Shown piece by piece: positions 1 through 64,000 of a stretch of DNA of 64,000 nt (position 1 is the first letter of the stretch; each line of letters begins with the position of its first letter). The notes beneath the pieces were generated by a model. That model was given only the letters and a program-made list of their open reading frames with translations, made no database searches and was not told where the DNA came from. Source of the stretch: a bacterium (GTDB taxonomy: Bacteria > CSSED10-310 > JAFGSJ01); the NCBI GenBank assembly GCA_016934675.1, contig JAFGSJ010000051.1:75387-139386 (forward strand), in the 5' to 3' direction. A program made the position numbers and the translations under genes.

Positions 1-1216
1 TCGCGCCGCTTATCTTGATCCGGTTGACCCAAACCTTTTCTCCTTCCACAATCTGGTAGACTATCCTGTTACCCCGCTTATCAGCGATTGTCTCGCTGCT
101 GACCTTCACTTCAACATTTTCATAGCCCTTGTTTTTATAGAGGAGTTCGATGTTCTCGCACCCTTTTTCAAGACTGCGCTGACCTGCCTCACCTCTTTTG
201 ATGACGGGCAATAGATCGACAGGAGCAAAATCCAGCACTGAACCGATAATGGATTGGCGATTGATCCAAGGGAGATACCAGTACCAGTTCCAGAGATGGC
301 GTTTATACTCGAACTCGAGCTGGATCATGGGGCCGGGATCGATACTCAGGTCCATGATAATGTCGGCGGTTTCCGGATTATACTCGATTCGATCAATAGC
401 ACAGCGGGACTGATAATAGCCAAACCGGCGATAGTATTCCTCTGTTTTTTTCAAATCCTGTTCGAATTGGTCCTGACGGAACCGATTCAACTTCCATTTG
501 TTGATCCGATAAACTTTGGAAATATTGAAGGTGTCAATATCGACCCGCTGCTGTTTGATATTATAATCCTTTATTCGCGCAGCTTTACCCCGGTTGATCA
601 CAATTTCAACCCGGACCGTTCGATTCTTATTGTCAAAGTGCGAGTTGACCTGCACATCGCAATTCCAGTAACCGTCGTCACGAAACATTTTCTTTATGAT
701 GTTGACTGTTTCCTTTTCTTTCTGGTTCGTGAAGGTCCCACCTTTTTGCAGGGTTATCCTTTCCCTGATATCATTCTGGGCGATCTGGGTTGCACCTAGC
801 CAGGGCAGGCGGGTATAACCGCCTCGAATTAACAGGGAATCGATGATATAGGCTTTAACACAGCGAAAGGTTACGGCCACCCCATTGTCTTTCAGAGAAC
901 CCGACACACTGATATTTTCGAAAAATTCACTTAAATAAAGGCGTTCGATATTACTGCGGACCAGGTCAGGGGTCAGAGTTTGCCCGGATTCGATATCCAG
1001 GAGTCGTTTTATCCTTTTGTGATCGTAGGGAAAAGGTGTGTCGATGAGTATCTCTCGAACGGGCAATTCTCTCCAATGACTGGTCTGGTTGAACAACTGT
1101 TCGACATGATCAAATGGGGCTATTCGGGTTGAATCCTGCTCGGCCTGTTGGGCAGAAACCAGTGCAACCCAGAAAATGCAACTCATAGTCCCCAGAAGTA
1201 TCAAGGTATTTCTCAT
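1..1216 (-). CDS. Omp85-family outer-membrane protein (TamA/BamA-like), N-terminal part. The gene runs off the window start. It has a signal peptide followed by POTRA-like repeats.
   Basis: My own reverse-strand translation from ATG at 1216..1214 gives MRNTLILLGTMSCIFWVALVSAQQAEQ..., a signal peptide. It continues as an uninterrupted reading frame to position 1 with POTRA-like segments. It lies directly downstream of the tamB-like gene on the same strand. The six-frame track does not list it because it is open-ended. Confidence 0.5.
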   Translation of the reverse strand, partial: MRNTLILLGTMSCIFWVALVSAQQAEQDSTRIAPFDHVEQLFNQTSHWRELPVREILIDTPFPYDHKRIKRLLDIESGQTLTPDLVRSNIERLYLSEFFENISVSGSLKDNGVAVTFRCVKAYIIDSLLIRGGYTRLPWLGATQIAQNDIRERITLQKGGTFTNQKEKETVNIIKKMFRDDGYWNCDVQVNSHFDNKNRTVRVEIVINRGKAARIKDYNIKQQRVDIDTFNISKVYRINKWKLNRFRQDQFEQDLKKTEEYYRRFGYYQSRCAIDRIEYNPETADIIMDLSIDPGPMIQLEFEYKRHLWNWYWYLPWINRQSIIGSVLDFAPVDLLPVIKRGEAGQRSLEKGCENIELLYKNKGYENVEVKVSSETIADKRGNRIVYQIVEGEKVWVNRIKISGA

Positions 1217-1295
1217 GATCATTATCTCGAAGCCATCAGATACACTTTAAACACCTTCTAACACTTTCAGCAATGGACCGTCCTTTCCCAGGTAT

Positions 1296-4200
1296 TCACG
1301 GGAAAGGAAACCTGAATCGCAGGTCCACACTATAGCTATTATCAGTATTTCGAAACATCTCGATCGATAAACGCCGACTCAATTCTCTCTCGACGGAGAT
1401 GATGTTATAATCGGTCGAGTCAGGGGTGATTGTCGTCGTGATATACCAACCGCTGATTTCCGTACCGGCTGTTATTTGAAAATTCCCCCAGCTTCCAGCC
1501 GCCCCTGTCCCTGACACGGGAACGACCTGGAATTTGTCTATGGCGAATAACTCTTTAACTCGATTGATAATCTCATTGTCCAAGACGTTACTCAAAACAA
1601 TATCCTGGGCGAATTTTGAATATTCGTCCGTACCTGATCCGCCCTGTTCCAAATTGAGCTGGCCGGTCAGGAGCAGAGAAAGAATTTGGTTTTTTGTCAA
1701 ATCCTGATCCGAATTGAAGCTGAGAATGAAGTCGGGATATTCGCCAGTCAGATTGACAGAAATAGTATAGCCCTGTATTTCGCTTTCAGCTTGAACATCG
1801 AAAGTCGGATAGAAACCTTTTGGGTTGAGAAAAGAGATCAATCCGGTTTCGATATTCAGGACCCGATCGTCAAAATTGATCTGGCCACTCTCCACCTCAA
1901 GATTACCCTGCAATCTCGGCGAAAGCAGATCGCCTGCCAGCGAAATATCCGTCCTGAATTCACTGATTAAATCATCGGAGACCACCGTGATCGGTTCTAC
2001 ACTCTTAATGTCGATGTTAAATGTCGGATTAAACAACACTTCAGTAGAGGCTGCCGTCTCCTGCGGCCGGGCCAGCAGGGCCTCACGCAAAATATCGAGC
2101 AGTATCGCCCGGATGTTGATATCGGCTTCATACAGGTTTCTATGAATGTGAACGAACCCGTTAACATGCGGTTTGAGCAAGGTCTTAGAAACAGAAAGCT
2201 CGGTGGCAATTTCCCCTTCGAAACCGTCTGGGTAGTCTATCTGCAAGTTCTGACCTTCAATGGTCAAATCCAATTCAGTGGCAAAGGGATCAAAATCCTG
2301 ATTGAAATCAGGCAAGAGTGCGCCACCGGTGAGGCTGATCAGACCGGTACCCAGGGCAGCACTGCCCTGATTGAGATCGATGACTTGATTATTCATCACT
2401 AAAACCAGATCGATGTCTTTAAACTCCAATGGCACTTCACGCAAGACGAAAACACCACCGTAAAGCAATCCCTCGACAAAATAATAGGGGCGTTCAAATG
2501 TACCTTCAATATTGAGTCCAATAGTACTGATACCTTGTGCATACTTGATTTCAGGTTCAAGGCTGGTTAACAGTTCAAGATCGAGCTCACCCTCGGCACC
2601 GATCCTTAAAAAATCCTTCATGAGATCAAGTTCACCGGACAGATAAAACTGGGATCTTTCACCAACCATAGTCACTGGCTGAAAAGACAAGTGCCCTTGG
2701 TCGAGACTCATTATGACCGGGTTGGCATTCTGAAGGGGATAATCAGGCAGACCAAACGAAAAGTTTTCGAGTATGACACGAGCGTCAATCTGCTCGAGAG
2801 CAGCGTAATTTCCCATGATTTCAGCTTTTCCCGTCGTCCGCCCCACAAAACTATCCAGGTTGACATCCATGAGTTTGAAATAAGGAACAATATTGGTATT
2901 CGAGAGTGCGAGTTCGGCGGTTTCGATAGTTTTATGCTCCAGATTGAGTTCACATACCGCCTGGATACCCTGTTCGAGAAGCGAAGCGTTTATTCGAGCT
3001 GTCTGGGCATTCAGATCAAACTGCATTTGGGCAATACCCAAGGGGGTCCCGTGCAGATGAACATCATATACGGTAAATGAGGCATTGATCTTAGGAGCAT
3101 GAATGGAGCCCTCACCGCTGATGGAACCGGCCAACACCCCTGAAAATGGGACCTGGTAATATTCAAGAGAATTGATCAGGTTGGATGAGAGACGTCCGGT
3201 GGACAGGTCCATGGAATAATAGCCCCTGTTATCCAGGCTCGCCCGTCCGACTATTTCCGATAGTCCTTTATCAGCATCAAAAAACAGGTTTTTCAACGGG
3301 GAGATTGACAGTTGGTTCTGGTCTACTGCCAGATTTGCCTGGATTTGAAAAATCCTTTGCCCGAAAAGATTAAGATTGCGGAGCAGCATGGAAGCCGTTC
3401 CATCAAGGTGTGTCTTGTTTTCAAGGGCGGCATTCAGATTGACCATACCTTCAAGTTCAGTCATTCCCGTGAAAAGATGGGCCAGTTGATCGAGCGGGAA
3501 GTTACGCACATTTGTTTCGAGCTTGAACTGGGGCAGAACAGCCCGGATACGCTCCAAATTTTCCAGATTTTCTTTACTGAAAACCGAGGTATCAATCTTT
3601 GCGAGAGTGATCAGGTCGACATTCCCGGACAGGTTGGCGAGCATTTCGCCCTGTCGTGCTTGAAAATCGTACACATATGCTTTCTGTTTGACTAAGCCGA
3701 TATGAGCAGTCAAGGTTTCGAATCGCAACGTTTCGATGGAAATCGGGCTGCATTCCAGCCGGGCCTCGAAGTCAGGGGAACTGATCGGACCACTTATAGT
3801 GCCCTCAAGCTTACCCTGTCCGCCAACCAAGATTTTCTGCTTAAGTTGCGGACGTTTGGGCAAGAGCTTTCGGGTCTTTTCCTGATTGAGCTGAGCATGA
3901 ATCTGTTTCGGGACTTTTCCTTCAAAAGTCTTAGTAATGAGAGTGTACAGCCCACTCAGGTCAGATGATTGGACCTGATAACTCCCCGCGACCTGGCCTT
4001 CCTGGGAGAGTTGCGCTTTAAAGTCCAGGCTTGTAGCGAGAATCTGGGCCGTCAGCTTCTTCAGGTCCAGTTTCCCACGCTCAAAAACCAGGTCCGCCAT
4101 GCAGTAATCACCTTTAATGAGCGGCATTTTGGGGCTGTGCTGATTGTTCTCCTTCCTGAATTGGCAGTCAAGTTGGACCTTGCCCCGCATGTGTTCCAGA

Positions 4201-5441
4201 TCATAATCATTTCCCTGAAACTGAACCTGCCCCGCCATAATCCCATCAATGAGCGGATGCCGTTCGAGCATATGCTGAATGATACCAAGAGAGCATGATT
4301 GGAGATCGAGCTCCGCCGCAAAATCCGTCTGGTCCAGAAAATGCAAGTGCCCCTGTCCCTTCACCTGACCATCCGCGAAGACAAGTGATAGTTTTTGAGT
4401 GCTCAATGTGCCATCCTGATACGATAGTTGAGCAGAAGCCGGACCGTAGGTGATTTTCCAGAGATTGGCCCCCGGTTTGAGGTCCAACTCGGAAAGCACG
4501 ATCAGTTTATCGGCCAGCCCCTTGACTGTTCCACGCAGGTCAGCCGTACCGTTCATCGCTACGGGCACCAATAAACCCGTAGCAATATCGTTCAAATCAA
4601 GAGAAGCTTTGACCTCAAAATCCATATCCGGATAGGCAAAGTTGGTCAGTCTGCCCCGGGTTGCTTCGAGTCTGGTCGAATGCCCAATCTGCAGGAATAA
4701 GGGTTTTTCGGACAATGTGACCCCTGCCGCATCCACAATAAGTCGTTCTCCGGTAAGGCTGGCCGTAACATCCATGATATCAACCATGGTCAGATGAACA
4801 GCGTCCAACTGCAGGCGTGTTTCATAGACGTACTGGTCCCGGTCAATCCTGCGTCCACTCAATTTCACTGCCGGAACATGTAACTCCAACTCCTCCTCTG
4901 GAAGCCACATATCGAAACGTCCGGCATTCAATTCGAACCGCTCGGCCTGGACCATACGGAATATCCGCTGAACCCTCATCTGGTCAGAGGTCTCATCATT
5001 AGGGGATGATCCTGGCTCCGAGCCGGGGATGTTGGTCGTGTCGTTTTCGAGTATTTCGAGTGTAAATACAGGCTCCTGGATAAATAAAGTGACGAAATAG
5101 AGTTGTCCGGTCAGCAACAGTTCGAGATTAATCTGACCGGAAACGCGTTTGATTTCAATCCAATTCGGTTGCCGGGCCCAGGTCGGATTCGCCACCTTGA
5201 AATCCTTTATTTCGAAGTAGCCCCAGGGATTGATGTGCAACGAACCCAGCGAAACCGGTCTTTGAAAGGTCGAAGTCAGTAAATCGACTGTGAGATGTTC
5301 CAGATTGTGGGTGATATAGATCAACAGGCCTGCAATGAGCACAACTAAGGACAAGAGCAGAATGACCAGGAGTCGAAAAACACGCCGTCCCACATGTGCC
5401 AGTGATGATTCTGACTTGCTGCCCTGGTCGTGCTTTTTCAC
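1296..5441 (-). CDS. tamB: TamB/AsmA-like translocation and assembly module protein, 1381 aa. N-terminal signal-anchor helix with a long beta-rich periplasmic body.
   Basis: Size is 1381 aa. There is a single N-terminal TM segment (RRVFRLLVILLLSLVVLIAGLLIY). The C-terminal DUF490-like end is aromatic-rich (...DLRFRFPFP). It is followed on the same strand by an Omp85 gene. Confidence 0.6.
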   Translation of the reverse strand: MKKHDQGSKSESSLAHVGRRVFRLLVILLLSLVVLIAGLLIYITHNLEHLTVDLLTSTFQRPVSLGSLHINPWGYFEIKDFKVANPTWARQPNWIEIKRVSGQINLELLLTGQLYFVTLFIQEPVFTLEILENDTTNIPGSEPGSSPNDETSDQMRVQRIFRMVQAERFELNAGRFDMWLPEEELELHVPAVKLSGRRIDRDQYVYETRLQLDAVHLTMVDIMDVTASLTGERLIVDAAGVTLSEKPLFLQIGHSTRLEATRGRLTNFAYPDMDFEVKASLDLNDIATGLLVPVAMNGTADLRGTVKGLADKLIVLSELDLKPGANLWKITYGPASAQLSYQDGTLSTQKLSLVFADGQVKGQGHLHFLDQTDFAAELDLQSCSLGIIQHMLERHPLIDGIMAGQVQFQGNDYDLEHMRGKVQLDCQFRKENNQHSPKMPLIKGDYCMADLVFERGKLDLKKLTAQILATSLDFKAQLSQEGQVAGSYQVQSSDLSGLYTLITKTFEGKVPKQIHAQLNQEKTRKLLPKRPQLKQKILVGGQGKLEGTISGPISSPDFEARLECSPISIETLRFETLTAHIGLVKQKAYVYDFQARQGEMLANLSGNVDLITLAKIDTSVFSKENLENLERIRAVLPQFKLETNVRNFPLDQLAHLFTGMTELEGMVNLNAALENKTHLDGTASMLLRNLNLFGQRIFQIQANLAVDQNQLSISPLKNLFFDADKGLSEIVGRASLDNRGYYSMDLSTGRLSSNLINSLEYYQVPFSGVLAGSISGEGSIHAPKINASFTVYDVHLHGTPLGIAQMQFDLNAQTARINASLLEQGIQAVCELNLEHKTIETAELALSNTNIVPYFKLMDVNLDSFVGRTTGKAEIMGNYAALEQIDARVILENFSFGLPDYPLQNANPVIMSLDQGHLSFQPVTMVGERSQFYLSGELDLMKDFLRIGAEGELDLELLTSLEPEIKYAQGISTIGLNIEGTFERPYYFVEGLLYGGVFVLREVPLEFKDIDLVLVMNNQVIDLNQGSAALGTGLISLTGGALLPDFNQDFDPFATELDLTIEGQNLQIDYPDGFEGEIATELSVSKTLLKPHVNGFVHIHRNLYEADINIRAILLDILREALLARPQETAASTEVLFNPTFNIDIKSVEPITVVSDDLISEFRTDISLAGDLLSPRLQGNLEVESGQINFDDRVLNIETGLISFLNPKGFYPTFDVQAESEIQGYTISVNLTGEYPDFILSFNSDQDLTKNQILSLLLTGQLNLEQGGSGTDEYSKFAQDIVLSNVLDNEIINRVKELFAIDKFQVVPVSGTGAAGSWGNFQITAGTEISGWYITTTITPDSTDYNIISVERELSRRLSIEMFRNTDNSYSVDLRFRFPFP

Positions 5442-5611
5442 GCTGATCTTCCTGTTTCTGATTGATTCTCGCTGCTTTATGGGTAAAAGTATATCGTTTC
5501 ATCGTTGAAAATACAAGAAGGTGAACCGGAGACCCACTTTCATAAAAAAGTTTGATGTTCTAAGTAAATGGAGAAACCTGAGAAATAGGAAACATTGGAG
5601 GAAGCTGAATC

Positions 5612-6982
5612 ATGAAGAATCGTTTACAGGACCTGGTCCGAAAATACAAAAGCAAATGTGATTATCTCGAGGTCCGCATCGAAGAGATAGAGCGTCTCGA
5701 GTTCGGGCTCTCCACCCGGGAAATGCGTGATGTGAAGACAGTTTTTGACCTGGGCGGAGCCATTCGAGCCTGCTGCCGGGGTGGCTGGGGCTTTGCCTCG
5801 ATCAACGCCCTCGACCAACTCGAACGCTTTATTCCACAGGTCATCGAGCAGGCTCGCAAGGTAGGACATACCAGGACGCAGCTTGCTGATTTCGATGCTG
5901 TTGAGAAAGATGTCCCGATTATCATTGTAACCGATCCGCGTTCGGTCCCCCTTAAGGACAAGGTCGAATTGTTTCGGGCATATAACGATCGGGTCCTATC
6001 CTATCATCCGGCTATCAAAAACAGTAATGTCCATTACAGTGAAAATTTTGTCCGCAAAACGCTGGCCACCTCGGAAGGAACATTGCTGACACGAGACCTG
6101 CTTGACCTGTCCTGCGGGATAAGCCCGACTGCCCGCAAGAACGGACAGTCACAATTCACCTCGGTTTCGCGTGGGAGCAGTAATGATTATGCGGTTGTCT
6201 TGGGACTCGAACCTGAGATCGAGCGTGCCTGTCAGATTGCAGTCGAACTCATCGATGCTTCTCCGGTCGTGGGAGGGAAGTATCCGGTCGTGGTCGATAC
6301 CCATCTGGGCGGTACATTTGCTCACGAGGCATTCGGACATTTCAGTGAAGCCGACGACTATATGGATAATCCTTCGATCAGAGAAACCTTTCCTCTCGGC
6401 AAAAAAATCGGTTCCGACGGACTGACTATATATGATACCGGTTTGGATATTGGTACACGCGGCTATACTCCCTTTGATGATGAAGGTGTGCCCGGCCAGA
6501 AAACGCTCTTACTCGAACATGGTATTCTGGTGGGCCGGTTGCACAACAGGGAATCCGCAGCCAAATTCAACGAACCGTTGACGGGGAGTGCTCGGGCCAA
6601 GGATTACACCTTTCCACCGGTCTGCCGGATGCGGAATACCTGCATCGCCAATGGCACCGCCAGCTTCGAGGAACTGCTCGAGGGTATTGACCAGGGCGTC
6701 TATGCCATTCAATCCATTGGTGGACACGGCGGAGAAATGTTCTCTTTTACCGCTCTGTATGGCTTTATGATCAGAAAGGGACGCTTGGCCGAAATGGTCC
6801 GCGATGTCTCACTTTCAGGGAACCTCTTTACCACCCTGATGAATATCGATCGTATCGGGAACGACTTTACCATTCAAGACAGTAGCGGTGGTTGCGGGAA
6901 GGGGGGACAGTTTCCCTTACCTGTGACCAGTTCTTCCCCCCATTTCCGGATTAAGGAAGCCACGGTAGGAGGCGCACTATGA
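5612..6982 (+). CDS. tldD: TldD-family metalloprotease
   Basis: HEAFGH (HExxxH) metal-binding motif. Length 456 aa. It is followed by a paralogous PmbA-like gene with a 4-bp ATGA overlap, which is the classic tldD/tldE pair. Confidence 0.85.
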   Translation: MKNRLQDLVRKYKSKCDYLEVRIEEIERLEFGLSTREMRDVKTVFDLGGAIRACCRGGWGFASINALDQLERFIPQVIEQARKVGHTRTQLADFDAVEKDVPIIIVTDPRSVPLKDKVELFRAYNDRVLSYHPAIKNSNVHYSENFVRKTLATSEGTLLTRDLLDLSCGISPTARKNGQSQFTSVSRGSSNDYAVVLGLEPEIERACQIAVELIDASPVVGGKYPVVVDTHLGGTFAHEAFGHFSEADDYMDNPSIRETFPLGKKIGSDGLTIYDTGLDIGTRGYTPFDDEGVPGQKTLLLEHGILVGRLHNRESAAKFNEPLTGSARAKDYTFPPVCRMRNTCIANGTASFEELLEGIDQGVYAIQSIGGHGGEMFSFTALYGFMIRKGRLAEMVRDVSLSGNLFTTLMNIDRIGNDFTIQDSSGGCGKGGQFPLPVTSSSPHFRIKEATVGGAL

Positions 6983-8301
6983 CCTGGAAACAGAAAATTG
7001 AGAATTCGACCTGTCCCAGCGAGCTTTTTTTCAATTCATACGAGACGAGAACCGTCAAATTCAAGGAGCGTCAGCTGAACGAGATCGAGACCAAGGAAAA
7101 CGACGCTCTGGTCTGTCGTCTGATCAAGGACGGTCGGATCGGCATGTCATCGGGGTCAGGTCAAGTCCCCTTCGATCGACTGTATTCATCATCGCTGCAG
7201 AATGCCGTCTATGGCAAGGAGGCCCAATTTTCATTTGTAGCCGGTCCGGGAAATCCCGAGGAGTGGACCAACATCGATCCTGCCCTCGAGCAAATCAGTA
7301 CTGACGAGTTGATTGATCGAGGTCAGAATGTGACCGATCGACTCACTCATGATTTGCCTGATTATAGCAGTAATGTCGGGCTGAGTATTGGCGATGAAAA
7401 ATCACGAATTATCAATAATGCCGGTCTTGACCGGAGCTATCGTCAAAACTCAGCCGGATTATCATATAGCCTGGATAAAACGAGCGAGGGTGACATGATC
7501 ATGTTCGCTTCATATTTCCATCATCTACCCACAAATGATGAATTGGAAGAAGCGATCGAACATGATGTAGAACTGGTTAAACTCTGTGAAAACGTCGTCT
7601 CGCTCGCACCGGGTAAGTATCCGGTCCTGTTTCATCCCGTTTCGATGACATTTCTCTGGGAACCTTTGTATACCGCCCTGAACGGCAATAATATCTATCA
7701 ACAGATGTCTCCTCTCAAGGACAGAATAGGCGAACTGATTTTCTCAGAACAACTGACGATTTGGGATGATCCGAGCTGGCTCGAAGGTATGAATCGCTGC
7801 CACTTTGATGACGAGGGCGTCATGGTCAATAAGAATGTGCTGGTAGAACGAGGCGTACTCCGCTCGCACCTGCACAATCTCGATACCGCAGCCAAGCTTG
7901 GCCTGCAATCGACCGGACATGGTTTCCGAAAAAACTGGTTAACCAACCAACGTGAATTGGAAGTCTCTCCGCGGATCATGCCCACCAATCGATTGATCAC
8001 ACCCGGTCATACTCCCGTGGCCGAACTCATGCGAGGTATCGATACGGGCCTCTTACTGTGGTTTACTTTCGATTGCTGGATCGGCAATCTGATCAATGGC
8101 GATTTCTCGGGCACAATCGATCTGGGTTTCAAGGTCCAGAAAGGCAAACCGGTCGGTAGAATCAAGAACATGCGAATCTCGGGCAATATCTATACTCTTT
8201 TTGGTCAGCAACTGGTCTCTCTCTCTGACACCAGATTGAATTCTCTGACCGGATATGATTTGTTTCCCCATATCCTGTGCAAAGACGTGTCCCTGGCTTG
8301 A
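6979..8301 (+). CDS. pmbA: PmbA/TldE-family protein, partner of TldD
   Basis: 440 aa TldD/PmbA-family paralog lacking HExxxH. It is translationally coupled to tldD. Confidence 0.8.
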   Translation: MTWKQKIENSTCPSELFFNSYETRTVKFKERQLNEIETKENDALVCRLIKDGRIGMSSGSGQVPFDRLYSSSLQNAVYGKEAQFSFVAGPGNPEEWTNIDPALEQISTDELIDRGQNVTDRLTHDLPDYSSNVGLSIGDEKSRIINNAGLDRSYRQNSAGLSYSLDKTSEGDMIMFASYFHHLPTNDELEEAIEHDVELVKLCENVVSLAPGKYPVLFHPVSMTFLWEPLYTALNGNNIYQQMSPLKDRIGELIFSEQLTIWDDPSWLEGMNRCHFDDEGVMVNKNVLVERGVLRSHLHNLDTAAKLGLQSTGHGFRKNWLTNQRELEVSPRIMPTNRLITPGHTPVAELMRGIDTGLLLWFTFDCWIGNLINGDFSGTIDLGFKVQKGKPVGRIKNMRISGNIYTLFGQQLVSLSDTRLNSLTGYDLFPHILCKDVSLA

Positions 8302-8541
8302 TTCTATCTTCTTGAAAGACACCTATCCACTTTTCTCAGGTGCCTTTTTCGCGGTTACCATGGATTTCAACTCGTGTTTTCCTTCAGGTTGAGCCTCTTT
8401 GCTGGAATCTTATCTTGTTGTGAGGAGCTTCAAGAGGAGCAACATACGTTCAAAGGAGGACCATAACAAGTGTCCCTTTGAGGCGATTGGATAATAAACC
8501 ATAGCCCCGAACAATAAGCCACCCAATGGTGTAGAGGCTTG

Positions 8542-8856
8542 TTATCGCAATTTTTCACGTTCGGATAATATGAAATTTCGAAGCTGACGTTCACCTCTCA
8601 TAATGTAGAGGATGTAAACTGATCCCTTTTCAAAACGATAAAAAATTCGGCAGGGACCAACTATTTTTTCGCGATATTGCGTCCGCTTCAATTCAGGAGG
8701 TCTTCTTCCGGATTCAGGATACTTTTCAAGTTTTTCGACGACATTAAATACTTTTTGGACAAGTCTTTTCGCCGCGCCAACGTCATCCAGTGAAATATAT
8801 TCCGCGATCTCTTCCAAATCCTGAAGCGCCGGCTCTGTCCAGATCAGTCGAGCCAT
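8542..8856 (-). CDS. Type II toxin, RelE/ParE family
   Basis: 104 aa, basic, with a C-terminal beta-rich segment (GSVYILYIMRGERQL). It overlaps the upstream Phd/YefM-like gene by 13 nt, as is typical for TA pairs. Confidence 0.6.
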   Translation of the reverse strand: MARLIWTEPALQDLEEIAEYISLDDVGAAKRLVQKVFNVVEKLEKYPESGRRPPELKRTQYREKIVGPCRIFYRFEKGSVYILYIMRGERQLRNFILSEREKLR

Positions 8857-9101
8857 TTCTTCATTACTTCTCTCGCATTTATTTTTGAAACAGTTTTCTT
8901 TTCAATAATTGCGCGTTCGCCTCTGGCTATCCCCTCAAGAATTTCCATGCGAGTTTGCATTAATTCATAATCATCAGCATCAACTAAGTATGCGGAAGGT
9001 TTGCCATGTTCTGTGATTAACACTGGTTCACGATTTTTGTGCAATTCAGCCAAAATTCGTGTCGCTTCTCTTTTTAAAGTAGTTACGATTTCAGTTTTCA
9101 T
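8844..9101 (-). CDS. Type II antitoxin, Phd/YefM family
   Basis: 85 aa. N-terminal Phd/YefM-like fold signature (EATRILAELHKNREPVLITEHGKPSAYLV). It sits upstream of and overlaps the toxin gene. Confidence 0.65.
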   Translation of the reverse strand: MKTEIVTTLKREATRILAELHKNREPVLITEHGKPSAYLVDADDYELMQTRMEILEGIARGERAIIEKKTVSKINAREVMKKWLD

Positions 9102-9105
9102 AATA

Positions 9106-9121
9106 TGATACTATAGTATCA
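9106..9121. promoter_or_regulatory. Perfect 16-bp palindrome TGATACTATAGTATCA, 5 bp upstream of the antitoxin start. Candidate autoregulatory operator overlapping -10-like hexamers.
   Basis: The sequence equals its own reverse complement. It contains TATAGT and TATACT hexamers. Phd/YefM-type antitoxins are known to bind palindromic operators. Confidence 0.4.
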
Positions 9122-9434
9122 CTTTTGAAAATGTCAAGTTGTTTGTCCGGACCCAGTGATATAGGATAGTTGGTCCGAGACCATGGCTTTCGGGCGATCC
9201 GGTCCATGCGACCGAGCTGTTTTCACATCATCAGAAAGGATGCTTTGTACTGTTAGCTCACAAACTCGATCCCGATCAACCAGCCGGACTGGATGCCCGA
9301 GGTGTTCCGGAAGGCTACAAAGAGCAATATTTCATCGAGAATGATCTGTGACTATGCTGAATGTGTGGTGAAACCGGACGTGTCAAAGATTCCTGTTTCC
9401 AGAACCAGGACGAAATCAGTATAGCGGGTGTTGA

Positions 9435-10154
9435 TCAACTGATCAGGGCGAGCATGTCTCTGATCGCACGTTCAAGGCCGACATAGACGGCCCGAGCGAT
9501 AATCGAGTGGCCGATATTGAATTCTTCGATCAAGGGAATGGCTGCGATCGGTTTGATATTCTGGTAGGTCAGGCCATGACCGGCATGGACAACAAGGCCT
9601 AAATCCCGGCCCAATTGTGTCCCCTGGATGATCTGATCGAGCTCTGTCCGATATTCATGATTACTCCAGGCCCGGGCATACGAGCCCGTATGCAGTTCGA
9701 TAGCGTCAGCCCCCAGGGCCCGGGCTTGTTCTATTACAGGGAGCACAGGATCGATGAACAGACTGACCTCGATGGCGTGCTTGTGGAGTTGTTTGATGGC
9801 TGATGCAATCGGTTTTGCTTGTGCCATAATGTCCAGACCGCCTTCAGTGGTAACTTCCTGCCTCTTTTCCGGAACCAGGGTCACCTGATTGGGCAAAACA
9901 CGTGCGGCAATCTTCAACATTTCAGGTGTCGCAGCCATCTCCAGATTCAATTTCATCTTGGTGACCACCTGACGCATCAGATCGAGATCGCGGTCCTGAA
10001 TATGACGACGGTCTTCACGGAGATGGATCGTTACACCGTGCCCCCCGGCCAATTCGACTATATATGCACCAAAAACAGGGTCCGGTTCATTGGTCTTCCG
10101 TGCCTCTCGAATCGTGGCAATATGATCAAGATTGACCCCTAACTTTGCCATCAT
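9435..10154 (-). CDS. pdxJ: Pyridoxine 5'-phosphate synthase
   Basis: N-terminus MMAKLGVNLDHIATIREAR is the PdxJ TIM-barrel signature. Length 239 aa. Confidence 0.85.
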   Translation of the reverse strand: MMAKLGVNLDHIATIREARKTNEPDPVFGAYIVELAGGHGVTIHLREDRRHIQDRDLDLMRQVVTKMKLNLEMAATPEMLKIAARVLPNQVTLVPEKRQEVTTEGGLDIMAQAKPIASAIKQLHKHAIEVSLFIDPVLPVIEQARALGADAIELHTGSYARAWSNHEYRTELDQIIQGTQLGRDLGLVVHAGHGLTYQNIKPIAAIPLIEEFNIGHSIIARAVYVGLERAIRDMLALIS

Positions 10155-10177
10155 ATTCTCCTTTTCATCGATCTGCT

Positions 10178-11191
10178 CTAATGAGTATTGTTTCTTTTGA
10201 CAATTTTAACCGAAACCTTATCGGGAATAAATTGTTTCACTGACACGCGATTAGTCAGTTCTCTTGGAAACTCGACTTTCGGTATGACATCACGCCATTT
10301 ATCAGCAGGCAACTCCTGCACATCAAGAATGAGCCGTAACATACCGGGTTCGAGGCTTCTGATGATGTTTTGAGGGCCCTCAACAATGACCGTCACCTTC
10401 TCAGGATTGTATTCCTCGATTGTATCCGTCCCCTCAAGTCTCTTTATTTCCATATCCATATTTTTAAATTCTTTGGTGACCAGGATTTCCACTATTTCGA
10501 ATATTATGTCCACACTCGCCGGTTCACAGATGACAAAATTCGGGGTAATTAAGGGCGTTTCAGCTAAGGTATACATTGTCTGATCATATTTGATCTCAAG
10601 ACTGCCAAGATTAACCGGTCGGGATTGTACAGAATTCCGGGATTCAAGAATCGAACGGGGACCCGATAAACTGGCCGTTTCGGGATCAAGACTGATGCTC
10701 TTGATCTGAAAACCCTCGGGTAAAACGCCCAAATACTCCTTGGTAATCTCAACATTTTTCTTGATATAGTAATCGAGCATGACGGAGATTGTCGTTGGAT
10801 TGATAGCAATTATTTCCACGCCCAGGGGAACATTCTGAATGTTCTTGTTCGTCAATTCAAAAACGACCTCTTTGCCCCAATCATTGAATGCAGATGGAAG
10901 TTCGATATTCAAACTCGCCTGTTTGGCAATTTTGGACATAGCGCTGGGAATACCCTTCATCCGCACTGAAATAAGATCATTGATATCATTCGCTTTTTTA
11001 AACATCCGGACAATACCATCATCAGGCAAATTCTGAAACGAGGCACTCTCCACTCTCAAATCGACTTTCTGCTCGATTTTCCCCTGTATCTGAACAACAA
11101 ACCATAAAATAATGGCCAAGACAAAGGAACCCACTTTCAGAAAGAAATTCTCAAACAGGAGTCGAGAAAGATACCGTCGCTTTGAATACAT
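10178..11191 (-). CDS. cdaR: YbbR-domain regulator of diadenylate cyclase (CdaR)
   Basis: 337 aa with an N-terminal TM helix followed by repeated YbbR-like beta domains. It lies immediately downstream of cdaA with a 1-nt overlap. Confidence 0.7.
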   Translation of the reverse strand: MYSKRRYLSRLLFENFFLKVGSFVLAIILWFVVQIQGKIEQKVDLRVESASFQNLPDDGIVRMFKKANDINDLISVRMKGIPSAMSKIAKQASLNIELPSAFNDWGKEVVFELTNKNIQNVPLGVEIIAINPTTISVMLDYYIKKNVEITKEYLGVLPEGFQIKSISLDPETASLSGPRSILESRNSVQSRPVNLGSLEIKYDQTMYTLAETPLITPNFVICEPASVDIIFEIVEILVTKEFKNMDMEIKRLEGTDTIEEYNPEKVTVIVEGPQNIIRSLEPGMLRLILDVQELPADKWRDVIPKVEFPRELTNRVSVKQFIPDKVSVKIVKRNNTH

Positions 11192-11982
11192 TATGGCCCC
11201 ATACCTGGTAGAAGTTGAGGTAGATACTGTTTTTTCAGAATTTGTCTGAGAGACTCGATGTCCAGGTCCGCTTGAAGCTTTCCTTCAATGGCCAGTGAAA
11301 TTTTTCCAGTTTCTTCTGAAACGACGATGGCCAAACAATCCGCCTCTTCTGTGATACCAATTGCAGCCCGATGACGCGATCCGGCCGCTTTTCCCAGATG
11401 AGGGCTCTTGGAAAGCGGCAGGAAACAGGCAGCAGATTCTATTCTGGCCTGATTGATGATCACGGCCCCATCATGGAGCGGGTTTTCTGGGTAAAAGATT
11501 GCCCTGAGTAACTCGCTTGAAATTGTGGCGTTCAGCGTACTGCCTTTTTCACGATATTCACGCAAACCCGTATTACGCTCCAAAACAATGATCGCCCCTG
11601 TCTTGGATTCGGCCATGGCCGCCGTCGCTTTAATAAGTTCATCGAGCATCTGTTCTTCGATTAATTTCCTCTTTCGGAATATGCCGCGCTGTCCGACTTC
11701 TGCCATGGCTTTACGCAATTCCGGCTGAAAAATGATCAGCAAAGCCACGATCCAGAAATAGAGGAAATTTTGCAGGAACCAGCGAATCGTATATAATTGG
11801 AAATTCTGGGCAAAATAGGACGCGCCCAGGAGGATAAAAATACCGATGAACATCTGAACGGCCAATGTTCCTTTGATAATCAAGAAAAAACGATAGAGTA
11901 TGAACGTGACGATTAAAATATCAATGATATCGGTAAACGATACACTGATGGGTGGCAGGCTATGTAAATATTCGACGATCAT
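11191..11982 (-). CDS. cdaA: Diadenylate cyclase CdaA (c-di-AMP synthase). Three N-terminal TM helices plus a DAC domain.
   Basis: DAC-domain motifs DGAVII and RHRAAIGITEEADCLAIVVSEETG. N-terminal membrane helices. Conserved ftsH-folP-cdaA-cdaR neighbourhood. Confidence 0.85.
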   Translation of the reverse strand: MIVEYLHSLPPISVSFTDIIDILIVTFILYRFFLIIKGTLAVQMFIGIFILLGASYFAQNFQLYTIRWFLQNFLYFWIVALLIIFQPELRKAMAEVGQRGIFRKRKLIEEQMLDELIKATAAMAESKTGAIIVLERNTGLREYREKGSTLNATISSELLRAIFYPENPLHDGAVIINQARIESAACFLPLSKSPHLGKAAGSRHRAAIGITEEADCLAIVVSEETGKISLAIEGKLQADLDIESLRQILKKQYLPQLLPGMGP

Positions 11983-12821
11983 GCCCTGACGATGGCGTCA
12001 GCAATTTTCAAGGCCCGAAACGTTTCCTTGACATCGTGGACCCGGACCAGGCCAGCCCCACGCACCACAGCCATAATCGCTGCCGCCAGACTTCCTTCCA
12101 ACCGGTCATTAACCGGCGTTTCGAGTATGGTATTGATAAAGGATTTCCGGGAAGCACCGATTAAAATCGGTCGATGCAACTCGGTCCAATGGTTGAGATT
12201 GTTGATCAACTGTAGATTGTGCATTGCAGTTTTACCAAAACCGATCCCGGGATCAATGATGATCTGTTCCGGGAGCACACCCTGCTCGCACACCCAATGT
12301 ATTCTCTCGGCCAGATAGTCTTTGACCTCGAGGACAACATTTGTGTATTGCGGTTGCACCTGCATATCCTGGGGTGTTTTTTGCATATGCATCAGGACCA
12401 AGCCAGCCCGAAAATCTCGGATCAGTTCGACCATTTGGGGGGCAACGGTTAGGGCAGAAATGTCATTGATCATAGACACACCTGCTTGTAAGGCTTCACG
12501 AGCTACCTCAGCTTTCGAGGTATCGACTGAAATCGGCACCTTGAGACGCGGGACTAACCTGTCGATGATCGGCATGATCCGGCCCAATTCCTCGGTTGCT
12601 GAAATTCCGTCCGAGAAGGGACGTGACGATTCACCGCCAATATCAATCAGGTCTGCGCCCTGGTCCTCCATTTCCAAGGCCCGTTCAACCGCTTTATCAG
12701 GCGAGTCATATAATCCGCCATCGGAAAAACTGTCTGGAGTAACATTGAGAATACCCATGATCAGGGTCTTACTCGCGGTTGACAAGGTGTATGACCCGGC
12801 TCTGATTATGTGTTGCCCCAT
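11979..12821 (-). CDS. folP: Dihydropteroate synthase
   Basis: Pterin-binding signature DIIDIGGESSRP and LNVTPDSFSDGG. Length 280 aa. Confidence 0.85.
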   Translation of the reverse strand: MGQHIIRAGSYTLSTASKTLIMGILNVTPDSFSDGGLYDSPDKAVERALEMEDQGADLIDIGGESSRPFSDGISATEELGRIMPIIDRLVPRLKVPISVDTSKAEVAREALQAGVSMINDISALTVAPQMVELIRDFRAGLVLMHMQKTPQDMQVQPQYTNVVLEVKDYLAERIHWVCEQGVLPEQIIIDPGIGFGKTAMHNLQLINNLNHWTELHRPILIGASRKSFINTILETPVNDRLEGSLAAAIMAVVRGAGLVRVHDVKETFRALKIADAIVRA

Positions 12822-12878
12822 GACTTTCCCGCTCTCGTCCCGGTCTGGCTCTCATCAGTAAAAAAAACCAAATTCTGA

Positions 12879-14678
12879 TTAACTGGTAGCTCCCAATAAC
12901 CGATCGATCTCGTCTCCGGCGATGACTTCCTTTTCCAGGAGGGCTTTGGCTAACAAATGAAGCTTCTCGATATGGTCCTCGAGTAGCTTCCGGGCCCGAT
13001 TAAAGTTCGTGATAATCAAATTTCGGACTTCCTGGTCAATACTGCGTGCCGTTTCTTCACTGTAATCCCGGTGCTGGGCAAATTCCCGGCCCAAAAAGAT
13101 ATGCTCTTCCCTTTTTCCAAATGCCAGTGGACCAAGATTTTCACTCATTCCCCACTCACATACCATTTTCCGAGCAAGCTCAGTAGCCCGTTCAATATCA
13201 TTGCCCGCTCCCGTGGTCAGAATATTCAGGACCAACTCCTCAGCCGCCCGACCACCCATCAGAATAGCCAATTCATTAACCAAATACTCTTTAGGATAGT
13301 TGTGCTTTTCATCGATCGGTAACTGCTGGGTCACACCCAGAGAACGACCGCGTGGAATAATGGTGATCTTATGAATCGGGTCTGAACCGGGAATGAGTTT
13401 TGCGACGAGAGCATGCCCACATTCATGGTAAGCCGTATTTTTCTTCTCTTCATCCGAGATGATCATGCTTTTACGTTCAGCACCCATGAGGACCTTGTCT
13501 TTCGAGTACTCGAAGTCATCCATGTCCACCCGGGCTTTCTCGCGCCGAGCGGCGATGAGAGCCGCTTCATTGGCCATATTGGCCAGATCAGCCCCGGTAA
13601 AGCCCGGGGTTCCCCGGGACAGTATTTCCAAATTGACATCATCAGCCAGAGGTATATGCTTGGTATGAACTTTGAGGATGCCTAAGCGTCCTCCGACATC
13701 CGGCAACGACACCACGATCTGTCGATCAAAACGACCGGGACGAAGCAGGGCCGGGTCCAAAACATCCGGACGATTCGTCGCGGCTAACAAGATGACGCCT
13801 TCGTTCGTCTCGAAGCCGTCCATTTCCACTAATAATTGATTGAGGGTCTGTTCCCGTTCGTCATGACCGCCACCGAGGCCGGCACCACGGTGACGTCCCA
13901 CGGCATCAATTTCGTCCATAAAAATCAAACAGGGTGCATTTTTCTTGCCCTGATCGAACAAGTCCCTGACCCTCGAGGCCCCCACCCCAACAAACATCTC
14001 GACGAAATCCGATCCCGAAATGCTGAAGAATGGGACATCCGCTTCACCGGCAATAGCCCGGGCCAACAATGTTTTTCCCGTACCCGGAGGTCCTACGAGT
14101 AAGACCCCCTTGGGAATTTTACCACCTAAACGCTGAAATTTCTGGGGGTCCCTTAAAAATTCAATGATCTCAGTCAACTCATCCCTTGCTTCATCAATGC
14201 CGGCGACATCCTCGAAGGTGACTTTACTTTGAGCACTCGAGAGAAGTTTGGCCCGACTCTTGCCAAATGATAAAGCCTTGTTGCCACCTACCTGCATTTG
14301 ACGCATAAACACGATCCATATCCCCACGATCAAAAGGATGGGAAACCATTGCGTCAAGATGAGCAGGAACATACTTTCCTTGACTTCCTCGACTTTGACC
14401 TCGATCGCATGGTCGTTCAAGTACTTCAACAACTCATATTCAACCAGGGTATATAATTTGAACTTTTCCAAGCCCTCGACTTTCGAGCGAAAAGAACCCT
14501 CGATCGAGTTGCCCTTGATCGTAACCTTATGGATATTGCCCCGCTCGATCTCGCTGACGAACTGGCTGTAATTCAACTCTTTCACGGTTGGCGTACTCGT
14601 TTGAACCAGTGTATATGCCGCGACAATAATCATGAACGCCAGTAACCAGAAAGCTAGATTTTTATATTTGTTATTCAT
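12879..14678 (-). CDS. ftsH: ATP-dependent zinc metalloprotease FtsH
   Basis: Walker A GPPGTGKT. The AAA second region of homology. HECGH zinc-binding motif. Two N-terminal TM segments. Length 599 aa. Confidence 0.9.
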
Positions 14679-14920
14679 AAAAACACCACTCCCCGTAAAG
14701 CAACATCTCGGATTAGTACAAAAAAGCGACGATCAACATACCGTAACAGTTCCGAACAACTGTTGATCATAAAAATGAATAGAACCTTTTACTGTCCTTG
14801 TCAACCGTAACTCTTCATGTCAGGAGTGTCCGCCAGTAACATTTTATCGGAACATGACCCGAAAAGATGCAAATCTGCAAGCATACCCCGAAAATTAATA
14901 CTCACCGGGAACGCCCATCA

Positions 14921-16366
14921 TTAGGGAGTATCTCCATTTGGGGTTGATTGGATCAGCCGCAAGAGCAGGCATTGTCGTGTCCTTGACGTAACCGGGGCAT
15001 AATTCGATCTCCTCCTGCCTGCAATCCAAATGATTCGGTCATCAGATATGACCAGGGGGACCAATCCCTTGAGTTGAACGGGGATACGTTGATTGATAAG
15101 ATACTTTTTAAGAGAAATATCCCGTGACATCCCAAATGGAATAAAACGGTCCCCTGAACAGCGGGCTCGAACGAAGAGACGTGGAGCGATCAGGGCCGCA
15201 TCAAATATTTCGACCGAGGGATCGTGGAAGATATCTTCCAACACAGTTGAATCGGGAGGAGACTCGAGCACGGTCGCATCAAGACATTGGTTGGTGGGAG
15301 TAAGTTTGATAGAGCCGGGCACGGCCAAATATTGGTCAGATAATGAGGGATATGCTTCCCGACACTGCCGATAGCACTCCAGGCAAAGTGACCTCGTCCT
15401 GATCATGATCATGCCCGAGATCGGGCGGGGTCGAATCTCGGAGCCCGCTTCGAGTGCAGTCATGATCGCTTCCACTTTTTGGAAGAGTTTGCCGGGCCGT
15501 TGGTCTGGTTGGAACAGTTCATACAGTACTTGTACGATCAAACGCCTTCGCAAGGCCGGATGTAGACGCATCAACCTGGTCAGGTCCAGACATATACGCT
15601 GATGCTCGCGTCGAACCAGGTCCGGATCACTGCTGGCCAGTCTGACCAGTTCTTCGATCAAATCATTTTCACCCCGTAAGATCGCAAGGGTCGTTGTCAG
15701 TATCTCGTTAAGACAACAGCGTAACTGCTGCTCGATCAGGGGAACAATGTGGTGCCGGACCTTGTTCCGAATATAGGCATCACCCTGATTGGAAGAATCC
15801 TCGACATAGGCAAATCCGTTCTCACGAAGATAATCCTCAATCTGTCGACGAGTACTGTTCAGCAAGGGTCGCGCTATATGGTCCGCAGTGAGGGGCAACA
15901 TAGCTTTAAGGCCCTCCAAGCCCGCCCCGGATACAAGCCTGATAAAGAACAATTCCACATTATCATCTAAGGTATGACCTAACGCAATCCGTTCAGCATG
16001 TTCTTGCTGGCACAAGTGCCGGAAAAACTCGAAGCGTATGGTCCGACAGCACATTTGGATGGAATCGGCCCTGGTTAAGAGCTGGTCCCGGCTAACCTTC
16101 TTGAGGAAAAAGGGTAGCTGATAGAGCTGGCATTGGCAACGGACAAAATCCTCATCGCGGTCGGATTCAGCCCCACGTAAGCCATAGTTGACATGGGCCA
16201 CCACGAGACGCATGGGCTGATGCTGGGTATAGCTCACAAGAAGATGCAGCAAAGCAGTTGAATCTGCACCGCCCGAATAGCCCAGAATGATGGTGGAAAC
16301 TTCATGAAAAAGCCTATGTTGGTCTATATATGATCGAACATGTTCGAAAAGATCATCACCCATCAT
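14921..16366 (-). CDS. tilS: tRNA(Ile)-lysidine synthetase
   Basis: PP-loop SGGADS near the N-terminus. Length 481 aa. It sits in the canonical position upstream of ftsH. Confidence 0.8.
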   Translation of the reverse strand: MMGDDLFEHVRSYIDQHRLFHEVSTIILGYSGGADSTALLHLLVSYTQHQPMRLVVAHVNYGLRGAESDRDEDFVRCQCQLYQLPFFLKKVSRDQLLTRADSIQMCCRTIRFEFFRHLCQQEHAERIALGHTLDDNVELFFIRLVSGAGLEGLKAMLPLTADHIARPLLNSTRRQIEDYLRENGFAYVEDSSNQGDAYIRNKVRHHIVPLIEQQLRCCLNEILTTTLAILRGENDLIEELVRLASSDPDLVRREHQRICLDLTRLMRLHPALRRRLIVQVLYELFQPDQRPGKLFQKVEAIMTALEAGSEIRPRPISGMIMIRTRSLCLECYRQCREAYPSLSDQYLAVPGSIKLTPTNQCLDATVLESPPDSTVLEDIFHDPSVEIFDAALIAPRLFVRARCSGDRFIPFGMSRDISLKKYLINQRIPVQLKGLVPLVISDDRIIWIAGRRRSNYAPVTSRTRQCLLLRLIQSTPNGDTP

Positions 16367-16380
16367 CTGAACGTAGCGAA

Positions 16381-16453
16381 TGGCGGAGCCGGGATTCGAA
16401 CCCAGGACTCCACGGATATGAGCCGTGTGCTCTACCGACTGAGCTACTCCGCC
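16381..16453 (-). tRNA. tRNA with CAU anticodon. Either elongator tRNA-Met or tRNA-Ile2 (lysidine substrate). It is not an initiator type.
   Basis: The reverse complement GGCGGAGTAGCTCAGTCGGTAGAGCACACGGCTCATATCCGTGGAGTCCTGGGTTCGAATCCCGGCTCCGCCA folds as a cloverleaf. It has a 7-bp acceptor stem, GCTC/GAGC D-stem, CACGG/CCGTG anticodon stem, CTCATAT loop (anticodon CAT) and a TTCGAAT T-loop. The 1:72 pair is G-C and there are not three G-C pairs in the anticodon stem, so it is not an initiator tRNA. Confidence 0.8.
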
Positions 16454-16596
16454 GGAATGTCACTACCATATAGTGCTCCCCTGACTTTGTCAAGGGTGGA
16501 ACGCCCTCCATTCCTTCGGCCCAATATGTCGGGGACTGCCTGCTCTTCCATGTTGACTTCTGCTGTACTCTGATATTATTAGTAAAAGAGATAAGT

Positions 16597-18195
16597 ATGA
16601 CTCAAGAACACCTGACGACTTTCCCATTGACTCGGGAGAATCATGCCATGACCGATTATAAAATTCTCGTTGTTGAAGACGACGCGCCTGTTCTTGATTT
16701 ACTCGTTAGTATTCTCGAAAGCGAAGGGTTCCAGGTCGTCTCCGCCAGGAATGGCCAGGACGCACTGACCTTGCTTCATTCTTTTAATCCCGATGTCATC
16801 CTGTCAGATATCATGATGCCAGTCATGAACGGCCTCGAATTTCTGAAACATGTGCAAAGTGACGAGAAAACCCGAAATATTCCTTTCCTGTTCCTCAGCG
16901 CGAAAAAGGATGTTCAGGATAAAGTCGAAGGATTATCAATCGGCGCTGATGATTATATATGCAAACCTTTTGTACTCGAGGAACTTTTGGCTCGAATCAG
17001 GACCCGCCTGAAAAAAAAGGAAGAGCTCCTGGCCAGGAGCTCTTTAACTCGGGGGGCCATGGTCGGCGATTTGACCGTCTTTCCAATCATTGACCTAGTC
17101 CAGATACTGCGATTGGAAAAGAAAACCGGTGAAATGACCCTGTCGTTCCAAAATACTGAAGCCTATCTTCGACTGAATCAGGGAGAAGTCGTGGATGTTG
17201 AGTTTGGACAATTATCGGGCGTTCAGGCTTTTCTCTCAATCCTTGAACATGAACAAGGTTGGTTTTCATTCAGTCTGGCTGATGGACCATTTCCAACGAA
17301 ATTGGAGCTCAACACCCAGGAATTACTCGTTGAAAGCACTCGTCAACTGGACGAATATAAGAATTTATTAGCAAAATTGCCCCCTCTCGAGCTGGTCTAT
17401 CGCATTTCCGAAAGGAAAAGTTCGACCGTGCTTTCTGTCAAAGAGATGAAAATACTGTACCTTTTTGACGGCGAACACAATCTGGGAGAGGTGTTTCAAA
17501 ATTCCCCGTTCGAGCAATCAAAAACGGTTGAAATCATGCAAGACCTCATCCACAATGGTTTTTTGGAAGAAAATGTGCCCGGACAGCCCCCCCTTGATCA
17601 TGAGCCCTCTTTCGGTTTGACGGCACTGGACCAGGAATCCATGACCCGGTTGAGATCAATACTTAAATCTCATCAAGGCATCCCCTGTATCATGGTGATC
17701 AGCCTCGACCTTGCTTCCGTCGAACAGTTTTTATACAGATTGTGCAGTCCGGACCAACTTATAAAAAACGATTATTCGCTGAATAGAAAGGAAAAAATCA
17801 ATTTTCAAAAAGTGGCTTTCGATGACAGGGATGAGTTAAACATCTACGGCCTCAAAGGCTTTCGCCAATTTTCCTTTTTGTGGCATGTTCTTGATCGGGA
17901 TATTCTCGGACTCATTCTCTTGATTGAAACGACAAAAACGCTCGATCAACCATCAATACAAGCCTTTTATGAGTTGCTGAACCGGACATATGAGCTGCCC
18001 TATATCACTGCGCTCAACCAAACAGGGGCTTCTACCGATACCAATCCTGAGCCCATGCCACACCAAGCTGACCACGACTATCATCTTTTTCCCTGTTCCT
18101 TTGCCTCGGGTCACTCTTTGGCCATACTCCTGAAAAAATGGCTGGAATTCGTAACAGAACATCGCCCAATTGTCCCCAATAAGAAGAATGGATAA
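16597..18195 (+). CDS. Atypical response regulator: REC receiver, a DUF4388-like domain, and a ~200 aa C-terminal domain of unknown function (no P-loop). The true start is probably the internal Met at 16648 (MTDYKILVVEDD).
   Basis: REC signature KILVVEDD...D...VILSDIMMP...DDYICKPF. The segment GDLTVFPIIDLVQILRLEKKTGEMTL matches the DUF4388 signature (recalled, not searched). No DNA-binding output domain is seen. Confidence 0.6.
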   Translation: MTQEHLTTFPLTRENHAMTDYKILVVEDDAPVLDLLVSILESEGFQVVSARNGQDALTLLHSFNPDVILSDIMMPVMNGLEFLKHVQSDEKTRNIPFLFLSAKKDVQDKVEGLSIGADDYICKPFVLEELLARIRTRLKKKEELLARSSLTRGAMVGDLTVFPIIDLVQILRLEKKTGEMTLSFQNTEAYLRLNQGEVVDVEFGQLSGVQAFLSILEHEQGWFSFSLADGPFPTKLELNTQELLVESTRQLDEYKNLLAKLPPLELVYRISERKSSTVLSVKEMKILYLFDGEHNLGEVFQNSPFEQSKTVEIMQDLIHNGFLEENVPGQPPLDHEPSFGLTALDQESMTRLRSILKSHQGIPCIMVISLDLASVEQFLYRLCSPDQLIKNDYSLNRKEKINFQKVAFDDRDELNIYGLKGFRQFSFLWHVLDRDILGLILLIETTKTLDQPSIQAFYELLNRTYELPYITALNQTGASTDTNPEPMPHQADHDYHLFPCSFASGHSLAILLKKWLEFVTEHRPIVPNKKNG

Positions 18196-18370
18196 TATGT
18201 ATACTAAAAACGAATTGACCTAAAACCGACCTCGATATTGTCGCCCTTGCAGGCGGGCACTTCGATCATGATTGGGCAAAAACCTTTACTCTGAAAGAGT
18301 TTATTTGACTTTTATGACCTCATAGTGTATAATACTTTCGATTCGGGTTATCTCTACTGCTAACATTTTC

Positions 18371-20206
18371 TTGTGGTTCTATCCGGACCACTATTTTCAG
18401 GGAAATAATGGTTCGGAAAGGGGGAGTATTATGGCATATAAAATTTTACTTGCCGATGACAGCGTCACGATTCAAAAGGTTGTCGAGTTGACCTTTGCAG
18501 AAAGTGATTATCTGGTCACATCGGTCAGTGACGGCATCTCGGCACTTAAAAAAATCAAAGAGATCATGCCGGATGTCGTTTTACTTGATGTGTTCATGCC
18601 TCAAATGGATGGATATCAAGTCTGTCAGAAAATCAAATCCGATCCCGTTATGAAAGATATTCCGGTTTTATTATTGACCGGAACATTTGAATCGTTTGAC
18701 GAGGAAAAAGCCGATCAGGTCATGGCCGATGGCTATCTGACCAAACCTTTTGAATCAACAGAGCTGATTACTCAAGTTGAGAATCTAGCCCGGAAAAGGG
18801 TCGCAGCTGACGCGGAAGGCCAATCGGGAAGCAGTGTGCCAAAGCCCCCCTCTGAAACAGCGGACATTGACTTTGAGGACATGTCCGCCGAAGAAACTGC
18901 ACCTGAACAGACATCTCTGGCATCTGACGACAATGCTGAAGAACCTCTCTTCGAAGCTGATGAGGCTGATGAAGTCATGGAGGCTGAAATTGCCGAGGAA
19001 GATGAAGAAATCAGCAATGTTTCGAGTGCTGAGCATGAACCTGTTTTTGATACAGGCGAAGAATCTGAATTCCTGACAGAAGAAGAGAAAATATTCGGTG
19101 CGGATGAAGACGATGACTTGGCTATTGCCAAGGACACAGCTGAAAGCGATGAAGATTTACTCTGGGAAGTCTCAGAAGAGGAGAAAGACGGCGAAGATGA
19201 GGACCTTTTCGAGGAAAGCTCATCTGAAGATGAGGATATATCTGTCCAAGCTGGTCCTGGCCAGGAAGTTGATCAATTATTTGCCGAGGAACAAACCACA
19301 AAATCTGAGGAAGACCTGGAAGATATTTGGGAAGAACCACTCGAATCAACTGATTCCGTGGAAATCGGCGGCGAGGATTCCTCCCGGGATACCATTTCTT
19401 TTGATGATGGTACTGATTCCGATGATGCACTCTGGAGTGAATCCGACCTTGAGCACACTTCAGAATCAGCTAAATCGGATTTTGAATCTGCTGACGAAGA
19501 GACTCCCCCTGATTCATTGTCGACAGCAGAAGATGATTTTGAGAGACCCGAACTTTCAGAATCGTCTGGCGTCACTTTTGCAGATTCCCCCGAAACCACT
19601 GATGAAGTCCAACCTGATAGTTTTGAGGAAAGCCCGGATATTTCGGCTGAGGAACCTTCCATCAGCACTCCCCCTGATGTTGAGGAACCTATTTCCTATT
19701 CTGAAGCACAAGGTGGCTTCGAGGATGACCTGAAAGCGGAACCCTTATCAGTAATGACAGATTCTCCTCTTTCCACTGATCTGGATATCGAAGAAGAGTT
19801 AGAACCCGATCAAACAGAAGCAGAAACCGAGGACGAACCTGAAATCGAGGCCTCGGAGAGCGTCGAAGAAACAGCTCCGGTCGGCATGACGGCTCACCAA
19901 ACGGTTCATCAAAGGCCCCTGACCTCTTCGCCTCTGTCCCCTGACGATTTTCAGAAAATGGTTGCGGACCAACTCGAACTGCTCTTGTCTGCTCATCTCA
20001 ATACCATTACCGAACAGGTTGCTGATAAACTTTCTCTGAAATTGGGACGGACCGTGGCAGAAAGCATCGTTACTAAACTCGGTATCGGAACAGTGCCTGA
20101 TAAAGCGAAGACCTTGATCGAAGAAATAGCCTGGGAAGTTGTCCCCGATCTGGCCCAGGTCATTATTCAGAAGGAAATCGAAAATATCAAGGCAAAGATG
20201 AACTGA
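18371..20206 (+). CDS. Response-regulator receiver protein with a ~400 aa polyacidic disordered linker and a conserved C-terminal helical domain (RomR-like architecture). The true start is probably at 18431 (MAYKILLADD).
   Basis: REC motifs (ILLADDS, DVVLLDVFMPQMDG, DGYLTKPF) are followed by an extremely D/E/S-rich region spanning aa ~150-520. It ends with a non-acidic ~90 aa helical C-terminus. Confidence 0.7.
   Translation: MWFYPDHYFQGNNGSERGSIMAYKILLADDSVTIQKVVELTFAESDYLVTSVSDGISALKKIKEIMPDVVLLDVFMPQMDGYQVCQKIKSDPVMKDIPVLLLTGTFESFDEEKADQVMADGYLTKPFESTELITQVENLARKRVAADAEGQSGSSVPKPPSETADIDFEDMSAEETAPEQTSLASDDNAEEPLFEADEADEVMEAEIAEEDEEISNVSSAEHEPVFDTGEESEFLTEEEKIFGADEDDDLAIAKDTAESDEDLLWEVSEEEKDGEDEDLFEESSSEDEDISVQAGPGQEVDQLFAEEQTTKSEEDLEDIWEEPLESTDSVEIGGEDSSRDTISFDDGTDSDDALWSESDLEHTSESAKSDFESADEETPPDSLSTAEDDFERPELSESSGVTFADSPETTDEVQPDSFEESPDISAEEPSISTPPDVEEPISYSEAQGGFEDDLKAEPLSVMTDSPLSTDLDIEEELEPDQTEAETEDEPEIEASESVEETAPVGMTAHQTVHQRPLTSSPLSPDDFQKMVADQLELLLSAHLNTITEQVADKLSLKLGRTVAESIVTKLGIGTVPDKAKTLIEEIAWEVVPDLAQVIIQKEIENIKAKMN
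20144..20200. repeat. 57-bp direct repeat, copy 1. It is the last 19 codons of the acidic regulator gene.
   Basis: CCCGATCTGGCCCAGGTCATTATTCA[G]AAGGAAATCGAAAATATCAAGGCAAAGATG recurs at 22045..22101 with a single mismatch. Confidence 0.85.
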
Positions 20207-20894
20207 GCACCGTGCTTGATTCGAATTACGCTCGGTCTTACGCCATGTGATACCATGCAACCAGAAATCTGGATCGTGCAGAATATCCGGTCCCGTTACT
20301 CGCCATAATGCGCTTTGTTCTCACGAGCCGAACTTTGAGTTTCTGAAGGACCCCGTAATCCTCGATTCCTTCTCCTTTATGATGACAACGAAATTCTCGT
20401 CGGTCAATGTCATCATTAACGGCATCAAACACCTCGGACGACCGCTGATTGATGCTCAACGATTATACCTGGCCAGGCTCAGGCTGACTACTGATTTCTT
20501 TACTCACTTTTACGGAAAACCGACGCGTCTGAAAATGAAAAAATTTCAGCGAGCATGATGTGTGACCATGCTGAATATGCGATGGAAATCCTCGAATCCC
20601 TCAATATCAGGAACTCGTTTGTCCCCAACCACCAGGCACTTTTGTCGAAAAAGAGGACCGTTCCGGTCATGCCCGAGCGCCATTTGACGCCGGTCCCACT
20701 GACACCGCAGTCAACAACCAAAAAGCAACTCCTGCTGTGATGATGAGAGGTGTAACTCCGGTCATTTATTTAACGACCCCTCTTATAGAAGAAGAGGAAA
20801 CGCAGCAACTTTTTATTCCAGTATGTCCATGTACTCTGGACTTACTGGCCGAAAAATGATATAGTAGTCACTGAAAGGTTTAACCAGGTGTCGA

Positions 20895-21548
20895 GTGCGA
20901 GGAACAATGATCATTGATATCCGCAACAAGGTCAATCATGAGGAACTGGACTACAATTTTCTCATGGATTGTCTGAAGGATTACCGGAAACCCCGAGACA
21001 AGTTATCATTACTCATCAGACGAGGTGAGTTAATCAAGGTTAAAAAGGGATTGTACGTTTTTGGGGAAAAAATTGCCCGACGACCTTATTCGCGTGAAGT
21101 GCTGGCTAATCTCATCAATGGACCTTCGTATGTTTCATTGGAGTATGCTCTGTTTTATTGGGGCATGATTCCCGAGCAGGCTCACGTGGTCACTTCGGTG
21201 ACGCTGGGCAAGAGCAGAAGATACAGCACCCCGGTCGGTTTTTTTTCGTATCGGCATTTGGACCGGGAACGTTATGAAGTGGGTTTAACGCTCGAGAGTC
21301 TCGATGACGGCAGATCGTTTCTTATAGCGGCCAGAGAAAAGGCTTTCGTCGATTTGATCTGGGCCGATCGAACCGGTCATGTGCGGAGCGAGATTGACCT
21401 CGATCAGTATGTGCATGAAAATTTACGCATTGATGACGAAGTGTTGCGTTCACTGGACCTTACCAGAATGGACCGGATTTGTGCTCGATTTCGCTCCTCC
21501 AAACTGGACCTGCTACGGCGTTATTTAGGGGATTTGGGACATGAATGA
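20895..21548 (+). CDS. AbiEi-family antitoxin / transcriptional regulator (type IV TA, abortive-infection system AbiE)
   Basis: 217 aa. The N-terminal wHTH-like region and the GPSYVSLEYALFYWGMIPEQ motif are characteristic of AbiEi/COG5340. It overlaps the downstream AbiEii-like gene by 8 nt. Confidence 0.6.
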   Translation: MRGTMIIDIRNKVNHEELDYNFLMDCLKDYRKPRDKLSLLIRRGELIKVKKGLYVFGEKIARRPYSREVLANLINGPSYVSLEYALFYWGMIPEQAHVVTSVTLGKSRRYSTPVGFFSYRHLDRERYEVGLTLESLDDGRSFLIAAREKAFVDLIWADRTGHVRSEIDLDQYVHENLRIDDEVLRSLDLTRMDRICARFRSSKLDLLRRYLGDLGHE

Positions 21549-21882
21549 AGCCATTTTAACCATGCTCAATCACTATAAGTGCAGAAGTGTCGATGATTAT
21601 CTGGCGGCTTTGAGAGAAATACTGCAATCACTGGCCTTACTCGGTCTGTGGCGGACAAAGTTTTTTGAGCATGCAGCCTTCTATGGTGGTTCCGCCCTCA
21701 GGATTTTGTATGGCCTGGATCGATTTTCAGAAGACCTGGATTTCTCACTCTTGAAACCCGGACCTGATTTCGATCTGTTCAGGTATTTGCAGGGACTGCA
21801 AACGGAACTCGAAAGTTACGGCTTCCGAGTACAGCTTGTTCTGAAAAAGAAATCAAGGACCAATGAATCAGACGTGAAGTGA
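21541..21882 (+). pseudogene. Truncated AbiEii/AbiGii nucleotidyltransferase toxin. Only the N-terminal ~110 of ~300 aa remain.
   Basis: FYGGSALRILYGLDRFSEDLDFSL matches the N-terminal FxGGTAL...RfSEDLDF signature of the DUF1814/AbiEii family. The ORF stops after 113 aa. No continuation is seen in any frame before the direct repeat. Confidence 0.6.
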
Positions 21883-22044
21883 CCCCCTTCATTGGTGAAC
21901 CCACAAGCCTTCAAGTCTGGTCAAAGACCTTTTTCAACACTCTCATAACCAGAATCCAGCTCATGTGAGAAAAACCATATTTTGCAATCCTCTTCTATCA
22001 CCGGTAAAAACTGGGGAATTGTAGACCGGTGATAGCACGCTATC

Positions 22045-22101
22045 GCCCGATCTGGCCCAGGTCATTATTCAAAAGGAAATCGAAAATATCAAGGCAAAGA
22101 T
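22045..22101. repeat. 57-bp direct repeat, copy 2, at the right edge of the AbiE islet. It encodes PDLAQVIIQKEIENIKAKM followed directly by TAA.
   Basis: Identical in 56 of 57 nt to 20144..20200. It is preceded by an 11-bp inverted repeat CTATCACCGGT..ACCGGTGATAG at 21995..22035. Confidence 0.85.
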
Positions 22102-22107
22102 GTAACA

Positions 22108-22142
22108 GCAGATGAGTTTTGGGATAGTACACTCATTTTTTG
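22108..22142 (+). terminator. Candidate intrinsic terminator after repeat copy 2: stem ATGAGT/ACTCAT followed by a T6 run.
   Basis: GATGAGTTTTGGGATAGTACACTCATTTTTTGA. It is a weak AT-rich stem with a U-tract. Confidence 0.35.
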
Positions 22143-22326
22143 ACGGTCACGGGTTGCATTCGTGTGCAGACGGATCGACACGACATCTGAACGAAAAGGT
22201 GAAGTGATGTGCTACCGGCAATCGTTGCTCTGACCGGGAATATGAGGGAACGATTTGGGTCGCATCGTTCGAAAGTGAACGTCGAGAGATTCCTGAAATC
22301 AAGGGGTTAGTGTCTCTGACCTCTTA

Positions 22327-23961
22327 TCAATAGAAACAGGTCGAGTACAGCCCACTGATACATCTCATGACTACCTGAGCATAACCATTGTCTGTCGTGG
22401 CAAGATCAAATCCCTGAAAATAATCGGGACGATCCTCGAGGTTCAACTCGTCCTGCCACCCACGAGCGGACCAGTAACGTTTGGAACAGACACTCCAAAA
22501 CTGGTCATTTGGCAACGTTTTCGACCAGATTGCGTGAGCGTTTCCATGAGCATCAAGAGAAATACGCGGCATTCGTGCCTCGCCGGTTGTATCGATTTCT
22601 TCCGGTTGCGACCAATCTTCAGAGAGAGTGGAGCGTACCACACAGATAGATCGTTGATAGACACCGTTTTCACCATAAATTGCCTGATCATAAATCACCA
22701 TACTGTCACCATTATCAGAGAGGTCAATATCTGCATAGCTGATATTGAGCCCGTCGATATTCCTGGTAAGGCGGACAGGTGCCTGCCAGGTACCATTGAC
22801 CAACCGAACAGCCCACAGGCTCTCTTCCCGAGTCCTCAAGACAGTAATCGCATCACCCCGTTTATTCATTGCCGTCCCGGCACTACTTATCCAATCGCTC
22901 TCAGCCAGGATTAGTGGTGAACCCCAGCCTGTTTCCGTATTAAACATTATAACATTCTGACTTGTCATAAAATAATTTCCATAGAAAAGGAGGAATGTAC
23001 CGAGTCGATCAGTGTTCAATGCAGCGATCGAGATTTGTCGGGGAACACCGGGTATCCGTTCCCGTTCACGCCACCCTGTTTCCGGGGAGTACATTGAATA
23101 TAAATAGTAGTACTGTGAATCATCTAGCCAAATCAGAAGAGCGTGTCCGTCCTGACCACTGGCAATCCTACCCCCACGTGCGCTCTCACTGAAAAGAACA
23201 GCATCACTCCACCCGCTTTCAGTTGAGTACCGGGCTAACCACAGATCACACTCCGTACCAAATGGATGTTCTGTTTCCCGGACCTCCAACCATAAAACGA
23301 AGGCGTTACCCTCCTCATCAATACAATTTGAGGTGGAATGTGGCTCGCCTGCAACATCGCAACTGATCACAGTCGAGTCACCCCAACCCTGCGTTCTGTC
23401 ATGGAACGCGGCACAGACCCTGTAATTACCGTCAATACTCTGGACCCAGGAGAGAATCGCTCTACCCGAATCATTCAGACTAATGGTCGCAGATAAAATC
23501 CACTCACCATCACCAACACGTTCTAAATTCTGCCAGGAGCCATCCCTGGTCGTGAACTGTAAGTGAAAATTACGTTCCAGCTCATGACCGGACATGGCAC
23601 TGACTGTAGTCGTGATCAGAGCCTGATAGGTGCAATGAAGATCGAGCTCCTCCGCAAACGTTATCAGCAACACAGCTCCAGAGACGGATAATAGTGTTCC
23701 CCTGACCTTTTCTCCATTAGTGTCAAAAATCGAAACACTCGACTCGTCGACCGTTTCCCTGTTCAATTCTTCTGAAAATGTGATCCGGACCCTGGTGTCC
23801 AGAGGGACCTGTTGGGCATACTCAGCCGGATCAGTGGCCAGCACTATCAGAAATTTCTCCTCGTCATCGGAACAACTCGTAGCCAATATCGCCATCCAAA
23901 AAATACTACTCAGAAGTATGATTGTTTGTGTACTCAACCGAACTATACATTCTCGAACCAT
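22327..23961 (-). CDS. Secreted or lipo-protein with an Ig-like domain and ~7 degenerate ~45-aa repeats, each containing a GW motif (beta-propeller-like)
   Basis: N-terminal hydrophobic signal with a possible lipobox (LATSC). Recurring xSGW/xTGW/NGTW/EDWS/ARGW motifs appear at ~45-50 aa spacing. Confidence 0.45.
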   Translation of the reverse strand: MVRECIVRLSTQTIILLSSIFWMAILATSCSDDEEKFLIVLATDPAEYAQQVPLDTRVRITFSEELNRETVDESSVSIFDTNGEKVRGTLLSVSGAVLLITFAEELDLHCTYQALITTTVSAMSGHELERNFHLQFTTRDGSWQNLERVGDGEWILSATISLNDSGRAILSWVQSIDGNYRVCAAFHDRTQGWGDSTVISCDVAGEPHSTSNCIDEEGNAFVLWLEVRETEHPFGTECDLWLARYSTESGWSDAVLFSESARGGRIASGQDGHALLIWLDDSQYYYLYSMYSPETGWRERERIPGVPRQISIAALNTDRLGTFLLFYGNYFMTSQNVIMFNTETGWGSPLILAESDWISSAGTAMNKRGDAITVLRTREESLWAVRLVNGTWQAPVRLTRNIDGLNISYADIDLSDNGDSMVIYDQAIYGENGVYQRSICVVRSTLSEDWSQPEEIDTTGEARMPRISLDAHGNAHAIWSKTLPNDQFWSVCSKRYWSARGWQDELNLEDRPDYFQGFDLATTDNGYAQVVMRCISGLYSTCFY

Positions 23962-24330
23962 AATACTCCTCCTTCGGACACGATCATGACCTCACTTTTC
24001 AGCTCAAAGCAGACCAAACTCACTCCTAAAATATTTCAGCAAGTTTCATGCCATCAGCGCAGACTTGATCCACAAGACTGAAATGATTCGCAGGTATATC
24101 AGGCTGGATCGGGCATGAGGCACGGTCCCACTCTGCAGGAAGATGTTCACTCTCGAGCCAGAAAGCCCTCTCTTGGTGTAACTATTTTGAACATGTGCAG
24201 CTTGATGTGCCTTTTGTGAACATGTCCAGCTGGGCTGAGAAAGAGAAGTGGGGTGAGAGAAGAATCATCCAGCTTTCGGAGCGGTGGAATGGGCGTCGGC
24301 TCCATGCGCTCGTTAGCTTACGGGCGGCAT

Positions 24331-24681
24331 CTATGCCAGCTCGAAGTAGTAGGCGATAAACTCAAAAACACCACCCGGATTCCCGAAGTACTCCTGATGG
24401 TCGGAGCGGAATTCGTCGGCACTTGAGTTCGTCTCGCCCCTCCACAGACGCTCGGGAATCGAGTCCCAGCGACAGAGCTCCATGCCGATTATGCGTATCG
24501 TGGCCCGGCACTCAAGCTTGCTGTCGTAAACATCGTAGTACCTGCCAACCACCAGAGCGTCGTTGTACTCATCCTCCTTGATGTCGACCTCGCCCAGCGC
24601 CACGACGCTTGCTGTCTTCCGCCCATTGACGACCTGCTCAACCAAGGCGTCCGATACGAACTGTATCCTCAAGTTTTTCAA
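24331..24681 (-). CDS. ASCH (PUA-like) domain protein
   Basis: 116 aa. Small beta-barrel-like pattern with a C-terminal EFRSDHQEYF-type segment reminiscent of ASCH domains. The assignment is tentative. Confidence 0.4.
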   Translation of the reverse strand: MKNLRIQFVSDALVEQVVNGRKTASVVALGEVDIKEDEYNDALVVGRYYDVYDSKLECRATIRIIGMELCRWDSIPERLWRGETNSSADEFRSDHQEYFGNPGGVFEFIAYYFELA

Positions 24682-24796
24682 TTCAAAACTCCATCCTACT
24701 GGCTAACATGCGCATAATCCGCGACGCGAGACTGGCGTGGTTTGTGCCTTATAGCACATACCATGACGGGCCGCGGAGTCGGGTTAATGCGGTTTG

Positions 24797-25390
24797 TTAA
24801 ACGATTCTTTTCTTCATGAATACTGCTATTTCCTGATTCGCAAAATCATCATTTGTATAAAATGAAATATCAATGCCTTCAATTCTATAACCATGCTTAT
24901 AATAAAAATCTATTGCCTTGCCGTTCTTTGTCTGTGTTTCTAAAGCTATTATTCGGTAGTTGTTTTCTTCTGCTATCCTATAAATTTCATTCATGAGTAA
25001 AGATCCATAGCCTTTTCCTCTTTCATTCTTAATAATTTCAATGGATTCAATGAACATAGTGTTATTCCATTCTCGCTTTTCCAAAAGAAACTGTCCTATT
25101 GGAAAATTGTCTGAAAATAACGTATACGATAATCCATAATTAATGATTTCCGTTAATCTATATCTTTCATCATCAGTGCGAATCCATACTTTTTGGTTTG
25201 GCTTGTCTTTTATTCTTCTTTCTACCTTAAATTCAGTTTTTTCGCTTCCACATGAAAAAGAAACCTGATATTCAACATCAGATTCATATCCTGATTCAGG
25301 CAATAGATTGAGATCACTGTATTTTCGGATTTGCTCAAACTTTATCATATATTCCTCAACAATCTTGCGTCTGCAGGGTCCGCCCAACAT
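24797..25390 (-). CDS. GNAT-family N-acetyl/acyltransferase
   Basis: Acetyl-CoA binding motif ERGKGYGSLLMNEI...AIDFYYKHGY. It lies in a low-GC segment. Confidence 0.75.
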   Translation of the reverse strand: MLGGPCRRKIVEEYMIKFEQIRKYSDLNLLPESGYESDVEYQVSFSCGSEKTEFKVERRIKDKPNQKVWIRTDDERYRLTEIINYGLSYTLFSDNFPIGQFLLEKREWNNTMFIESIEIIKNERGKGYGSLLMNEIYRIAEENNYRIIALETQTKNGKAIDFYYKHGYRIEGIDISFYTNDDFANQEIAVFMKKRIV

Positions 25391-25444
25391 AATAATCAGC
25401 AGCCCTTCGAAACACCGAAAGGCGCGTAATAACGTCCGCTGGAT

Positions 25445-25852
25445 TTACTGATTAGGGATTATTTGCAATTTCTTTGACTTTAAATCCTGTAAATCTACCA
25501 ATATCTTGAGCCGAGTTCCTTCCTTTTTTGATTCATACTCAACAATGAATATATGTTTCTTTTCGGGATTATTTTCTTTCGCAAAACCCGAAGTCCTGGC
25601 TGGTAGAGAATAGATATTTTTTAAGTTTGTTCTGAATACAAATTCATTTGCCAAGTCCCAGGCCATACCGTTATACAATTCTGCCGGTCCCGGATCAGAG
25701 TTTTGTTCATATATATCGTTTCCAATTAATTGATACCACACGCCAGCTTTTGGCTCAAAGTTTGATTGCGCTGATTCGATTTCTACTGGTTCGCCATCTG
25801 CCCAACAGAGAATTGGAAGGACTAAGAATAGGCTGGTAAATATTTTTTTCAT
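25445..25852 (-). CDS. Small secreted hypothetical protein. Signal peptide MKKIFTSLFLVLPILCWA. Start taken at the internal Met.
   Basis: Classical signal peptide. There are no recognisable domains. It is AT-rich. Confidence 0.4.
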   Translation of the reverse strand: MKKIFTSLFLVLPILCWADGEPVEIESAQSNFEPKAGVWYQLIGNDIYEQNSDPGPAELYNGMAWDLANEFVFRTNLKNIYSLPARTSGFAKENNPEKKHIFIVEYESKKEGTRLKILVDLQDLKSKKLQIIPNQ

Positions 25853-26215
25853 TTTTTCCCCTAACGTCAGAGCTAACCGGGCTCTACAGACGGGCCAAGT
25901 CCACCGATCATCGTCTGACAAGTCAACGATTGCCTGTCAATTCCAGTTCGACACATTGAGGATTGGGCTTCGATTCAACGAATTGTTCTGTGGTTCATTG
26001 TTTCTTTTCGGATTGAGTTTGAAATTATTATACCACAGAGCTCATAGAGAGCACAGAGAATTTTCATAAACAACGAGAATCTGAAGCGTTTGATCCCATC
26101 CTTGAGCAATTTCTGATTGACATTGATCAGTAAACCGGTGGTAATTCCCGGAAGCTTCATGTAAGTCAGGCTCTGTGCTTCATGAATTCCCGTGATCTCT
26201 GACACTGCGTTCTGT

Positions 26216-27169
26216 TCAATGATTACTTTCCCTTCGACGGCATTCAATAAAGCCACACTCCTCATCGTCACGGCCAATAAAGACCAGAGCGGGCCAGTTC
26301 GCCTGATTCATGAGCTGGAGCATGTGCTCGAGAGGACCGGTCATGCTCGTCCCCCAACCGGGACCCTCTTGAAAATACTGCAATGAAACATTGTCGATGA
26401 CCGGAGGCGATATGATTACCGAATCCTGGCATGGTGCAACGAAGCGACCAATAAGTGGTGTTCCCGATGGTAATCCTGCCATGATTTCCTTCAGTCCGGT
26501 CACAAATTCAGGAGAATCAACCGGGTGTCGTGCTACATGACCGGAAAGCAACCAGTGTGAATCTGGTCCGTCTTTCTCATTATTGTCAGCCAGGACCAGG
26601 GCAACTGCTCCTTCATAATAGGTGGTTTGGGTCAGAAGAGCATGATGTTTCGGGGCTCTATCCTGCAGATAGCGACTCCAATCAGGATTGAATAGATCGC
26701 CCACTACCATGACCCCAACCGGCGACTGATACCCCTCCATCAAGGTGATCAGAGCGTCCAGGCTGGCCTCAGCCGTTAGCTTTCCCTGTGAAATCGTGAG
26801 GGTCGGGCCGTGATTCTGCAATAAAATGCCCAGGTATCCGGACGAGGAGACATGGACCGAATTCTGAACGTTGACCGGGCGAAGTAAACTCCCGCCCGAT
26901 TCATGAATGTCCTTCAAAGCATCGATACCTTGATCGATCTCACCGTATGCCGTCCCGACTACCAGGGGAAAATCCTGGGGCAGGTCCAATCCTCGGATAG
27001 CCTCGAACACAGCCACATACATCAGTTGTGACAACCGGCCCATCTTCCGACGCAACGCTCGGGGGATTTCTTGTAATGTGGCCAGATCGTTAAGGTTGAC
27101 CGGCCCGTTCTGCTCGAAACGAAGCGGTGAACAACTGCCGGCGCCGATTAGAACCCGCGAGAAATCCAT
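26216..27169 (-). CDS. Ketosynthase-like partner protein lacking the catalytic Cys and the His-His dyad (chain-length-factor-like). Start taken at the internal Met MDFSRVLIG, 17 bp after the KS stop.
   Basis: It has the thiolase-fold KS N-terminal half. At the position where the KS has ISTACTSS this protein has TISQGKLT (Cys to Gln, as in type II PKS/APE chain-length factors). Length ~318 aa. No NAHGTGT or GHTLG motifs. Confidence 0.55.
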   Translation of the reverse strand: MDFSRVLIGAGSCSPLRFEQNGPVNLNDLATLQEIPRALRRKMGRLSQLMYVAVFEAIRGLDLPQDFPLVVGTAYGEIDQGIDALKDIHESGGSLLRPVNVQNSVHVSSSGYLGILLQNHGPTLTISQGKLTAEASLDALITLMEGYQSPVGVMVVGDLFNPDWSRYLQDRAPKHHALLTQTTYYEGAVALVLADNNEKDGPDSHWLLSGHVARHPVDSPEFVTGLKEIMAGLPSGTPLIGRFVAPCQDSVIISPPVIDNVSLQYFQEGPGWGTSMTGPLEHMLQLMNQANWPALVFIGRDDEECGFIECRRRESNH

Positions 27170-27185
27170 GTTCTCACCTTCCTGA

Positions 27186-28430
27186 TTACATAACGGGACT
27201 ACGAAAGAGTAACGAGCAATTACTACCTCCGAAACCGAACGAATTCGAAAGCACATGTGCCTGTTCCGGAAGGACCATACCACCCGGAGGGACTAATCGT
27301 ATCGGACAATCAGGTCCGGGAATTTCTTGAAAATAGTTTTCGGGAGCCCGTCCTGATTGCAGGGCAATGATCGTGACAATGGCCTCGAGTGCTCCCGCGG
27401 CACCCAAGGTGTGACCGAACAGCCCCTTGTTTGAACTGACGGGAGTCGCTTCCGGGAATAGTGAATGAATGGCTTCAGACTCGGAACGATCGTTCAATTC
27501 GGTCCCCGTACCATGTGCATTGATCCAATTGATTGCCTCGGGTCGTAATCCGGCTTTGTCCAAGGCCTGTTTCATTGCCCGGACAGCACCACTGCCACCC
27601 TCGCTGGGAGCAGTAAGGTGGTGGGCATCGACACTCAGACCATACCCTACGAGTTCGGCATGCCAGGTCCGCCCTGCGGACAGACAACACTCCGCTGCTT
27701 CGAGCATCAGAAAAGCCGCCCCATCCCCCAAAGTCATACCCGGACGGTCCTGACCAAAAGGACGACAGGGTAAGGCTCCGGTCAGGAATAAGGCATGAAA
27801 GCCGCTCAAAGTCGTGGCACAAATGTCATCACAACCGCCGACCAGAACTCGGTCATAACGACCCGTCTCGATCCAGGCCGCTCCCAAGGCCAAAGAGTTC
27901 GCCGAAGAAGTGCATGCCGTGGAAATCGTTAAGAGTCCCCCCCGAATATCGAGTTGTTGGGCCAGTAAGCGGGTCGATGTGGCCACCACACCGCGTTTGT
28001 GAAAATCGTGGTCGGGCACGGGACCATTGCCCAACAAGCCAAAAACGAACTTCTCGTTATGTTCCTGGCCAGCGGCGCTGCTCCCGACAATCAGGGCTTC
28101 GGGTTCTCCCGCTCCCCGACTGTGAGCATCTGCTAAACATTCGCGTGCAGCCAGCAAGGACATGCGTCCGGCAATCGTATCATAGGCTGTGTTCAGTTCA
28201 CCGGCATACCAGTCGGCGGGGATTTCTCCGGCAACAATGTCGAATGCCAGCGATACTCTCTCAGGTTTCGTAAAGAGTGGACGGGGATGAAACAGTATCT
28301 GCTTAAGTTCAGATACGTTTTTTCCTGCGACAGATATGCAGCCCAAACCTGTGATCACGACAGTGCGGGGTTTTGCTCCTCTGTGTGGCATGTTCTCTTC
28401 TTTCCCCGATCTCTGACAAAACCCAGACAA
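27186..28430 (-). CDS. Beta-ketoacyl-ACP synthase (KAS I/II, FabF/FabB-like). The probable true start is at 28391 (MPHRGAKPRTVVITGLG).
   Basis: Active-site triad motifs ISTACTSS (Cys), NAHGTGT (His) and LFGHTLGAAG (His). The C-terminus is NSFGFGGSN. Confidence 0.8.
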   Translation of the reverse strand: MSGFCQRSGKEENMPHRGAKPRTVVITGLGCISVAGKNVSELKQILFHPRPLFTKPERVSLAFDIVAGEIPADWYAGELNTAYDTIAGRMSLLAARECLADAHSRGAGEPEALIVGSSAAGQEHNEKFVFGLLGNGPVPDHDFHKRGVVATSTRLLAQQLDIRGGLLTISTACTSSANSLALGAAWIETGRYDRVLVGGCDDICATTLSGFHALFLTGALPCRPFGQDRPGMTLGDGAAFLMLEAAECCLSAGRTWHAELVGYGLSVDAHHLTAPSEGGSGAVRAMKQALDKAGLRPEAINWINAHGTGTELNDRSESEAIHSLFPEATPVSSNKGLFGHTLGAAGALEAIVTIIALQSGRAPENYFQEIPGPDCPIRLVPPGGMVLPEQAHVLSNSFGFGGSNCSLLFRSPVM

Positions 28431-28460
28431 ACGATGAATGTACTCTGGGCAACTCTGCTT

Positions 28461-28748
28461 CTAAGAACCGGATGCTTGCCGACCTTCGTAACCGATGGGC
28501 TGATGTTCGCGAATGTATGCCGCAAGTGTGACTAATGATTGAAACGCTTTTTGAGCATCTTCCCTGGTTGTGATCTTAATGCCGTAATCCTTTTCGAGCA
28601 GAACGACAAGTTCAAGTAAATCAATGGAATCAAGCCCCAGTCCCTCGGTGATCAATGGTTCTTCTGGCTTGAATTCACTCGGGTCAACATCATCGAGATG
28701 GAGAAAATCAATTATTTTGAGCTTCAGTTCGTTTATCAAGGCATCCAT
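28461..28748 (-). CDS. Acyl carrier protein (discrete, module-associated)
   Basis: 95 aa, acidic. Phosphopantetheine attachment motif GLDSIDLLELV. Confidence 0.75.
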   Translation of the reverse strand: MDALINELKLKIIDFLHLDDVDPSEFKPEEPLITEGLGLDSIDLLELVVLLEKDYGIKITTREDAQKAFQSLVTLAAYIREHQPIGYEGRQASGS

Positions 28749-29113
28749 GTATTTCTCTCCAGTTTCTACTTCTCTCAGTGGAATTCCGTGCTCTTTTCAG
28801 AAATTTTCTTCCACTCTTCTGCATAACATAATTGTTCAATAAAACTGGCTATTCTCAAAGTGCTTTCATTTTCTATATCTTCATGTATTCAAACACTCCC
28901 CGTAACGTAGGACAATAATAACCATAGTATTCAACAGAGCATGTTTCAAGACTGATGATGATATGGTGATGGATGTCTAAGAATCAAGGGCTGTTTTCCG
29001 AGGCGGACTAGTCTCAGTACCGCTTGTTTGATACAAATGAGATTCTAGGGCCCTTTTGTCAAAAGAAAGTCGATCTCCACACAACTCGCTTTCGAATGCA
29101 CGCAAACACACAT

Positions 29114-29274
29114 CCTGGTACAATTGTATGAGTTTCCCCTTCCCTCGACAAGCTCGGGACAGGTCAGTGGGTCGAGAGCACAAATCTTCAGCTTCGGGAA
29201 TCGAATTGAGTTTCAGGATTCATGCATAAGCTCACGAAGCCGCGTAAACGCGGAACTCATACGATTGTACCAGG
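29114..29274. repeat. 19-bp inverted repeats (CCTGGTACAATTGTATGAG and CTCATACGATTGTACCAGG, 18/19 complementary) bracketing a 123-bp GC-rich segment with nested stems. Candidate MITE-like element or structured RNA.
   Basis: The terminal arms are directly visible at 29114..29132 and 29256..29274. Internal stems CCTCGAC...GTCGAG and CCGCG-TAAA-CGCGG. It lies within a 570-bp noncoding gap between the rSAM and ACP genes. Confidence 0.4.
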
Positions 29275-29317
29275 CGGGATGGGCTCCCGCTCAAGACGAA
29301 CGCCCGTCTTATCGAGG

Positions 29318-30796
29318 CTAATAAATATAGAGTTCGCAAATTCTGCGGTAATGATAGCCTTGGATTGAGAGAGTTATAGCTAATGAAATGAGTTTGGGCC
29401 TACAGATCAGGGTCCACAGTATCAATTGCCAGTAATGAAAACGTTCTTTTCCCAAAATCCCGAGCCTCACGGCAGAGCGAAAGATTGAAAGAAACCGCTG
29501 AATATCTATAGGTTCGTTGACTTGAGGTGTTCTGAGCTCCTTCAATAATGTTCTGATGCGACGGTAGTAGTTTTTGGGAGAATAAATCTGGGTCATAATA
29601 GTTTTATATCCGCTTAAAAGACTGTTTATACCCATTCGAGGAATGATGTTGGTCGTGCCATCAACATTATCACCAGAAAAGGTTTTAATAATCCGACTTT
29701 CTCGTTGGAGTCGGTCAAAAAGACGCGTCCCCGGAGGAGCTTGAAGCAATCCAACCATTGCGGTTACGATCCCGCTCTTCTGGATGAAATCGATCTGTCT
29801 CTGAAAAATAGAAGGCTTGTCATTGTCAAAACCCACAATAAATCCTCCCATCACCCGTAATCCGGAACGTTGGATGATCGAAACACTTTCGAGGAGGTCC
29901 CGGTTTTTATTTTGAGTTTTATGACATTCGTTCAGGCTGACCTCATCGGGCGACTCGATCCCGATAAAGACCGAATCAAATCCAGCCGAGACCATGAGCT
30001 CCAAAAGTTCAGGATCATCGGCCAGATTGATGGAAGCTTCCGTAAAAAAAACGCAGCCTCGTTTATCTGACCGCCACTCGATCAGTGCGGGCAGCAAATG
30101 TGTTTTAAGATAATCCTTGTTGCCGATAAAATTATCGTCAACAAAAAAAATATTATTGCGCCAACCCGCAGAATATATACGATCCAGTTCCACGATAATT
30201 TGCTCTGGTGTTTTAAGACGAGGTCTGTGACCGAAGAGAGTGGTAACATTGCAGAATTCACAGTTGTAGGGACAGCCCCTGGAAAACTGAATATTCATAG
30301 ACGCATAGCGTTTCATTTTTGCCAAATCCCACATAGGTGTCGGGCTAGCGCTCAAATCGCAGAAACCGCTGGCCCGATATATCTTTTTGGGTTGCCCGTT
30401 CTGAAAGTCCATTAAAAACTCTGGCAGGGTCAATTCTGCTTCGTCTAATACAAGATGGTCTACATCCCCGAATGCATCGGGATCAGAAATAAAGAGTGGG
30501 CCTCCGGCAACAACTCTTATGTTCTTAGCTTTACAGCGAACAATGATTTGTTGGGCTGACTCCCGCTGAAGCGCCATTCCTCCAATAAAGGCCATATCTG
30601 CCCACCCAAGGTCCTGGTCGGTGAGGTGATCAATGTTTAAATCCACCAGACGCTTGGACCATTCCTCTGGTAAAAGGGCAGCGACAGTGAGCAGACCGAG
30701 CGGTGGAAATGCTGCCTTCTTGCCTATAAAACTTAATGCATATGTAAAAGACCAAAAAGTATCCGGAAATTTGGGATAGATCAAGAGAATGTTCAT
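29318..30796 (-). CDS. B12-binding (class B) radical SAM enzyme, likely a C-methyltransferase or other radical tailoring enzyme. Start taken at MNILLIYPKF with RBS GGAAGGGGG.
   Basis: CPYNCEFC (CxxxCxxC) radical SAM cluster motif. N-terminal cobalamin-binding Rossmann-like domain. ~490 aa, typical for the B12-rSAM/DUF4070 family. Confidence 0.8.
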   Translation of the reverse strand: MNILLIYPKFPDTFWSFTYALSFIGKKAAFPPLGLLTVAALLPEEWSKRLVDLNIDHLTDQDLGWADMAFIGGMALQRESAQQIIVRCKAKNIRVVAGGPLFISDPDAFGDVDHLVLDEAELTLPEFLMDFQNGQPKKIYRASGFCDLSASPTPMWDLAKMKRYASMNIQFSRGCPYNCEFCNVTTLFGHRPRLKTPEQIIVELDRIYSAGWRNNIFFVDDNFIGNKDYLKTHLLPALIEWRSDKRGCVFFTEASINLADDPELLELMVSAGFDSVFIGIESPDEVSLNECHKTQNKNRDLLESVSIIQRSGLRVMGGFIVGFDNDKPSIFQRQIDFIQKSGIVTAMVGLLQAPPGTRLFDRLQRESRIIKTFSGDNVDGTTNIIPRMGINSLLSGYKTIMTQIYSPKNYYRRIRTLLKELRTPQVNEPIDIQRFLSIFRSAVRLGILGKERFHYWQLILWTLICRPKLISLAITLSIQGYHYRRICELYIY

Positions 30797-30842
30797 AACA
30801 CTAAACCCCCTTCCACTCTCATATATTGAAATACTGGCATAT

Positions 30843-31178
30843 TCATTTCCTCTTTCCTCTGATAAAGTCGACAACCTCCGCCCCCTCAAAATCCGAGACT
30901 GTTATTATTTGAATATTTAAGGGTTCAGATAATAAACTCCTGGTCCCAAGTAAAACACTGAATCTGTCCGAACTAATATACTGATTAACATCCTGGCGTG
31001 TTGCCCATTCCGAAATCAGATTGAATACATTCTGGTTTTCAATATCACAGAAAATACCTTGACTGATAAATTTGCTTTCTGTGATCTGTCCCGGTGATCT
31101 CAGTAGTGATAACAGTGTTTGCCAAATCTCTTTCTGTTTTTCCGGGAGTGATTTCATGATTATTCTGAGCAAGATCAT
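30843..31178 (-). CDS. Small hypothetical protein (~105 aa), possibly an ABM-like alpha+beta barrel
   Basis: ORF upstream of the rSAM gene on the same strand. Weak resemblance (ISEWATRQDVNQYISSDRFSVLL) to antibiotic-biosynthesis-monooxygenase-like folds. Low confidence. Confidence 0.3.
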   Translation of the reverse strand: MILLRIIMKSLPEKQKEIWQTLLSLLRSPGQITESKFISQGIFCDIENQNVFNLISEWATRQDVNQYISSDRFSVLLGTRSLLSEPLNIQIITVSDFEGAEVVDFIRGKRK

Positions 31179-31625
31179 GCCATCACCATTTCTTTTGACC
31201 TATATTTTACAGACTCTTTTTCCGATCTCTGATCAGTGGCACTATAAAAACTGCTTTGAATCGCACAATAAGCGTGAACAGTTAATCAATTTTTTCCAGC
31301 CAATAGTATTCAATCTTTGTGCCAAGTTCCCGAGTAAGACGTTGCCGCACGGATAATGTTGATCTATCAGCTCAATCTCATTCGGTAAACTCATCAGATC
31401 ATGCACGATAGCATTTAAAAAAGGTCACATATGCCCAATTGGTCATATATGACCCACGAGAACAGTCCAGGCTGGCGATCGAACACGGCCCAAAACATAT
31501 CTACTCCTGATTTGATCAATCTGGCCTGGATGTTGCATTAAAGACAATATAGCCGTATTGTTGGCAGATCTTTCTTAGCACAAGCACCATGTGCTGACAT
31601 TTTCACTTGGATTGAAGGAGGTCAT

Positions 31626-32375
31626 ATGTATCCAACTCTCGTTGTGTTGATGATCATAATTGTGGTTCTGCTTTCGAGTGCAATCAGGATAATAAATGAA
31701 TATGAGCGTGGAGTTGTGTTCAGGTTGGGAAGGCTGAAGCCGGAACCCAAAGGGGCAGGACTACGCTTAATAATCCCCTTCGTTGATAAATTATTGAAAG
31801 TGAGTCTTCGGCTCATTACCATGGATGTGCCTCCTCAGGATATTATCACACGTGATAATGTATCTGTAAAAGTTAACGCGGTGATATTCTTCCGCGTCAT
31901 CGATACGAATAAGGCAATTGTTCAGGTCGAGAATTATCTGTATGCGACGTCACAATTGGCCCAAACGACGCTACGGAGTGTTCTCGGACAGACAGAACTT
32001 GATGAACTACTATCAGATCGGGAGAAAATAAATCAGAAATTGCAGCACATACTTGACCTCCATACCGATCCTTGGGGCATAAAAGTCTCAGCCGTTGAAG
32101 TGAAACATGTTGATCTACCCCAAGAGATGCAGAGGGCCCTTGCCAAGCAAGCAGAAGCAGAGAGAGAACGTCGGGCTAAAGTTATCGCTGCTGAAGGTGA
32201 ATTCCAGGCCGCACAAAAACTGTCAGATGCCGCAACTATCATTGAAACGCACCCGATCGCACTACAGTTGAGGTATTTACAGACCTTGGCTGAAGTGGCT
32301 ACAGAAAATAATTCAACCACGATTTTCCCTATTCCCATAGATTTGTTCAAGCATTTTATTCTGGATGAAAAGTAA
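31626..32375 (+). CDS. SPFH/band-7 (stomatin-like) membrane protein
   Basis: N-terminal TM helix followed by an SPFH core ([28 protein letters not shown]...) and a C-terminal Ala/Glu-rich coiled coil. Confidence 0.8.
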
Positions 32376-32383
32376 CCTTTCCG

Positions 32384-35300
32384 GTGGTTGAAGTAGGTAG
32401 GTCTGTTGGATCGCAACGCATTCCCCAATCGGTTTTCACTCCCTTGAATGAGAAATATAAGCCAAGCAATATGAAAAAGTCTAGCATCATCATTGCCTAC
32501 TTCACGATACGAGATGAGGCTTTTGAAGCAATTGGGAAACTACAACGGAAGGGTTACCATCGCCTCGCGTGCGTCAGTAAAAGTCGGGTGGGAAAACTTC
32601 AAACACGGGACACCTTCCGCAGGCGTTATATTCGGAGCGCAATCGTATCGCTCGTTCTACTCGGGACATTGTCTGAATCAGTATCGATCTGGCTTTCACC
32701 GATGCTCTTTCGTTTCCAGAATCGTATATTCCCGTTTTTAGTGGGAGGGCTAGTCGGTATTCTCATAAATGCTGTCTGGATGCGACGATCGAGGTTCGGC
32801 GTCAAGAAAGCATTACTGAAAAAATATGCACGCTGGCTGGTTTCTGGTGAAACCGTGATTGTTCTGCAGGGTCCAATCGAATCTTTACGTTATCCCTTTG
32901 CATTGTTGCTGGAAAGCGGGGAAGTTCCACCGGCAGTTTTTGTGTTACATCCCCGTCGTGAAGGCATGGTTGAAGAGGACTGGGATATTGGGGGAACACC
33001 ACTCAATACAGCTCGATTACAGGAGCATGCTCAGCGTCTGGCCGCCGGACATAAGGTTGATCCAAAACCGCATCGGGACGCCAAATTGCTAAAACAGCTT
33101 GATCAGATGCTAAGTCATTTTCAACGGGCATGTCTGGATATCTCCGAAGCATATCACTTGCATCAATCTGCCCCACCTACCAGCGAATGGCTTCTTGACA
33201 ACGAATATATTTTCGAGAGTAACACTCGTGACGTTTTGTTGAACTTGCCTCGGCGATTCTTTTGGCAGTTACCATTGCTTGTCAGTGAACATGATCAAGG
33301 GTTACCCCGCATCTACGGCCTGGCGAGGGAACTTGCCTTTCAAACAGACCTGAACCTGGATCAAGATAACATTCTGGCCTATATCCAGGCCTATCAATCG
33401 GTGCAACCAATTTCGATTGGTGAGCTTTGGGCCGTCCCCCAAATGCTGCGTATTGCACTGATCGAAAACATTCAGCACATTGCTCAACAGACCCTATCGG
33501 AAATACGTGAAGGCGAACTCGCAAATTTCTGGGCAAATCGGCTCATTACTGCTAACCGACACGAGCCAAATCAGCTCTTCTCGATCCTGGCGGAACTGAC
33601 CGAAAACCAAGCCCGCCCAAGTCCCTCATTCGCTTCGCAACTTATTGATTACCTTTATGACGAAGGATCCGTGTTAGCTTCGGTACAAGCCTGGCTGGAG
33701 CGTACCCTCCACAAATCTGTATCTGAACTCAATATGCGAAACAAAAACCGTCAGAATAGGAACCAATTATCGATTGGGAATGCCTTTAACAGCTTGCGTA
33801 ATCTGGCACTGCTCGATTGGAAGGGATGCTTCGAGAAGCTGAGCAGTGTGGAACAAATACTGCGGCGAGATCCAGCAGGCATTTATTCACAATTGGATTT
33901 CGCTACTCGTGATCGCTATCGCCGAGTAGTTGAAGAGCTTCAGCGAGGTTCCGGTCGTTCCCAGGACCATATTGCCCAGCTCGCCCTCATGATGGCAGTC
34001 CAAGCTAAGCCCGATTCCATCCGAGATGAAGTTTATAATCACATAGGAACCTATTTAATTGGTGATAAAAGAAAGGATTTAGCTCGACTACTCGAGTGTC
34101 ATGAGACCTTGAGGTTCCGCGCTATACAATGGGTCTATCGTCATCACACACTGGCGTATTTCTCCGGACTGGTAATTTTGTCCAGCGCTATCATTTATAT
34201 TGTCTTTGACTTAAGCCTACGCACCCAGGTCCTTGGCATTCAGCTTATCATTACTAGTCTCTTGCTCATACCAGTGAGTCAACTCGCACTGGAGGGGATT
34301 AACAACCTTGTGATACGGCTTTTACCACCCCGGACCTTACCTAAAATGGATTTTCGGGAGACTGGGATTCCTGATGCTTACCGAACTCTGGTTCTCGTGC
34401 CGATGATGCTGGTAGATCAGAAGACAATCATAGCTGAGGTGGAGAAACTGGAGGTCCGTTATCTTGCTAACAAGGAAGCTAATTTACTCTTTGGCCTATA
34501 CTCGGATTACCAGGACGCAACTCAAGCCCATTGTGAAACAGACGGGTTTCTGCTTGCGACCATAGTCCGGCACATCCAGGACCTCAATCAGCGCTACGGT
34601 CGCGAACGTTTTTTTTTGTTTCACCGGGAGCGAAAATGGAACGAAACCGAACAGAAGTTCATCGGTTGGGAGCGTAAACGAGGGAAACTGGAAGAGATCA
34701 ATAGCCTGATTGCTGGCACACGGTCAAAGTCCGCAGATCGTCTGGTTTACGTTGGGGACCCGGACCAGCTTGCCAATGTCAGATTCGTCATTACCTTGGA
34801 CAGTGATACCCAATTACCTCATGATACAGCCCGAAGGATGATCGAGACATTGGCCCACCCCTTAAACCGAGTTCGCTTCGATGACAACGGTCAAGTTCGG
34901 TCCGGTTACAGCATTATCCAGCCACGGGTGAGCCCTTCACTGCCCAGTGCGAACGGTTCGCCCTTCAGCCGACTCTTTTCAAACCCGATCGGGATCGATC
35001 CTTATACCAGTGCCGTCTCAGACGTTTATCAAGACCTGACAGGAGCAGGTTCCTATCATGGTAAGGGGATCTATGATGTACATGCTTTCAATCGAGTTCT
35101 TTCAAACAGGTTCCCAGAGTCGCTGCTACTGAGTCATGATTTGATTGAAGGTGCTCATGTACGCGTTGGCTTGGCCAGCGATATCGAGCTATTTGATGAG
35201 TTCCCGCAGGATTACCTGAGCTACATCCAGCGGCAGCACCGCTGGATTCGCGGTGATTGGCAGATCGCAGATTGGATTAGGCCGAATGTCCCCAATCTCA

Positions 35301-38300
35301 GCGGGAGTCGAACCCCAAACCCGCTTAACTTTTTCGATCGCTGGAAAATCTTGGACAACTTGCGCCGCAGCTTACTGCCATTTACCGGCTTAACTTTATT
35401 GATAACCTCCTGGTTATTATACCCCCGGATCGGATTGATCACAACCTTGGTGGTCGTCTCACAAATATTCTTTCACTCCCTGGTGCAACCATTCATCTGG
35501 GCCATAAATGGTCAGAGTTTGAAAACTGTTTCGTTTGCACAAAAAGCCAATGATTTCCAAAGAGTACTGGTTGAAGTAGCACTACTACCCTACCAGTCCT
35601 GGGTAGGGTTGGATGCGGTCATTCGGGTCCTCTATCGCAAACACATCTCACATCGGAAGCTGTTGGAGTGGACTTCAGCCCAAGCAACTCATCGCGGTGC
35701 GCAAGCAAAAGTGCCCATGTTTCTGTTGTCAATGGGACTGGTAAGCCTGTTCAGTGTGATGGTGGGATACACGGTTCAATGTTTTCGACCAGCAAATTTT
35801 TGGATAGCGAGTCCTTGGCTGATGTTCTGGTTTCTGTCCCCGATGATCGGTTGGCTCCTCAATCGGCGACCACAATCGCAGCAACCGCAATTTTTACTTA
35901 CAGGCGAGGATCGTCAATTTCTGAGGAATGTTGCCCGACGGACCTGGCGGTATTTTTCTGACTTCGTATCGGAAGAAACCTCTTGGTTACCACCCGATAA
36001 TTACCAGGTCGCTTATCGTGATCAACTGGCTTTACGAACCAGTCCGACAAATATCGGCCTTTATCTGGTCAGTGTACTCAGCGCTCATGATTTTGGATAT
36101 TTAAGCGTGGATGAGGTAACTCTTAAACTGACGTTAGCAATGAAGACGATTGATAAACTAGAGCGTTATGAGGGCCATTTGTTTAATTGGTACGATATTC
36201 AGACACTGGCCCCCCTGAAACCCCGTTACGTTTCTACTGTGGACAGCGGCAACCTACTGGGAGCTTTATGGGCGATGGACTCGGGGCTAAAATCGCTGCT
36301 TCAGGCACCACTGCTGGATAGGAATGCCTTGAGCGGGTTGTACGATTCTGGTCATGTTTTACGGCAGGCTATCTTGGCTAAGAAAACTATAGGTTTTAAT
36401 GTTCGTATCTTGGATGACCTGTTGCACGAGTTGGAATCACCTCTGGACCAAATTGCTGATGCACCTGCCCTGTTGCGGCGCGGGCTGAGCAGACTGCAGG
36501 AGTTATCTTTAAACGCTGCTGGAAGCACAGTCACTGAAAAGAGTGTGTCCTATTGGACTGATCAGATCAAGAACCAATTTGCAACCTGGCAAAACCTGGT
36601 GAATCGTTATCTCGCCTGGATCGAAATTCTGGCAGAGAAGACTGCAGATGAAATCGCTGGGTTGGACGAGAACGTTCTGCAAGCCTTTCGTCATGCTCTG
36701 CAGCACACACCTTCACTTATTGATCTGGCCCAAGGTAACGTCCCTTGCATAGAATGTTTCCAAGCTATCCTAGAAAAAACGTCTGAAAGTGATGTTGTAC
36801 TTAAGGAATGGATTGAGCGATTGTTGGCTACATTCAATAAGTCAAAATGGCTGGCTGGAGAAATGCTGGCCAAGATCGAACAGTTAAGAAAATCGCTGCG
36901 AGAACTCTCAGCATCTATTGACATGGGTTTCCTATATAACAGCGAGCATCGGCTGTTTTCGATCGGGTTTAATGTTTCGGAAGGGCGATTGGATCGGGCC
37001 TTTTACGATCTATTGGCCAGCGAAGCGCGGCTGGGAAGCTTTGTGGCTATAGCTCGGGGTGATATCCCCGTCGAACATTGGTTTGCTATGAATCGGCCCT
37101 ATGGTGTTATCGGCCGACGCCGGGCGTTGCTTAGCTGGACCGGGACTATGTTTGAATATCTGATGCCGCTGCTTTTTCAGCGTTTATTTCAGCACTCGCT
37201 CCTGGATAAATCTGTCCGTGATGCCGTGGCAATTCAAATCGCCTACGGCCACAAACACCGGGTACCATGGGGGATTTCGGAGTGTGCATTTGCGGATTTG
37301 GACCACGAAAAAACCTATCAATATCAAGCCTTTGGTGTACCCGAACTCGGACTCAAACGAGGATTAGCAGATAAATTAGTGGTCGCACCCTATGCCACCA
37401 TGCTGGCGGTCAGTATCGTCCCTCGAGAGTCGGTGAGAAACTTAAAAAGATTGGCTGAACTTGGACTACTCGACGATTATGGGTATTGCGAAGCCCTAGA
37501 CTATAGCCAGCAACCAAGCTGTGAGAGCGAAAGAGGAGTGATTGTTCGTGCATATATGGCACATCACCAAGGTATGAGTTTTCTGTCCCTGACCAATTTT
37601 CTGCATAGCAATTCCGTTCAGCACCACTTTAGGTCCGACAAGCGTGTACTCGCAGTTGAGCCCTTGCTTTTTGAACGCATTCCCATCCTTCCCCCGTTAC
37701 ATCATATCTCCACCCGAGAGCGAGTCTCGTCGATCGCCAGCTTCGGAGAAATCACACCTTCGGTCAGCCAGTTTGATACGCCCCATACTACCACGCCCAA
37801 AACCCAATTATTATCCAATGGTTGCTATTATTTGATGCTGACTAACGCCGGTGGCGGTTACAGTCGCTGGCGAAACCTCGAGATCACCCGGTGGCGCTCA
37901 GATCGGACTAAAGATGATTGGGGTACATTCTGCTACATGCACGAAGCCAATTCGGACTGGTTGTGGTGTAACAGTTATCAACCGGTCTGCGGTAAGGTTG
38001 AGGAATATGTTACTAATTTTATGCTTGATCGGGCCCTGTTCCGGCGTACTGATTATGGTATTGAGACCGAGACCGAAGTGGTCGTTGTGCCTGAAGATGA
38101 TGTCGAGATTAGGCGGATGACCCTGACTAATCGTTCCCCTCGCAAACACATCATCGAACTGACGAGTTACATTGAACTCTCGCTTGCACCGCACAATGCG
38201 GATTGTCAGCATCCGGCATTCAACAAGCTGTTTATTCAGACCGAAGCGCTACCGAAGCAGCGAGCACTCCTGGCCTACCGCCGACCCCGAAGCCTCGAGG

Positions 38301-41300
38301 ACCTGCCCATCTATGTTGCCCACCGTTTTACATTAGCCCAGGCCCCAAAAGAAAATTTACGATTCGAGACCGACCGACGTCGCTTTATCGGTCGTGGTCG
38401 AACTCTCTCCCGACCCATGGGTGCCTTGCAGGAACCTGGTAACAGCCAGGGTTTCGTACTCGATCCAATCCTGAGCATACGCCAGAGTTTGACTCTGGAA
38501 CCCGGTGATCGAGTCCAGGTCTCTTTAATCTTAGCTGCCGGAGAAACCCGCGCACAAGTCATCGCTTTTATGGATAAATATAGTGATCCTCGTGCTATCG
38601 ACCGAACAATGGATTTAGCTTGGGCATCGGCCCAGTTGGAGTTATGTCTACTAAGGATTCAAGCTGACGATGCCCGCCGCTTTCAGCAACTGGCCAGTCA
38701 TCTTTTATATCCCAATCCCCTCCTGCGCTCGACTGCTGAACGCATTGCCCAAAATCGTAAGGGTCAAACCAGCTTGTGGACGTATTCCATCTCGGGTGAC
38801 CTACCCATCGTCCTGGTTGCCATTAACGATATAGCGGATTTGAGCCTTGTTCGCCAAATGCTCCAGGCACATACCTATTGGCGAAGGCACGGTCTTTGGG
38901 CCGACCTGGTGATCCTGAACGAGGAAGTAAGTAGCTATGAGCATCCCCTGCTTGAACAACTCGAGCACCTGATTCAATTATATGCAGCCAATACTGGAGT
39001 AGATCAACCCGGAGGAGTTTTTGTGCGCAGTGCGAACAATATCCAAGCAGAAGATTTGACGTTTTTAAGGAGCGTGGCAAGTGTGGTGATGGTGGCAGCT
39101 CGTGGTAATCTACCCCAGCAATTAGGCCAATCGTCGGAAACTCCTGAGCTACCCGAACTCTTGAACAGAAAGCGTGATCCACGCGACCCTTCAGCCATGC
39201 TTCCCTTCCTAGAACTCGCCTACTTCAACAGCCTTGGCGGATTTACGGCAGATGGCCGCGAATACGCCATCTATCTTGGACCGGACATACACACGCCTGC
39301 GCCCTGGGCCAACATCATCGCTAATCCTCATTATGGCTCGCTTATCAGCGAGACGGGAGCTGGCTTTACCTGGCAAGGCAATAGCCAGCGAAACCGATTG
39401 ACCTCATGGTCCAACGATCCGGTAATGGACCCTCCTTCGGAAGCGATCTATATTCGGGATGAGGACTCCGGAATTTATTGGACACCGACCGCCGCGCCCA
39501 TTCGCGAGAAAATTGCGTATCGGGCCAGGCATGGTGCGGGCTACTCTGTCTTCGAGCATAACAGCCATGGCATCGAGCAGGAGTTAACCGTTTTCGTTCC
39601 TGTAGATGATCGAGGAGGAGAGCCGATTAAAATGCAAAGTTTGTTACTTACAAATGACTCCCCCCGCATTCGTAAACTGACGGTGACATATTATGTGGAG
39701 TGGACTTTGGGTGAATCGCGTGAATCATCCCAAATGCACATCATAACTGACTGGGATGACGAAATACAGGCTGTGCTCGCCCGAAATTATTACAATCCCG
39801 ATTATGCAGATCAAGTTGCCTTTGCAGCACTTAGCGTGCCTACGGTGAATTACACTGGTGATCGCACCTCCTTCATCGGACGCAACCGCTCAATGAGTAA
39901 CCCTATGGCCATGGAGCGAATCAAGCTTTCAGAGCGAACTGGAGTAGGCCTTGATCCTTGTGCCGGATTACAGATAACCCTCAAACTGGCTCCGGGTGAA
40001 CAGGCTGAAATTACATGCATGCTTGGCCAAAGCACTACACTGAAGCAGGCCCATGACCTGATAACGACCTACCGCGACAAGCAAGCTGTAAAGACCTCGC
40101 TTCAGCAAACCAAGGCCTGGTGGGACGTCCAGCTCAGTACAATCCGTGTGCAGACACCCGAACTTGCAGTGGATTTTATGATCAACCGCTGGCTGCCTTA
40201 TCAAAACCTGGTCTGCCGCATTTGGGGGCGTTCCGCCTTTTACCAGTCCGGCGGCGCTTTTGGTTTTCGGGACCAATTGCAAGACGTGATGGCATTATTA
40301 TATATGCAGCCATCACTGGCTCGCAAACATATTTTACTCGCAGCCAGTCGTCAGTTTCGGGAAGGCGATGTCCAACACTGGTGGCATCCGCCTGGCGGCC
40401 AGGGAATACGCTCACGCATTTCCGATGATTTCCTTTGGCTGCCCTACGTGGTCGCGCAATACTTAAGAATTACTGATGATGCGGACATTCTGGGTGAAAT
40501 GGTCCCCTTTATCGACGCCCCAATTCTCAAAGACGGTCAGATCGAGAGTTATCAATCACCCACAGTTACACAGGAACAGGTCTCTCTTTTTGAGCATTGT
40601 CAACGTGCGGTTACTCACGGTCAAACCTTTGGTCGTCATGGATTACCTCTCATCGGGACCGGAGATTGGAACGACGGCTTGAATCTGGTGGGCGCCGAGG
40701 GACAGGGCGAAAGTATTTGGCTGGCTTGGTTTCTGGCTGATGTGCTCCACGGAATGGCAGAAATATCGGGACGTATGGACCGTCATGACCTGCAAAAAAC
40801 ATATGAGCACGATCGTCAAGCACTCATCCGACGAATTGAAAAATACGCATGGGATGGCGAATGGTATCTTCGAGCGACCTTTGATGATGGCTCTCCCTTG
40901 GGTTCTAAAGTGAATCTCGAAGCACGTATCGATTCGCTTGCCCAGTCCTGGGCCTGGCTGAGCGGTGGCGCCGATCGGAAACGGTCTATTCAAGCCTTGG
41001 AATCTGCTTGGCAGCATCTCGTTCGTGAGAATGAAAGACTGGTACTACTTTTTGAGCCTCCCTTTGACCAAGCGGAGCCATCACCTGGATACATCAAAGG
41101 TTACCCACCAGGAGTCCGGGAAAACGGGGGTCAGTATACACATGCCGCCTTGTGGTTGGCGATGGCTCTGGCCCGCAGTAGAGACGGTGACCGAGCGGTG
41201 AAAATACTGCGTTTTCTCAATCCAATCGAGCGTACTTCCAATCCGGATGAGGTCTGGCGTTATGGCATCGAACCTTATGTAGTAGCAGCCGATGTCTACA

Positions 41301-41629
41301 ACTTGCCAGGGCGGATTGGGCACGGCGGATGGTCATGGTATACGGGTTCCGCTGCCTGGATGTATCGCGTCTGGGTCGAAGAAATTTTTGGTCTGAAAAT
41401 ACGCGGAAATACCATGCTACTCGATCCGGTTATCCCCAATGGCTGGGGGGGATTTAACATGGACTTCCGTTATGGTGATGCAATCTACGAAATTAGGGTC
41501 GAAAAATCGGTGGAACAACTCGAACAGGGCGTGATTTTGGTTGAGCTGGATGGTCAGCGTGTCAAGGGTGGCGTAATAACTCTGAATCGTGAACTAGTTA
41601 AGCATCGAGTCACCGTCCGCTTTGGATAA
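32384..41629 (+). CDS. ndvB: Cyclic beta-1,2-glucan synthase-like giant protein (3081 aa): N-terminal polytopic membrane region with a GT84 glycosyltransferase domain, and C-terminal GH94 (cellobiose-phosphorylase-like) domains. The start is either GTG 32384 or ATG 32471.
   Basis: GT DxD region LDSDTQLPHDTARRMIE. QRQHRWIRGDWQ motif. Multiple TM helices at aa ~100-130, ~590-640 and ~1010-1100. C-terminal (alpha/alpha)6-barrel signature GTGDWNDGLNLVG and glucoamylase-like repeats, as in NdvB/ChvB/Cgs (~2800-3000 aa). Confidence 0.7.
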   Translation: MVEVGRSVGSQRIPQSVFTPLNEKYKPSNMKKSSIIIAYFTIRDEAFEAIGKLQRKGYHRLACVSKSRVGKLQTRDTFRRRYIRSAIVSLVLLGTLSESVSIWLSPMLFRFQNRIFPFLVGGLVGILINAVWMRRSRFGVKKALLKKYARWLVSGETVIVLQGPIESLRYPFALLLESGEVPPAVFVLHPRREGMVEEDWDIGGTPLNTARLQEHAQRLAAGHKVDPKPHRDAKLLKQLDQMLSHFQRACLDISEAYHLHQSAPPTSEWLLDNEYIFESNTRDVLLNLPRRFFWQLPLLVSEHDQGLPRIYGLARELAFQTDLNLDQDNILAYIQAYQSVQPISIGELWAVPQMLRIALIENIQHIAQQTLSEIREGELANFWANRLITANRHEPNQLFSILAELTENQARPSPSFASQLIDYLYDEGSVLASVQAWLERTLHKSVSELNMRNKNRQNRNQLSIGNAFNSLRNLALLDWKGCFEKLSSVEQILRRDPAGIYSQLDFATRDRYRRVVEELQRGSGRSQDHIAQLALMMAVQAKPDSIRDEVYNHIGTYLIGDKRKDLARLLECHETLRFRAIQWVYRHHTLAYFSGLVILSSAIIYIVFDLSLRTQVLGIQLIITSLLLIPVSQLALEGINNLVIRLLPPRTLPKMDFRETGIPDAYRTLVLVPMMLVDQKTIIAEVEKLEVRYLANKEANLLFGLYSDYQDATQAHCETDGFLLATIVRHIQDLNQRYGRERFFLFHRERKWNETEQKFIGWERKRGKLEEINSLIAGTRSKSADRLVYVGDPDQLANVRFVITLDSDTQLPHDTARRMIETLAHPLNRVRFDDNGQVRSGYSIIQPRVSPSLPSANGSPFSRLFSNPIGIDPYTSAVSDVYQDLTGAGSYHGKGIYDVHAFNRVLSNRFPESLLLSHDLIEGAHVRVGLASDIELFDEFPQDYLSYIQRQHRWIRGDWQIADWIRPNVPNLSGSRTPNPLNFFDRWKILDNLRRSLLPFTGLTLLITSWLLYPRIGLITTLVVVSQIFFHSLVQPFIWAINGQSLKTVSFAQKANDFQRVLVEVALLPYQSWVGLDAVIRVLYRKHISHRKLLEWTSAQATHRGAQAKVPMFLLSMGLVSLFSVMVGYTVQCFRPANFWIASPWLMFWFLSPMIGWLLNRRPQSQQPQFLLTGEDRQFLRNVARRTWRYFSDFVSEETSWLPPDNYQVAYRDQLALRTSPTNIGLYLVSVLSAHDFGYLSVDEVTLKLTLAMKTIDKLERYEGHLFNWYDIQTLAPLKPRYVSTVDSGNLLGALWAMDSGLKSLLQAPLLDRNALSGLYDSGHVLRQAILAKKTIGFNVRILDDLLHELESPLDQIADAPALLRRGLSRLQELSLNAAGSTVTEKSVSYWTDQIKNQFATWQNLVNRYLAWIEILAEKTADEIAGLDENVLQAFRHALQHTPSLIDLAQGNVPCIECFQAILEKTSESDVVLKEWIERLLATFNKSKWLAGEMLAKIEQLRKSLRELSASIDMGFLYNSEHRLFSIGFNVSEGRLDRAFYDLLASEARLGSFVAIARGDIPVEHWFAMNRPYGVIGRRRALLSWTGTMFEYLMPLLFQRLFQHSLLDKSVRDAVAIQIAYGHKHRVPWGISECAFADLDHEKTYQYQAFGVPELGLKRGLADKLVVAPYATMLAVSIVPRESVRNLKRLAELGLLDDYGYCEALDYSQQPSCESERGVIVRAYMAHHQGMSFLSLTNFLHSNSVQHHFRSDKRVLAVEPLLFERIPILPPLHHISTRERVSSIASFGEITPSVSQFDTPHTTTPKTQLLSNGCYYLMLTNAGGGYSRWRNLEITRWRSDRTKDDWGTFCYMHEANSDWLWCNSYQPVCGKVEEYVTNFMLDRALFRRTDYGIETETEVVVVPEDDVEIRRMTLTNRSPRKHIIELTSYIELSLAPHNADCQHPAFNKLFIQTEALPKQRALLAYRRPRSLEDLPIYVAHRFTLAQAPKENLRFETDRRRFIGRGRTLSRPMGALQEPGNSQGFVLDPILSIRQSLTLEPGDRVQVSLILAAGETRAQVIAFMDKYSDPRAIDRTMDLAWASAQLELCLLRIQADDARRFQQLASHLLYPNPLLRSTAERIAQNRKGQTSLWTYSISGDLPIVLVAINDIADLSLVRQMLQAHTYWRRHGLWADLVILNEEVSSYEHPLLEQLEHLIQLYAANTGVDQPGGVFVRSANNIQAEDLTFLRSVASVVMVAARGNLPQQLGQSSETPELPELLNRKRDPRDPSAMLPFLELAYFNSLGGFTADGREYAIYLGPDIHTPAPWANIIANPHYGSLISETGAGFTWQGNSQRNRLTSWSNDPVMDPPSEAIYIRDEDSGIYWTPTAAPIREKIAYRARHGAGYSVFEHNSHGIEQELTVFVPVDDRGGEPIKMQSLLLTNDSPRIRKLTVTYYVEWTLGESRESSQMHIITDWDDEIQAVLARNYYNPDYADQVAFAALSVPTVNYTGDRTSFIGRNRSMSNPMAMERIKLSERTGVGLDPCAGLQITLKLAPGEQAEITCMLGQSTTLKQAHDLITTYRDKQAVKTSLQQTKAWWDVQLSTIRVQTPELAVDFMINRWLPYQNLVCRIWGRSAFYQSGGAFGFRDQLQDVMALLYMQPSLARKHILLAASRQFREGDVQHWWHPPGGQGIRSRISDDFLWLPYVVAQYLRITDDADILGEMVPFIDAPILKDGQIESYQSPTVTQEQVSLFEHCQRAVTHGQTFGRHGLPLIGTGDWNDGLNLVGAEGQGESIWLAWFLADVLHGMAEISGRMDRHDLQKTYEHDRQALIRRIEKYAWDGEWYLRATFDDGSPLGSKVNLEARIDSLAQSWAWLSGGADRKRSIQALESAWQHLVRENERLVLLFEPPFDQAEPSPGYIKGYPPGVRENGGQYTHAALWLAMALARSRDGDRAVKILRFLNPIERTSNPDEVWRYGIEPYVVAADVYNLPGRIGHGGWSWYTGSAAWMYRVWVEEIFGLKIRGNTMLLDPVIPNGWGGFNMDFRYGDAIYEIRVEKSVEQLEQGVILVELDGQRVKGGVITLNRELVKHRVTVRFG

Positions 41630-41723
41630 TAGAACATTATGAAGCGAGAAAAACCCTTTGGGAACATAGGCCGAGTATCTTGAACAGTAACTGGTCGGAA
41701 CAAGTTACGCCACAAGAAAATAA

Positions 41724-43196
41724 TCATGGTTTTCGGATGTTCAATTTTCGCATCCGGGCACGTAAGGTGCTCCGGTCAAGTCCAAGTATCTCAGCCGCAC
41801 TATTTTTCCCGCTTACTTTCCATTGGGTCTGTTCGAGGATTTGCACAATATAGTCGCGCTCAACCGCACTCAACGTTTTTTGACCAAGACTTAAATCCTT
41901 GTACGGCTTTTTAAGCTCATCAACTAACCGCAGTTTGGGACCCGACGAGTTGATCACCGCCCTTTCAAGAACATTTTCCAATTCCCGAACATTACCAGGC
42001 CAATGATAGTTTTGTAACGCGTTCAAGACGCTCGCTGGTATGACTTTAATGGTTTTTCCCAAACGCTTGGATATCTTTTTGACATAAAAATCCACCAGAA
42101 GAGGAATATCATCCAGGCGATCACGAAGTGGCGGCATGGTAATTGGAAAGATATTTAAACGGTACCATAGATCTTCACGGAAACTGCCCTTGTGAACTTC
42201 CTCCTCCAGATTTCGATTTGTAGCTGCAATGATCCTTGCATCAACTTTGATGGATTGAGAACTGCCAACCCTTTCAAACTCGCCATCCTGGACAACTCGA
42301 AGTAACTTTGGTTGTAACTCCAAAGGTAATTCGCCGATTTCATCCAGAAAAAGGGTCGTGCCATCAGCGACTTCAAATCGCCCCAAATGCCTGGATTGAG
42401 ATCCGCTAAATGAGCCTTTTTCATGACCAAATAGCTCGCTTTCAATAAGATTTGAGGGTAGGGTGGCACAATTTACTTTTACCAGAGCCCGATTCTGACG
42501 AGTGCTCAGACTGTGAATGGCTCGGGCTATCAATTCCTTCCCGGTCCCGGTCTCACCAAGAATGAGCACAATAGTATTACTATGAGCTATTTGCTCAACT
42601 TTATACAGCACGTACTTAAGTCCGTCACTATGACCAATTATATTCTCATGATTGTATTCGAGTTTAATTTCTTCCTGGAGATATGCTCTTTCGGCCTCGA
42701 GCTGATCCTTCAGTCTCTTTATCTCGGATAGAGCATCCTCAGCTATTTGCTTTCTCTTTTCCGCCTCCTCACGAGCGACAATGATTTCCGCTGTTCGCTG
42801 GGCTACAAGTTCTTCCAGGTTCTTTTTATAGCATTCCCGATCAGTCACATCTTCTATGGCTAACAGGATGAATTGGGTTTGGTTCGGCTGCCTATAAAGC
42901 CTCCTGGCGTTTAAGCGCATTATTTTTCGCCCGATCTTTTCAAAATTATGGTCTACTTCAAAGTCATTGAACGCGGTATTTTCAGGAAGAATATTTTCCA
43001 ATAGTTCTTTAAGCTTGGGAATATTCCACTGTTGATTACCAAGATCATAGATTAATTTGCCCTTGGTCTCTTCCGGTTTCACTTTGAATGTCTGGTAAAA
43101 GGATTGATTGGTTGTGACAACCTTCAAATTCGAATCCAGAATGACGAATGGTTCTCGCATCGAATCGAGGATGCTCTCAAAAACAAACTGTTCCAT
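41724..43196 (-). CDS. Sigma-54-dependent transcriptional activator with an N-terminal PAS sensor domain (no receiver domain) and a C-terminal Fis-type HTH
   Basis: AAA+ sigma-54 interaction motifs GETGTGKE and ESELFGHEKGSF. C-terminal HTH (AAEILGLDRSTLRARMRKLNI). N-terminal PAS-like region. Confidence 0.8.
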   Translation of the reverse strand: MEQFVFESILDSMREPFVILDSNLKVVTTNQSFYQTFKVKPEETKGKLIYDLGNQQWNIPKLKELLENILPENTAFNDFEVDHNFEKIGRKIMRLNARRLYRQPNQTQFILLAIEDVTDRECYKKNLEELVAQRTAEIIVAREEAEKRKQIAEDALSEIKRLKDQLEAERAYLQEEIKLEYNHENIIGHSDGLKYVLYKVEQIAHSNTIVLILGETGTGKELIARAIHSLSTRQNRALVKVNCATLPSNLIESELFGHEKGSFSGSQSRHLGRFEVADGTTLFLDEIGELPLELQPKLLRVVQDGEFERVGSSQSIKVDARIIAATNRNLEEEVHKGSFREDLWYRLNIFPITMPPLRDRLDDIPLLVDFYVKKISKRLGKTIKVIPASVLNALQNYHWPGNVRELENVLERAVINSSGPKLRLVDELKKPYKDLSLGQKTLSAVERDYIVQILEQTQWKVSGKNSAAEILGLDRSTLRARMRKLNIRKP

Positions 43197-44103
43197 TGTC
43201 CCCCCAGAAGTTGTAAAAAGTGTACCATTGGGTCAAGTAGCGTTGTATGATTGTTTCGAGCATAACAGCCATACGGGCGACATTGCGTTCAATATCCGCC
43301 TGTTTGTCGTTGGTCCAGGAGAAATCGAGAGTATCGTCGACAATGACCCGGAAACTGTCTTCTGATTCGATGACAACAAAGGCCCCCAGCACGGGTGCTT
43401 TACTCATACGGGCCAGAACAATGGGACCGGTTGGGAAAAGGGCCGGTTTTCCAAAAAAAGGGGCCCGAAGACAAGAATGATTGAAGGTGCGGTCTCCCTG
43501 GAGAAGGACAATTTCATTGCGGCGCAAGGCGTCCAGTATTTCGACCGCAGCAAAGGGCGATGATTTCAGGTTGATAATCTGCAAGCCATCCCTGGCCCGG
43601 AAACGGTTCCAGAAATCCTCGATGGTCGGATCATCACTGGGGACCATGACCATATTAACCTTTGTCTTTTTATCGGCCAGGACATGTTTACCCAGCTCCC
43701 AACTACCCAGATGGGCGCTGATCAGAATGACGCCGCGGCCCAATTCGAGGGCCCGGGTCACCTTTTGATATTGCTCAGGCTCCTGAATAACGGTCTTTTG
43801 CCAATAATCATCTGTATACCAGTCGTGCAAAGCGAAGACAACGAGTTGTTTTGCATAATTATTCAACAGTTGCAGGGCCATAATCACGCATTTGAATCGG
43901 GATTGACCGGTGATCTGTTTCAGATTATGCAGACAACCCCGGCGTTCCTGGCGCATATAGACAAAACAAAGCAAAACCGAGATTGAGCGTCCAAGCGTAA
44001 CAAACCAGCAGGGAGCATGGGGCACGACCCGTTGTATAGCTGAAATCCAGAATTGACGGTTGAGATTATGAAAATGCCAGAGTTTCTGCTTTTTATCCGC
44101 CAC
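43177..44103 (-). CDS. Lipid A biosynthesis late acyltransferase (LpxL/HtrB family, lysophospholipid acyltransferase superfamily)
   Basis: HX4E catalytic motif (SAHLGSWE). ~300 aa, which matches the family size. Typical N-terminal hydrophobic segment. Confidence 0.6.
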   Translation of the reverse strand: MADKKQKLWHFHNLNRQFWISAIQRVVPHAPCWFVTLGRSISVLLCFVYMRQERRGCLHNLKQITGQSRFKCVIMALQLLNNYAKQLVVFALHDWYTDDYWQKTVIQEPEQYQKVTRALELGRGVILISAHLGSWELGKHVLADKKTKVNMVMVPSDDPTIEDFWNRFRARDGLQIINLKSSPFAAVEILDALRRNEIVLLQGDRTFNHSCLRAPFFGKPALFPTGPIVLARMSKAPVLGAFVVIESEDSFRVIVDDTLDFSWTNDKQADIERNVARMAVMLETIIQRYLTQWYTFYNFWGDNGTVCF

Positions 44104-44171
44104 TGACTACCCCTCGCTCACTTTGAGAAAAGAGTGTTTCTCTCATCATCTCTCTCATCATCAATTAGTGA

Positions 44172-45635
44172 TCAATCCGTAACTATTGATTGTTCTTTGA
44201 CCGGAACGCGAAGAGTTTCTTTGTCGGGTCGCGATTTATAGGGTTCAAATTTATAAGGTTCAGTTTTCCGCTGTTTCTTTTCAGCCGTACGTGCTCCAGA
44301 ATCTGAGGCCTTGTGATCAATATCCCGGCAGCATCGGAAGCCGGTCCATCTGGTGGGGACATTATTATCCCATTCTTTTGATTCATAGCAGCCAAATTCG
44401 TCTTTCACAGTCCAGTCACCACCTAACTTGTAGTGTTTGCCTGGATTATCCGGGACCTCCGTTCCTGACCATTCCGAGACATTTCCACTCATGTCAAAAA
44501 CACCATAGGGTGAGACACACTTAGGTTTTGTGCCTGAATCAAAAGGCCCTTCGTTCAAATCTTGTTCGGTATAACAGGCATAGGGATCATATTCATAGCC
44601 ATAGGGATAGTTATAACCCTCGTTGCCAGTACACGCCGCCCGCCATTCTGATTGGGTACATAAACGACGATCGTTTCCCTGCTCTTCACAGAGTGAAGCA
44701 GCTTTATACCAGGTCACATCGCTTGTTGGTTTTACACCGAAAACGTTTTGCGATTCATAGCAATTCATATAGAATTGCATCTGCCCTTGGAGGTAACTGA
44801 CATATGCTTCATAGCCGTTAGGATTGCAGCCAAAAGTCGGGGTTGGTGTAGGGGTCAAGGTCCAGGTCGGAGTTGGCGTAGTGGTGATCGTTGCGGTTGG
44901 GGTCGGGGTTGAGGTCGAAGAATGAGACTCCGGGCGGGTCTGATCGTAGATAATCGCACTACCCAGGGCCAGAGCACCCCAAGCCCAGGTAGACCATTTT
45001 TTGTACCAGGCCGTCATTGGAGTCGAGGTTGGAGTCGGTGTCGGTGTCGGTGTCAAGGTTAGCATAATCGTGGCGGAAGTAGCTTCAGTAGGGGTCGGGC
45101 GTGTGCGGTCCCGGTCAATGGTCGCGAGTAGTTTCGAGACAATATCTTGAGCCAAAAGCGGCAAATCGGAGTTCGAACATAGGCGTGATTGAGAAATCGC
45201 AATTCTTTCTGTTTTGGTCGTGACATCGACCAGATACAGTGAAAGATCATATTGAAGACCATCAGCCTCAACCTTACCAGCCAGAATATAGGGGACATTC
45301 AAGGCCAGACCCAGGGTAGCCAATTGATCCGCATTTCGGGGGAAGATCGATTGTTCGACCTTGGCTTCGACCAGTCGACGGATCATACTCTCTTGATCGA
45401 GAACGGTAAAACGCCCGGTTTTCAACAGAGCAGCACGGAGTGATTCGGTCAAAATGTGGCTGACCTCCCGGCTGACACCTGACTGTGGTTGCATCTCAAG
45501 GACAGCACAGTGCATAACCTCTGGAAAGCTGTCTGTTTGTACTGGTTGGGAATTTGTCGATGTCAGCAAACCATGATATATCAGGAGTATTACGAAAACA
45601 CTTGTTACTATTATCGAGGAACGTTTTAAAAACAT
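44172..45635 (-). CDS. Secreted protein with an N-terminal CsgG/LpoB-like module, a Thr-Pro-rich linker (TPTPTPTPTST), and a C-terminal FGE-sulfatase (SUMF1/formylglycine-generating-enzyme-like) domain
   Basis: Signal/TM at the N-terminus. TP-repeat linker. C-terminal motifs YGVFDMSGNVSEWSG and RGGSW-like features of the DUF323/FGE-sulfatase fold. Confidence 0.6.
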   Translation of the reverse strand: MFLKRSSIIVTSVFVILLIYHGLLTSTNSQPVQTDSFPEVMHCAVLEMQPQSGVSREVSHILTESLRAALLKTGRFTVLDQESMIRRLVEAKVEQSIFPRNADQLATLGLALNVPYILAGKVEADGLQYDLSLYLVDVTTKTERIAISQSRLCSNSDLPLLAQDIVSKLLATIDRDRTRPTPTEATSATIMLTLTPTPTPTPTSTPMTAWYKKWSTWAWGALALGSAIIYDQTRPESHSSTSTPTPTATITTTPTPTWTLTPTPTPTFGCNPNGYEAYVSYLQGQMQFYMNCYESQNVFGVKPTSDVTWYKAASLCEEQGNDRRLCTQSEWRAACTGNEGYNYPYGYEYDPYACYTEQDLNEGPFDSGTKPKCVSPYGVFDMSGNVSEWSGTEVPDNPGKHYKLGGDWTVKDEFGCYESKEWDNNVPTRWTGFRCCRDIDHKASDSGARTAEKKQRKTEPYKFEPYKSRPDKETLRVPVKEQSIVTD

Positions 45636-45888
45636 GTTTGGTTTCGGTCCTCCATTTCGATTGCATGACCCGGAGTAAGAAATATGTTAAAAGGTTTTGG
45701 AAATATTCTCTATGTACAGTATTTGAGTCCATTTTGCAATATCCTGGTCCATAAAAAAGGAAATGACACGATCCGGGATAGGCAGAGGACACTTAGACAG
45801 TAAAAAGAATCTGGTATTTCCTTACTATTTACAGAATCGGGATTCCGCTCTATATGACAAGAGGGCAAAAGGGTAAAAGGAGGAACCG

Positions 45889-47550
45889 ATGAGTAGTGCG
45901 TTGATCGCGGTAGGGGGAGCATGCTGGTTGGTTATTGCCTATTTCTGGTATGGCCGTTTTTTGGAAAAAAACATTGTCAAACCTGATTTTTCGAAAGCAA
46001 CTCCTGCTCACACACATTTTGATGGTATCGATTTTCAGCCGACCCGCCCTGAAATTTTGTTCGGTCATCATTTTTCATCGATTGCAGGCGCTGGCCCAAT
46101 TGTCGGGCCGGTTGCGGCTGCTCTGGCTTTCGGATGGGGAGCAGGCCTCCTGTGGATATTGATTGGTGTGGTCTTCATTGGGGCGGTCCATGATTATCTG
46201 GCTTTGACCATCTCGATCCACAATAACGGTCGCAGTGTCTCAGACACGACCCGACAATTGTTGAACACGCGTTCATGGTTTATGTTTCAACTGTTTGTCT
46301 GGTTTACACTGGTCCTGGTCATCGCAGTATTCATTAACGTTGCTGCAAAATCATTTGTGGCCAACCCTCAGATTGTTCTGCCGGCTTTCATGCTCATTCC
46401 CATAGCCATGCTGTTCGGAATGTTTGTCTATCGTTGGCGGGTCCCGGTATGGTTGGGTACAGTCGTTGCCTTGGCACTCTTGACCCTGAGCATTTATCTG
46501 GGGACACTACTCCCGATAAACATGCCTGGAAATTCAGAAACCGTATTGCATATCTGGTATTTGGTCCTGGCATGTTATTGTTGGCTGGCTTCGGTTTTGC
46601 CGGTCTGGTTACTGCTTCAGCCCAGGGATTATATTGCGAATTGGGTCCTGATAATCGGGATGCTTCTTGGCTTCATGGGACTTGTGATCTCCAATTACCC
46701 GATCAACGCTCCCGCCTTTATCGGTTTCTACGATGCGACAAATGGTCCGCTCTATCCCATGCTCTTTATTCTTATTGCCTGTGGGGCCGTTTCTGGATTT
46801 CATTCTCTGGTTGCCAGCGGTACGACCTCGAAGCAGCTTGACACGGAAAAAAATGCGAGATTGATCGGATACGGGGCAATGCTGACCGAGGGTGCTCTTG
46901 CCTTGGTGGCACTATTGGCCGTGACAGCCGGACTGTACTGGAAAGGAACTGCTCCACCAGGTTGCGAGCATCTCGTCTTCCAGGACATAACCGGAGGTCC
47001 GATTGTGGCGTTCGGAACTGGTTTCGGACGTTTTGTGGCACCTTTTTTCGGACTGGCTTTTGGTACTTTAATTGGTATTACCATGTTGAACACATTCGTG
47101 ATCACTACCCTTGATACGGCGACCCGTCTGACCCGTTTTGTCACGACCGAACTGACGGGAGACTCTCTGCCCGCACTCAAGAATCGCTTTGTTGCCTCAA
47201 CCGTGGCTGTTATTCCGGCATATCTGCTCAGTATCAGTGGCGGCTGGCAAACACTCTGGCCCCTTTTCGGGGCGTCGAATCAGATGATCGCAACTCTGGC
47301 CTTGTTTGTAGCCACGGTATATCTTGTTGGATTGGGTCGACCTTCACTCTATACCCTTATTCCCGCTATCTTTATGTTGTTCACTACGGTTTCAGCACTG
47401 ATCTGGCAAGGTTACCAAAATATAATCATCAAAGGAAACCTGTTTTTGGGCGGCCTATGTCTCGTTCTGCTCGTCCTCGCTCTACTGGTCGCTTTCGATG
47501 CCTGTAGCATTTTGAAGGCACTCAAAAGGCGACCGGTGACTGAAACTTGA
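45889..47550 (+). CDS. cstA: Carbon starvation protein A (peptide/pyruvate transporter family)
   Basis: Polytopic protein, 553 aa. Conserved CstA N-terminal region ...YGRFLEKNIV...HHFSSIAGAGPIVGPV. Confidence 0.85.
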   Translation: MSSALIAVGGACWLVIAYFWYGRFLEKNIVKPDFSKATPAHTHFDGIDFQPTRPEILFGHHFSSIAGAGPIVGPVAAALAFGWGAGLLWILIGVVFIGAVHDYLALTISIHNNGRSVSDTTRQLLNTRSWFMFQLFVWFTLVLVIAVFINVAAKSFVANPQIVLPAFMLIPIAMLFGMFVYRWRVPVWLGTVVALALLTLSIYLGTLLPINMPGNSETVLHIWYLVLACYCWLASVLPVWLLLQPRDYIANWVLIIGMLLGFMGLVISNYPINAPAFIGFYDATNGPLYPMLFILIACGAVSGFHSLVASGTTSKQLDTEKNARLIGYGAMLTEGALALVALLAVTAGLYWKGTAPPGCEHLVFQDITGGPIVAFGTGFGRFVAPFFGLAFGTLIGITMLNTFVITTLDTATRLTRFVTTELTGDSLPALKNRFVASTVAVIPAYLLSISGGWQTLWPLFGASNQMIATLALFVATVYLVGLGRPSLYTLIPAIFMLFTTVSALIWQGYQNIIIKGNLFLGGLCLVLLVLALLVAFDACSILKALKRRPVTET

Positions 47551-47797
47551 TGATTGTAGCGATGATCGAGGTTATGAATCATTCTGCTTGGGATGATTCT
47601 TTCTTCTCTGATATCTCGAACCCAAAATACCATAAGTTGATTTTTTTTTTGAGCTATTATACAATTCTTGAAAGAATTATATGTTTACACTTAATAGCTA
47701 GAATTGCACGATCGACCTTCATGGGTTGCCATGAAACCATGGAAGGTCGATCATATGGTTGTATGGATTGAACAAACAATTCCGAGGAAAGCGCTAG

Positions 47798-49654
47798 ATG
47801 AGTGATCATATTGGACATCAGGAACTGGCCAGATTAGCCGATTTCATCAAGAAATCGCTCCATGGTCCGAATATAGAAACGATGACTATGAGCGAATTAC
47901 GGAGCGAGTCTTTACCATTCGGTGTGCGAACGAAATATGGCTCACATGTTTTTCGTTCAGCGATTTCGAGTCGAATTGGACCGAAGACAGTGTATCTCGG
48001 TTCTCCTCGGATTCGATTGTCGCGACCATCGGACCTTCATCAATCGATCATATCCAAAGCCCCGGAGGAGTTGGATAAGGTTATTCACTTGTTATCGACC
48101 CTGCCGTTTGTTCATATACGGCGTCAGATGGGCAATAACGATGTCTTTAATCCGATCTGCAATTTGTACATCTCAGTCGCTGACCGCAAGAATCTCCGGC
48201 TGGCCTATATGTGGGCGAATACGATGTTCAAGCCTTCAAAACGGCCCGGTCCCGAAGTAACGATGATCCATATACCGGAGGAGCACCTTTTACGTCAACA
48301 GGTTCTGGCTATTCCGGAGCATAATATCAATGTTGCCCTGGGGACTGACTATATGGGGGAGGACAAGAAGGGCTTTTTGCGACAATCAATGTGGCGAGCC
48401 GATGAGAGTGGCATGCTCGGATTGCATGCCGGCACGAAAATGGTGACGGTCCGTGATGCCCGCACTCAGAATCTGATGCGCTATGGTGTCTTTTTGTTTG
48501 GTTTGAGTGCGACCGGAAAATCGACCTGGTCATGTCATCAACTTGGTCTGAACACTAAACTCGGTGAAGAGACCTTTGTCACCCAAGACGATGTTGTTTT
48601 TCTGCGGGATGACGGCGGCGCTTTAGGCACGGAAGATAATTTCTTTGTCAAGACCGATGTGGCACCGGACCTTCAGGAAGCCATGTACAACGCTCTCATA
48701 CACTCAAGTGCTCTGATGGAGAATGTCCTGGTCAATTCAAAGGGGTACCCTGATTTCCTGGATGAAAGTTTGTGCGGTAATGGCCGGGCAGTCATTCAAC
48801 GCCGCCAATTAAAAGTCAAATCGGGCTGGGGCAAAAAGAAAATTTACACGAAATCCATCAATTTGCCACCACTGTCCGAGCTTGATGGCCTTATTTTTGC
48901 CTTTATCACCAGACGAAATACGATCATGCCCTTTGCCCAGCGATTGACCCCGGAACAAGGAGTACTGGCTTATCTCTGGGGAGAATCATCACACAGTTTC
49001 GCCTCCGAACCGGATAAAGCCGGAGAATCGGTTCGCACTGTTGGCACAGACCCTTTTATAATCGGTTCCCGGGCCAAAAAAGTGAACAGGTTTTATGAAA
49101 TCATGAAAAAATTGACCGAGACCTATCCGGGCAAGGTCCACTGTATGCAATATAACACAGGCGGTGTGGGTGAAATTATCGAGACCACGGTCAAAGATGG
49201 CAAAAAGACTAAGAATGTCATCCGTAAAGTCCAGCGTGTGCCCATTGATCTGATGGCGGCGATCCAGCGCGGTGATCTCCGTGGCACGAATAAATATGAA
49301 CTTGGCAAGCTGGGCACTGAATATATCAGCGAAGTCGCCGATCATGATATTTCAGCATATAATGTCAACAAGCTCTATTCTCAGGAGCAGATTGATGGTT
49401 ATATCGAGGAACTGGTCAAAGGTCGTAAAAAATTCACCGAAGAGATCGCCAGCGAGGGTCTGATGCCGGAAATAATCAAGGAAGCCGAGCGTTCTTTCGA
49501 GGTGAGTCCTCGGAAACATCAGTTTAAGGGAATGACCTCTACGCCCCCCCGAATAACCCAGGAAAAAGAAATTCTTCTCCGTAAACCCGAATTTGAAAAT
49601 GTGGTACCATGGTCAAGAATTCCACGACCTCCAAGGGACAAAAGCCGGTATTGA
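47798..49654 (+). CDS. Phosphoenolpyruvate carboxykinase (ATP)-like protein. It is divergent and has a C-terminal extension.
   Basis: Kinase-1a-like P-loop GLSATGKSTWS (compare PckA GLSGTGKTTLS). Length 618 aa. The assignment is tentative. Confidence 0.5.
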   Translation: MSDHIGHQELARLADFIKKSLHGPNIETMTMSELRSESLPFGVRTKYGSHVFRSAISSRIGPKTVYLGSPRIRLSRPSDLHQSIISKAPEELDKVIHLLSTLPFVHIRRQMGNNDVFNPICNLYISVADRKNLRLAYMWANTMFKPSKRPGPEVTMIHIPEEHLLRQQVLAIPEHNINVALGTDYMGEDKKGFLRQSMWRADESGMLGLHAGTKMVTVRDARTQNLMRYGVFLFGLSATGKSTWSCHQLGLNTKLGEETFVTQDDVVFLRDDGGALGTEDNFFVKTDVAPDLQEAMYNALIHSSALMENVLVNSKGYPDFLDESLCGNGRAVIQRRQLKVKSGWGKKKIYTKSINLPPLSELDGLIFAFITRRNTIMPFAQRLTPEQGVLAYLWGESSHSFASEPDKAGESVRTVGTDPFIIGSRAKKVNRFYEIMKKLTETYPGKVHCMQYNTGGVGEIIETTVKDGKKTKNVIRKVQRVPIDLMAAIQRGDLRGTNKYELGKLGTEYISEVADHDISAYNVNKLYSQEQIDGYIEELVKGRKKFTEEIASEGLMPEIIKEAERSFEVSPRKHQFKGMTSTPPRITQEKEILLRKPEFENVVPWSRIPRPPRDKSRY

Positions 49655-49749
49655 TTCTTTCTGATCCTGACGGGATGTTTACTCTGGGTGTGTTGAGATT
49701 CTAAATTTAAGGCAACTTTTCTCGAAAGTAGGAAGCAAGGAGCGGACTA

Positions 49750-50679
49750 ATGGAAAATGTGATCATAATCGGGACTGGTCCGGCAGGATTGACAGCAGCT
49801 ATTTATGCGGGCAGGGCCCAATTATCCCCGCTCGTCATTACTGGAAAAGATGTAGGTGGACAAATAACGCTGACCAGCGATATTGAAAACTATCCGGGCT
49901 TCCCCGAAGGAATCAACGGATTTGAGTTAGCCACACGTTTTCAACAACAAGCGGAACGGTTTGGGGCCCGGACTGAAAGGGCCGTCATCACCGGTGTCGA
50001 TTTCCAGCACCAGCCTTTAACCGTCAAAACCGATTCCGGAACGTTACAAGCAAACGCGGTTATTATCGCAACAGGTTCCTCACCCCGCCGTCTCGGAGTC
50101 CCCGGTGAAGACAGACTTCTATCGAGAGGTGTCTCGTACTGCGCGACCTGTGACGGTTTTTTCTTTAAAAACAAAAAAATAGCCGTGGTCGGTGGTGGAG
50201 ACAGCGCCCTGGATGAGGGTCTTTTCCTGACCAAATTTGGCCGAGAAGTTGTGATAATCCATAGACGCGACCGCTTGAGAGCTAATTCACTCCTCCAAAG
50301 AAGGGCACACGAGAACACAAAAATGAGTTTCATGTTGGAGACAATCGTGACGGAAGTCATTGGTGGTCAACATGTGGAAGCATTAAGGGTGAAAAATGTA
50401 AAAACTGAAAAAGAGGAAACGGTCACCTTTGATGGAGTATTCGTTTTTATCGGGCATATTCCCAATACACAAGCATTTCAGGGGCAGCTCGATCTCGATG
50501 ACAACGGTTATCTTATTGTTGACAGACATAGTCGGACAAATATCCCGGGCATATTCGGGGCCGGTGATGTCCACGATCATGTGTATCGTCAGGCCATTAC
50601 TGCGTCAGCAAGTGGGGCCATTGCCGCAATCGAAGCTGAAAAGTATCTGGCCGAACTGGAAGGAAAAGCTTATACCTAG
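49750..50679 (+). CDS. trxB: Thioredoxin-disulfide reductase
   Basis: FAD motif IIGTGPAG. Redox-active CATCDG (CxxC). NADPH motif GGGDSA. Length 309 aa. Confidence 0.85.
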   Translation: MENVIIIGTGPAGLTAAIYAGRAQLSPLVITGKDVGGQITLTSDIENYPGFPEGINGFELATRFQQQAERFGARTERAVITGVDFQHQPLTVKTDSGTLQANAVIIATGSSPRRLGVPGEDRLLSRGVSYCATCDGFFFKNKKIAVVGGGDSALDEGLFLTKFGREVVIIHRRDRLRANSLLQRRAHENTKMSFMLETIVTEVIGGQHVEALRVKNVKTEKEETVTFDGVFVFIGHIPNTQAFQGQLDLDDNGYLIVDRHSRTNIPGIFGAGDVHDHVYRQAITASASGAIAAIEAEKYLAELEGKAYT

Positions 50680-50736
50680 ACCCTCTGGATGAACCAGGTT
50701 CTTTGAGCCGAATCCGGTTCGTTTCAATAAAGAGTA

Positions 50737-50988
50737 TCAATGCTTATCGAGAATATCCACCAGTACCTCGTGGGGAACAACCATCATCGTGTCAGTATTG
50801 GCAATGCCTCGCATGCGATTGATCTTGAGAATGGTGCGTGAAATAGCTTCATAATCCTCTTCTTCGACGGCAATCATGAGATCATAATTGCCGAACAAAG
50901 GCAGAACTTGAAATGTTTTTTTCAGTTCGAGGTAAGCTTCTTTCGCGTTTTCTCTTTCGAATTTGGCCAAAATGACTGCACGGGTCAT
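50737..50988 (-). CDS. Stand-alone Lrp/AsnC ligand-binding (RAM) domain protein
   Basis: 83 aa beta-alpha-beta-beta-alpha-beta-type pattern (AVILAKF...LMIAVEEEDYEAI...) typical of the AsnC C-terminal domain. Confidence 0.45.
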   Translation of the reverse strand: MTRAVILAKFERENAKEAYLELKKTFQVLPLFGNYDLMIAVEEEDYEAISRTILKINRMRGIANTDTMMVVPHEVLVDILDKH

Positions 50989-51047
50989 GGATAGACTCCT
51001 TTAAATGAAAGTTTGTACTCATCCTAATCGATACTGGAGAAACCCGA

Positions 51048-51557
51048 TCATTCTCCTGGAGGGATTTGATCGGGTATTTTTTTGTTTTTTTGTTGTGACT
51101 TGTGAGTCTCCTGGTAGACCCGTTCAAGTGCGCTCAGGCGTAAATCAAAACTGAGCAATTTATTGAAAACAAAATCGATATCATCCTCGACTTTCGTCAG
51201 AGCTCGCGAGCGACGTTTCAGAATAATATCCGTGGTACTTTCATCAAACTCCCGCTCCCTTTTCGGTTCACTGCTTTGGTCCGGCTCAATACCTTCTTCG
51301 GTCACCAGAATGATTTGACTAAAAGGTGGCAGCAGGGCTAATCTGAGCTTGTCGGCATTGCTTTTAACGGTAATGACCTTAAGGGATTCGAGTCGTTGCA
51401 TCCAGGCAGACAGGGTACTGACAGTCACGCCCAGAGCTTCAGCGAGGGGCTGTGAGCCGGCACTGAAGCTCTTGGTACCGATATCGCACTGTAAAAGCAA
51501 AAAAAACAGCAGTCGCCAGGAAGCACCGATCGCTTTGAGTAAGTCCGGGTTAGTCAA
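51048..51557 (-). CDS. AsnC-type HTH domain protein with a non-RAM C-terminal extension
   Basis: LLQCDIGTKSFSAGSQPLAEALGVTVSTLSAWMQRLESLKVIT fits the HTH_AsnC pattern. It is followed by a charged tail. It sits immediately upstream of the RAM-only gene. Confidence 0.35.
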   Translation of the reverse strand: MTNPDLLKAIGASWRLLFFLLLQCDIGTKSFSAGSQPLAEALGVTVSTLSAWMQRLESLKVITVKSNADKLRLALLPPFSQIILVTEEGIEPDQSSEPKREREFDESTTDIILKRRSRALTKVEDDIDFVFNKLLSFDLRLSALERVYQETHKSQQKNKKIPDQIPPGE

Positions 51558-51613
51558 CGGTTCTCTGACATCAAATCGAGGCAGAGTATGCTCCTTTGAT
51601 CGAGTATCAGGGA

Positions 51614-52834
51614 CTATTTAATTTTTTGGAAAACAGTTTTTATAATAGATACAGCTTGATTCAGTTGTCGTTCGGTAATAATCAGAGGCGGTGCGAAACG
51701 AATGATATTGCCATGCGTTTGTTTAGCCAGGAGCCCATGATCTTTGAGAGCGACACAGACATCCCAGGCCTGAAAATTTTTATCGAAGACGACGGCATTA
51801 AGTAAACCCTTACCGCGAACCAGTTGCATGCGAGGACAGCGTATTTTCTTCATTTTTTCCCGGAAAATGATACCCAAACGTTCGGCGTTATCAGCCAGTT
51901 TTTCGTCATCCAAGACTCGTAAAGCTTCACGGGCAACGGCACAAGCGAGTGGGTTGCCGCCGAAAGTCGAGCCGTGTGTTCCGGGAGTAAACACATCCAT
52001 GACCTTACGTTGGGCCACAACTGCTGAAACCGGGAAAACACCTCCACCCAAGGCTTTACCTAAAGTCATCACATCCGGTTTGACATTCTCGTGATCGCAA
52101 GCGAATTTTTTGCCTGTGCGACAGAATCCGGTTTGGATTTCATCGGCGATCATGAGCACATTATTTTTAGTACAAATCTGGCGAACAGCTTTGAGATAAC
52201 CGGCATCGGGAACATTGACCCCAGCTTCGCCCTGGATTGGTTCGACCAGAAAGGCACATGTGTTCGGAGTAATTGCTTTGCGCAAGGCTTCGGGATCGTT
52301 GTAGGGGATGATTATAAAACCCGGTGCGTATGGTCCGTAATTGATCCGGGCATCAGGATCGGTTGAAAAAGAAATGATCGTAATAGTCCGACCATGAAAA
52401 TTCTCGGCACAGACGATGATTTCCTGTTGACCGTCTTTTATACCCTTTTTCTCGACACCCCAGCGACGGGCCATCTTCATTGCTGTCTCGACCGCCTCTG
52501 CTCCAGTGTTCATCGGTAAAGCCATCTCATAGCCCGTATATTCGCATAGTTCTTTTAAAAAGATACCCAACAGATCGTTGTGAAAGGCACGGGAAGTCAA
52601 AGTCAATCGTTTGCACTGGTCCTTGAGAGCCGAGATGATACGCGGATGCAAATGGCCCTGATTCACGGCCGAATAAGCTGAGAGAAAATCCATATATCGT
52701 TTGCCTTCAGGATCAGTTAACCAAATACCTTTGCCCTTGGACAAAACGACGGGAAGCGGATGATAGTTATGAGCACCATACTTTTCGGTTGTTTTAATGA
52801 TTTCCTGTGTACTAGACATGAGTGACTCCTTCAA
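51614..52834 (-). CDS. rocD: Ornithine aminotransferase (class III PLP-dependent aminotransferase)
   Basis: N-terminal YGAHNYHPLPVVL signature of ornithine-oxo-acid transaminases. Length 406 aa. Confidence 0.8.
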   Translation of the reverse strand: MKESLMSSTQEIIKTTEKYGAHNYHPLPVVLSKGKGIWLTDPEGKRYMDFLSAYSAVNQGHLHPRIISALKDQCKRLTLTSRAFHNDLLGIFLKELCEYTGYEMALPMNTGAEAVETAMKMARRWGVEKKGIKDGQQEIIVCAENFHGRTITIISFSTDPDARINYGPYAPGFIIIPYNDPEALRKAITPNTCAFLVEPIQGEAGVNVPDAGYLKAVRQICTKNNVLMIADEIQTGFCRTGKKFACDHENVKPDVMTLGKALGGGVFPVSAVVAQRKVMDVFTPGTHGSTFGGNPLACAVAREALRVLDDEKLADNAERLGIIFREKMKKIRCPRMQLVRGKGLLNAVVFDKNFQAWDVCVALKDHGLLAKQTHGNIIRFAPPLIITERQLNQAVSIIKTVFQKIK

Positions 52835-52977
52835 AAGAACAAGTGGTTCAAAATTTGAGCATCCTCGTACTCCATCAGTTATCAGCTTTCAGTTATTTCG
52901 CTGATCGTACCAAATCTCTTTCTATTTTATGCTGAACACATCTGAATATCAAGTCTCGTGATCAGGACATAACTGGA

Positions 52978-54381
52978 TTAAAAAAGCAGGGTAAAGGTCG
53001 TCTTCTGTCCAGGTATTGAATGGACAGAGATAGAGCCGTGAAGTAATCGCATGGCCTGTCGGGAGAAACTGAGTCCGATCCCGGAGCCCTCCTTTTTCGT
53101 TGTAAAGAAGGGTATGAAAATTTTTCCGATTGCCTCTGGGACAATACCCGGTCCATTATCCATGACCTGCATTTCGATTCGACCGCCCTCATTCATACGT
53201 GCTTGAAGTTCGATTCGAGGGTGGTCGCAGTCTCGCAAAGCATCCACTGCATTGTAGATCAAGTTTAACAGGACTTGCTCGAGCAGGGTCGGATCGGTCG
53301 TAATTTCCAGTGAGCGGGGTTCAATACTCCGAATAAACTCAACCGACATCTTGTTGAAGGTATTTTCCATAAGTTGTTGGACCCGGGCAAACAGATCGGA
53401 AACCTGGATTATTCTGAACTGAGGATTTGGAATCAGGGTCAGATTGCGATAATCCTTGACAAATTGCATCAAACCGAGACTCCGTTTATGGATCGTTCTC
53501 AAGGCGGAATTTATATCACGCATTTTTTCAACCTCCTCTTCGCTCTTGCCCATGCTTGGCTGCAACTGTATGGCATCGAGCAGGTCCACTGCCGTCGAGG
53601 ACAAAGAAGAAATGGGTGTCATTGAGTTCATTATTTCATGGGTCAGAACACGGATCAGGTTCTGCCAGGCTTCCGTTTCCATATCTTCAAGCTCACGATG
53701 AATATCCTGAAGTGAGACGAGAGTATATTTCTGATTCCGTAATCTGAATTCTGTCGAAAAAATCGATAAATGGATCTGTTCGCCACTCTCGGTCCTGAAT
53801 TTTACCAGCGCCTTGCTTCCGGGTCGCAGATGAAAAAGCGTATTGACCAGTTCCGGATTGTTTTCGGTCAGGACCTTTATGTTGCTCAATTGGGACACTT
53901 TCAAAATCTGTTTCGCCGTAGTATTCAAAAGATCCACCTTGCCATCGGACTGAAACGATAGCAGGCCGATACCAACATGGTGAATGACCGTCTGCAGGTA
54001 ACGATACTGTTCTTCCTTTTCAGCACGATTCTGTTGGAATTCACGAATGACCTCGCTAAATTCATGACTCAGTTCATCAAAGACGGGACCGAGACCGGTC
54101 AGGGCGAATGATTGAGAGAAGTCGGCGTGCCTGATTGCGTAAAGGAACCTGCCCAGATCACGATACGATTTTTCGATGAAACTGATGATTGTCCAGACCT
54201 GGTAAAAAGTTAGTCCAGCCACGATCAACATGGTTATATAAAGCGAAGTTCTCGAAATCAGATGCGCCAGGAGACAAATCGAGATTGAGATCAGGGCTAA
54301 ACGAATCAAGACCTGCAGTCGAAAATTTTTAACCAGTTTCATAATGCAATCCAGGTTGAGCTGAAATGATAAGGCTGCCAA
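52978..54381 (-). CDS. Sensor histidine kinase (NtrB-like partner of the adjacent sigma-54 response regulator)
   Basis: TM segments. H-box HEIMNSMTPI. N/G boxes (NAVDAL, DNGPGI, GSGIGLS). Confidence 0.75.
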   Translation of the reverse strand: MAALSFQLNLDCIMKLVKNFRLQVLIRLALISISICLLAHLISRTSLYITMLIVAGLTFYQVWTIISFIEKSYRDLGRFLYAIRHADFSQSFALTGLGPVFDELSHEFSEVIREFQQNRAEKEEQYRYLQTVIHHVGIGLLSFQSDGKVDLLNTTAKQILKVSQLSNIKVLTENNPELVNTLFHLRPGSKALVKFRTESGEQIHLSIFSTEFRLRNQKYTLVSLQDIHRELEDMETEAWQNLIRVLTHEIMNSMTPISSLSSTAVDLLDAIQLQPSMGKSEEEVEKMRDINSALRTIHKRSLGLMQFVKDYRNLTLIPNPQFRIIQVSDLFARVQQLMENTFNKMSVEFIRSIEPRSLEITTDPTLLEQVLLNLIYNAVDALRDCDHPRIELQARMNEGGRIEMQVMDNGPGIVPEAIGKIFIPFFTTKKEGSGIGLSFSRQAMRLLHGSISVHSIPGQKTTFTLLF

Positions 54382-54407
54382 GGGAAACCGTACGGTTTCG
54401 ACTTTAG

Positions 54408-55784
54408 CTACAAGCCATGTTTTTCCATACGACGATACAGGGAGGCACGAGTCAAACCCAGTTCCTGGGCCGTTTTGCTGATATTACCCAGGTATTTGTC
54501 CAAAGCCTTTTGAATGACACTTTTTTCGACTTCATCAAGATTGTAATTTTTTATAATCAGTTTTTCGTCGCGAATGTCCTTGTTCGGGAAAAAGAAATCA
54601 TCCGGTTGAAGCAGAGCAGACTCGCTCATGATAATCGCCCGTTCAAGGGCATGTTTCAATTCACGAACATTTCCTGGCCAGTGATAACTCAGCAGCTTTT
54701 TCATTGTGGTAGCGCTGACCCCCTGGACTTTCTTACTGTATTTCCGGGCATAATTCTTGAGAAAGTGATCGACCAGAAGTGGAATATCCTCAGCCCTTTC
54801 TCGGAGCGGTGGCAAAAAAATCTCGACCGTATTGATTCGGTAGAGCAGGTCCTGCCTGAATTCATTGTGGGCAACCATTTCATGGATTGGGACATTGGTA
54901 GCACAGATCAACCTGATATCAATATCGATGAATTTATTAGAACCGACCGGCGTAATCTGACGCGTTTCAAGTGCTTTCAGTATTTTGGATTGTAGACCAA
55001 GCGTCAAATTGCCGATTTCATCGAGAAAGAGTGTGCCACCCGAGGCCAATTCGAAGCGACCGCGCCGATCAGTTTTTGCATCAGTAAAGGCACCTTTAAC
55101 ATGGCCGAACAGTTCGCTCTCGAACAGGGTCTCGCTGATAGCACCCATATCCACACTGATAAAGACCTCGGCTGCCCGTGATGACTTCCGGTGCAAAGCC
55201 CGAGCCACCAATTCCTTGCCGGTACCATTTTCACCCAAGAGCAACACATTTGCATTGGTCCGGGCAACTTTTTCAATCGTACTGAACAGCTTTTGAACCG
55301 GTTGAGACGATCCGATAAATTCCGTAAACGGTAAATCAAGGTCTGCACTCAAAACCTGCTGACGCGACCGCAGGTTGTCAATCTCGAGACGTGACTGCCG
55401 CAAATTCAGGGCCGCTGATAATGTAGCCAGCAGTTTCTCATTCTGCCACGGCTTGAGCACAAAATCGCTCGCGCCCTCTTTCATGGCCTGAACAGCCAGG
55501 GATACATCACCATAGGCCGTGATCAAGACGACAACAGCGGCAGGGTCCAATGTCAGAATTTTCTGCAGCCAATGAATGCCTTCCTGACCACTGGTCATGT
55601 CCCGCGTGAAGTTCATATCCAGCAAAATGACATCAAAATTCTCCTGACGCATCAAGGTCGGTATCTTGCCCGGGTCACGTTCCGTCTGTACAAGAAGGAT
55701 GTGCTGCTTTAAAAAAAGCTGGGCCGCATGCAGCACATCCTCATCATCATCCACAACCAATACTTTTCCGCGTTTAATATCCAT
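54408..55784 (-). CDS. NtrC-family sigma-54-dependent response regulator (REC + AAA + HTH)
   Basis: REC (KVLVVDDDEDVL...DVILLDMNF). GENGTGKE and ESELFGHVKGAF motifs. C-terminal HTH. Start taken at the internal Met MDIKRGK. Confidence 0.85.
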   Translation of the reverse strand: MDIKRGKVLVVDDDEDVLHAAQLFLKQHILLVQTERDPGKIPTLMRQENFDVILLDMNFTRDMTSGQEGIHWLQKILTLDPAAVVVLITAYGDVSLAVQAMKEGASDFVLKPWQNEKLLATLSAALNLRQSRLEIDNLRSRQQVLSADLDLPFTEFIGSSQPVQKLFSTIEKVARTNANVLLLGENGTGKELVARALHRKSSRAAEVFISVDMGAISETLFESELFGHVKGAFTDAKTDRRGRFELASGGTLFLDEIGNLTLGLQSKILKALETRQITPVGSNKFIDIDIRLICATNVPIHEMVAHNEFRQDLLYRINTVEIFLPPLRERAEDIPLLVDHFLKNYARKYSKKVQGVSATTMKKLLSYHWPGNVRELKHALERAIIMSESALLQPDDFFFPNKDIRDEKLIIKNYNLDEVEKSVIQKALDKYLGNISKTAQELGLTRASLYRRMEKHGL

Positions 55785-56171
55785 GTCTTTCCTCTCATGA
55801 CGCGCATAATCAACTTTTCTTGTCTCAATAAAGAAAGCGTTACATTTTTCATGCCAGATCACCTGCATTCCCGATCAGAGCTTAAAATGGATGAGCGACC
55901 CTCCATTCCCCCCCCTTCCGATCTCTGACTTCAACTATCATAGTAGCACACAAGTGTCCGTTTTTGAACAGGTGGTGTCATGGAATCGGACAAAAACTGA
56001 ATGGAATTGTACTCCGTCTGATCATGCTGGAACCAGACCCATTTTCGGTGAAAGGCCTGATAAAGATTGAAGTTAGACACACATTCATGAAACGAATCAG
56101 AAATCTGGCACGCTCTTTGCTATAAAGACACCTGAAACCCATTAACGCATTCTCCTCTTCCATAATCCCCA

Positions 56172-56204
56172 CCCCCGAGGAGAGTTGATCACTCTCCTCG
56201 GGGG
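56172..56204. other. Perfect 13-bp GC-rich hairpin (CCCCCGAGGAGAG-TTGATCA-CTCTCCTCGGGGG). A 10-bp palindrome GGGGTACCCC partly overlaps its 3' end. Both lie in the divergent intergenic region.
   Basis: Read directly from the sequence. It lies between the divergently oriented NtrC-like gene and the ABC ATPase gene. Confidence 0.5.
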
Positions 56205-56302
56205 TACCCCCTTTCAGCACTGGAATGAACAGTCAGCGTTACATATTTCCTGATGCGCTGGTCTACCTGGGCAGAGAGTGATATGATTCAATACAATAGT
56301 GA

Positions 56303-57022
56303 TTGAACCGCGATCGAGAGTGGGCCACTGAGATGATCGTCACCAAAGACCTGAACAAGACCTACATCATTGAAGACATTGAAACTACAGCCCTGAAGAA
56401 CATCAATCTTACAATACACCGGGGTGAATTCGTTGCAGTCATGGGACCATCCGGTTGCGGGAAGACGACCCTTCTTAATGTGCTGGGTTTATTGGATGTG
56501 CCCAGTGAGGGTGAGCACTATTTTCAAAGTCAGGAAGTGTCCCAATTATCCGAGCGGGACCGGGCTGCTATCCGCAAGTCGAACATAGGTTTCGTGTTTC
56601 AGAGTTTCAATTTGATCATGGAATTGTCCGTCTACGAGAACATTGAATTGCCATTAGTATATTTACATCTTCCTTTATCGGAGCGGCGTGAGAGGGTACT
56701 CGAGATCATGGATCGGCTCCAGTTATCGACGCGAGGACGATATTTTCCACAGCAATTGTCCGGTGGCCAACAGCAGAGAGTGGCTGTGGCCCGTGCAATT
56801 GTAGGCAATCCATCCCTTCTCTTAGCTGATGAACCCACCGGTAATCTTGATTCTCAGAATGGCAGGGAAATAATGGAATTATTGACCAAGCTCAATGAAA
56901 TGGGTACAACAATCATCATGGTGACGCACTCGATAACGCTGGCCGATTACGGTCAACGGATCATCCATTTATTTGACGGCCATGTGGTCACGGAAAACAT
57001 GAAAGACCAATTAATGTTCTGA
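56303..57022 (+). CDS. ABC transporter ATP-binding protein (MacB/LolD-type)
   Basis: Walker [10 protein letters not shown]. Signature [14 protein letters not shown]. Walker [13 protein letters not shown]. Confidence 0.85.
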
Positions 57023-57068
57023 TTGGAAAGAACATAACTTCGCCCTTTGATTAATGAAAAGAAAAGCA

Positions 57069-57126
57069 CCACAGATGCCACAGATATAAAATCTGAGTAA
57101 TCTGTGAAATCTGTGAAATCTGTGAT
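57069..57126. promoter_or_regulatory. Iteron-like array: two CACAGAT copies, then four tandem 9-mers ATCTG[A/T]G[T/A]A in inverted orientation
   Basis: CCACAGATGCCACAGATATAAAATCTGAGTAATCTGTGAAATCTGTGAAATCTGTGAT. It lies between the ABC ATPase stop and the permease start. Confidence 0.4.
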
Positions 57127-57185
57127 GATCTTTTATTTTTCATCTAAAACTTTGAAATTCCGATACATGAAGTTGTTTTGGGAAG

Positions 57186-59606
57186 ATGGCCATGTTCAGG
57201 AACTATCTGAAATTTGCCCTGAGAAATCTGGTCCGTCAGAAGGCCTACGCGCTCATCAGCATCGTCAGTTTGGCCCTTGGCCTATCTGGTCTGATTGTGG
57301 TCGCTCTGTTCGTGCAGGATGAATTGAGTTATGACCGTTTTCATCTGAAAGGTGACCGGCTCTTTCGGATTGTCCAGAATAATGTGACGGCGCAACAGCC
57401 AAACACTTTTGTGCTTGTCCCCGGTTTGATCTCACGAATAGTCAAGGAAAACATTCCTGAAGTCGAGACGGTAACTCGATTGACGCGAGGTCTCGATATT
57501 TTGATCAGCTATAAGGACAAGCAATTCTATGAAACTAACTATCTCTATGCGGATGCCACGGTCTTTGATGTATTCACGATCCCCTTGGTGCGGGGAGATG
57601 CCCGGACAGCCCTGGCCAATCCCAACTCGATTGTGATCACCGAGTCAATAGCCCACAAATATTTCGGGACCATGGACCCGATCGGCCAGGTCCTGACCGA
57701 GGAAGATGGTGGGCAATACACCGTAACAGCCGTTACTCGGGACATGCAACCGAATTCACACTTTCATTTCGATTTTATGGCCTCGTTGGTAACCATTACC
57801 ACAGAATATCTGGATAACTATTTATATTATTGGACGTATGTCGTTCTGAAACCCGGGGCTGATCCCGAACAGGTTGCCTCGAAACTTGATCATTTTACGC
57901 GAGATTATTTAGAGCCTGTTCAGGCAAAACAAGTCAGTACATCATGGTGGGCATATTCGATCCTGACCGGTGAATACAAGTTGGCCCTTCAATCTTTGTA
58001 CGATATTCACCTTCACTCGGGCCTGAATGAAGACCTCGAGAGCAACAGCAATGCCACCTACGTTTTCATCATGGGCTCCATGGTCGTGGTCCTTTTTCTG
58101 ATTTCGTGCTTGAATTTTATCAATCTGACCAATGCCCGCTCCTCAGTGCGGGCCCGGGAAATTGGCCTGAGAAAAGTCTTCGGTTCGAGTCGCCGGCAGC
58201 TTATCCCACAGTTTCTGGTCGAAGCGATACTGCTCAGCCTTGTCGCTTTTCTGTTAGCACTGTCCTTGACAGAATTGCTGTTACCTTATTTTAACGAAAT
58301 TATTCAAAAGGAATTGTCACTCGATTATCTGGGCAATTATCAGCTTATATCAAGCCTGCTCGGACTGACCCTGTTGATCGGACTCATCGGCGGCATCTAC
58401 CCGGCTTTCGTTCTATCTTCTTTCAGACCACTGACCGTTCTTCAGGGAAAACAACGGACCGATCTGGCCAACTATATTGTCCGGAAAGGACTCCTGGTCC
58501 TTCAACTGGTTTTTTCTTTCACCATTCTGGTCAGTATGTTCTATATCAACAACCAAATCCATTATCTTCGCACGAAAAACCTGGGTTTTGACAAAGAACA
58601 CATTCTCATTATCAGACGCTGCTATGCCACACGAGAGGCCAAACTAAAGTTTAAACAAACCTTGCTCGAACACCCTCGTGTTCTTAGTGCTACCTATATG
58701 AATCATATGTTCGGGCAAGGGATCAGTCCCGTCTTGCTCGAATCAGCCGATCCGGACCCGGACAAACTTGTTACGGTCGGTTTTCTTTCCGCGGATGCTG
58801 ATTTTTTCGAAACGTTTCAACTGAAACTTCGTGAGGGAGAAACATTTCAGGACGATTGCACCAGCTTCGGATACGATATTCCGGTAGTCGCCAATGAAGT
58901 CGCAATCAAGGTCCTTGGTTTCGAGCAACCCTTGGGTCAGTTTATCATGGGTGATAAAAATAGCTCGAAATACGCCTATTATCTCAGCGGGATTGTACAA
59001 GATTTCCACTACGAGTCATTGTACCACGAGATTCAACCGCTGATCATCGTTCCGGAACATGAAAAAGGCCTCTACTATCTGGCTGTGCGCATTGTCCCGG
59101 AACAACTGGACGAGACACTCGGTTTCCTCAATGAGGCCTGGCAGGCATTTGCGCCCCAATACCCCTTTCAACACTATTTTCTTGATGAGGAATTTGATCA
59201 GTTTTACCAGTATGATCAGCGAATTGCTCTCCTGTTCATTATCTGTGCCCTCTGTGCTTTCGTGATCGTGTGTCTCGGTCTCCTGGGCCAGACGGCTTAC
59301 AGTGTTCATCAACGGACCAAAGAAATCGGTATTCGCAAGGTATTGGGGGCGCGGCCTCTGAACATGGTCAGAATTCTGATTGGCGAGACCATTGTTTTAC
59401 TGTGTTTAGCGAATCTGATCGCTTGGCCGATCGCTTATATTCTGATCGAGAAATGGTTAGAACAATTCGCCTACCGCACCAGTCTGGGCTTGGCACCCTT
59501 TCTCTACTCGGCGCTGGTCACTCTGGGTATTGTCCTTATCACTGTTCTTTTTCAAGTCTGCAACCTGGTCCGGACGAGACCGGTCGATTCCCTGAAATAC
59601 GAATAA
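57186..59606 (+). CDS. ABC transporter permease, FtsX/MacB-type. Two FtsX domains of four TM each, with large periplasmic domains.
   Basis: 806 aa. N-terminal TM followed by a MacB periplasmic core-like region, then two FtsX-type helical bundles. Confidence 0.8.
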   Translation: MAMFRNYLKFALRNLVRQKAYALISIVSLALGLSGLIVVALFVQDELSYDRFHLKGDRLFRIVQNNVTAQQPNTFVLVPGLISRIVKENIPEVETVTRLTRGLDILISYKDKQFYETNYLYADATVFDVFTIPLVRGDARTALANPNSIVITESIAHKYFGTMDPIGQVLTEEDGGQYTVTAVTRDMQPNSHFHFDFMASLVTITTEYLDNYLYYWTYVVLKPGADPEQVASKLDHFTRDYLEPVQAKQVSTSWWAYSILTGEYKLALQSLYDIHLHSGLNEDLESNSNATYVFIMGSMVVVLFLISCLNFINLTNARSSVRAREIGLRKVFGSSRRQLIPQFLVEAILLSLVAFLLALSLTELLLPYFNEIIQKELSLDYLGNYQLISSLLGLTLLIGLIGGIYPAFVLSSFRPLTVLQGKQRTDLANYIVRKGLLVLQLVFSFTILVSMFYINNQIHYLRTKNLGFDKEHILIIRRCYATREAKLKFKQTLLEHPRVLSATYMNHMFGQGISPVLLESADPDPDKLVTVGFLSADADFFETFQLKLREGETFQDDCTSFGYDIPVVANEVAIKVLGFEQPLGQFIMGDKNSSKYAYYLSGIVQDFHYESLYHEIQPLIIVPEHEKGLYYLAVRIVPEQLDETLGFLNEAWQAFAPQYPFQHYFLDEEFDQFYQYDQRIALLFIICALCAFVIVCLGLLGQTAYSVHQRTKEIGIRKVLGARPLNMVRILIGETIVLLCLANLIAWPIAYILIEKWLEQFAYRTSLGLAPFLYSALVTLGIVLITVLFQVCNLVRTRPVDSLKYE

Positions 59607-59624
59607 ATCAGACTATGAAGCCCA

Positions 59625-60275
59625 TCACGGCTCGAAGGTAAATGTGTCTGCGATAGCCTCGAGTTCTGCTCCGTGTAGTTCACGGTCAACGAACCTGTAC
59701 CCTGATTGCAAAACAACCACGGTATTCCTGGTCCGGTCTCGGAATAAATATTCTTTGAAGACCCAATGCTGACCATCTGTCCGTGCGAAATCGATTGAGC
59801 TGGTGCACTGTTCGTGCTGTAGTGCCGTCTGGCAAGTCCTGTTTGTTTCAGTGATTGTCCCGGACCAATGTTGCTGCATTTCGGACATGAATTGGGCGAT
59901 ATATCTCTCTGCATAAGCTTCAAGATCATCATCCACTTCGAAATAGGCCCTGATCTGAAAACCGAAATCCTTGTTCTTGACGATGTCCGCTCGAATCATC
60001 TGGTTTGTTGCGCTATGATCCGTCAGTCGCCACGAACGGGGAAAGCGGAGCTGATATCTGGTTTTTCTATCGGTAAAGGTTGACCATGCTTCGCTGTTCC
60101 GATCGGATTTGTTCCCACTGTCCTCGTTCATAGTTTCATTTGTCAGACCAGCAGTATGGCTAGTCTGACTATCTCGCAAAATTCCCTCCTCTGATTCCCT
60201 TTCCGGCTGCCGCCGAAGGAGGATAGCCCCACATAATACAAATCCCATGATCAGGATTATCAGTAGTTTTTTCAT
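59625..60275 (-). CDS. Secreted hypothetical protein (signal peptide MKKLLIILIMGFVLCGAILL)
   Basis: Signal peptide. No recognisable domain. Confidence 0.4.
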   Translation of the reverse strand: MKKLLIILIMGFVLCGAILLRRQPERESEEGILRDSQTSHTAGLTNETMNEDSGNKSDRNSEAWSTFTDRKTRYQLRFPRSWRLTDHSATNQMIRADIVKNKDFGFQIRAYFEVDDDLEAYAERYIAQFMSEMQQHWSGTITETNRTCQTALQHEQCTSSIDFARTDGQHWVFKEYLFRDRTRNTVVVLQSGYRFVDRELHGAELEAIADTFTFEP

Positions 60276-60526
60276 GGCTACTCCTGTCTTATTCTCCGCG
60301 AGACCTTACCGACATCAGGTCTCAGGTGAGATCAGGCACAATGGCCCAGCTCTATTTTGTCATATTATACCAAAGAAAAATCTATCAATAACATGGTGTT
60401 TTAGGGCAATACTGTCAATGCTCATTTTTTTTGTACTCGTAAAATAGTCCCGCATTTGCTATGTTTTTACAGATAGCAGAGGATGGCTATATCATAATGA
60501 ATTAGAGGTCAGGCAAAACCCTGGAA

Positions 60527-61957
60527 GTGGTCGGTTCGATGGTGACTCACAAAAAAGTCTTATTTGTATTCATAGGGTGCGGTATTCTTTTCAGAATTTT
60601 GACGATCTGGAGTTATGATTTCGAGCATGGGGTCATTTTTTATGTGACCATGGCTGATTCCTTTGTGCATGATTTACGTTTCACCATGCCGCACGGTAGG
60701 ATTTTCTCCGCTGAGATGCAGCCTGCTCCCAGTCATCATTATGAACCGCTATATCCGCTCTATCTGGCTTTATGGTTGTTTTTTCGGCCCTACAGTCCCC
60801 TACTGGTCCATTGTGCCTCCCTGGTCCTGTCCCTGGCTTTTCTGATCGTACTCTATTGTATTCTGAAAGATTTATACAGCCACGAGATAGGGCTGATCGG
60901 CACAGCGGTCTTTGCCCTTCATGGCATCCTGATCGACATCACCGGCAAATGCTTGTCTGAGCATAGTATCGGTATTGTGCTGATCATGACGCTCTGGGCT
61001 GCTGTCAAGGCTTTGCGGGGTAGAGATGATTATTATTGGGTCTTGGCTGGTTTCTGGGCCGGTTTGGGCTATTTGTCCAAGGCCAAGGCAGGGACGATCT
61101 GGCTCATCCTGCTGATCATGGTCCTGTCCGGTTTTCTCATGCTCCGACGTAAGTTGCGTATTTCGAGCCCTCATTTCCTGGCTGGCGTTCTGATTTTTAT
61201 TGTGGTCAGTGGGACATGGATGGTCCGCAATTATATCTGTTTCGGGACAACGAGCCCATCTGTGCATAACAGCCAGGCCTATGCCCATGCTGTCACGCAT
61301 CCCGAGTTGTGGTTGTGGGGTATTGTGGGTTACTCGCCCGTTTTTCTGGCACTAGTGCTGGTTCATTGCCTCTGTTTCGGGCCGGTCTGGCGTGACATTT
61401 CGGTCCGGACAGCCGAGCACGCTCTATACCTTTTTTGTTTCCTGGTTCTTTGGGGATCGAGTTGGATTATAACCGGCGCAGTCTGGACGTACGAAGGTTT
61501 TTTCTTTGATATGAATGCGACTCGGTACATCCTGCCCGCACTCATTCCCCTGGTTTTGTTTTTTCTGGCCCAGTATCGCCCGGATGCACGAAATTGGCGT
61601 CAGGCCTGTGATTATCTCCTGTTCGTTGTTTTCCTCAGTGGATTGCTGATCATCGTCTGGAGTTTTGTCTTCCCGCAAAAAGAGCATATTTCGAGTAAGG
61701 ATATCCGCGCGGTCGAGTTGGTGAATAGTCGGATCACGCCCGGGGATTGTATCATGATCGACCCGCCCATTCACAAGAATCACTTGCTTTATTACGAGTT
61801 ACGCTTCAAGGACCGGGACTCGATCTCGATTTATAATGGAAAAACTGGCAAAAAGTGTCGATTTCTGGTATGCTATAGTTCAGACAAGGAACCAGAAACG
61901 GGTTTCAGCTTGATCGGCAGATATTTTGATCGAGTGTCCGTCTGGCGATCGGATTGA
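60527..61957 (+). CDS. GT-C fold glycosyltransferase (ArnT/PMT family, GT39/83-like). Polytopic membrane protein.
   Basis: >=10 predicted TM helices. DE-type motif in the first periplasmic loop (YDFEHG). Overall ArnT-like topology. Confidence 0.5.
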   Translation: MVGSMVTHKKVLFVFIGCGILFRILTIWSYDFEHGVIFYVTMADSFVHDLRFTMPHGRIFSAEMQPAPSHHYEPLYPLYLALWLFFRPYSPLLVHCASLVLSLAFLIVLYCILKDLYSHEIGLIGTAVFALHGILIDITGKCLSEHSIGIVLIMTLWAAVKALRGRDDYYWVLAGFWAGLGYLSKAKAGTIWLILLIMVLSGFLMLRRKLRISSPHFLAGVLIFIVVSGTWMVRNYICFGTTSPSVHNSQAYAHAVTHPELWLWGIVGYSPVFLALVLVHCLCFGPVWRDISVRTAEHALYLFCFLVLWGSSWIITGAVWTYEGFFFDMNATRYILPALIPLVLFFLAQYRPDARNWRQACDYLLFVVFLSGLLIIVWSFVFPQKEHISSKDIRAVELVNSRITPGDCIMIDPPIHKNHLLYYELRFKDRDSISIYNGKTGKKCRFLVCYSSDKEPETGFSLIGRYFDRVSVWRSD

Positions 61958-62017
61958 TGTTGGACTTGGACTTCGACCTGCGGACACGTCAAGAGAAAGA
62001 CAATAGAGCGGCGGGTC

Positions 62018-62944
62018 ATGACCGGAACAAACCACAAGCAGTTATTGAACATTATTGAACCCCTGATCTATGCTGATATTTTTGACTATCCTCTTTCTTT
62101 GACCGAAATTCATCGCAATTGCGCGGAACCGATTACCAAGGATGACTTGCGCCATATTGTTGACCATGATCCGCTGATTCGCAAAGTTATTTCGTCTGCG
62201 CAGGGCTACTATTTTTTGATAGGGCGCGATGAACTGGTCACGGTGCGGCAACGACGTCAGGTCACCTCGAGTGAATGCTGGGCCCGGGCCCGCCAGGTTG
62301 CAAAGTGCCTGCAATATGTGCCTTTCGTGCGAGGGTTACTGGTGACGGGTTCACTGGCGGTCGACAATGCGACCGAACATGATGATCTTGATTTTCTGGT
62401 ATTGACCAGTCCGGGACGATTGTGGTTTGTCTTTGCGATCCTGGGTACGGCTCAAAGGCTGGTCTCGCGTTTCTATCTCTGTCCCAACTATTACCTGTCC
62501 ATCGATCACCTTCTGATCCGTCGTCGGACGCCGTACGTGGCTCGGGAAGCACTACAGGCCCGTTTTATAGCGGGTTTTGACACCTGTCAGCAGTTCCATG
62601 ACGTCAATGATTGGGTCTATCAGTATTTCCCCAATTGGAATGGCTCCTTTAAGCGGGAGGTCGAACCTGAGATCAAACCTTTCAAGATTTTGAAACGGAT
62701 ACATAGCTTACTTGAATGGCTCTTGAATGGTCGGGTGGGGAATATTCTGGAAAGGTTATTTAAAACCGTTCTAAAGCATCGGCTTATAACACACTATGGA
62801 CTCTATGGTCAGAAAGTTCCTTCTGAGATCATGCACAATGCCTTGAACGAGGTCGAACTTCGTTTTCATGGGCTGAGACATGAGGAACGGATTTTTGAGC
62901 AGTTCTCCGATCGTATAAAACAAGTCCAGGAGCAGCTTGGTTAA
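62018..62944 (+). CDS. Hypothetical protein with a minimal nucleotidyltransferase (Pol-beta superfamily) signature
   Basis: hG[GS]x9-13Dh[DE]h pattern in TGSLAVDNATEHDDLDFLVL. There is no recognisable partner HEPN. Confidence 0.35.
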   Translation: MTGTNHKQLLNIIEPLIYADIFDYPLSLTEIHRNCAEPITKDDLRHIVDHDPLIRKVISSAQGYYFLIGRDELVTVRQRRQVTSSECWARARQVAKCLQYVPFVRGLLVTGSLAVDNATEHDDLDFLVLTSPGRLWFVFAILGTAQRLVSRFYLCPNYYLSIDHLLIRRRTPYVAREALQARFIAGFDTCQQFHDVNDWVYQYFPNWNGSFKREVEPEIKPFKILKRIHSLLEWLLNGRVGNILERLFKTVLKHRLITHYGLYGQKVPSEIMHNALNEVELRFHGLRHEERIFEQFSDRIKQVQEQLG

Positions 62945-63090
62945 GCAGGTAGATCATTTTGGTCCAGGTTCTGATAATCTTTGTTTTCCTTGTCTGTTTG
63001 TTTCTTTCGGGGCAAGCAATACTTTGCCTGACCAACAAGTTTTTTCCCTGCTCAAACAATTGTGAACGATCTCAGGTCTCAGTTTTAGTA

Positions 63091-64000
63091 TTGCTTGCCC
63101 TGGAATCTGTACTGAGCGCTGTTCTTGTCTTTTCTACGCTGGGATTGCTTCTAGTGGTTCTGGGAGCATTTCAGCCACTCTATTTCGGTATGAGTTGGTT
63201 CTTGTCCCTGTTTCTGTTTCTGACAGACTATACTTCCTGCCGGGCTCGGTTATGTCAGAAATCCACCTGGACCACATTTCTGTTGATCATCACGATTCTG
63301 CTCGGTTTCGCTCTTTTAATCTCTGCACTTTTTCCGGTTATGGAAGCGTTTATGGTCGGTTCCGACGCCACGATCTACCTGTGCGCCGGAATGGGTCTGG
63401 CCGACAGCGGGACACTCACATTTAGCGAACCACTGATGACGGATATGACTGATACTATCAAAAACTGGTTTTTTCAGAATCGGATCGAGGCTCGAGAAGA
63501 ATGGGTCAGATACCCGGGTGGATTCATTTTCAGATCACCGGGAGATGATCATTTTACGCTTTCATTTTTACCTCTTTTCCCGGTCTGGATTGCAGTTTTT
63601 GTCTGGCTGGGAGGAGCTGGAGCGGCACCGGTTGCGAGTATCTTTTTCGGGGCAATCGGATTGGTCGTTCTGGGGGTACTGGCAAGCATACTCAGTCGGG
63701 ACCGGTTGGCGGGCATGTGTGTTATCTGTTTCGCTGTTTTCCTGGGAATGCAGCATTATTACAGTCGGTTTCCGACCTCGGAAATCCTGGCCCAATTCTA
63801 TTTTCTGACCGGGCTCTATTACTTTATACGTGCAATCCAAGATAAGTGGCCGTGGGCTGGATTTGCGGCAAGTTTGGCCTGGTCCCTGGCCAGCCTGACT
63901 CGTTTTGATGTGTTTCTCTTTATTGTGATCGGTTTGGTAGTAATCTGGTTATTCGCACCTTGTATCCGAAACATGATCTGGCCGCCGCTATTCGTGATCG
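63091..64000 (+). CDS. Polytopic membrane protein (second GT-C-like glycosyltransferase?). The N-terminal part continues beyond the window end.
   Basis: My own frame-1 translation is open from 63031 to the window end. It is hydrophobic throughout (…MSWFLSLFLFLTDY…WPWAGFAASLAWSLASLTRFDVFLFIVIGLVVIW…). Possible starts are TTG 63091, GTG 63154 or ATG 63190. The track omits it because it is open-ended. Confidence 0.4.
   Translation, partial: MLALESVLSAVLVFSTLGLLLVVLGAFQPLYFGMSWFLSLFLFLTDYTSCRARLCQKSTWTTFLLIITILLGFALLISALFPVMEAFMVGSDATIYLCAGMGLADSGTLTFSEPLMTDMTDTIKNWFFQNRIEAREEWVRYPGGFIFRSPGDDHFTLSFLPLFPVWIAVFVWLGGAGAAPVASIFFGAIGLVVLGVLASILSRDRLAGMCVICFAVFLGMQHYYSRFPTSEILAQFYFLTGLYYFIRAIQDKWPWAGFAASLAWSLASLTRFDVFLFIVIGLVVIWLFAPCIRNMIWPPLFVI

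Follow-up and report, generated by a model that had tools for sequence, protein, structure and literature searches.

A degraded insert with IS1634-family and AbiE remnants between two copies of a response-regulator gene 3′ end

The window (the whole 64-kb stretch of DNA that was analysed) contains a response-regulator gene whose 3′ end is followed by an insert and then by a second, orphan copy of the same 3′ end. The features of the locus, in window coordinates, are listed below; L003 and L004 are the closest AbiE loci.

18431–20206, + strand: response-regulator gene, 591 aa (Pfam Response_reg, E = 3e-23; 100% identical to P0001)
20144–20200, + strand: left repeat copy, the last 19 sense codons of the regulator gene (PDLAQVIIQKEIENIKAKM), stop codon excluded
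20201–20318, no strand: the left-edge 118 nt of the insert, which give the regulator gene an AAC codon and a TGA stop
20319–20558, + strand: 3′ remnant of an IS1634-family transposase gene (HMMER match to P0241)
20540–20587, + strand: 3′ tail of the IS, spanning and following the transposase stop
20588–20806, no strand: about 220 nt of no recognised family, between the IS tail and the AbiE cassette
20818–20865, + strand: putative abiE operator/promoter (conserved in L003 and L004; promoter scan)
20907–21548, + strand: abiEi, full-length antitoxin/repressor gene, 213 aa (PADLOC AbiEi, PDLC02230)
21541–21968, + strand: abiEii pseudogene (tblastx and alignment; partial PADLOC and Pfam matches)
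21995–22044, no strand: inverted repeat CTATCACCGGT-N19-ACCGGTGATAG and then a small palindrome, 27–76 nt past the abiEii stop
22046–22102, + strand: right repeat copy, a non-coding orphan of the regulator gene 3′ end, followed by TAA
22110–22141, + strand: weak hairpin with an 8-bp stem and a 13-nt loop, leading into T6 (predicted fold, −8.8 kcal/mol)

The two repeat copies are identical at 56 of 57 positions and are separated by 1845 bp, in agreement with the single mismatch and the roughly 1.85 kb of the original prediction; the right copy had been placed at 22045–22101, one base off from its correct position at 22046–22102. The sole mismatch is at position 27 (CAG vs CAA, both encoding Gln), and the longest exact blocks common to both copies are 26 and 30 nt. 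The 57-nt repeat occurs only twice within the 64-kb window, and no copy of it was found in 100 dinucleotide-preserving shuffles. The same layout is present in the Logan assembly of SRR13394437 (L001), which corresponds to window positions 10431–26128 with 1 mismatch in 15,698 nt, a single SNP at position 21330; the Logan contig and the database MAG contig, listed at 205 kb for P0001, are two assemblies of one sample. The repeat is real and non-random, and its layout is seen again in an independent assembly. As had been noted from the sequence, the right copy still reads in frame to ...SPDLAQVIIQKEIENIKAKM-stop; it lies outside any ORF and has no start codon upstream.

The regulator is built of a receiver domain, an acidic linker of about 400 aa and a conserved C-terminal helix, and more than 100 homologues share its C-terminal motif, AWEV(I/V)PxLAE; the nearest homologue is 49% identical. 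The left repeat copy leaves the C-terminal helix in frame and unbroken. The protein now terminates in ...KAKMN-stop, with the AAC codon and the TGA stop both coming from the insert, and this substitute end differs from the right copy in a single synonymous base and an additional codon. As the repeat spans a helix that is conserved family-wide, an insertion regenerating that helix would be tolerated. The hairpin and T6 beyond the right copy may be the original terminator of the regulator gene; the hairpin is not significant by fold alone (z = −0.79) and was missing from the output of the terminator scan. The regulator gene is intact, except that it has gained one codon and no longer has its putative native terminator.

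The leftmost 118 nt of the insert (20201–20318) showed no terminal inverted repeat, no protein-family match and no Rfam match. The transposase remnant that follows is approximately 46% identical to residues 484–553 of P0241, about 70 aa at the C-terminal end (E = 2.5e-8 in exhaustive HMMER, 1.4e-9 in tblastn), and P0241 itself scored 253.6 bits against the NCBIfam model of the IS1634 family (NF033559, cut-off 100). An in-frame gap of about 52 aa lies between FLKDPVILDS and FSFMMTTKF in the remnant, and the first ~80% of the transposase gene is gone from the insert. Over 48 nt, the IS tail has 81% identity with window positions 9326–9373, which follow a second IS1634-family remnant (locus 9226–9373). 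IS-derived sequence is detectable to about 20587, and the true right end of the IS could be some tens of nucleotides beyond. The second remnant accompanies a ParE/Phd toxin–antitoxin (TA) pair at 8.5–9.4 kb of the window. The segment at 20588–20806 showed no similarity to L003 or L004, no family match and no Rfam match. Positions 20319–20558 should be annotated as an IS1634-family transposase fragment.

The insert had been described as carrying an intact AbiEi gene, and this holds: the 213-aa product matched the PADLOC model with an E value of 3e-61 over model positions 3–190 of 192, and is 72% and 69% identical over its full length to P0122 and P0123, respectively. The closest AbiEi relative is found in a MAG of candidate division CSSED10-310. 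The scores against NCBIfam TAA_AbiEi (47 bits) and Pfam AbiEi_4 were under the curated cut-offs, which is 150 bits for the former. The AbiEii gene, in turn, had been read as an N-terminal third of the toxin gene and nothing more. Alignment with the 861-bp abiEii genes of L003 and L004 revealed instead a gene shorter by 433 bp through an internal, frame-shifting deletion with its junction at about 21869–21871: codons 1 to ~110 belong to an ORF ending at 21882, and the final 33 codons with the stop (21870–21968) persist in another frame. Accordingly shortened, the in-frame matches cover positions 2–104 of 270 in the PADLOC AbiEii model and 3–57 of 238 in the Pfam AbiEii profile. As is also the case in L003 and L004, the start of abiEii (21541) lies within abiEi, with an overlap of 8 nt, indicating a bicistronic arrangement. 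Upstream, a putative operator, the inverted repeat CCAGTATGTCCA-N7-TGGACTTACTGG at 20818–20848, overlaps a −35-like TGGACT and is followed by a −10-like TATAGT at 20860–20865; this promoter arrangement, conserved in L003 and L004, would serve AbiEi autoregulation. In L003 and L004, AbiE is also found as a discrete, IS-free cassette. Judged from the gene sequences, the AbiE module has very probably ceased to work in defence or as a toxin system; with the toxin gene disrupted, both toxicity and phage defence are predicted to be gone, and abiEi is predicted to survive as an orphan autorepressor/antitoxin. We suggest that abiEii be annotated as a pseudogene and abiEi as an orphan antitoxin/repressor.

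Between the abiEii stop and the right repeat copy lies the 11-bp inverted repeat of the original prediction, with arms at 21995–22005 (CTATCACCGGT) and 22025–22035 (ACCGGTGATAG), 10 nt ahead of the repeat as described; about 0.01 such 11-mer matches are expected by chance. The palindrome GATAGC-ac-GCTATC occupies 22031–22044. The predicted fold of the 21995–22044 region is unexceptional (z = −1.7).

Read from the left, the insert, which is unrelated to the regulator, consists of the 3′ remnant of the IS1634-family transposase gene, the segment of about 220 bp at 20588–20806, the abiE operator/promoter with an intact abiEi, and a broken abiEii. The original prediction of a small defence islet integrated at the 3′ end of the gene stands in so far as foreign DNA lies between two copies of the gene end; the insert itself, one third of it IS remnant, is a degraded mosaic and an ordinary insertion scar, not a working or tidy defence islet. 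The leading explanation, which we rate as about evenly balanced, is that a once-larger mobile element integrated at the very 3′ end of the regulator gene and that the region is its decayed scar. A larger element with an AbiE module would have integrated via recombination across the ~57 bp of identity with the gene end, either by attP × attB recombination with an element-encoded recombinase or by a Campbell-type crossover, and the identity segment would thereby have been duplicated into attL and attR. Later, an IS would have landed inside the element, and a series of deletions would then have stripped it of its recombinase, of the bulk of the IS and of the abiEii core. The remnant would now be immobile by itself, and its loss today would come about only by RecA-type recombination between the repeats (using the 26- and 30-nt blocks) or through a compatible recombinase acting in trans. 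Either route would restore a gene ending in KAKM-stop beside its hairpin and T6, the very ending that recombination between the repeats had been predicted to give. Site-specific integration and excision at the gene end, and a role of the 57-nt repeats as att sites, are what we infer from this arrangement.

At least three internal deletions (433 bp of abiEii, the ~52-aa gap in the transposase and the first ~80% of the transposase gene) amount to heavy decay, which makes loss of a recombinase gene plausible. The lack of IS-type terminal inverted repeats at either end of the insert argues against simple transposition, and integrated elements typically carry cargo and hitch-hikers such as an AbiE cassette and an IS remnant, which fits integration of a once-larger element. 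Several observations count against it. The insert (20201–20806 in all frames, plus the AbiE part) yielded no trace of an integrase, an excisionase or any other recombinase, a result that also bears on the site-specific integration proposed originally, and none was recognised by eye among ORFs of at least 110 aa in the next 20 kb (24–44 kb). No empty site, intact element, related element or attP-like copy was found: the scan of genome collections returned only generic receiver domains and no close relative, the metagenome 30-mer scan gave no match, and the search for elements extended over phage, plasmid, genome and metagenome collections. The G+C content of the insert equals that of its flanks. 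The 3′ end of the regulator family is not a recurrent target, as a second direct copy was present in 0 of 36 loci, a weak test given that these are distant relatives (36 of the 80 metagenome loci surveyed had at least 2.5 kb downstream and were counted). The closest AbiE cassettes, in L003 and L004, have no long repeats on their flanks. Finally, the presence near the left repeat of a remnant from the one IS family known for long target duplications would have to be a coincidence.

The last point leads to a serious rival, which we consider possible though doubtful: the 57-nt repeat would be a long target-site duplication made by an IS1634-family element, the remnant of which lies just inside the left repeat (119–358 nt from it), and the family is thus a competing source of the duplication ascribed earlier to site-specific integration. 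The IS would have inserted ahead of the regulator stop codon, its 5′ portion and left end would have been deleted later, and the AbiE segment may have been a passenger or part of a read-through unit extending to a surrogate right end near 22045. IS1549 and IS1634 make variable duplications of 8–514 bp (PMC2266710), a range that includes 57 nt, and the second remnant at 9226–9373 points to activity of the family in this lineage. The spacing of 1845 bp is likewise within the family size range of 1500–2000 bp, and a long duplication alone would preserve the gene end. A target duplication must, however, abut both ends of the IS, whereas here IS sequence can be followed to about 20587 and the right repeat begins only at 22046, and the ~1.4 kb leading to the right repeat is the AbiE cassette, IS-free in L003 and L004. 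No terminal inverted repeats link the sequence starting at 20201 to the IS tail or to the sequence ending at 22045, end-versus-end and end-versus-IS-tail local alignments being equivalent to those of shuffles, and the IS tail has no direct similarity to the right end of the insert. Moreover, most family members give duplications of 5–6 bp, the second IS1634 remnant locus has no long repeat, and the literature surveyed does not report passenger genes or surrogate ends in the IS1634 family. The specific proposal that an IS1634-family element made the 57-bp duplication while moving the adjacent AbiE cassette within its transposition unit, as a passenger or by a surrogate end, is improbable; if true, transposition with long duplications would extend past IS1549 and IS1634 and be tied to how defence and TA modules spread, a tie hinted at by the second IS1634 remnant beside the ParE/Phd pair. 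A target duplication by the IS, if that is what the repeat represents, would add a further case to the long target duplications of the family, which are unexplained.

We consider it unlikely that the duplication arose without any dedicated recombinase, in which case the repeats would be neither att sites nor target duplications. Two routes can be envisaged, a RecA-dependent single crossover of circular DNA with a copy of the gene end, for example from a sister strain, or template switching during replication or tandem duplication, followed by replacement. Such an origin would agree with an insert that has neither a recombinase gene nor terminal inverted repeats and shares the G+C content of the genome, and with repeats near-identical in DNA, as expected if both came from the same lineage; but the donor would need exactly the last 57 nt of the gene beside mobile DNA, which presupposes an earlier insertion at the site, and specific positive evidence for either route is absent. 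An assembly artefact or chimera, with strain variants wrongly joined to give the insert and the second copy, is highly improbable: the source is a metagenome-assembled genome of an uncultured bacterium and the SNP at 21330 between the assemblies suggests that more than one haplotype may exist, but across 15.7 kb the two same-sample assemblies differ at a single position, neither the reading frames nor the conserved AbiE cassette is interrupted in the region, and exact repeat blocks of at most 30 nt would not be expected to collapse in an assembly graph with k of 31 or more, the presumed typical k-mer sizes of assemblers.

Taken together, the locus shows TA/defence modules and IS fragments piling up and decaying at a tolerated insertion point, and its significance beyond annotation is small. 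The preferred explanation, a decayed scar of a once-larger integrated element, invites comparison with several known systems. Phage 21 and e14 in icd, and ICESt1/3 in fda, integrate at the 3′ terminus of their protein-coding target and provide it with a substitute end. The likeness is that integration at the extreme 3′ end duplicates the end and the gene stays functional; the difference is that the integrase of those elements adjoins the att site, whereas the insert here has no integrase. CIMEs are decayed remnants of ICEs or IMEs that keep attL and attR and have lost their integration and transfer genes (PMC5704250). Here, too, direct repeats with a putative att function bracket the insert, one copy giving the target gene its functional 3′ end and its counterpart being an orphan, and the insert, without recombinase or transfer genes, has an accessory TA/defence module as cargo. 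It differs from CIMEs in that no related integrase-bearing element was found in the phage, plasmid, genome and metagenome collections, in showing no sign of conjugation or mobilisation genes, in its size of only 1.85 kb, and in its host, an uncultured bacterium of a poorly sampled lineage. With repeats kept and recombination genes lost, the insert appears comparable to a CIME.

IS1549 and IS1634, both of the IS1634 family, create long variable direct repeats of 8–514 bp (PMC2266710). The closest homologue of the remnant, P0241, passes the NCBIfam cut-off for this family, and the 57-nt repeat is in the range; in contrast to those elements, the IS here is a fragment, the duplication does not abut recognisable IS ends, and about 1.4 kb (the AbiE cassette and other DNA) lies between the IS tail and the right repeat. 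AbiE is described in parts of the literature as a bicistronic, autoregulated type IV TA system (PMC3985639, PMC7319586), and published accounts include a report of AbiE on an ICE. The module in the insert resembles that system in its bicistronic layout with an 8-nt overlap, its full-length AbiEi and the putative inverted-repeat operator in its promoter, and differs in its toxin gene; the core of this gene is 433 bp shorter and its reading frame is shifted, which leaves a remnant system with an orphan antitoxin.

The 57-nt direct repeat noted at the end of the regulator gene is present at 20144-20200 and 22046-22102, with 56/57 positions identical; the left copy lies where it had been placed, and the right copy, previously given one base too low, starts at 22046. 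The sole mismatch (CAG versus CAA) leaves the encoded amino acid unchanged. The left copy makes up the final 19 sense codons of the response-regulator gene (18431-20206, 591 aa), the product of which is identical to a MAG entry in the database (P0001). The right copy, as the original prediction had read it, runs in frame to ...SPDLAQVIIQKEIENIKAKM-stop; it has no start codon and lies outside every ORF. The 64 kb window has no third copy, and no such repeat turned up in 100 dinucleotide-preserving shuffles. Between the copies lies an insert of 1845 bp (20201-22045) with a G+C content of 0.44-0.49, equal to that of the flanks. The 11-nt inverted repeat noted earlier was also located, at 21995-22005 and 22025-22035, 10 nt ahead of the right copy. 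A weak hairpin/T6 at 22110-22141, 3′ of the right copy, which as a terminator folds no better than shuffled sequence, was regarded as the regulator's putative terminator. Any history of the locus requires an ancestral join of 20143 to 22046, and because these positions must once have been joined, the 57-nt duplication and 1845 bp of foreign DNA must have been gained later. The features and boundaries are as follows.

Left copy, sequence joined at its 5′ side: ends ...GGGAAGTTGTC
Insert left end, abutting the left copy: begins AACTGAGCACCG
20818-20848, operator-like inverted repeat: CCAGTATGTCCA-N7-TGGACTTACTGG, overlapping a -35/-10-like promoter
20907-21548, abiEi: 213 aa, full length
21995-22035, 11-nt inverted repeat: CTATCACCGGT-N19-ACCGGTGATAG
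Insert right end, abutting the right copy: ends ...GCACGCTATCG
Sequence 3′ of the right copy: begins TAACAGCAGATGAG
Insert stretches without assignment: 20201-20318, 20588-20806, and a 77-nt segment past the abiEii stop (containing the 11-nt inverted repeat)
Expected empty-site order: regulator gene, then TAACAGCAG..., then the Big_5 gene

The abiEi gene is intact, as had been claimed, its product covering positions 3-190 of 192 in the PADLOC AbiEi model (E 3e-61) and showing 72% identity to P0122, a protein encoded in a MAG of candidate division CSSED10-310, and 69% to a second relative, P0123. In both relatives (loci L003 and L004, the nearest AbiE loci) a complete 286-aa AbiEii is encoded 3′ of abiEi. 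Comparison with these loci overturned the view that only the N-terminal third of abiEii remains: the gene is not simply truncated, as its C-terminal end is also kept. Positions 21541-21870 align with codons 1 to ~110 of the L003 and L004 genes, and the last 33 codons plus the stop lie at 21870-21968 in a different frame, so that the window abiEii is shorter by 433 bp than each 861-bp relative. The remaining ORF of 113 aa retains the GS...DLD nucleotidyltransferase motif and covers only positions 2-104 of 270 in the PADLOC model. An operator-like inverted repeat, CCAGTATGTCCA-N7-TGGACATACTGG, is common to the window (20818-20848), L003 (~2554-2586) and L004 (~371-402), and the three loci are only ~70% identical overall. 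According to two published accounts, AbiEi autoregulates abiE at inverted repeats (PMC3985639, PMC7319586), with which the conserved putative operator agrees. The part homologous to other genomes extends from ~20810 to 21968, and these positions were taken as the cassette bounds because of the homology to L003 and L004 and the conserved upstream inverted repeat. No long repeats flank the AbiE cassettes of L003 and L004.

The ORFs of 20201-20806 gave no match in Pfam or NCBIfam at lax thresholds, and only an exhaustive HMMER search revealed a transposase remnant that the profile libraries had missed. A 103-aa ORF (20247-20558) matches the C-terminal end of P0241, a 555-aa transposase homologue (E 2.5e-8). 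P0241 contains DUF4277 and, with the NCBIfam model NF033559 'IS1634 family transposase', reaches 253.6 bits where 100 is required. In tblastn, homology to P0241 covers 20319-20522 (46% identity, E 1.4e-9). A word-indexed search with the chimeric remnant peptide returned one distant match, the transposase homologue P0243, and alignment to both proteins places an in-frame gap of ~52 aa inside the remnant. Positions 20220-20318 were considered as upstream transposase residues and rejected, the similarity being weak and not significant. A second IS1634-family remnant lies at 9226-9342. It is overlapped by a 48-nt segment (9326-9373) that extends past its end and shares 81% identity with 20540-20587, a segment that spans the transposase stop codon and runs on beyond it. 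This sequence match identifies 20540-20587 as the IS 3′ tail. Long repeats were found neither around the second remnant (9226-9373) nor around the IS in a further comparison locus, L039. The second remnant adjoins a TA pair at 8542-9101, consisting of ParE (8542-8856) and a Phd/YefM antitoxin (8844-9101), both on the minus strand; 8542-9373 is the second site in the window to pair a TA module with an IS1634 fragment, and it is flanked by pmbA/tldD-like genes and pdxJ (neighbours named by eye).

Family and HMMER searches of the insert detected no remnant of an integrase, excisionase or other recombinase, and no recombinase was seen by eye among the ORFs of at least 110 aa in 24-44 kb. Rfam gave no match over 19900-22400, the insert DNA had none in plasmid and phage collections, and the three unassigned stretches showed no similarity to L003 or L004. 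When the insert ends were aligned with each other, and each of them with the IS tail, in search of terminal inverted repeats, the scores were at shuffle level. The same was true of direct-orientation similarity of the IS tail to the insert right end, and both features were rejected on these scores. Elsewhere in the window, a patch at 24800-25900 with a GC content of 0.30-0.39, against ~0.47 around it, encodes a GNAT acetyltransferase (matching streptothricin acetyltransferases at sub-threshold level) and a hypothetical protein of 158 aa and was probably acquired horizontally, and 32384-41629 (plus strand) is a very long ORF of 3081 aa.

The nearest other homologue of the regulator, P0002, is only 49% identical, and its contig stops 195 nt past the gene. 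A genome-collection scan with the whole regulator, run on patterns taken from the low-complexity linker, returned generic receiver domains only (23-43% identity) and no close relative, and a 30-mer of the repeat had no match in JGI metagenomes. The regulator family is large and apparently uncharacterised, and carries a near-invariant C-terminal motif, AWEV(I/V)PxLAE, 23-30 residues before the end. Since the repeat encodes the helix right after this motif, it spans a functionally constrained segment. Family members (L040-L119) combine a receiver domain, a variable, often acidic linker and the C-terminal motif, and their source names include Acidobacteriota and NC10; both here and in the comparison locus L002 the regulator lies near a receiver plus PatA_N (DUF4388) regulator. 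Among the 80 metagenome loci of the family, 36 with at least 2.5 kb downstream formed the informative set, and a second direct copy of the gene 3′ end was present in none of the 36 at the protein or DNA level. Judged from this sequence survey, integration does not recur at the regulator 3′ end in the available distant relatives.

The original interpretation is supported in part. Insertion at the gene end with duplication of that end, as originally proposed, holds, site-specific integration and excision being conjectural; the small defence islet does not hold, the insert being a degraded mosaic with an IS remnant and a broken toxin gene. We favour, at about an even chance, a history in which an element recombined across ~57 bp of identity with the regulator gene end, after which an IS would have invaded the integrated element and deletions would have whittled it down. 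No fewer than three deletions can be traced within the remnant, and this reading fits a location at the extreme end of a conserved gene, a coding end that has been regenerated and a mixed cargo. Generation of the 57-nt repeat as a long target duplication by an IS1634-family element is possible yet distinctly less probable. Duplications in this family are usually 5-6 bp, although IS1549 and IS1634 make 8-514 bp (PMC2266710), and the IS1634-family remnant lies within ~120 nt of the left repeat. However, the detectable IS ends near 20587, ~1.4 kb from the right repeat, IS-type ends abut neither repeat, and AbiE would have to be a passenger or be carried by way of a surrogate end, which is undescribed for the IS1634 family in the literature searched. 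IS1634-type long-duplication transposition with the TA cassette aboard is itself quite improbable. An origin of the duplication independent of any recombinase is unlikely. An assembly artefact, to which we give next to no weight, is very unlikely as the source of the repeat layout, because the Logan assembly of SRR13394437 (contig L001) agrees with window 10431-26128 in gene order and in all but one base, and because the longest exact block common to the two repeat copies is 30 nt at most; look-up of P0001 by protein id matched only the Logan contig from the same sample. The one difference over these 15.7 kb, G/A at 21330, replaces Ala by Thr at AbiEi codon 142 and suggests that the insert is carried by at least two haplotypes.

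Under each reading, the present structure is immobile by itself. Homologous recombination of one repeat with the other can still remove the insert, which would restore KAKM-stop, the regulator end coded by the repeat, beside the weak hairpin/T6. The predicted junctions are as follows.

Empty site: ...GGGAAGTTGTC + one 57-mer + TAACAGCAGATGAG
Circle: ...GCACGCTATCG + one 57-mer + AACTGAGCACCG

The regulator is intact bar one added Asn codon, and its putative terminator now lies beyond the insert. With abiEii broken, AbiE very probably no longer works as a toxin or defence system, and abiEi persists with its putative operator as an orphan. The locus is a further instance of a well-known kind, the decayed mobile-element scar. 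It resembles a CIME, in which the repeats are kept and the recombination genes lost (PMC5704250), in that the insert likewise appears to keep its repeats without recombination genes.
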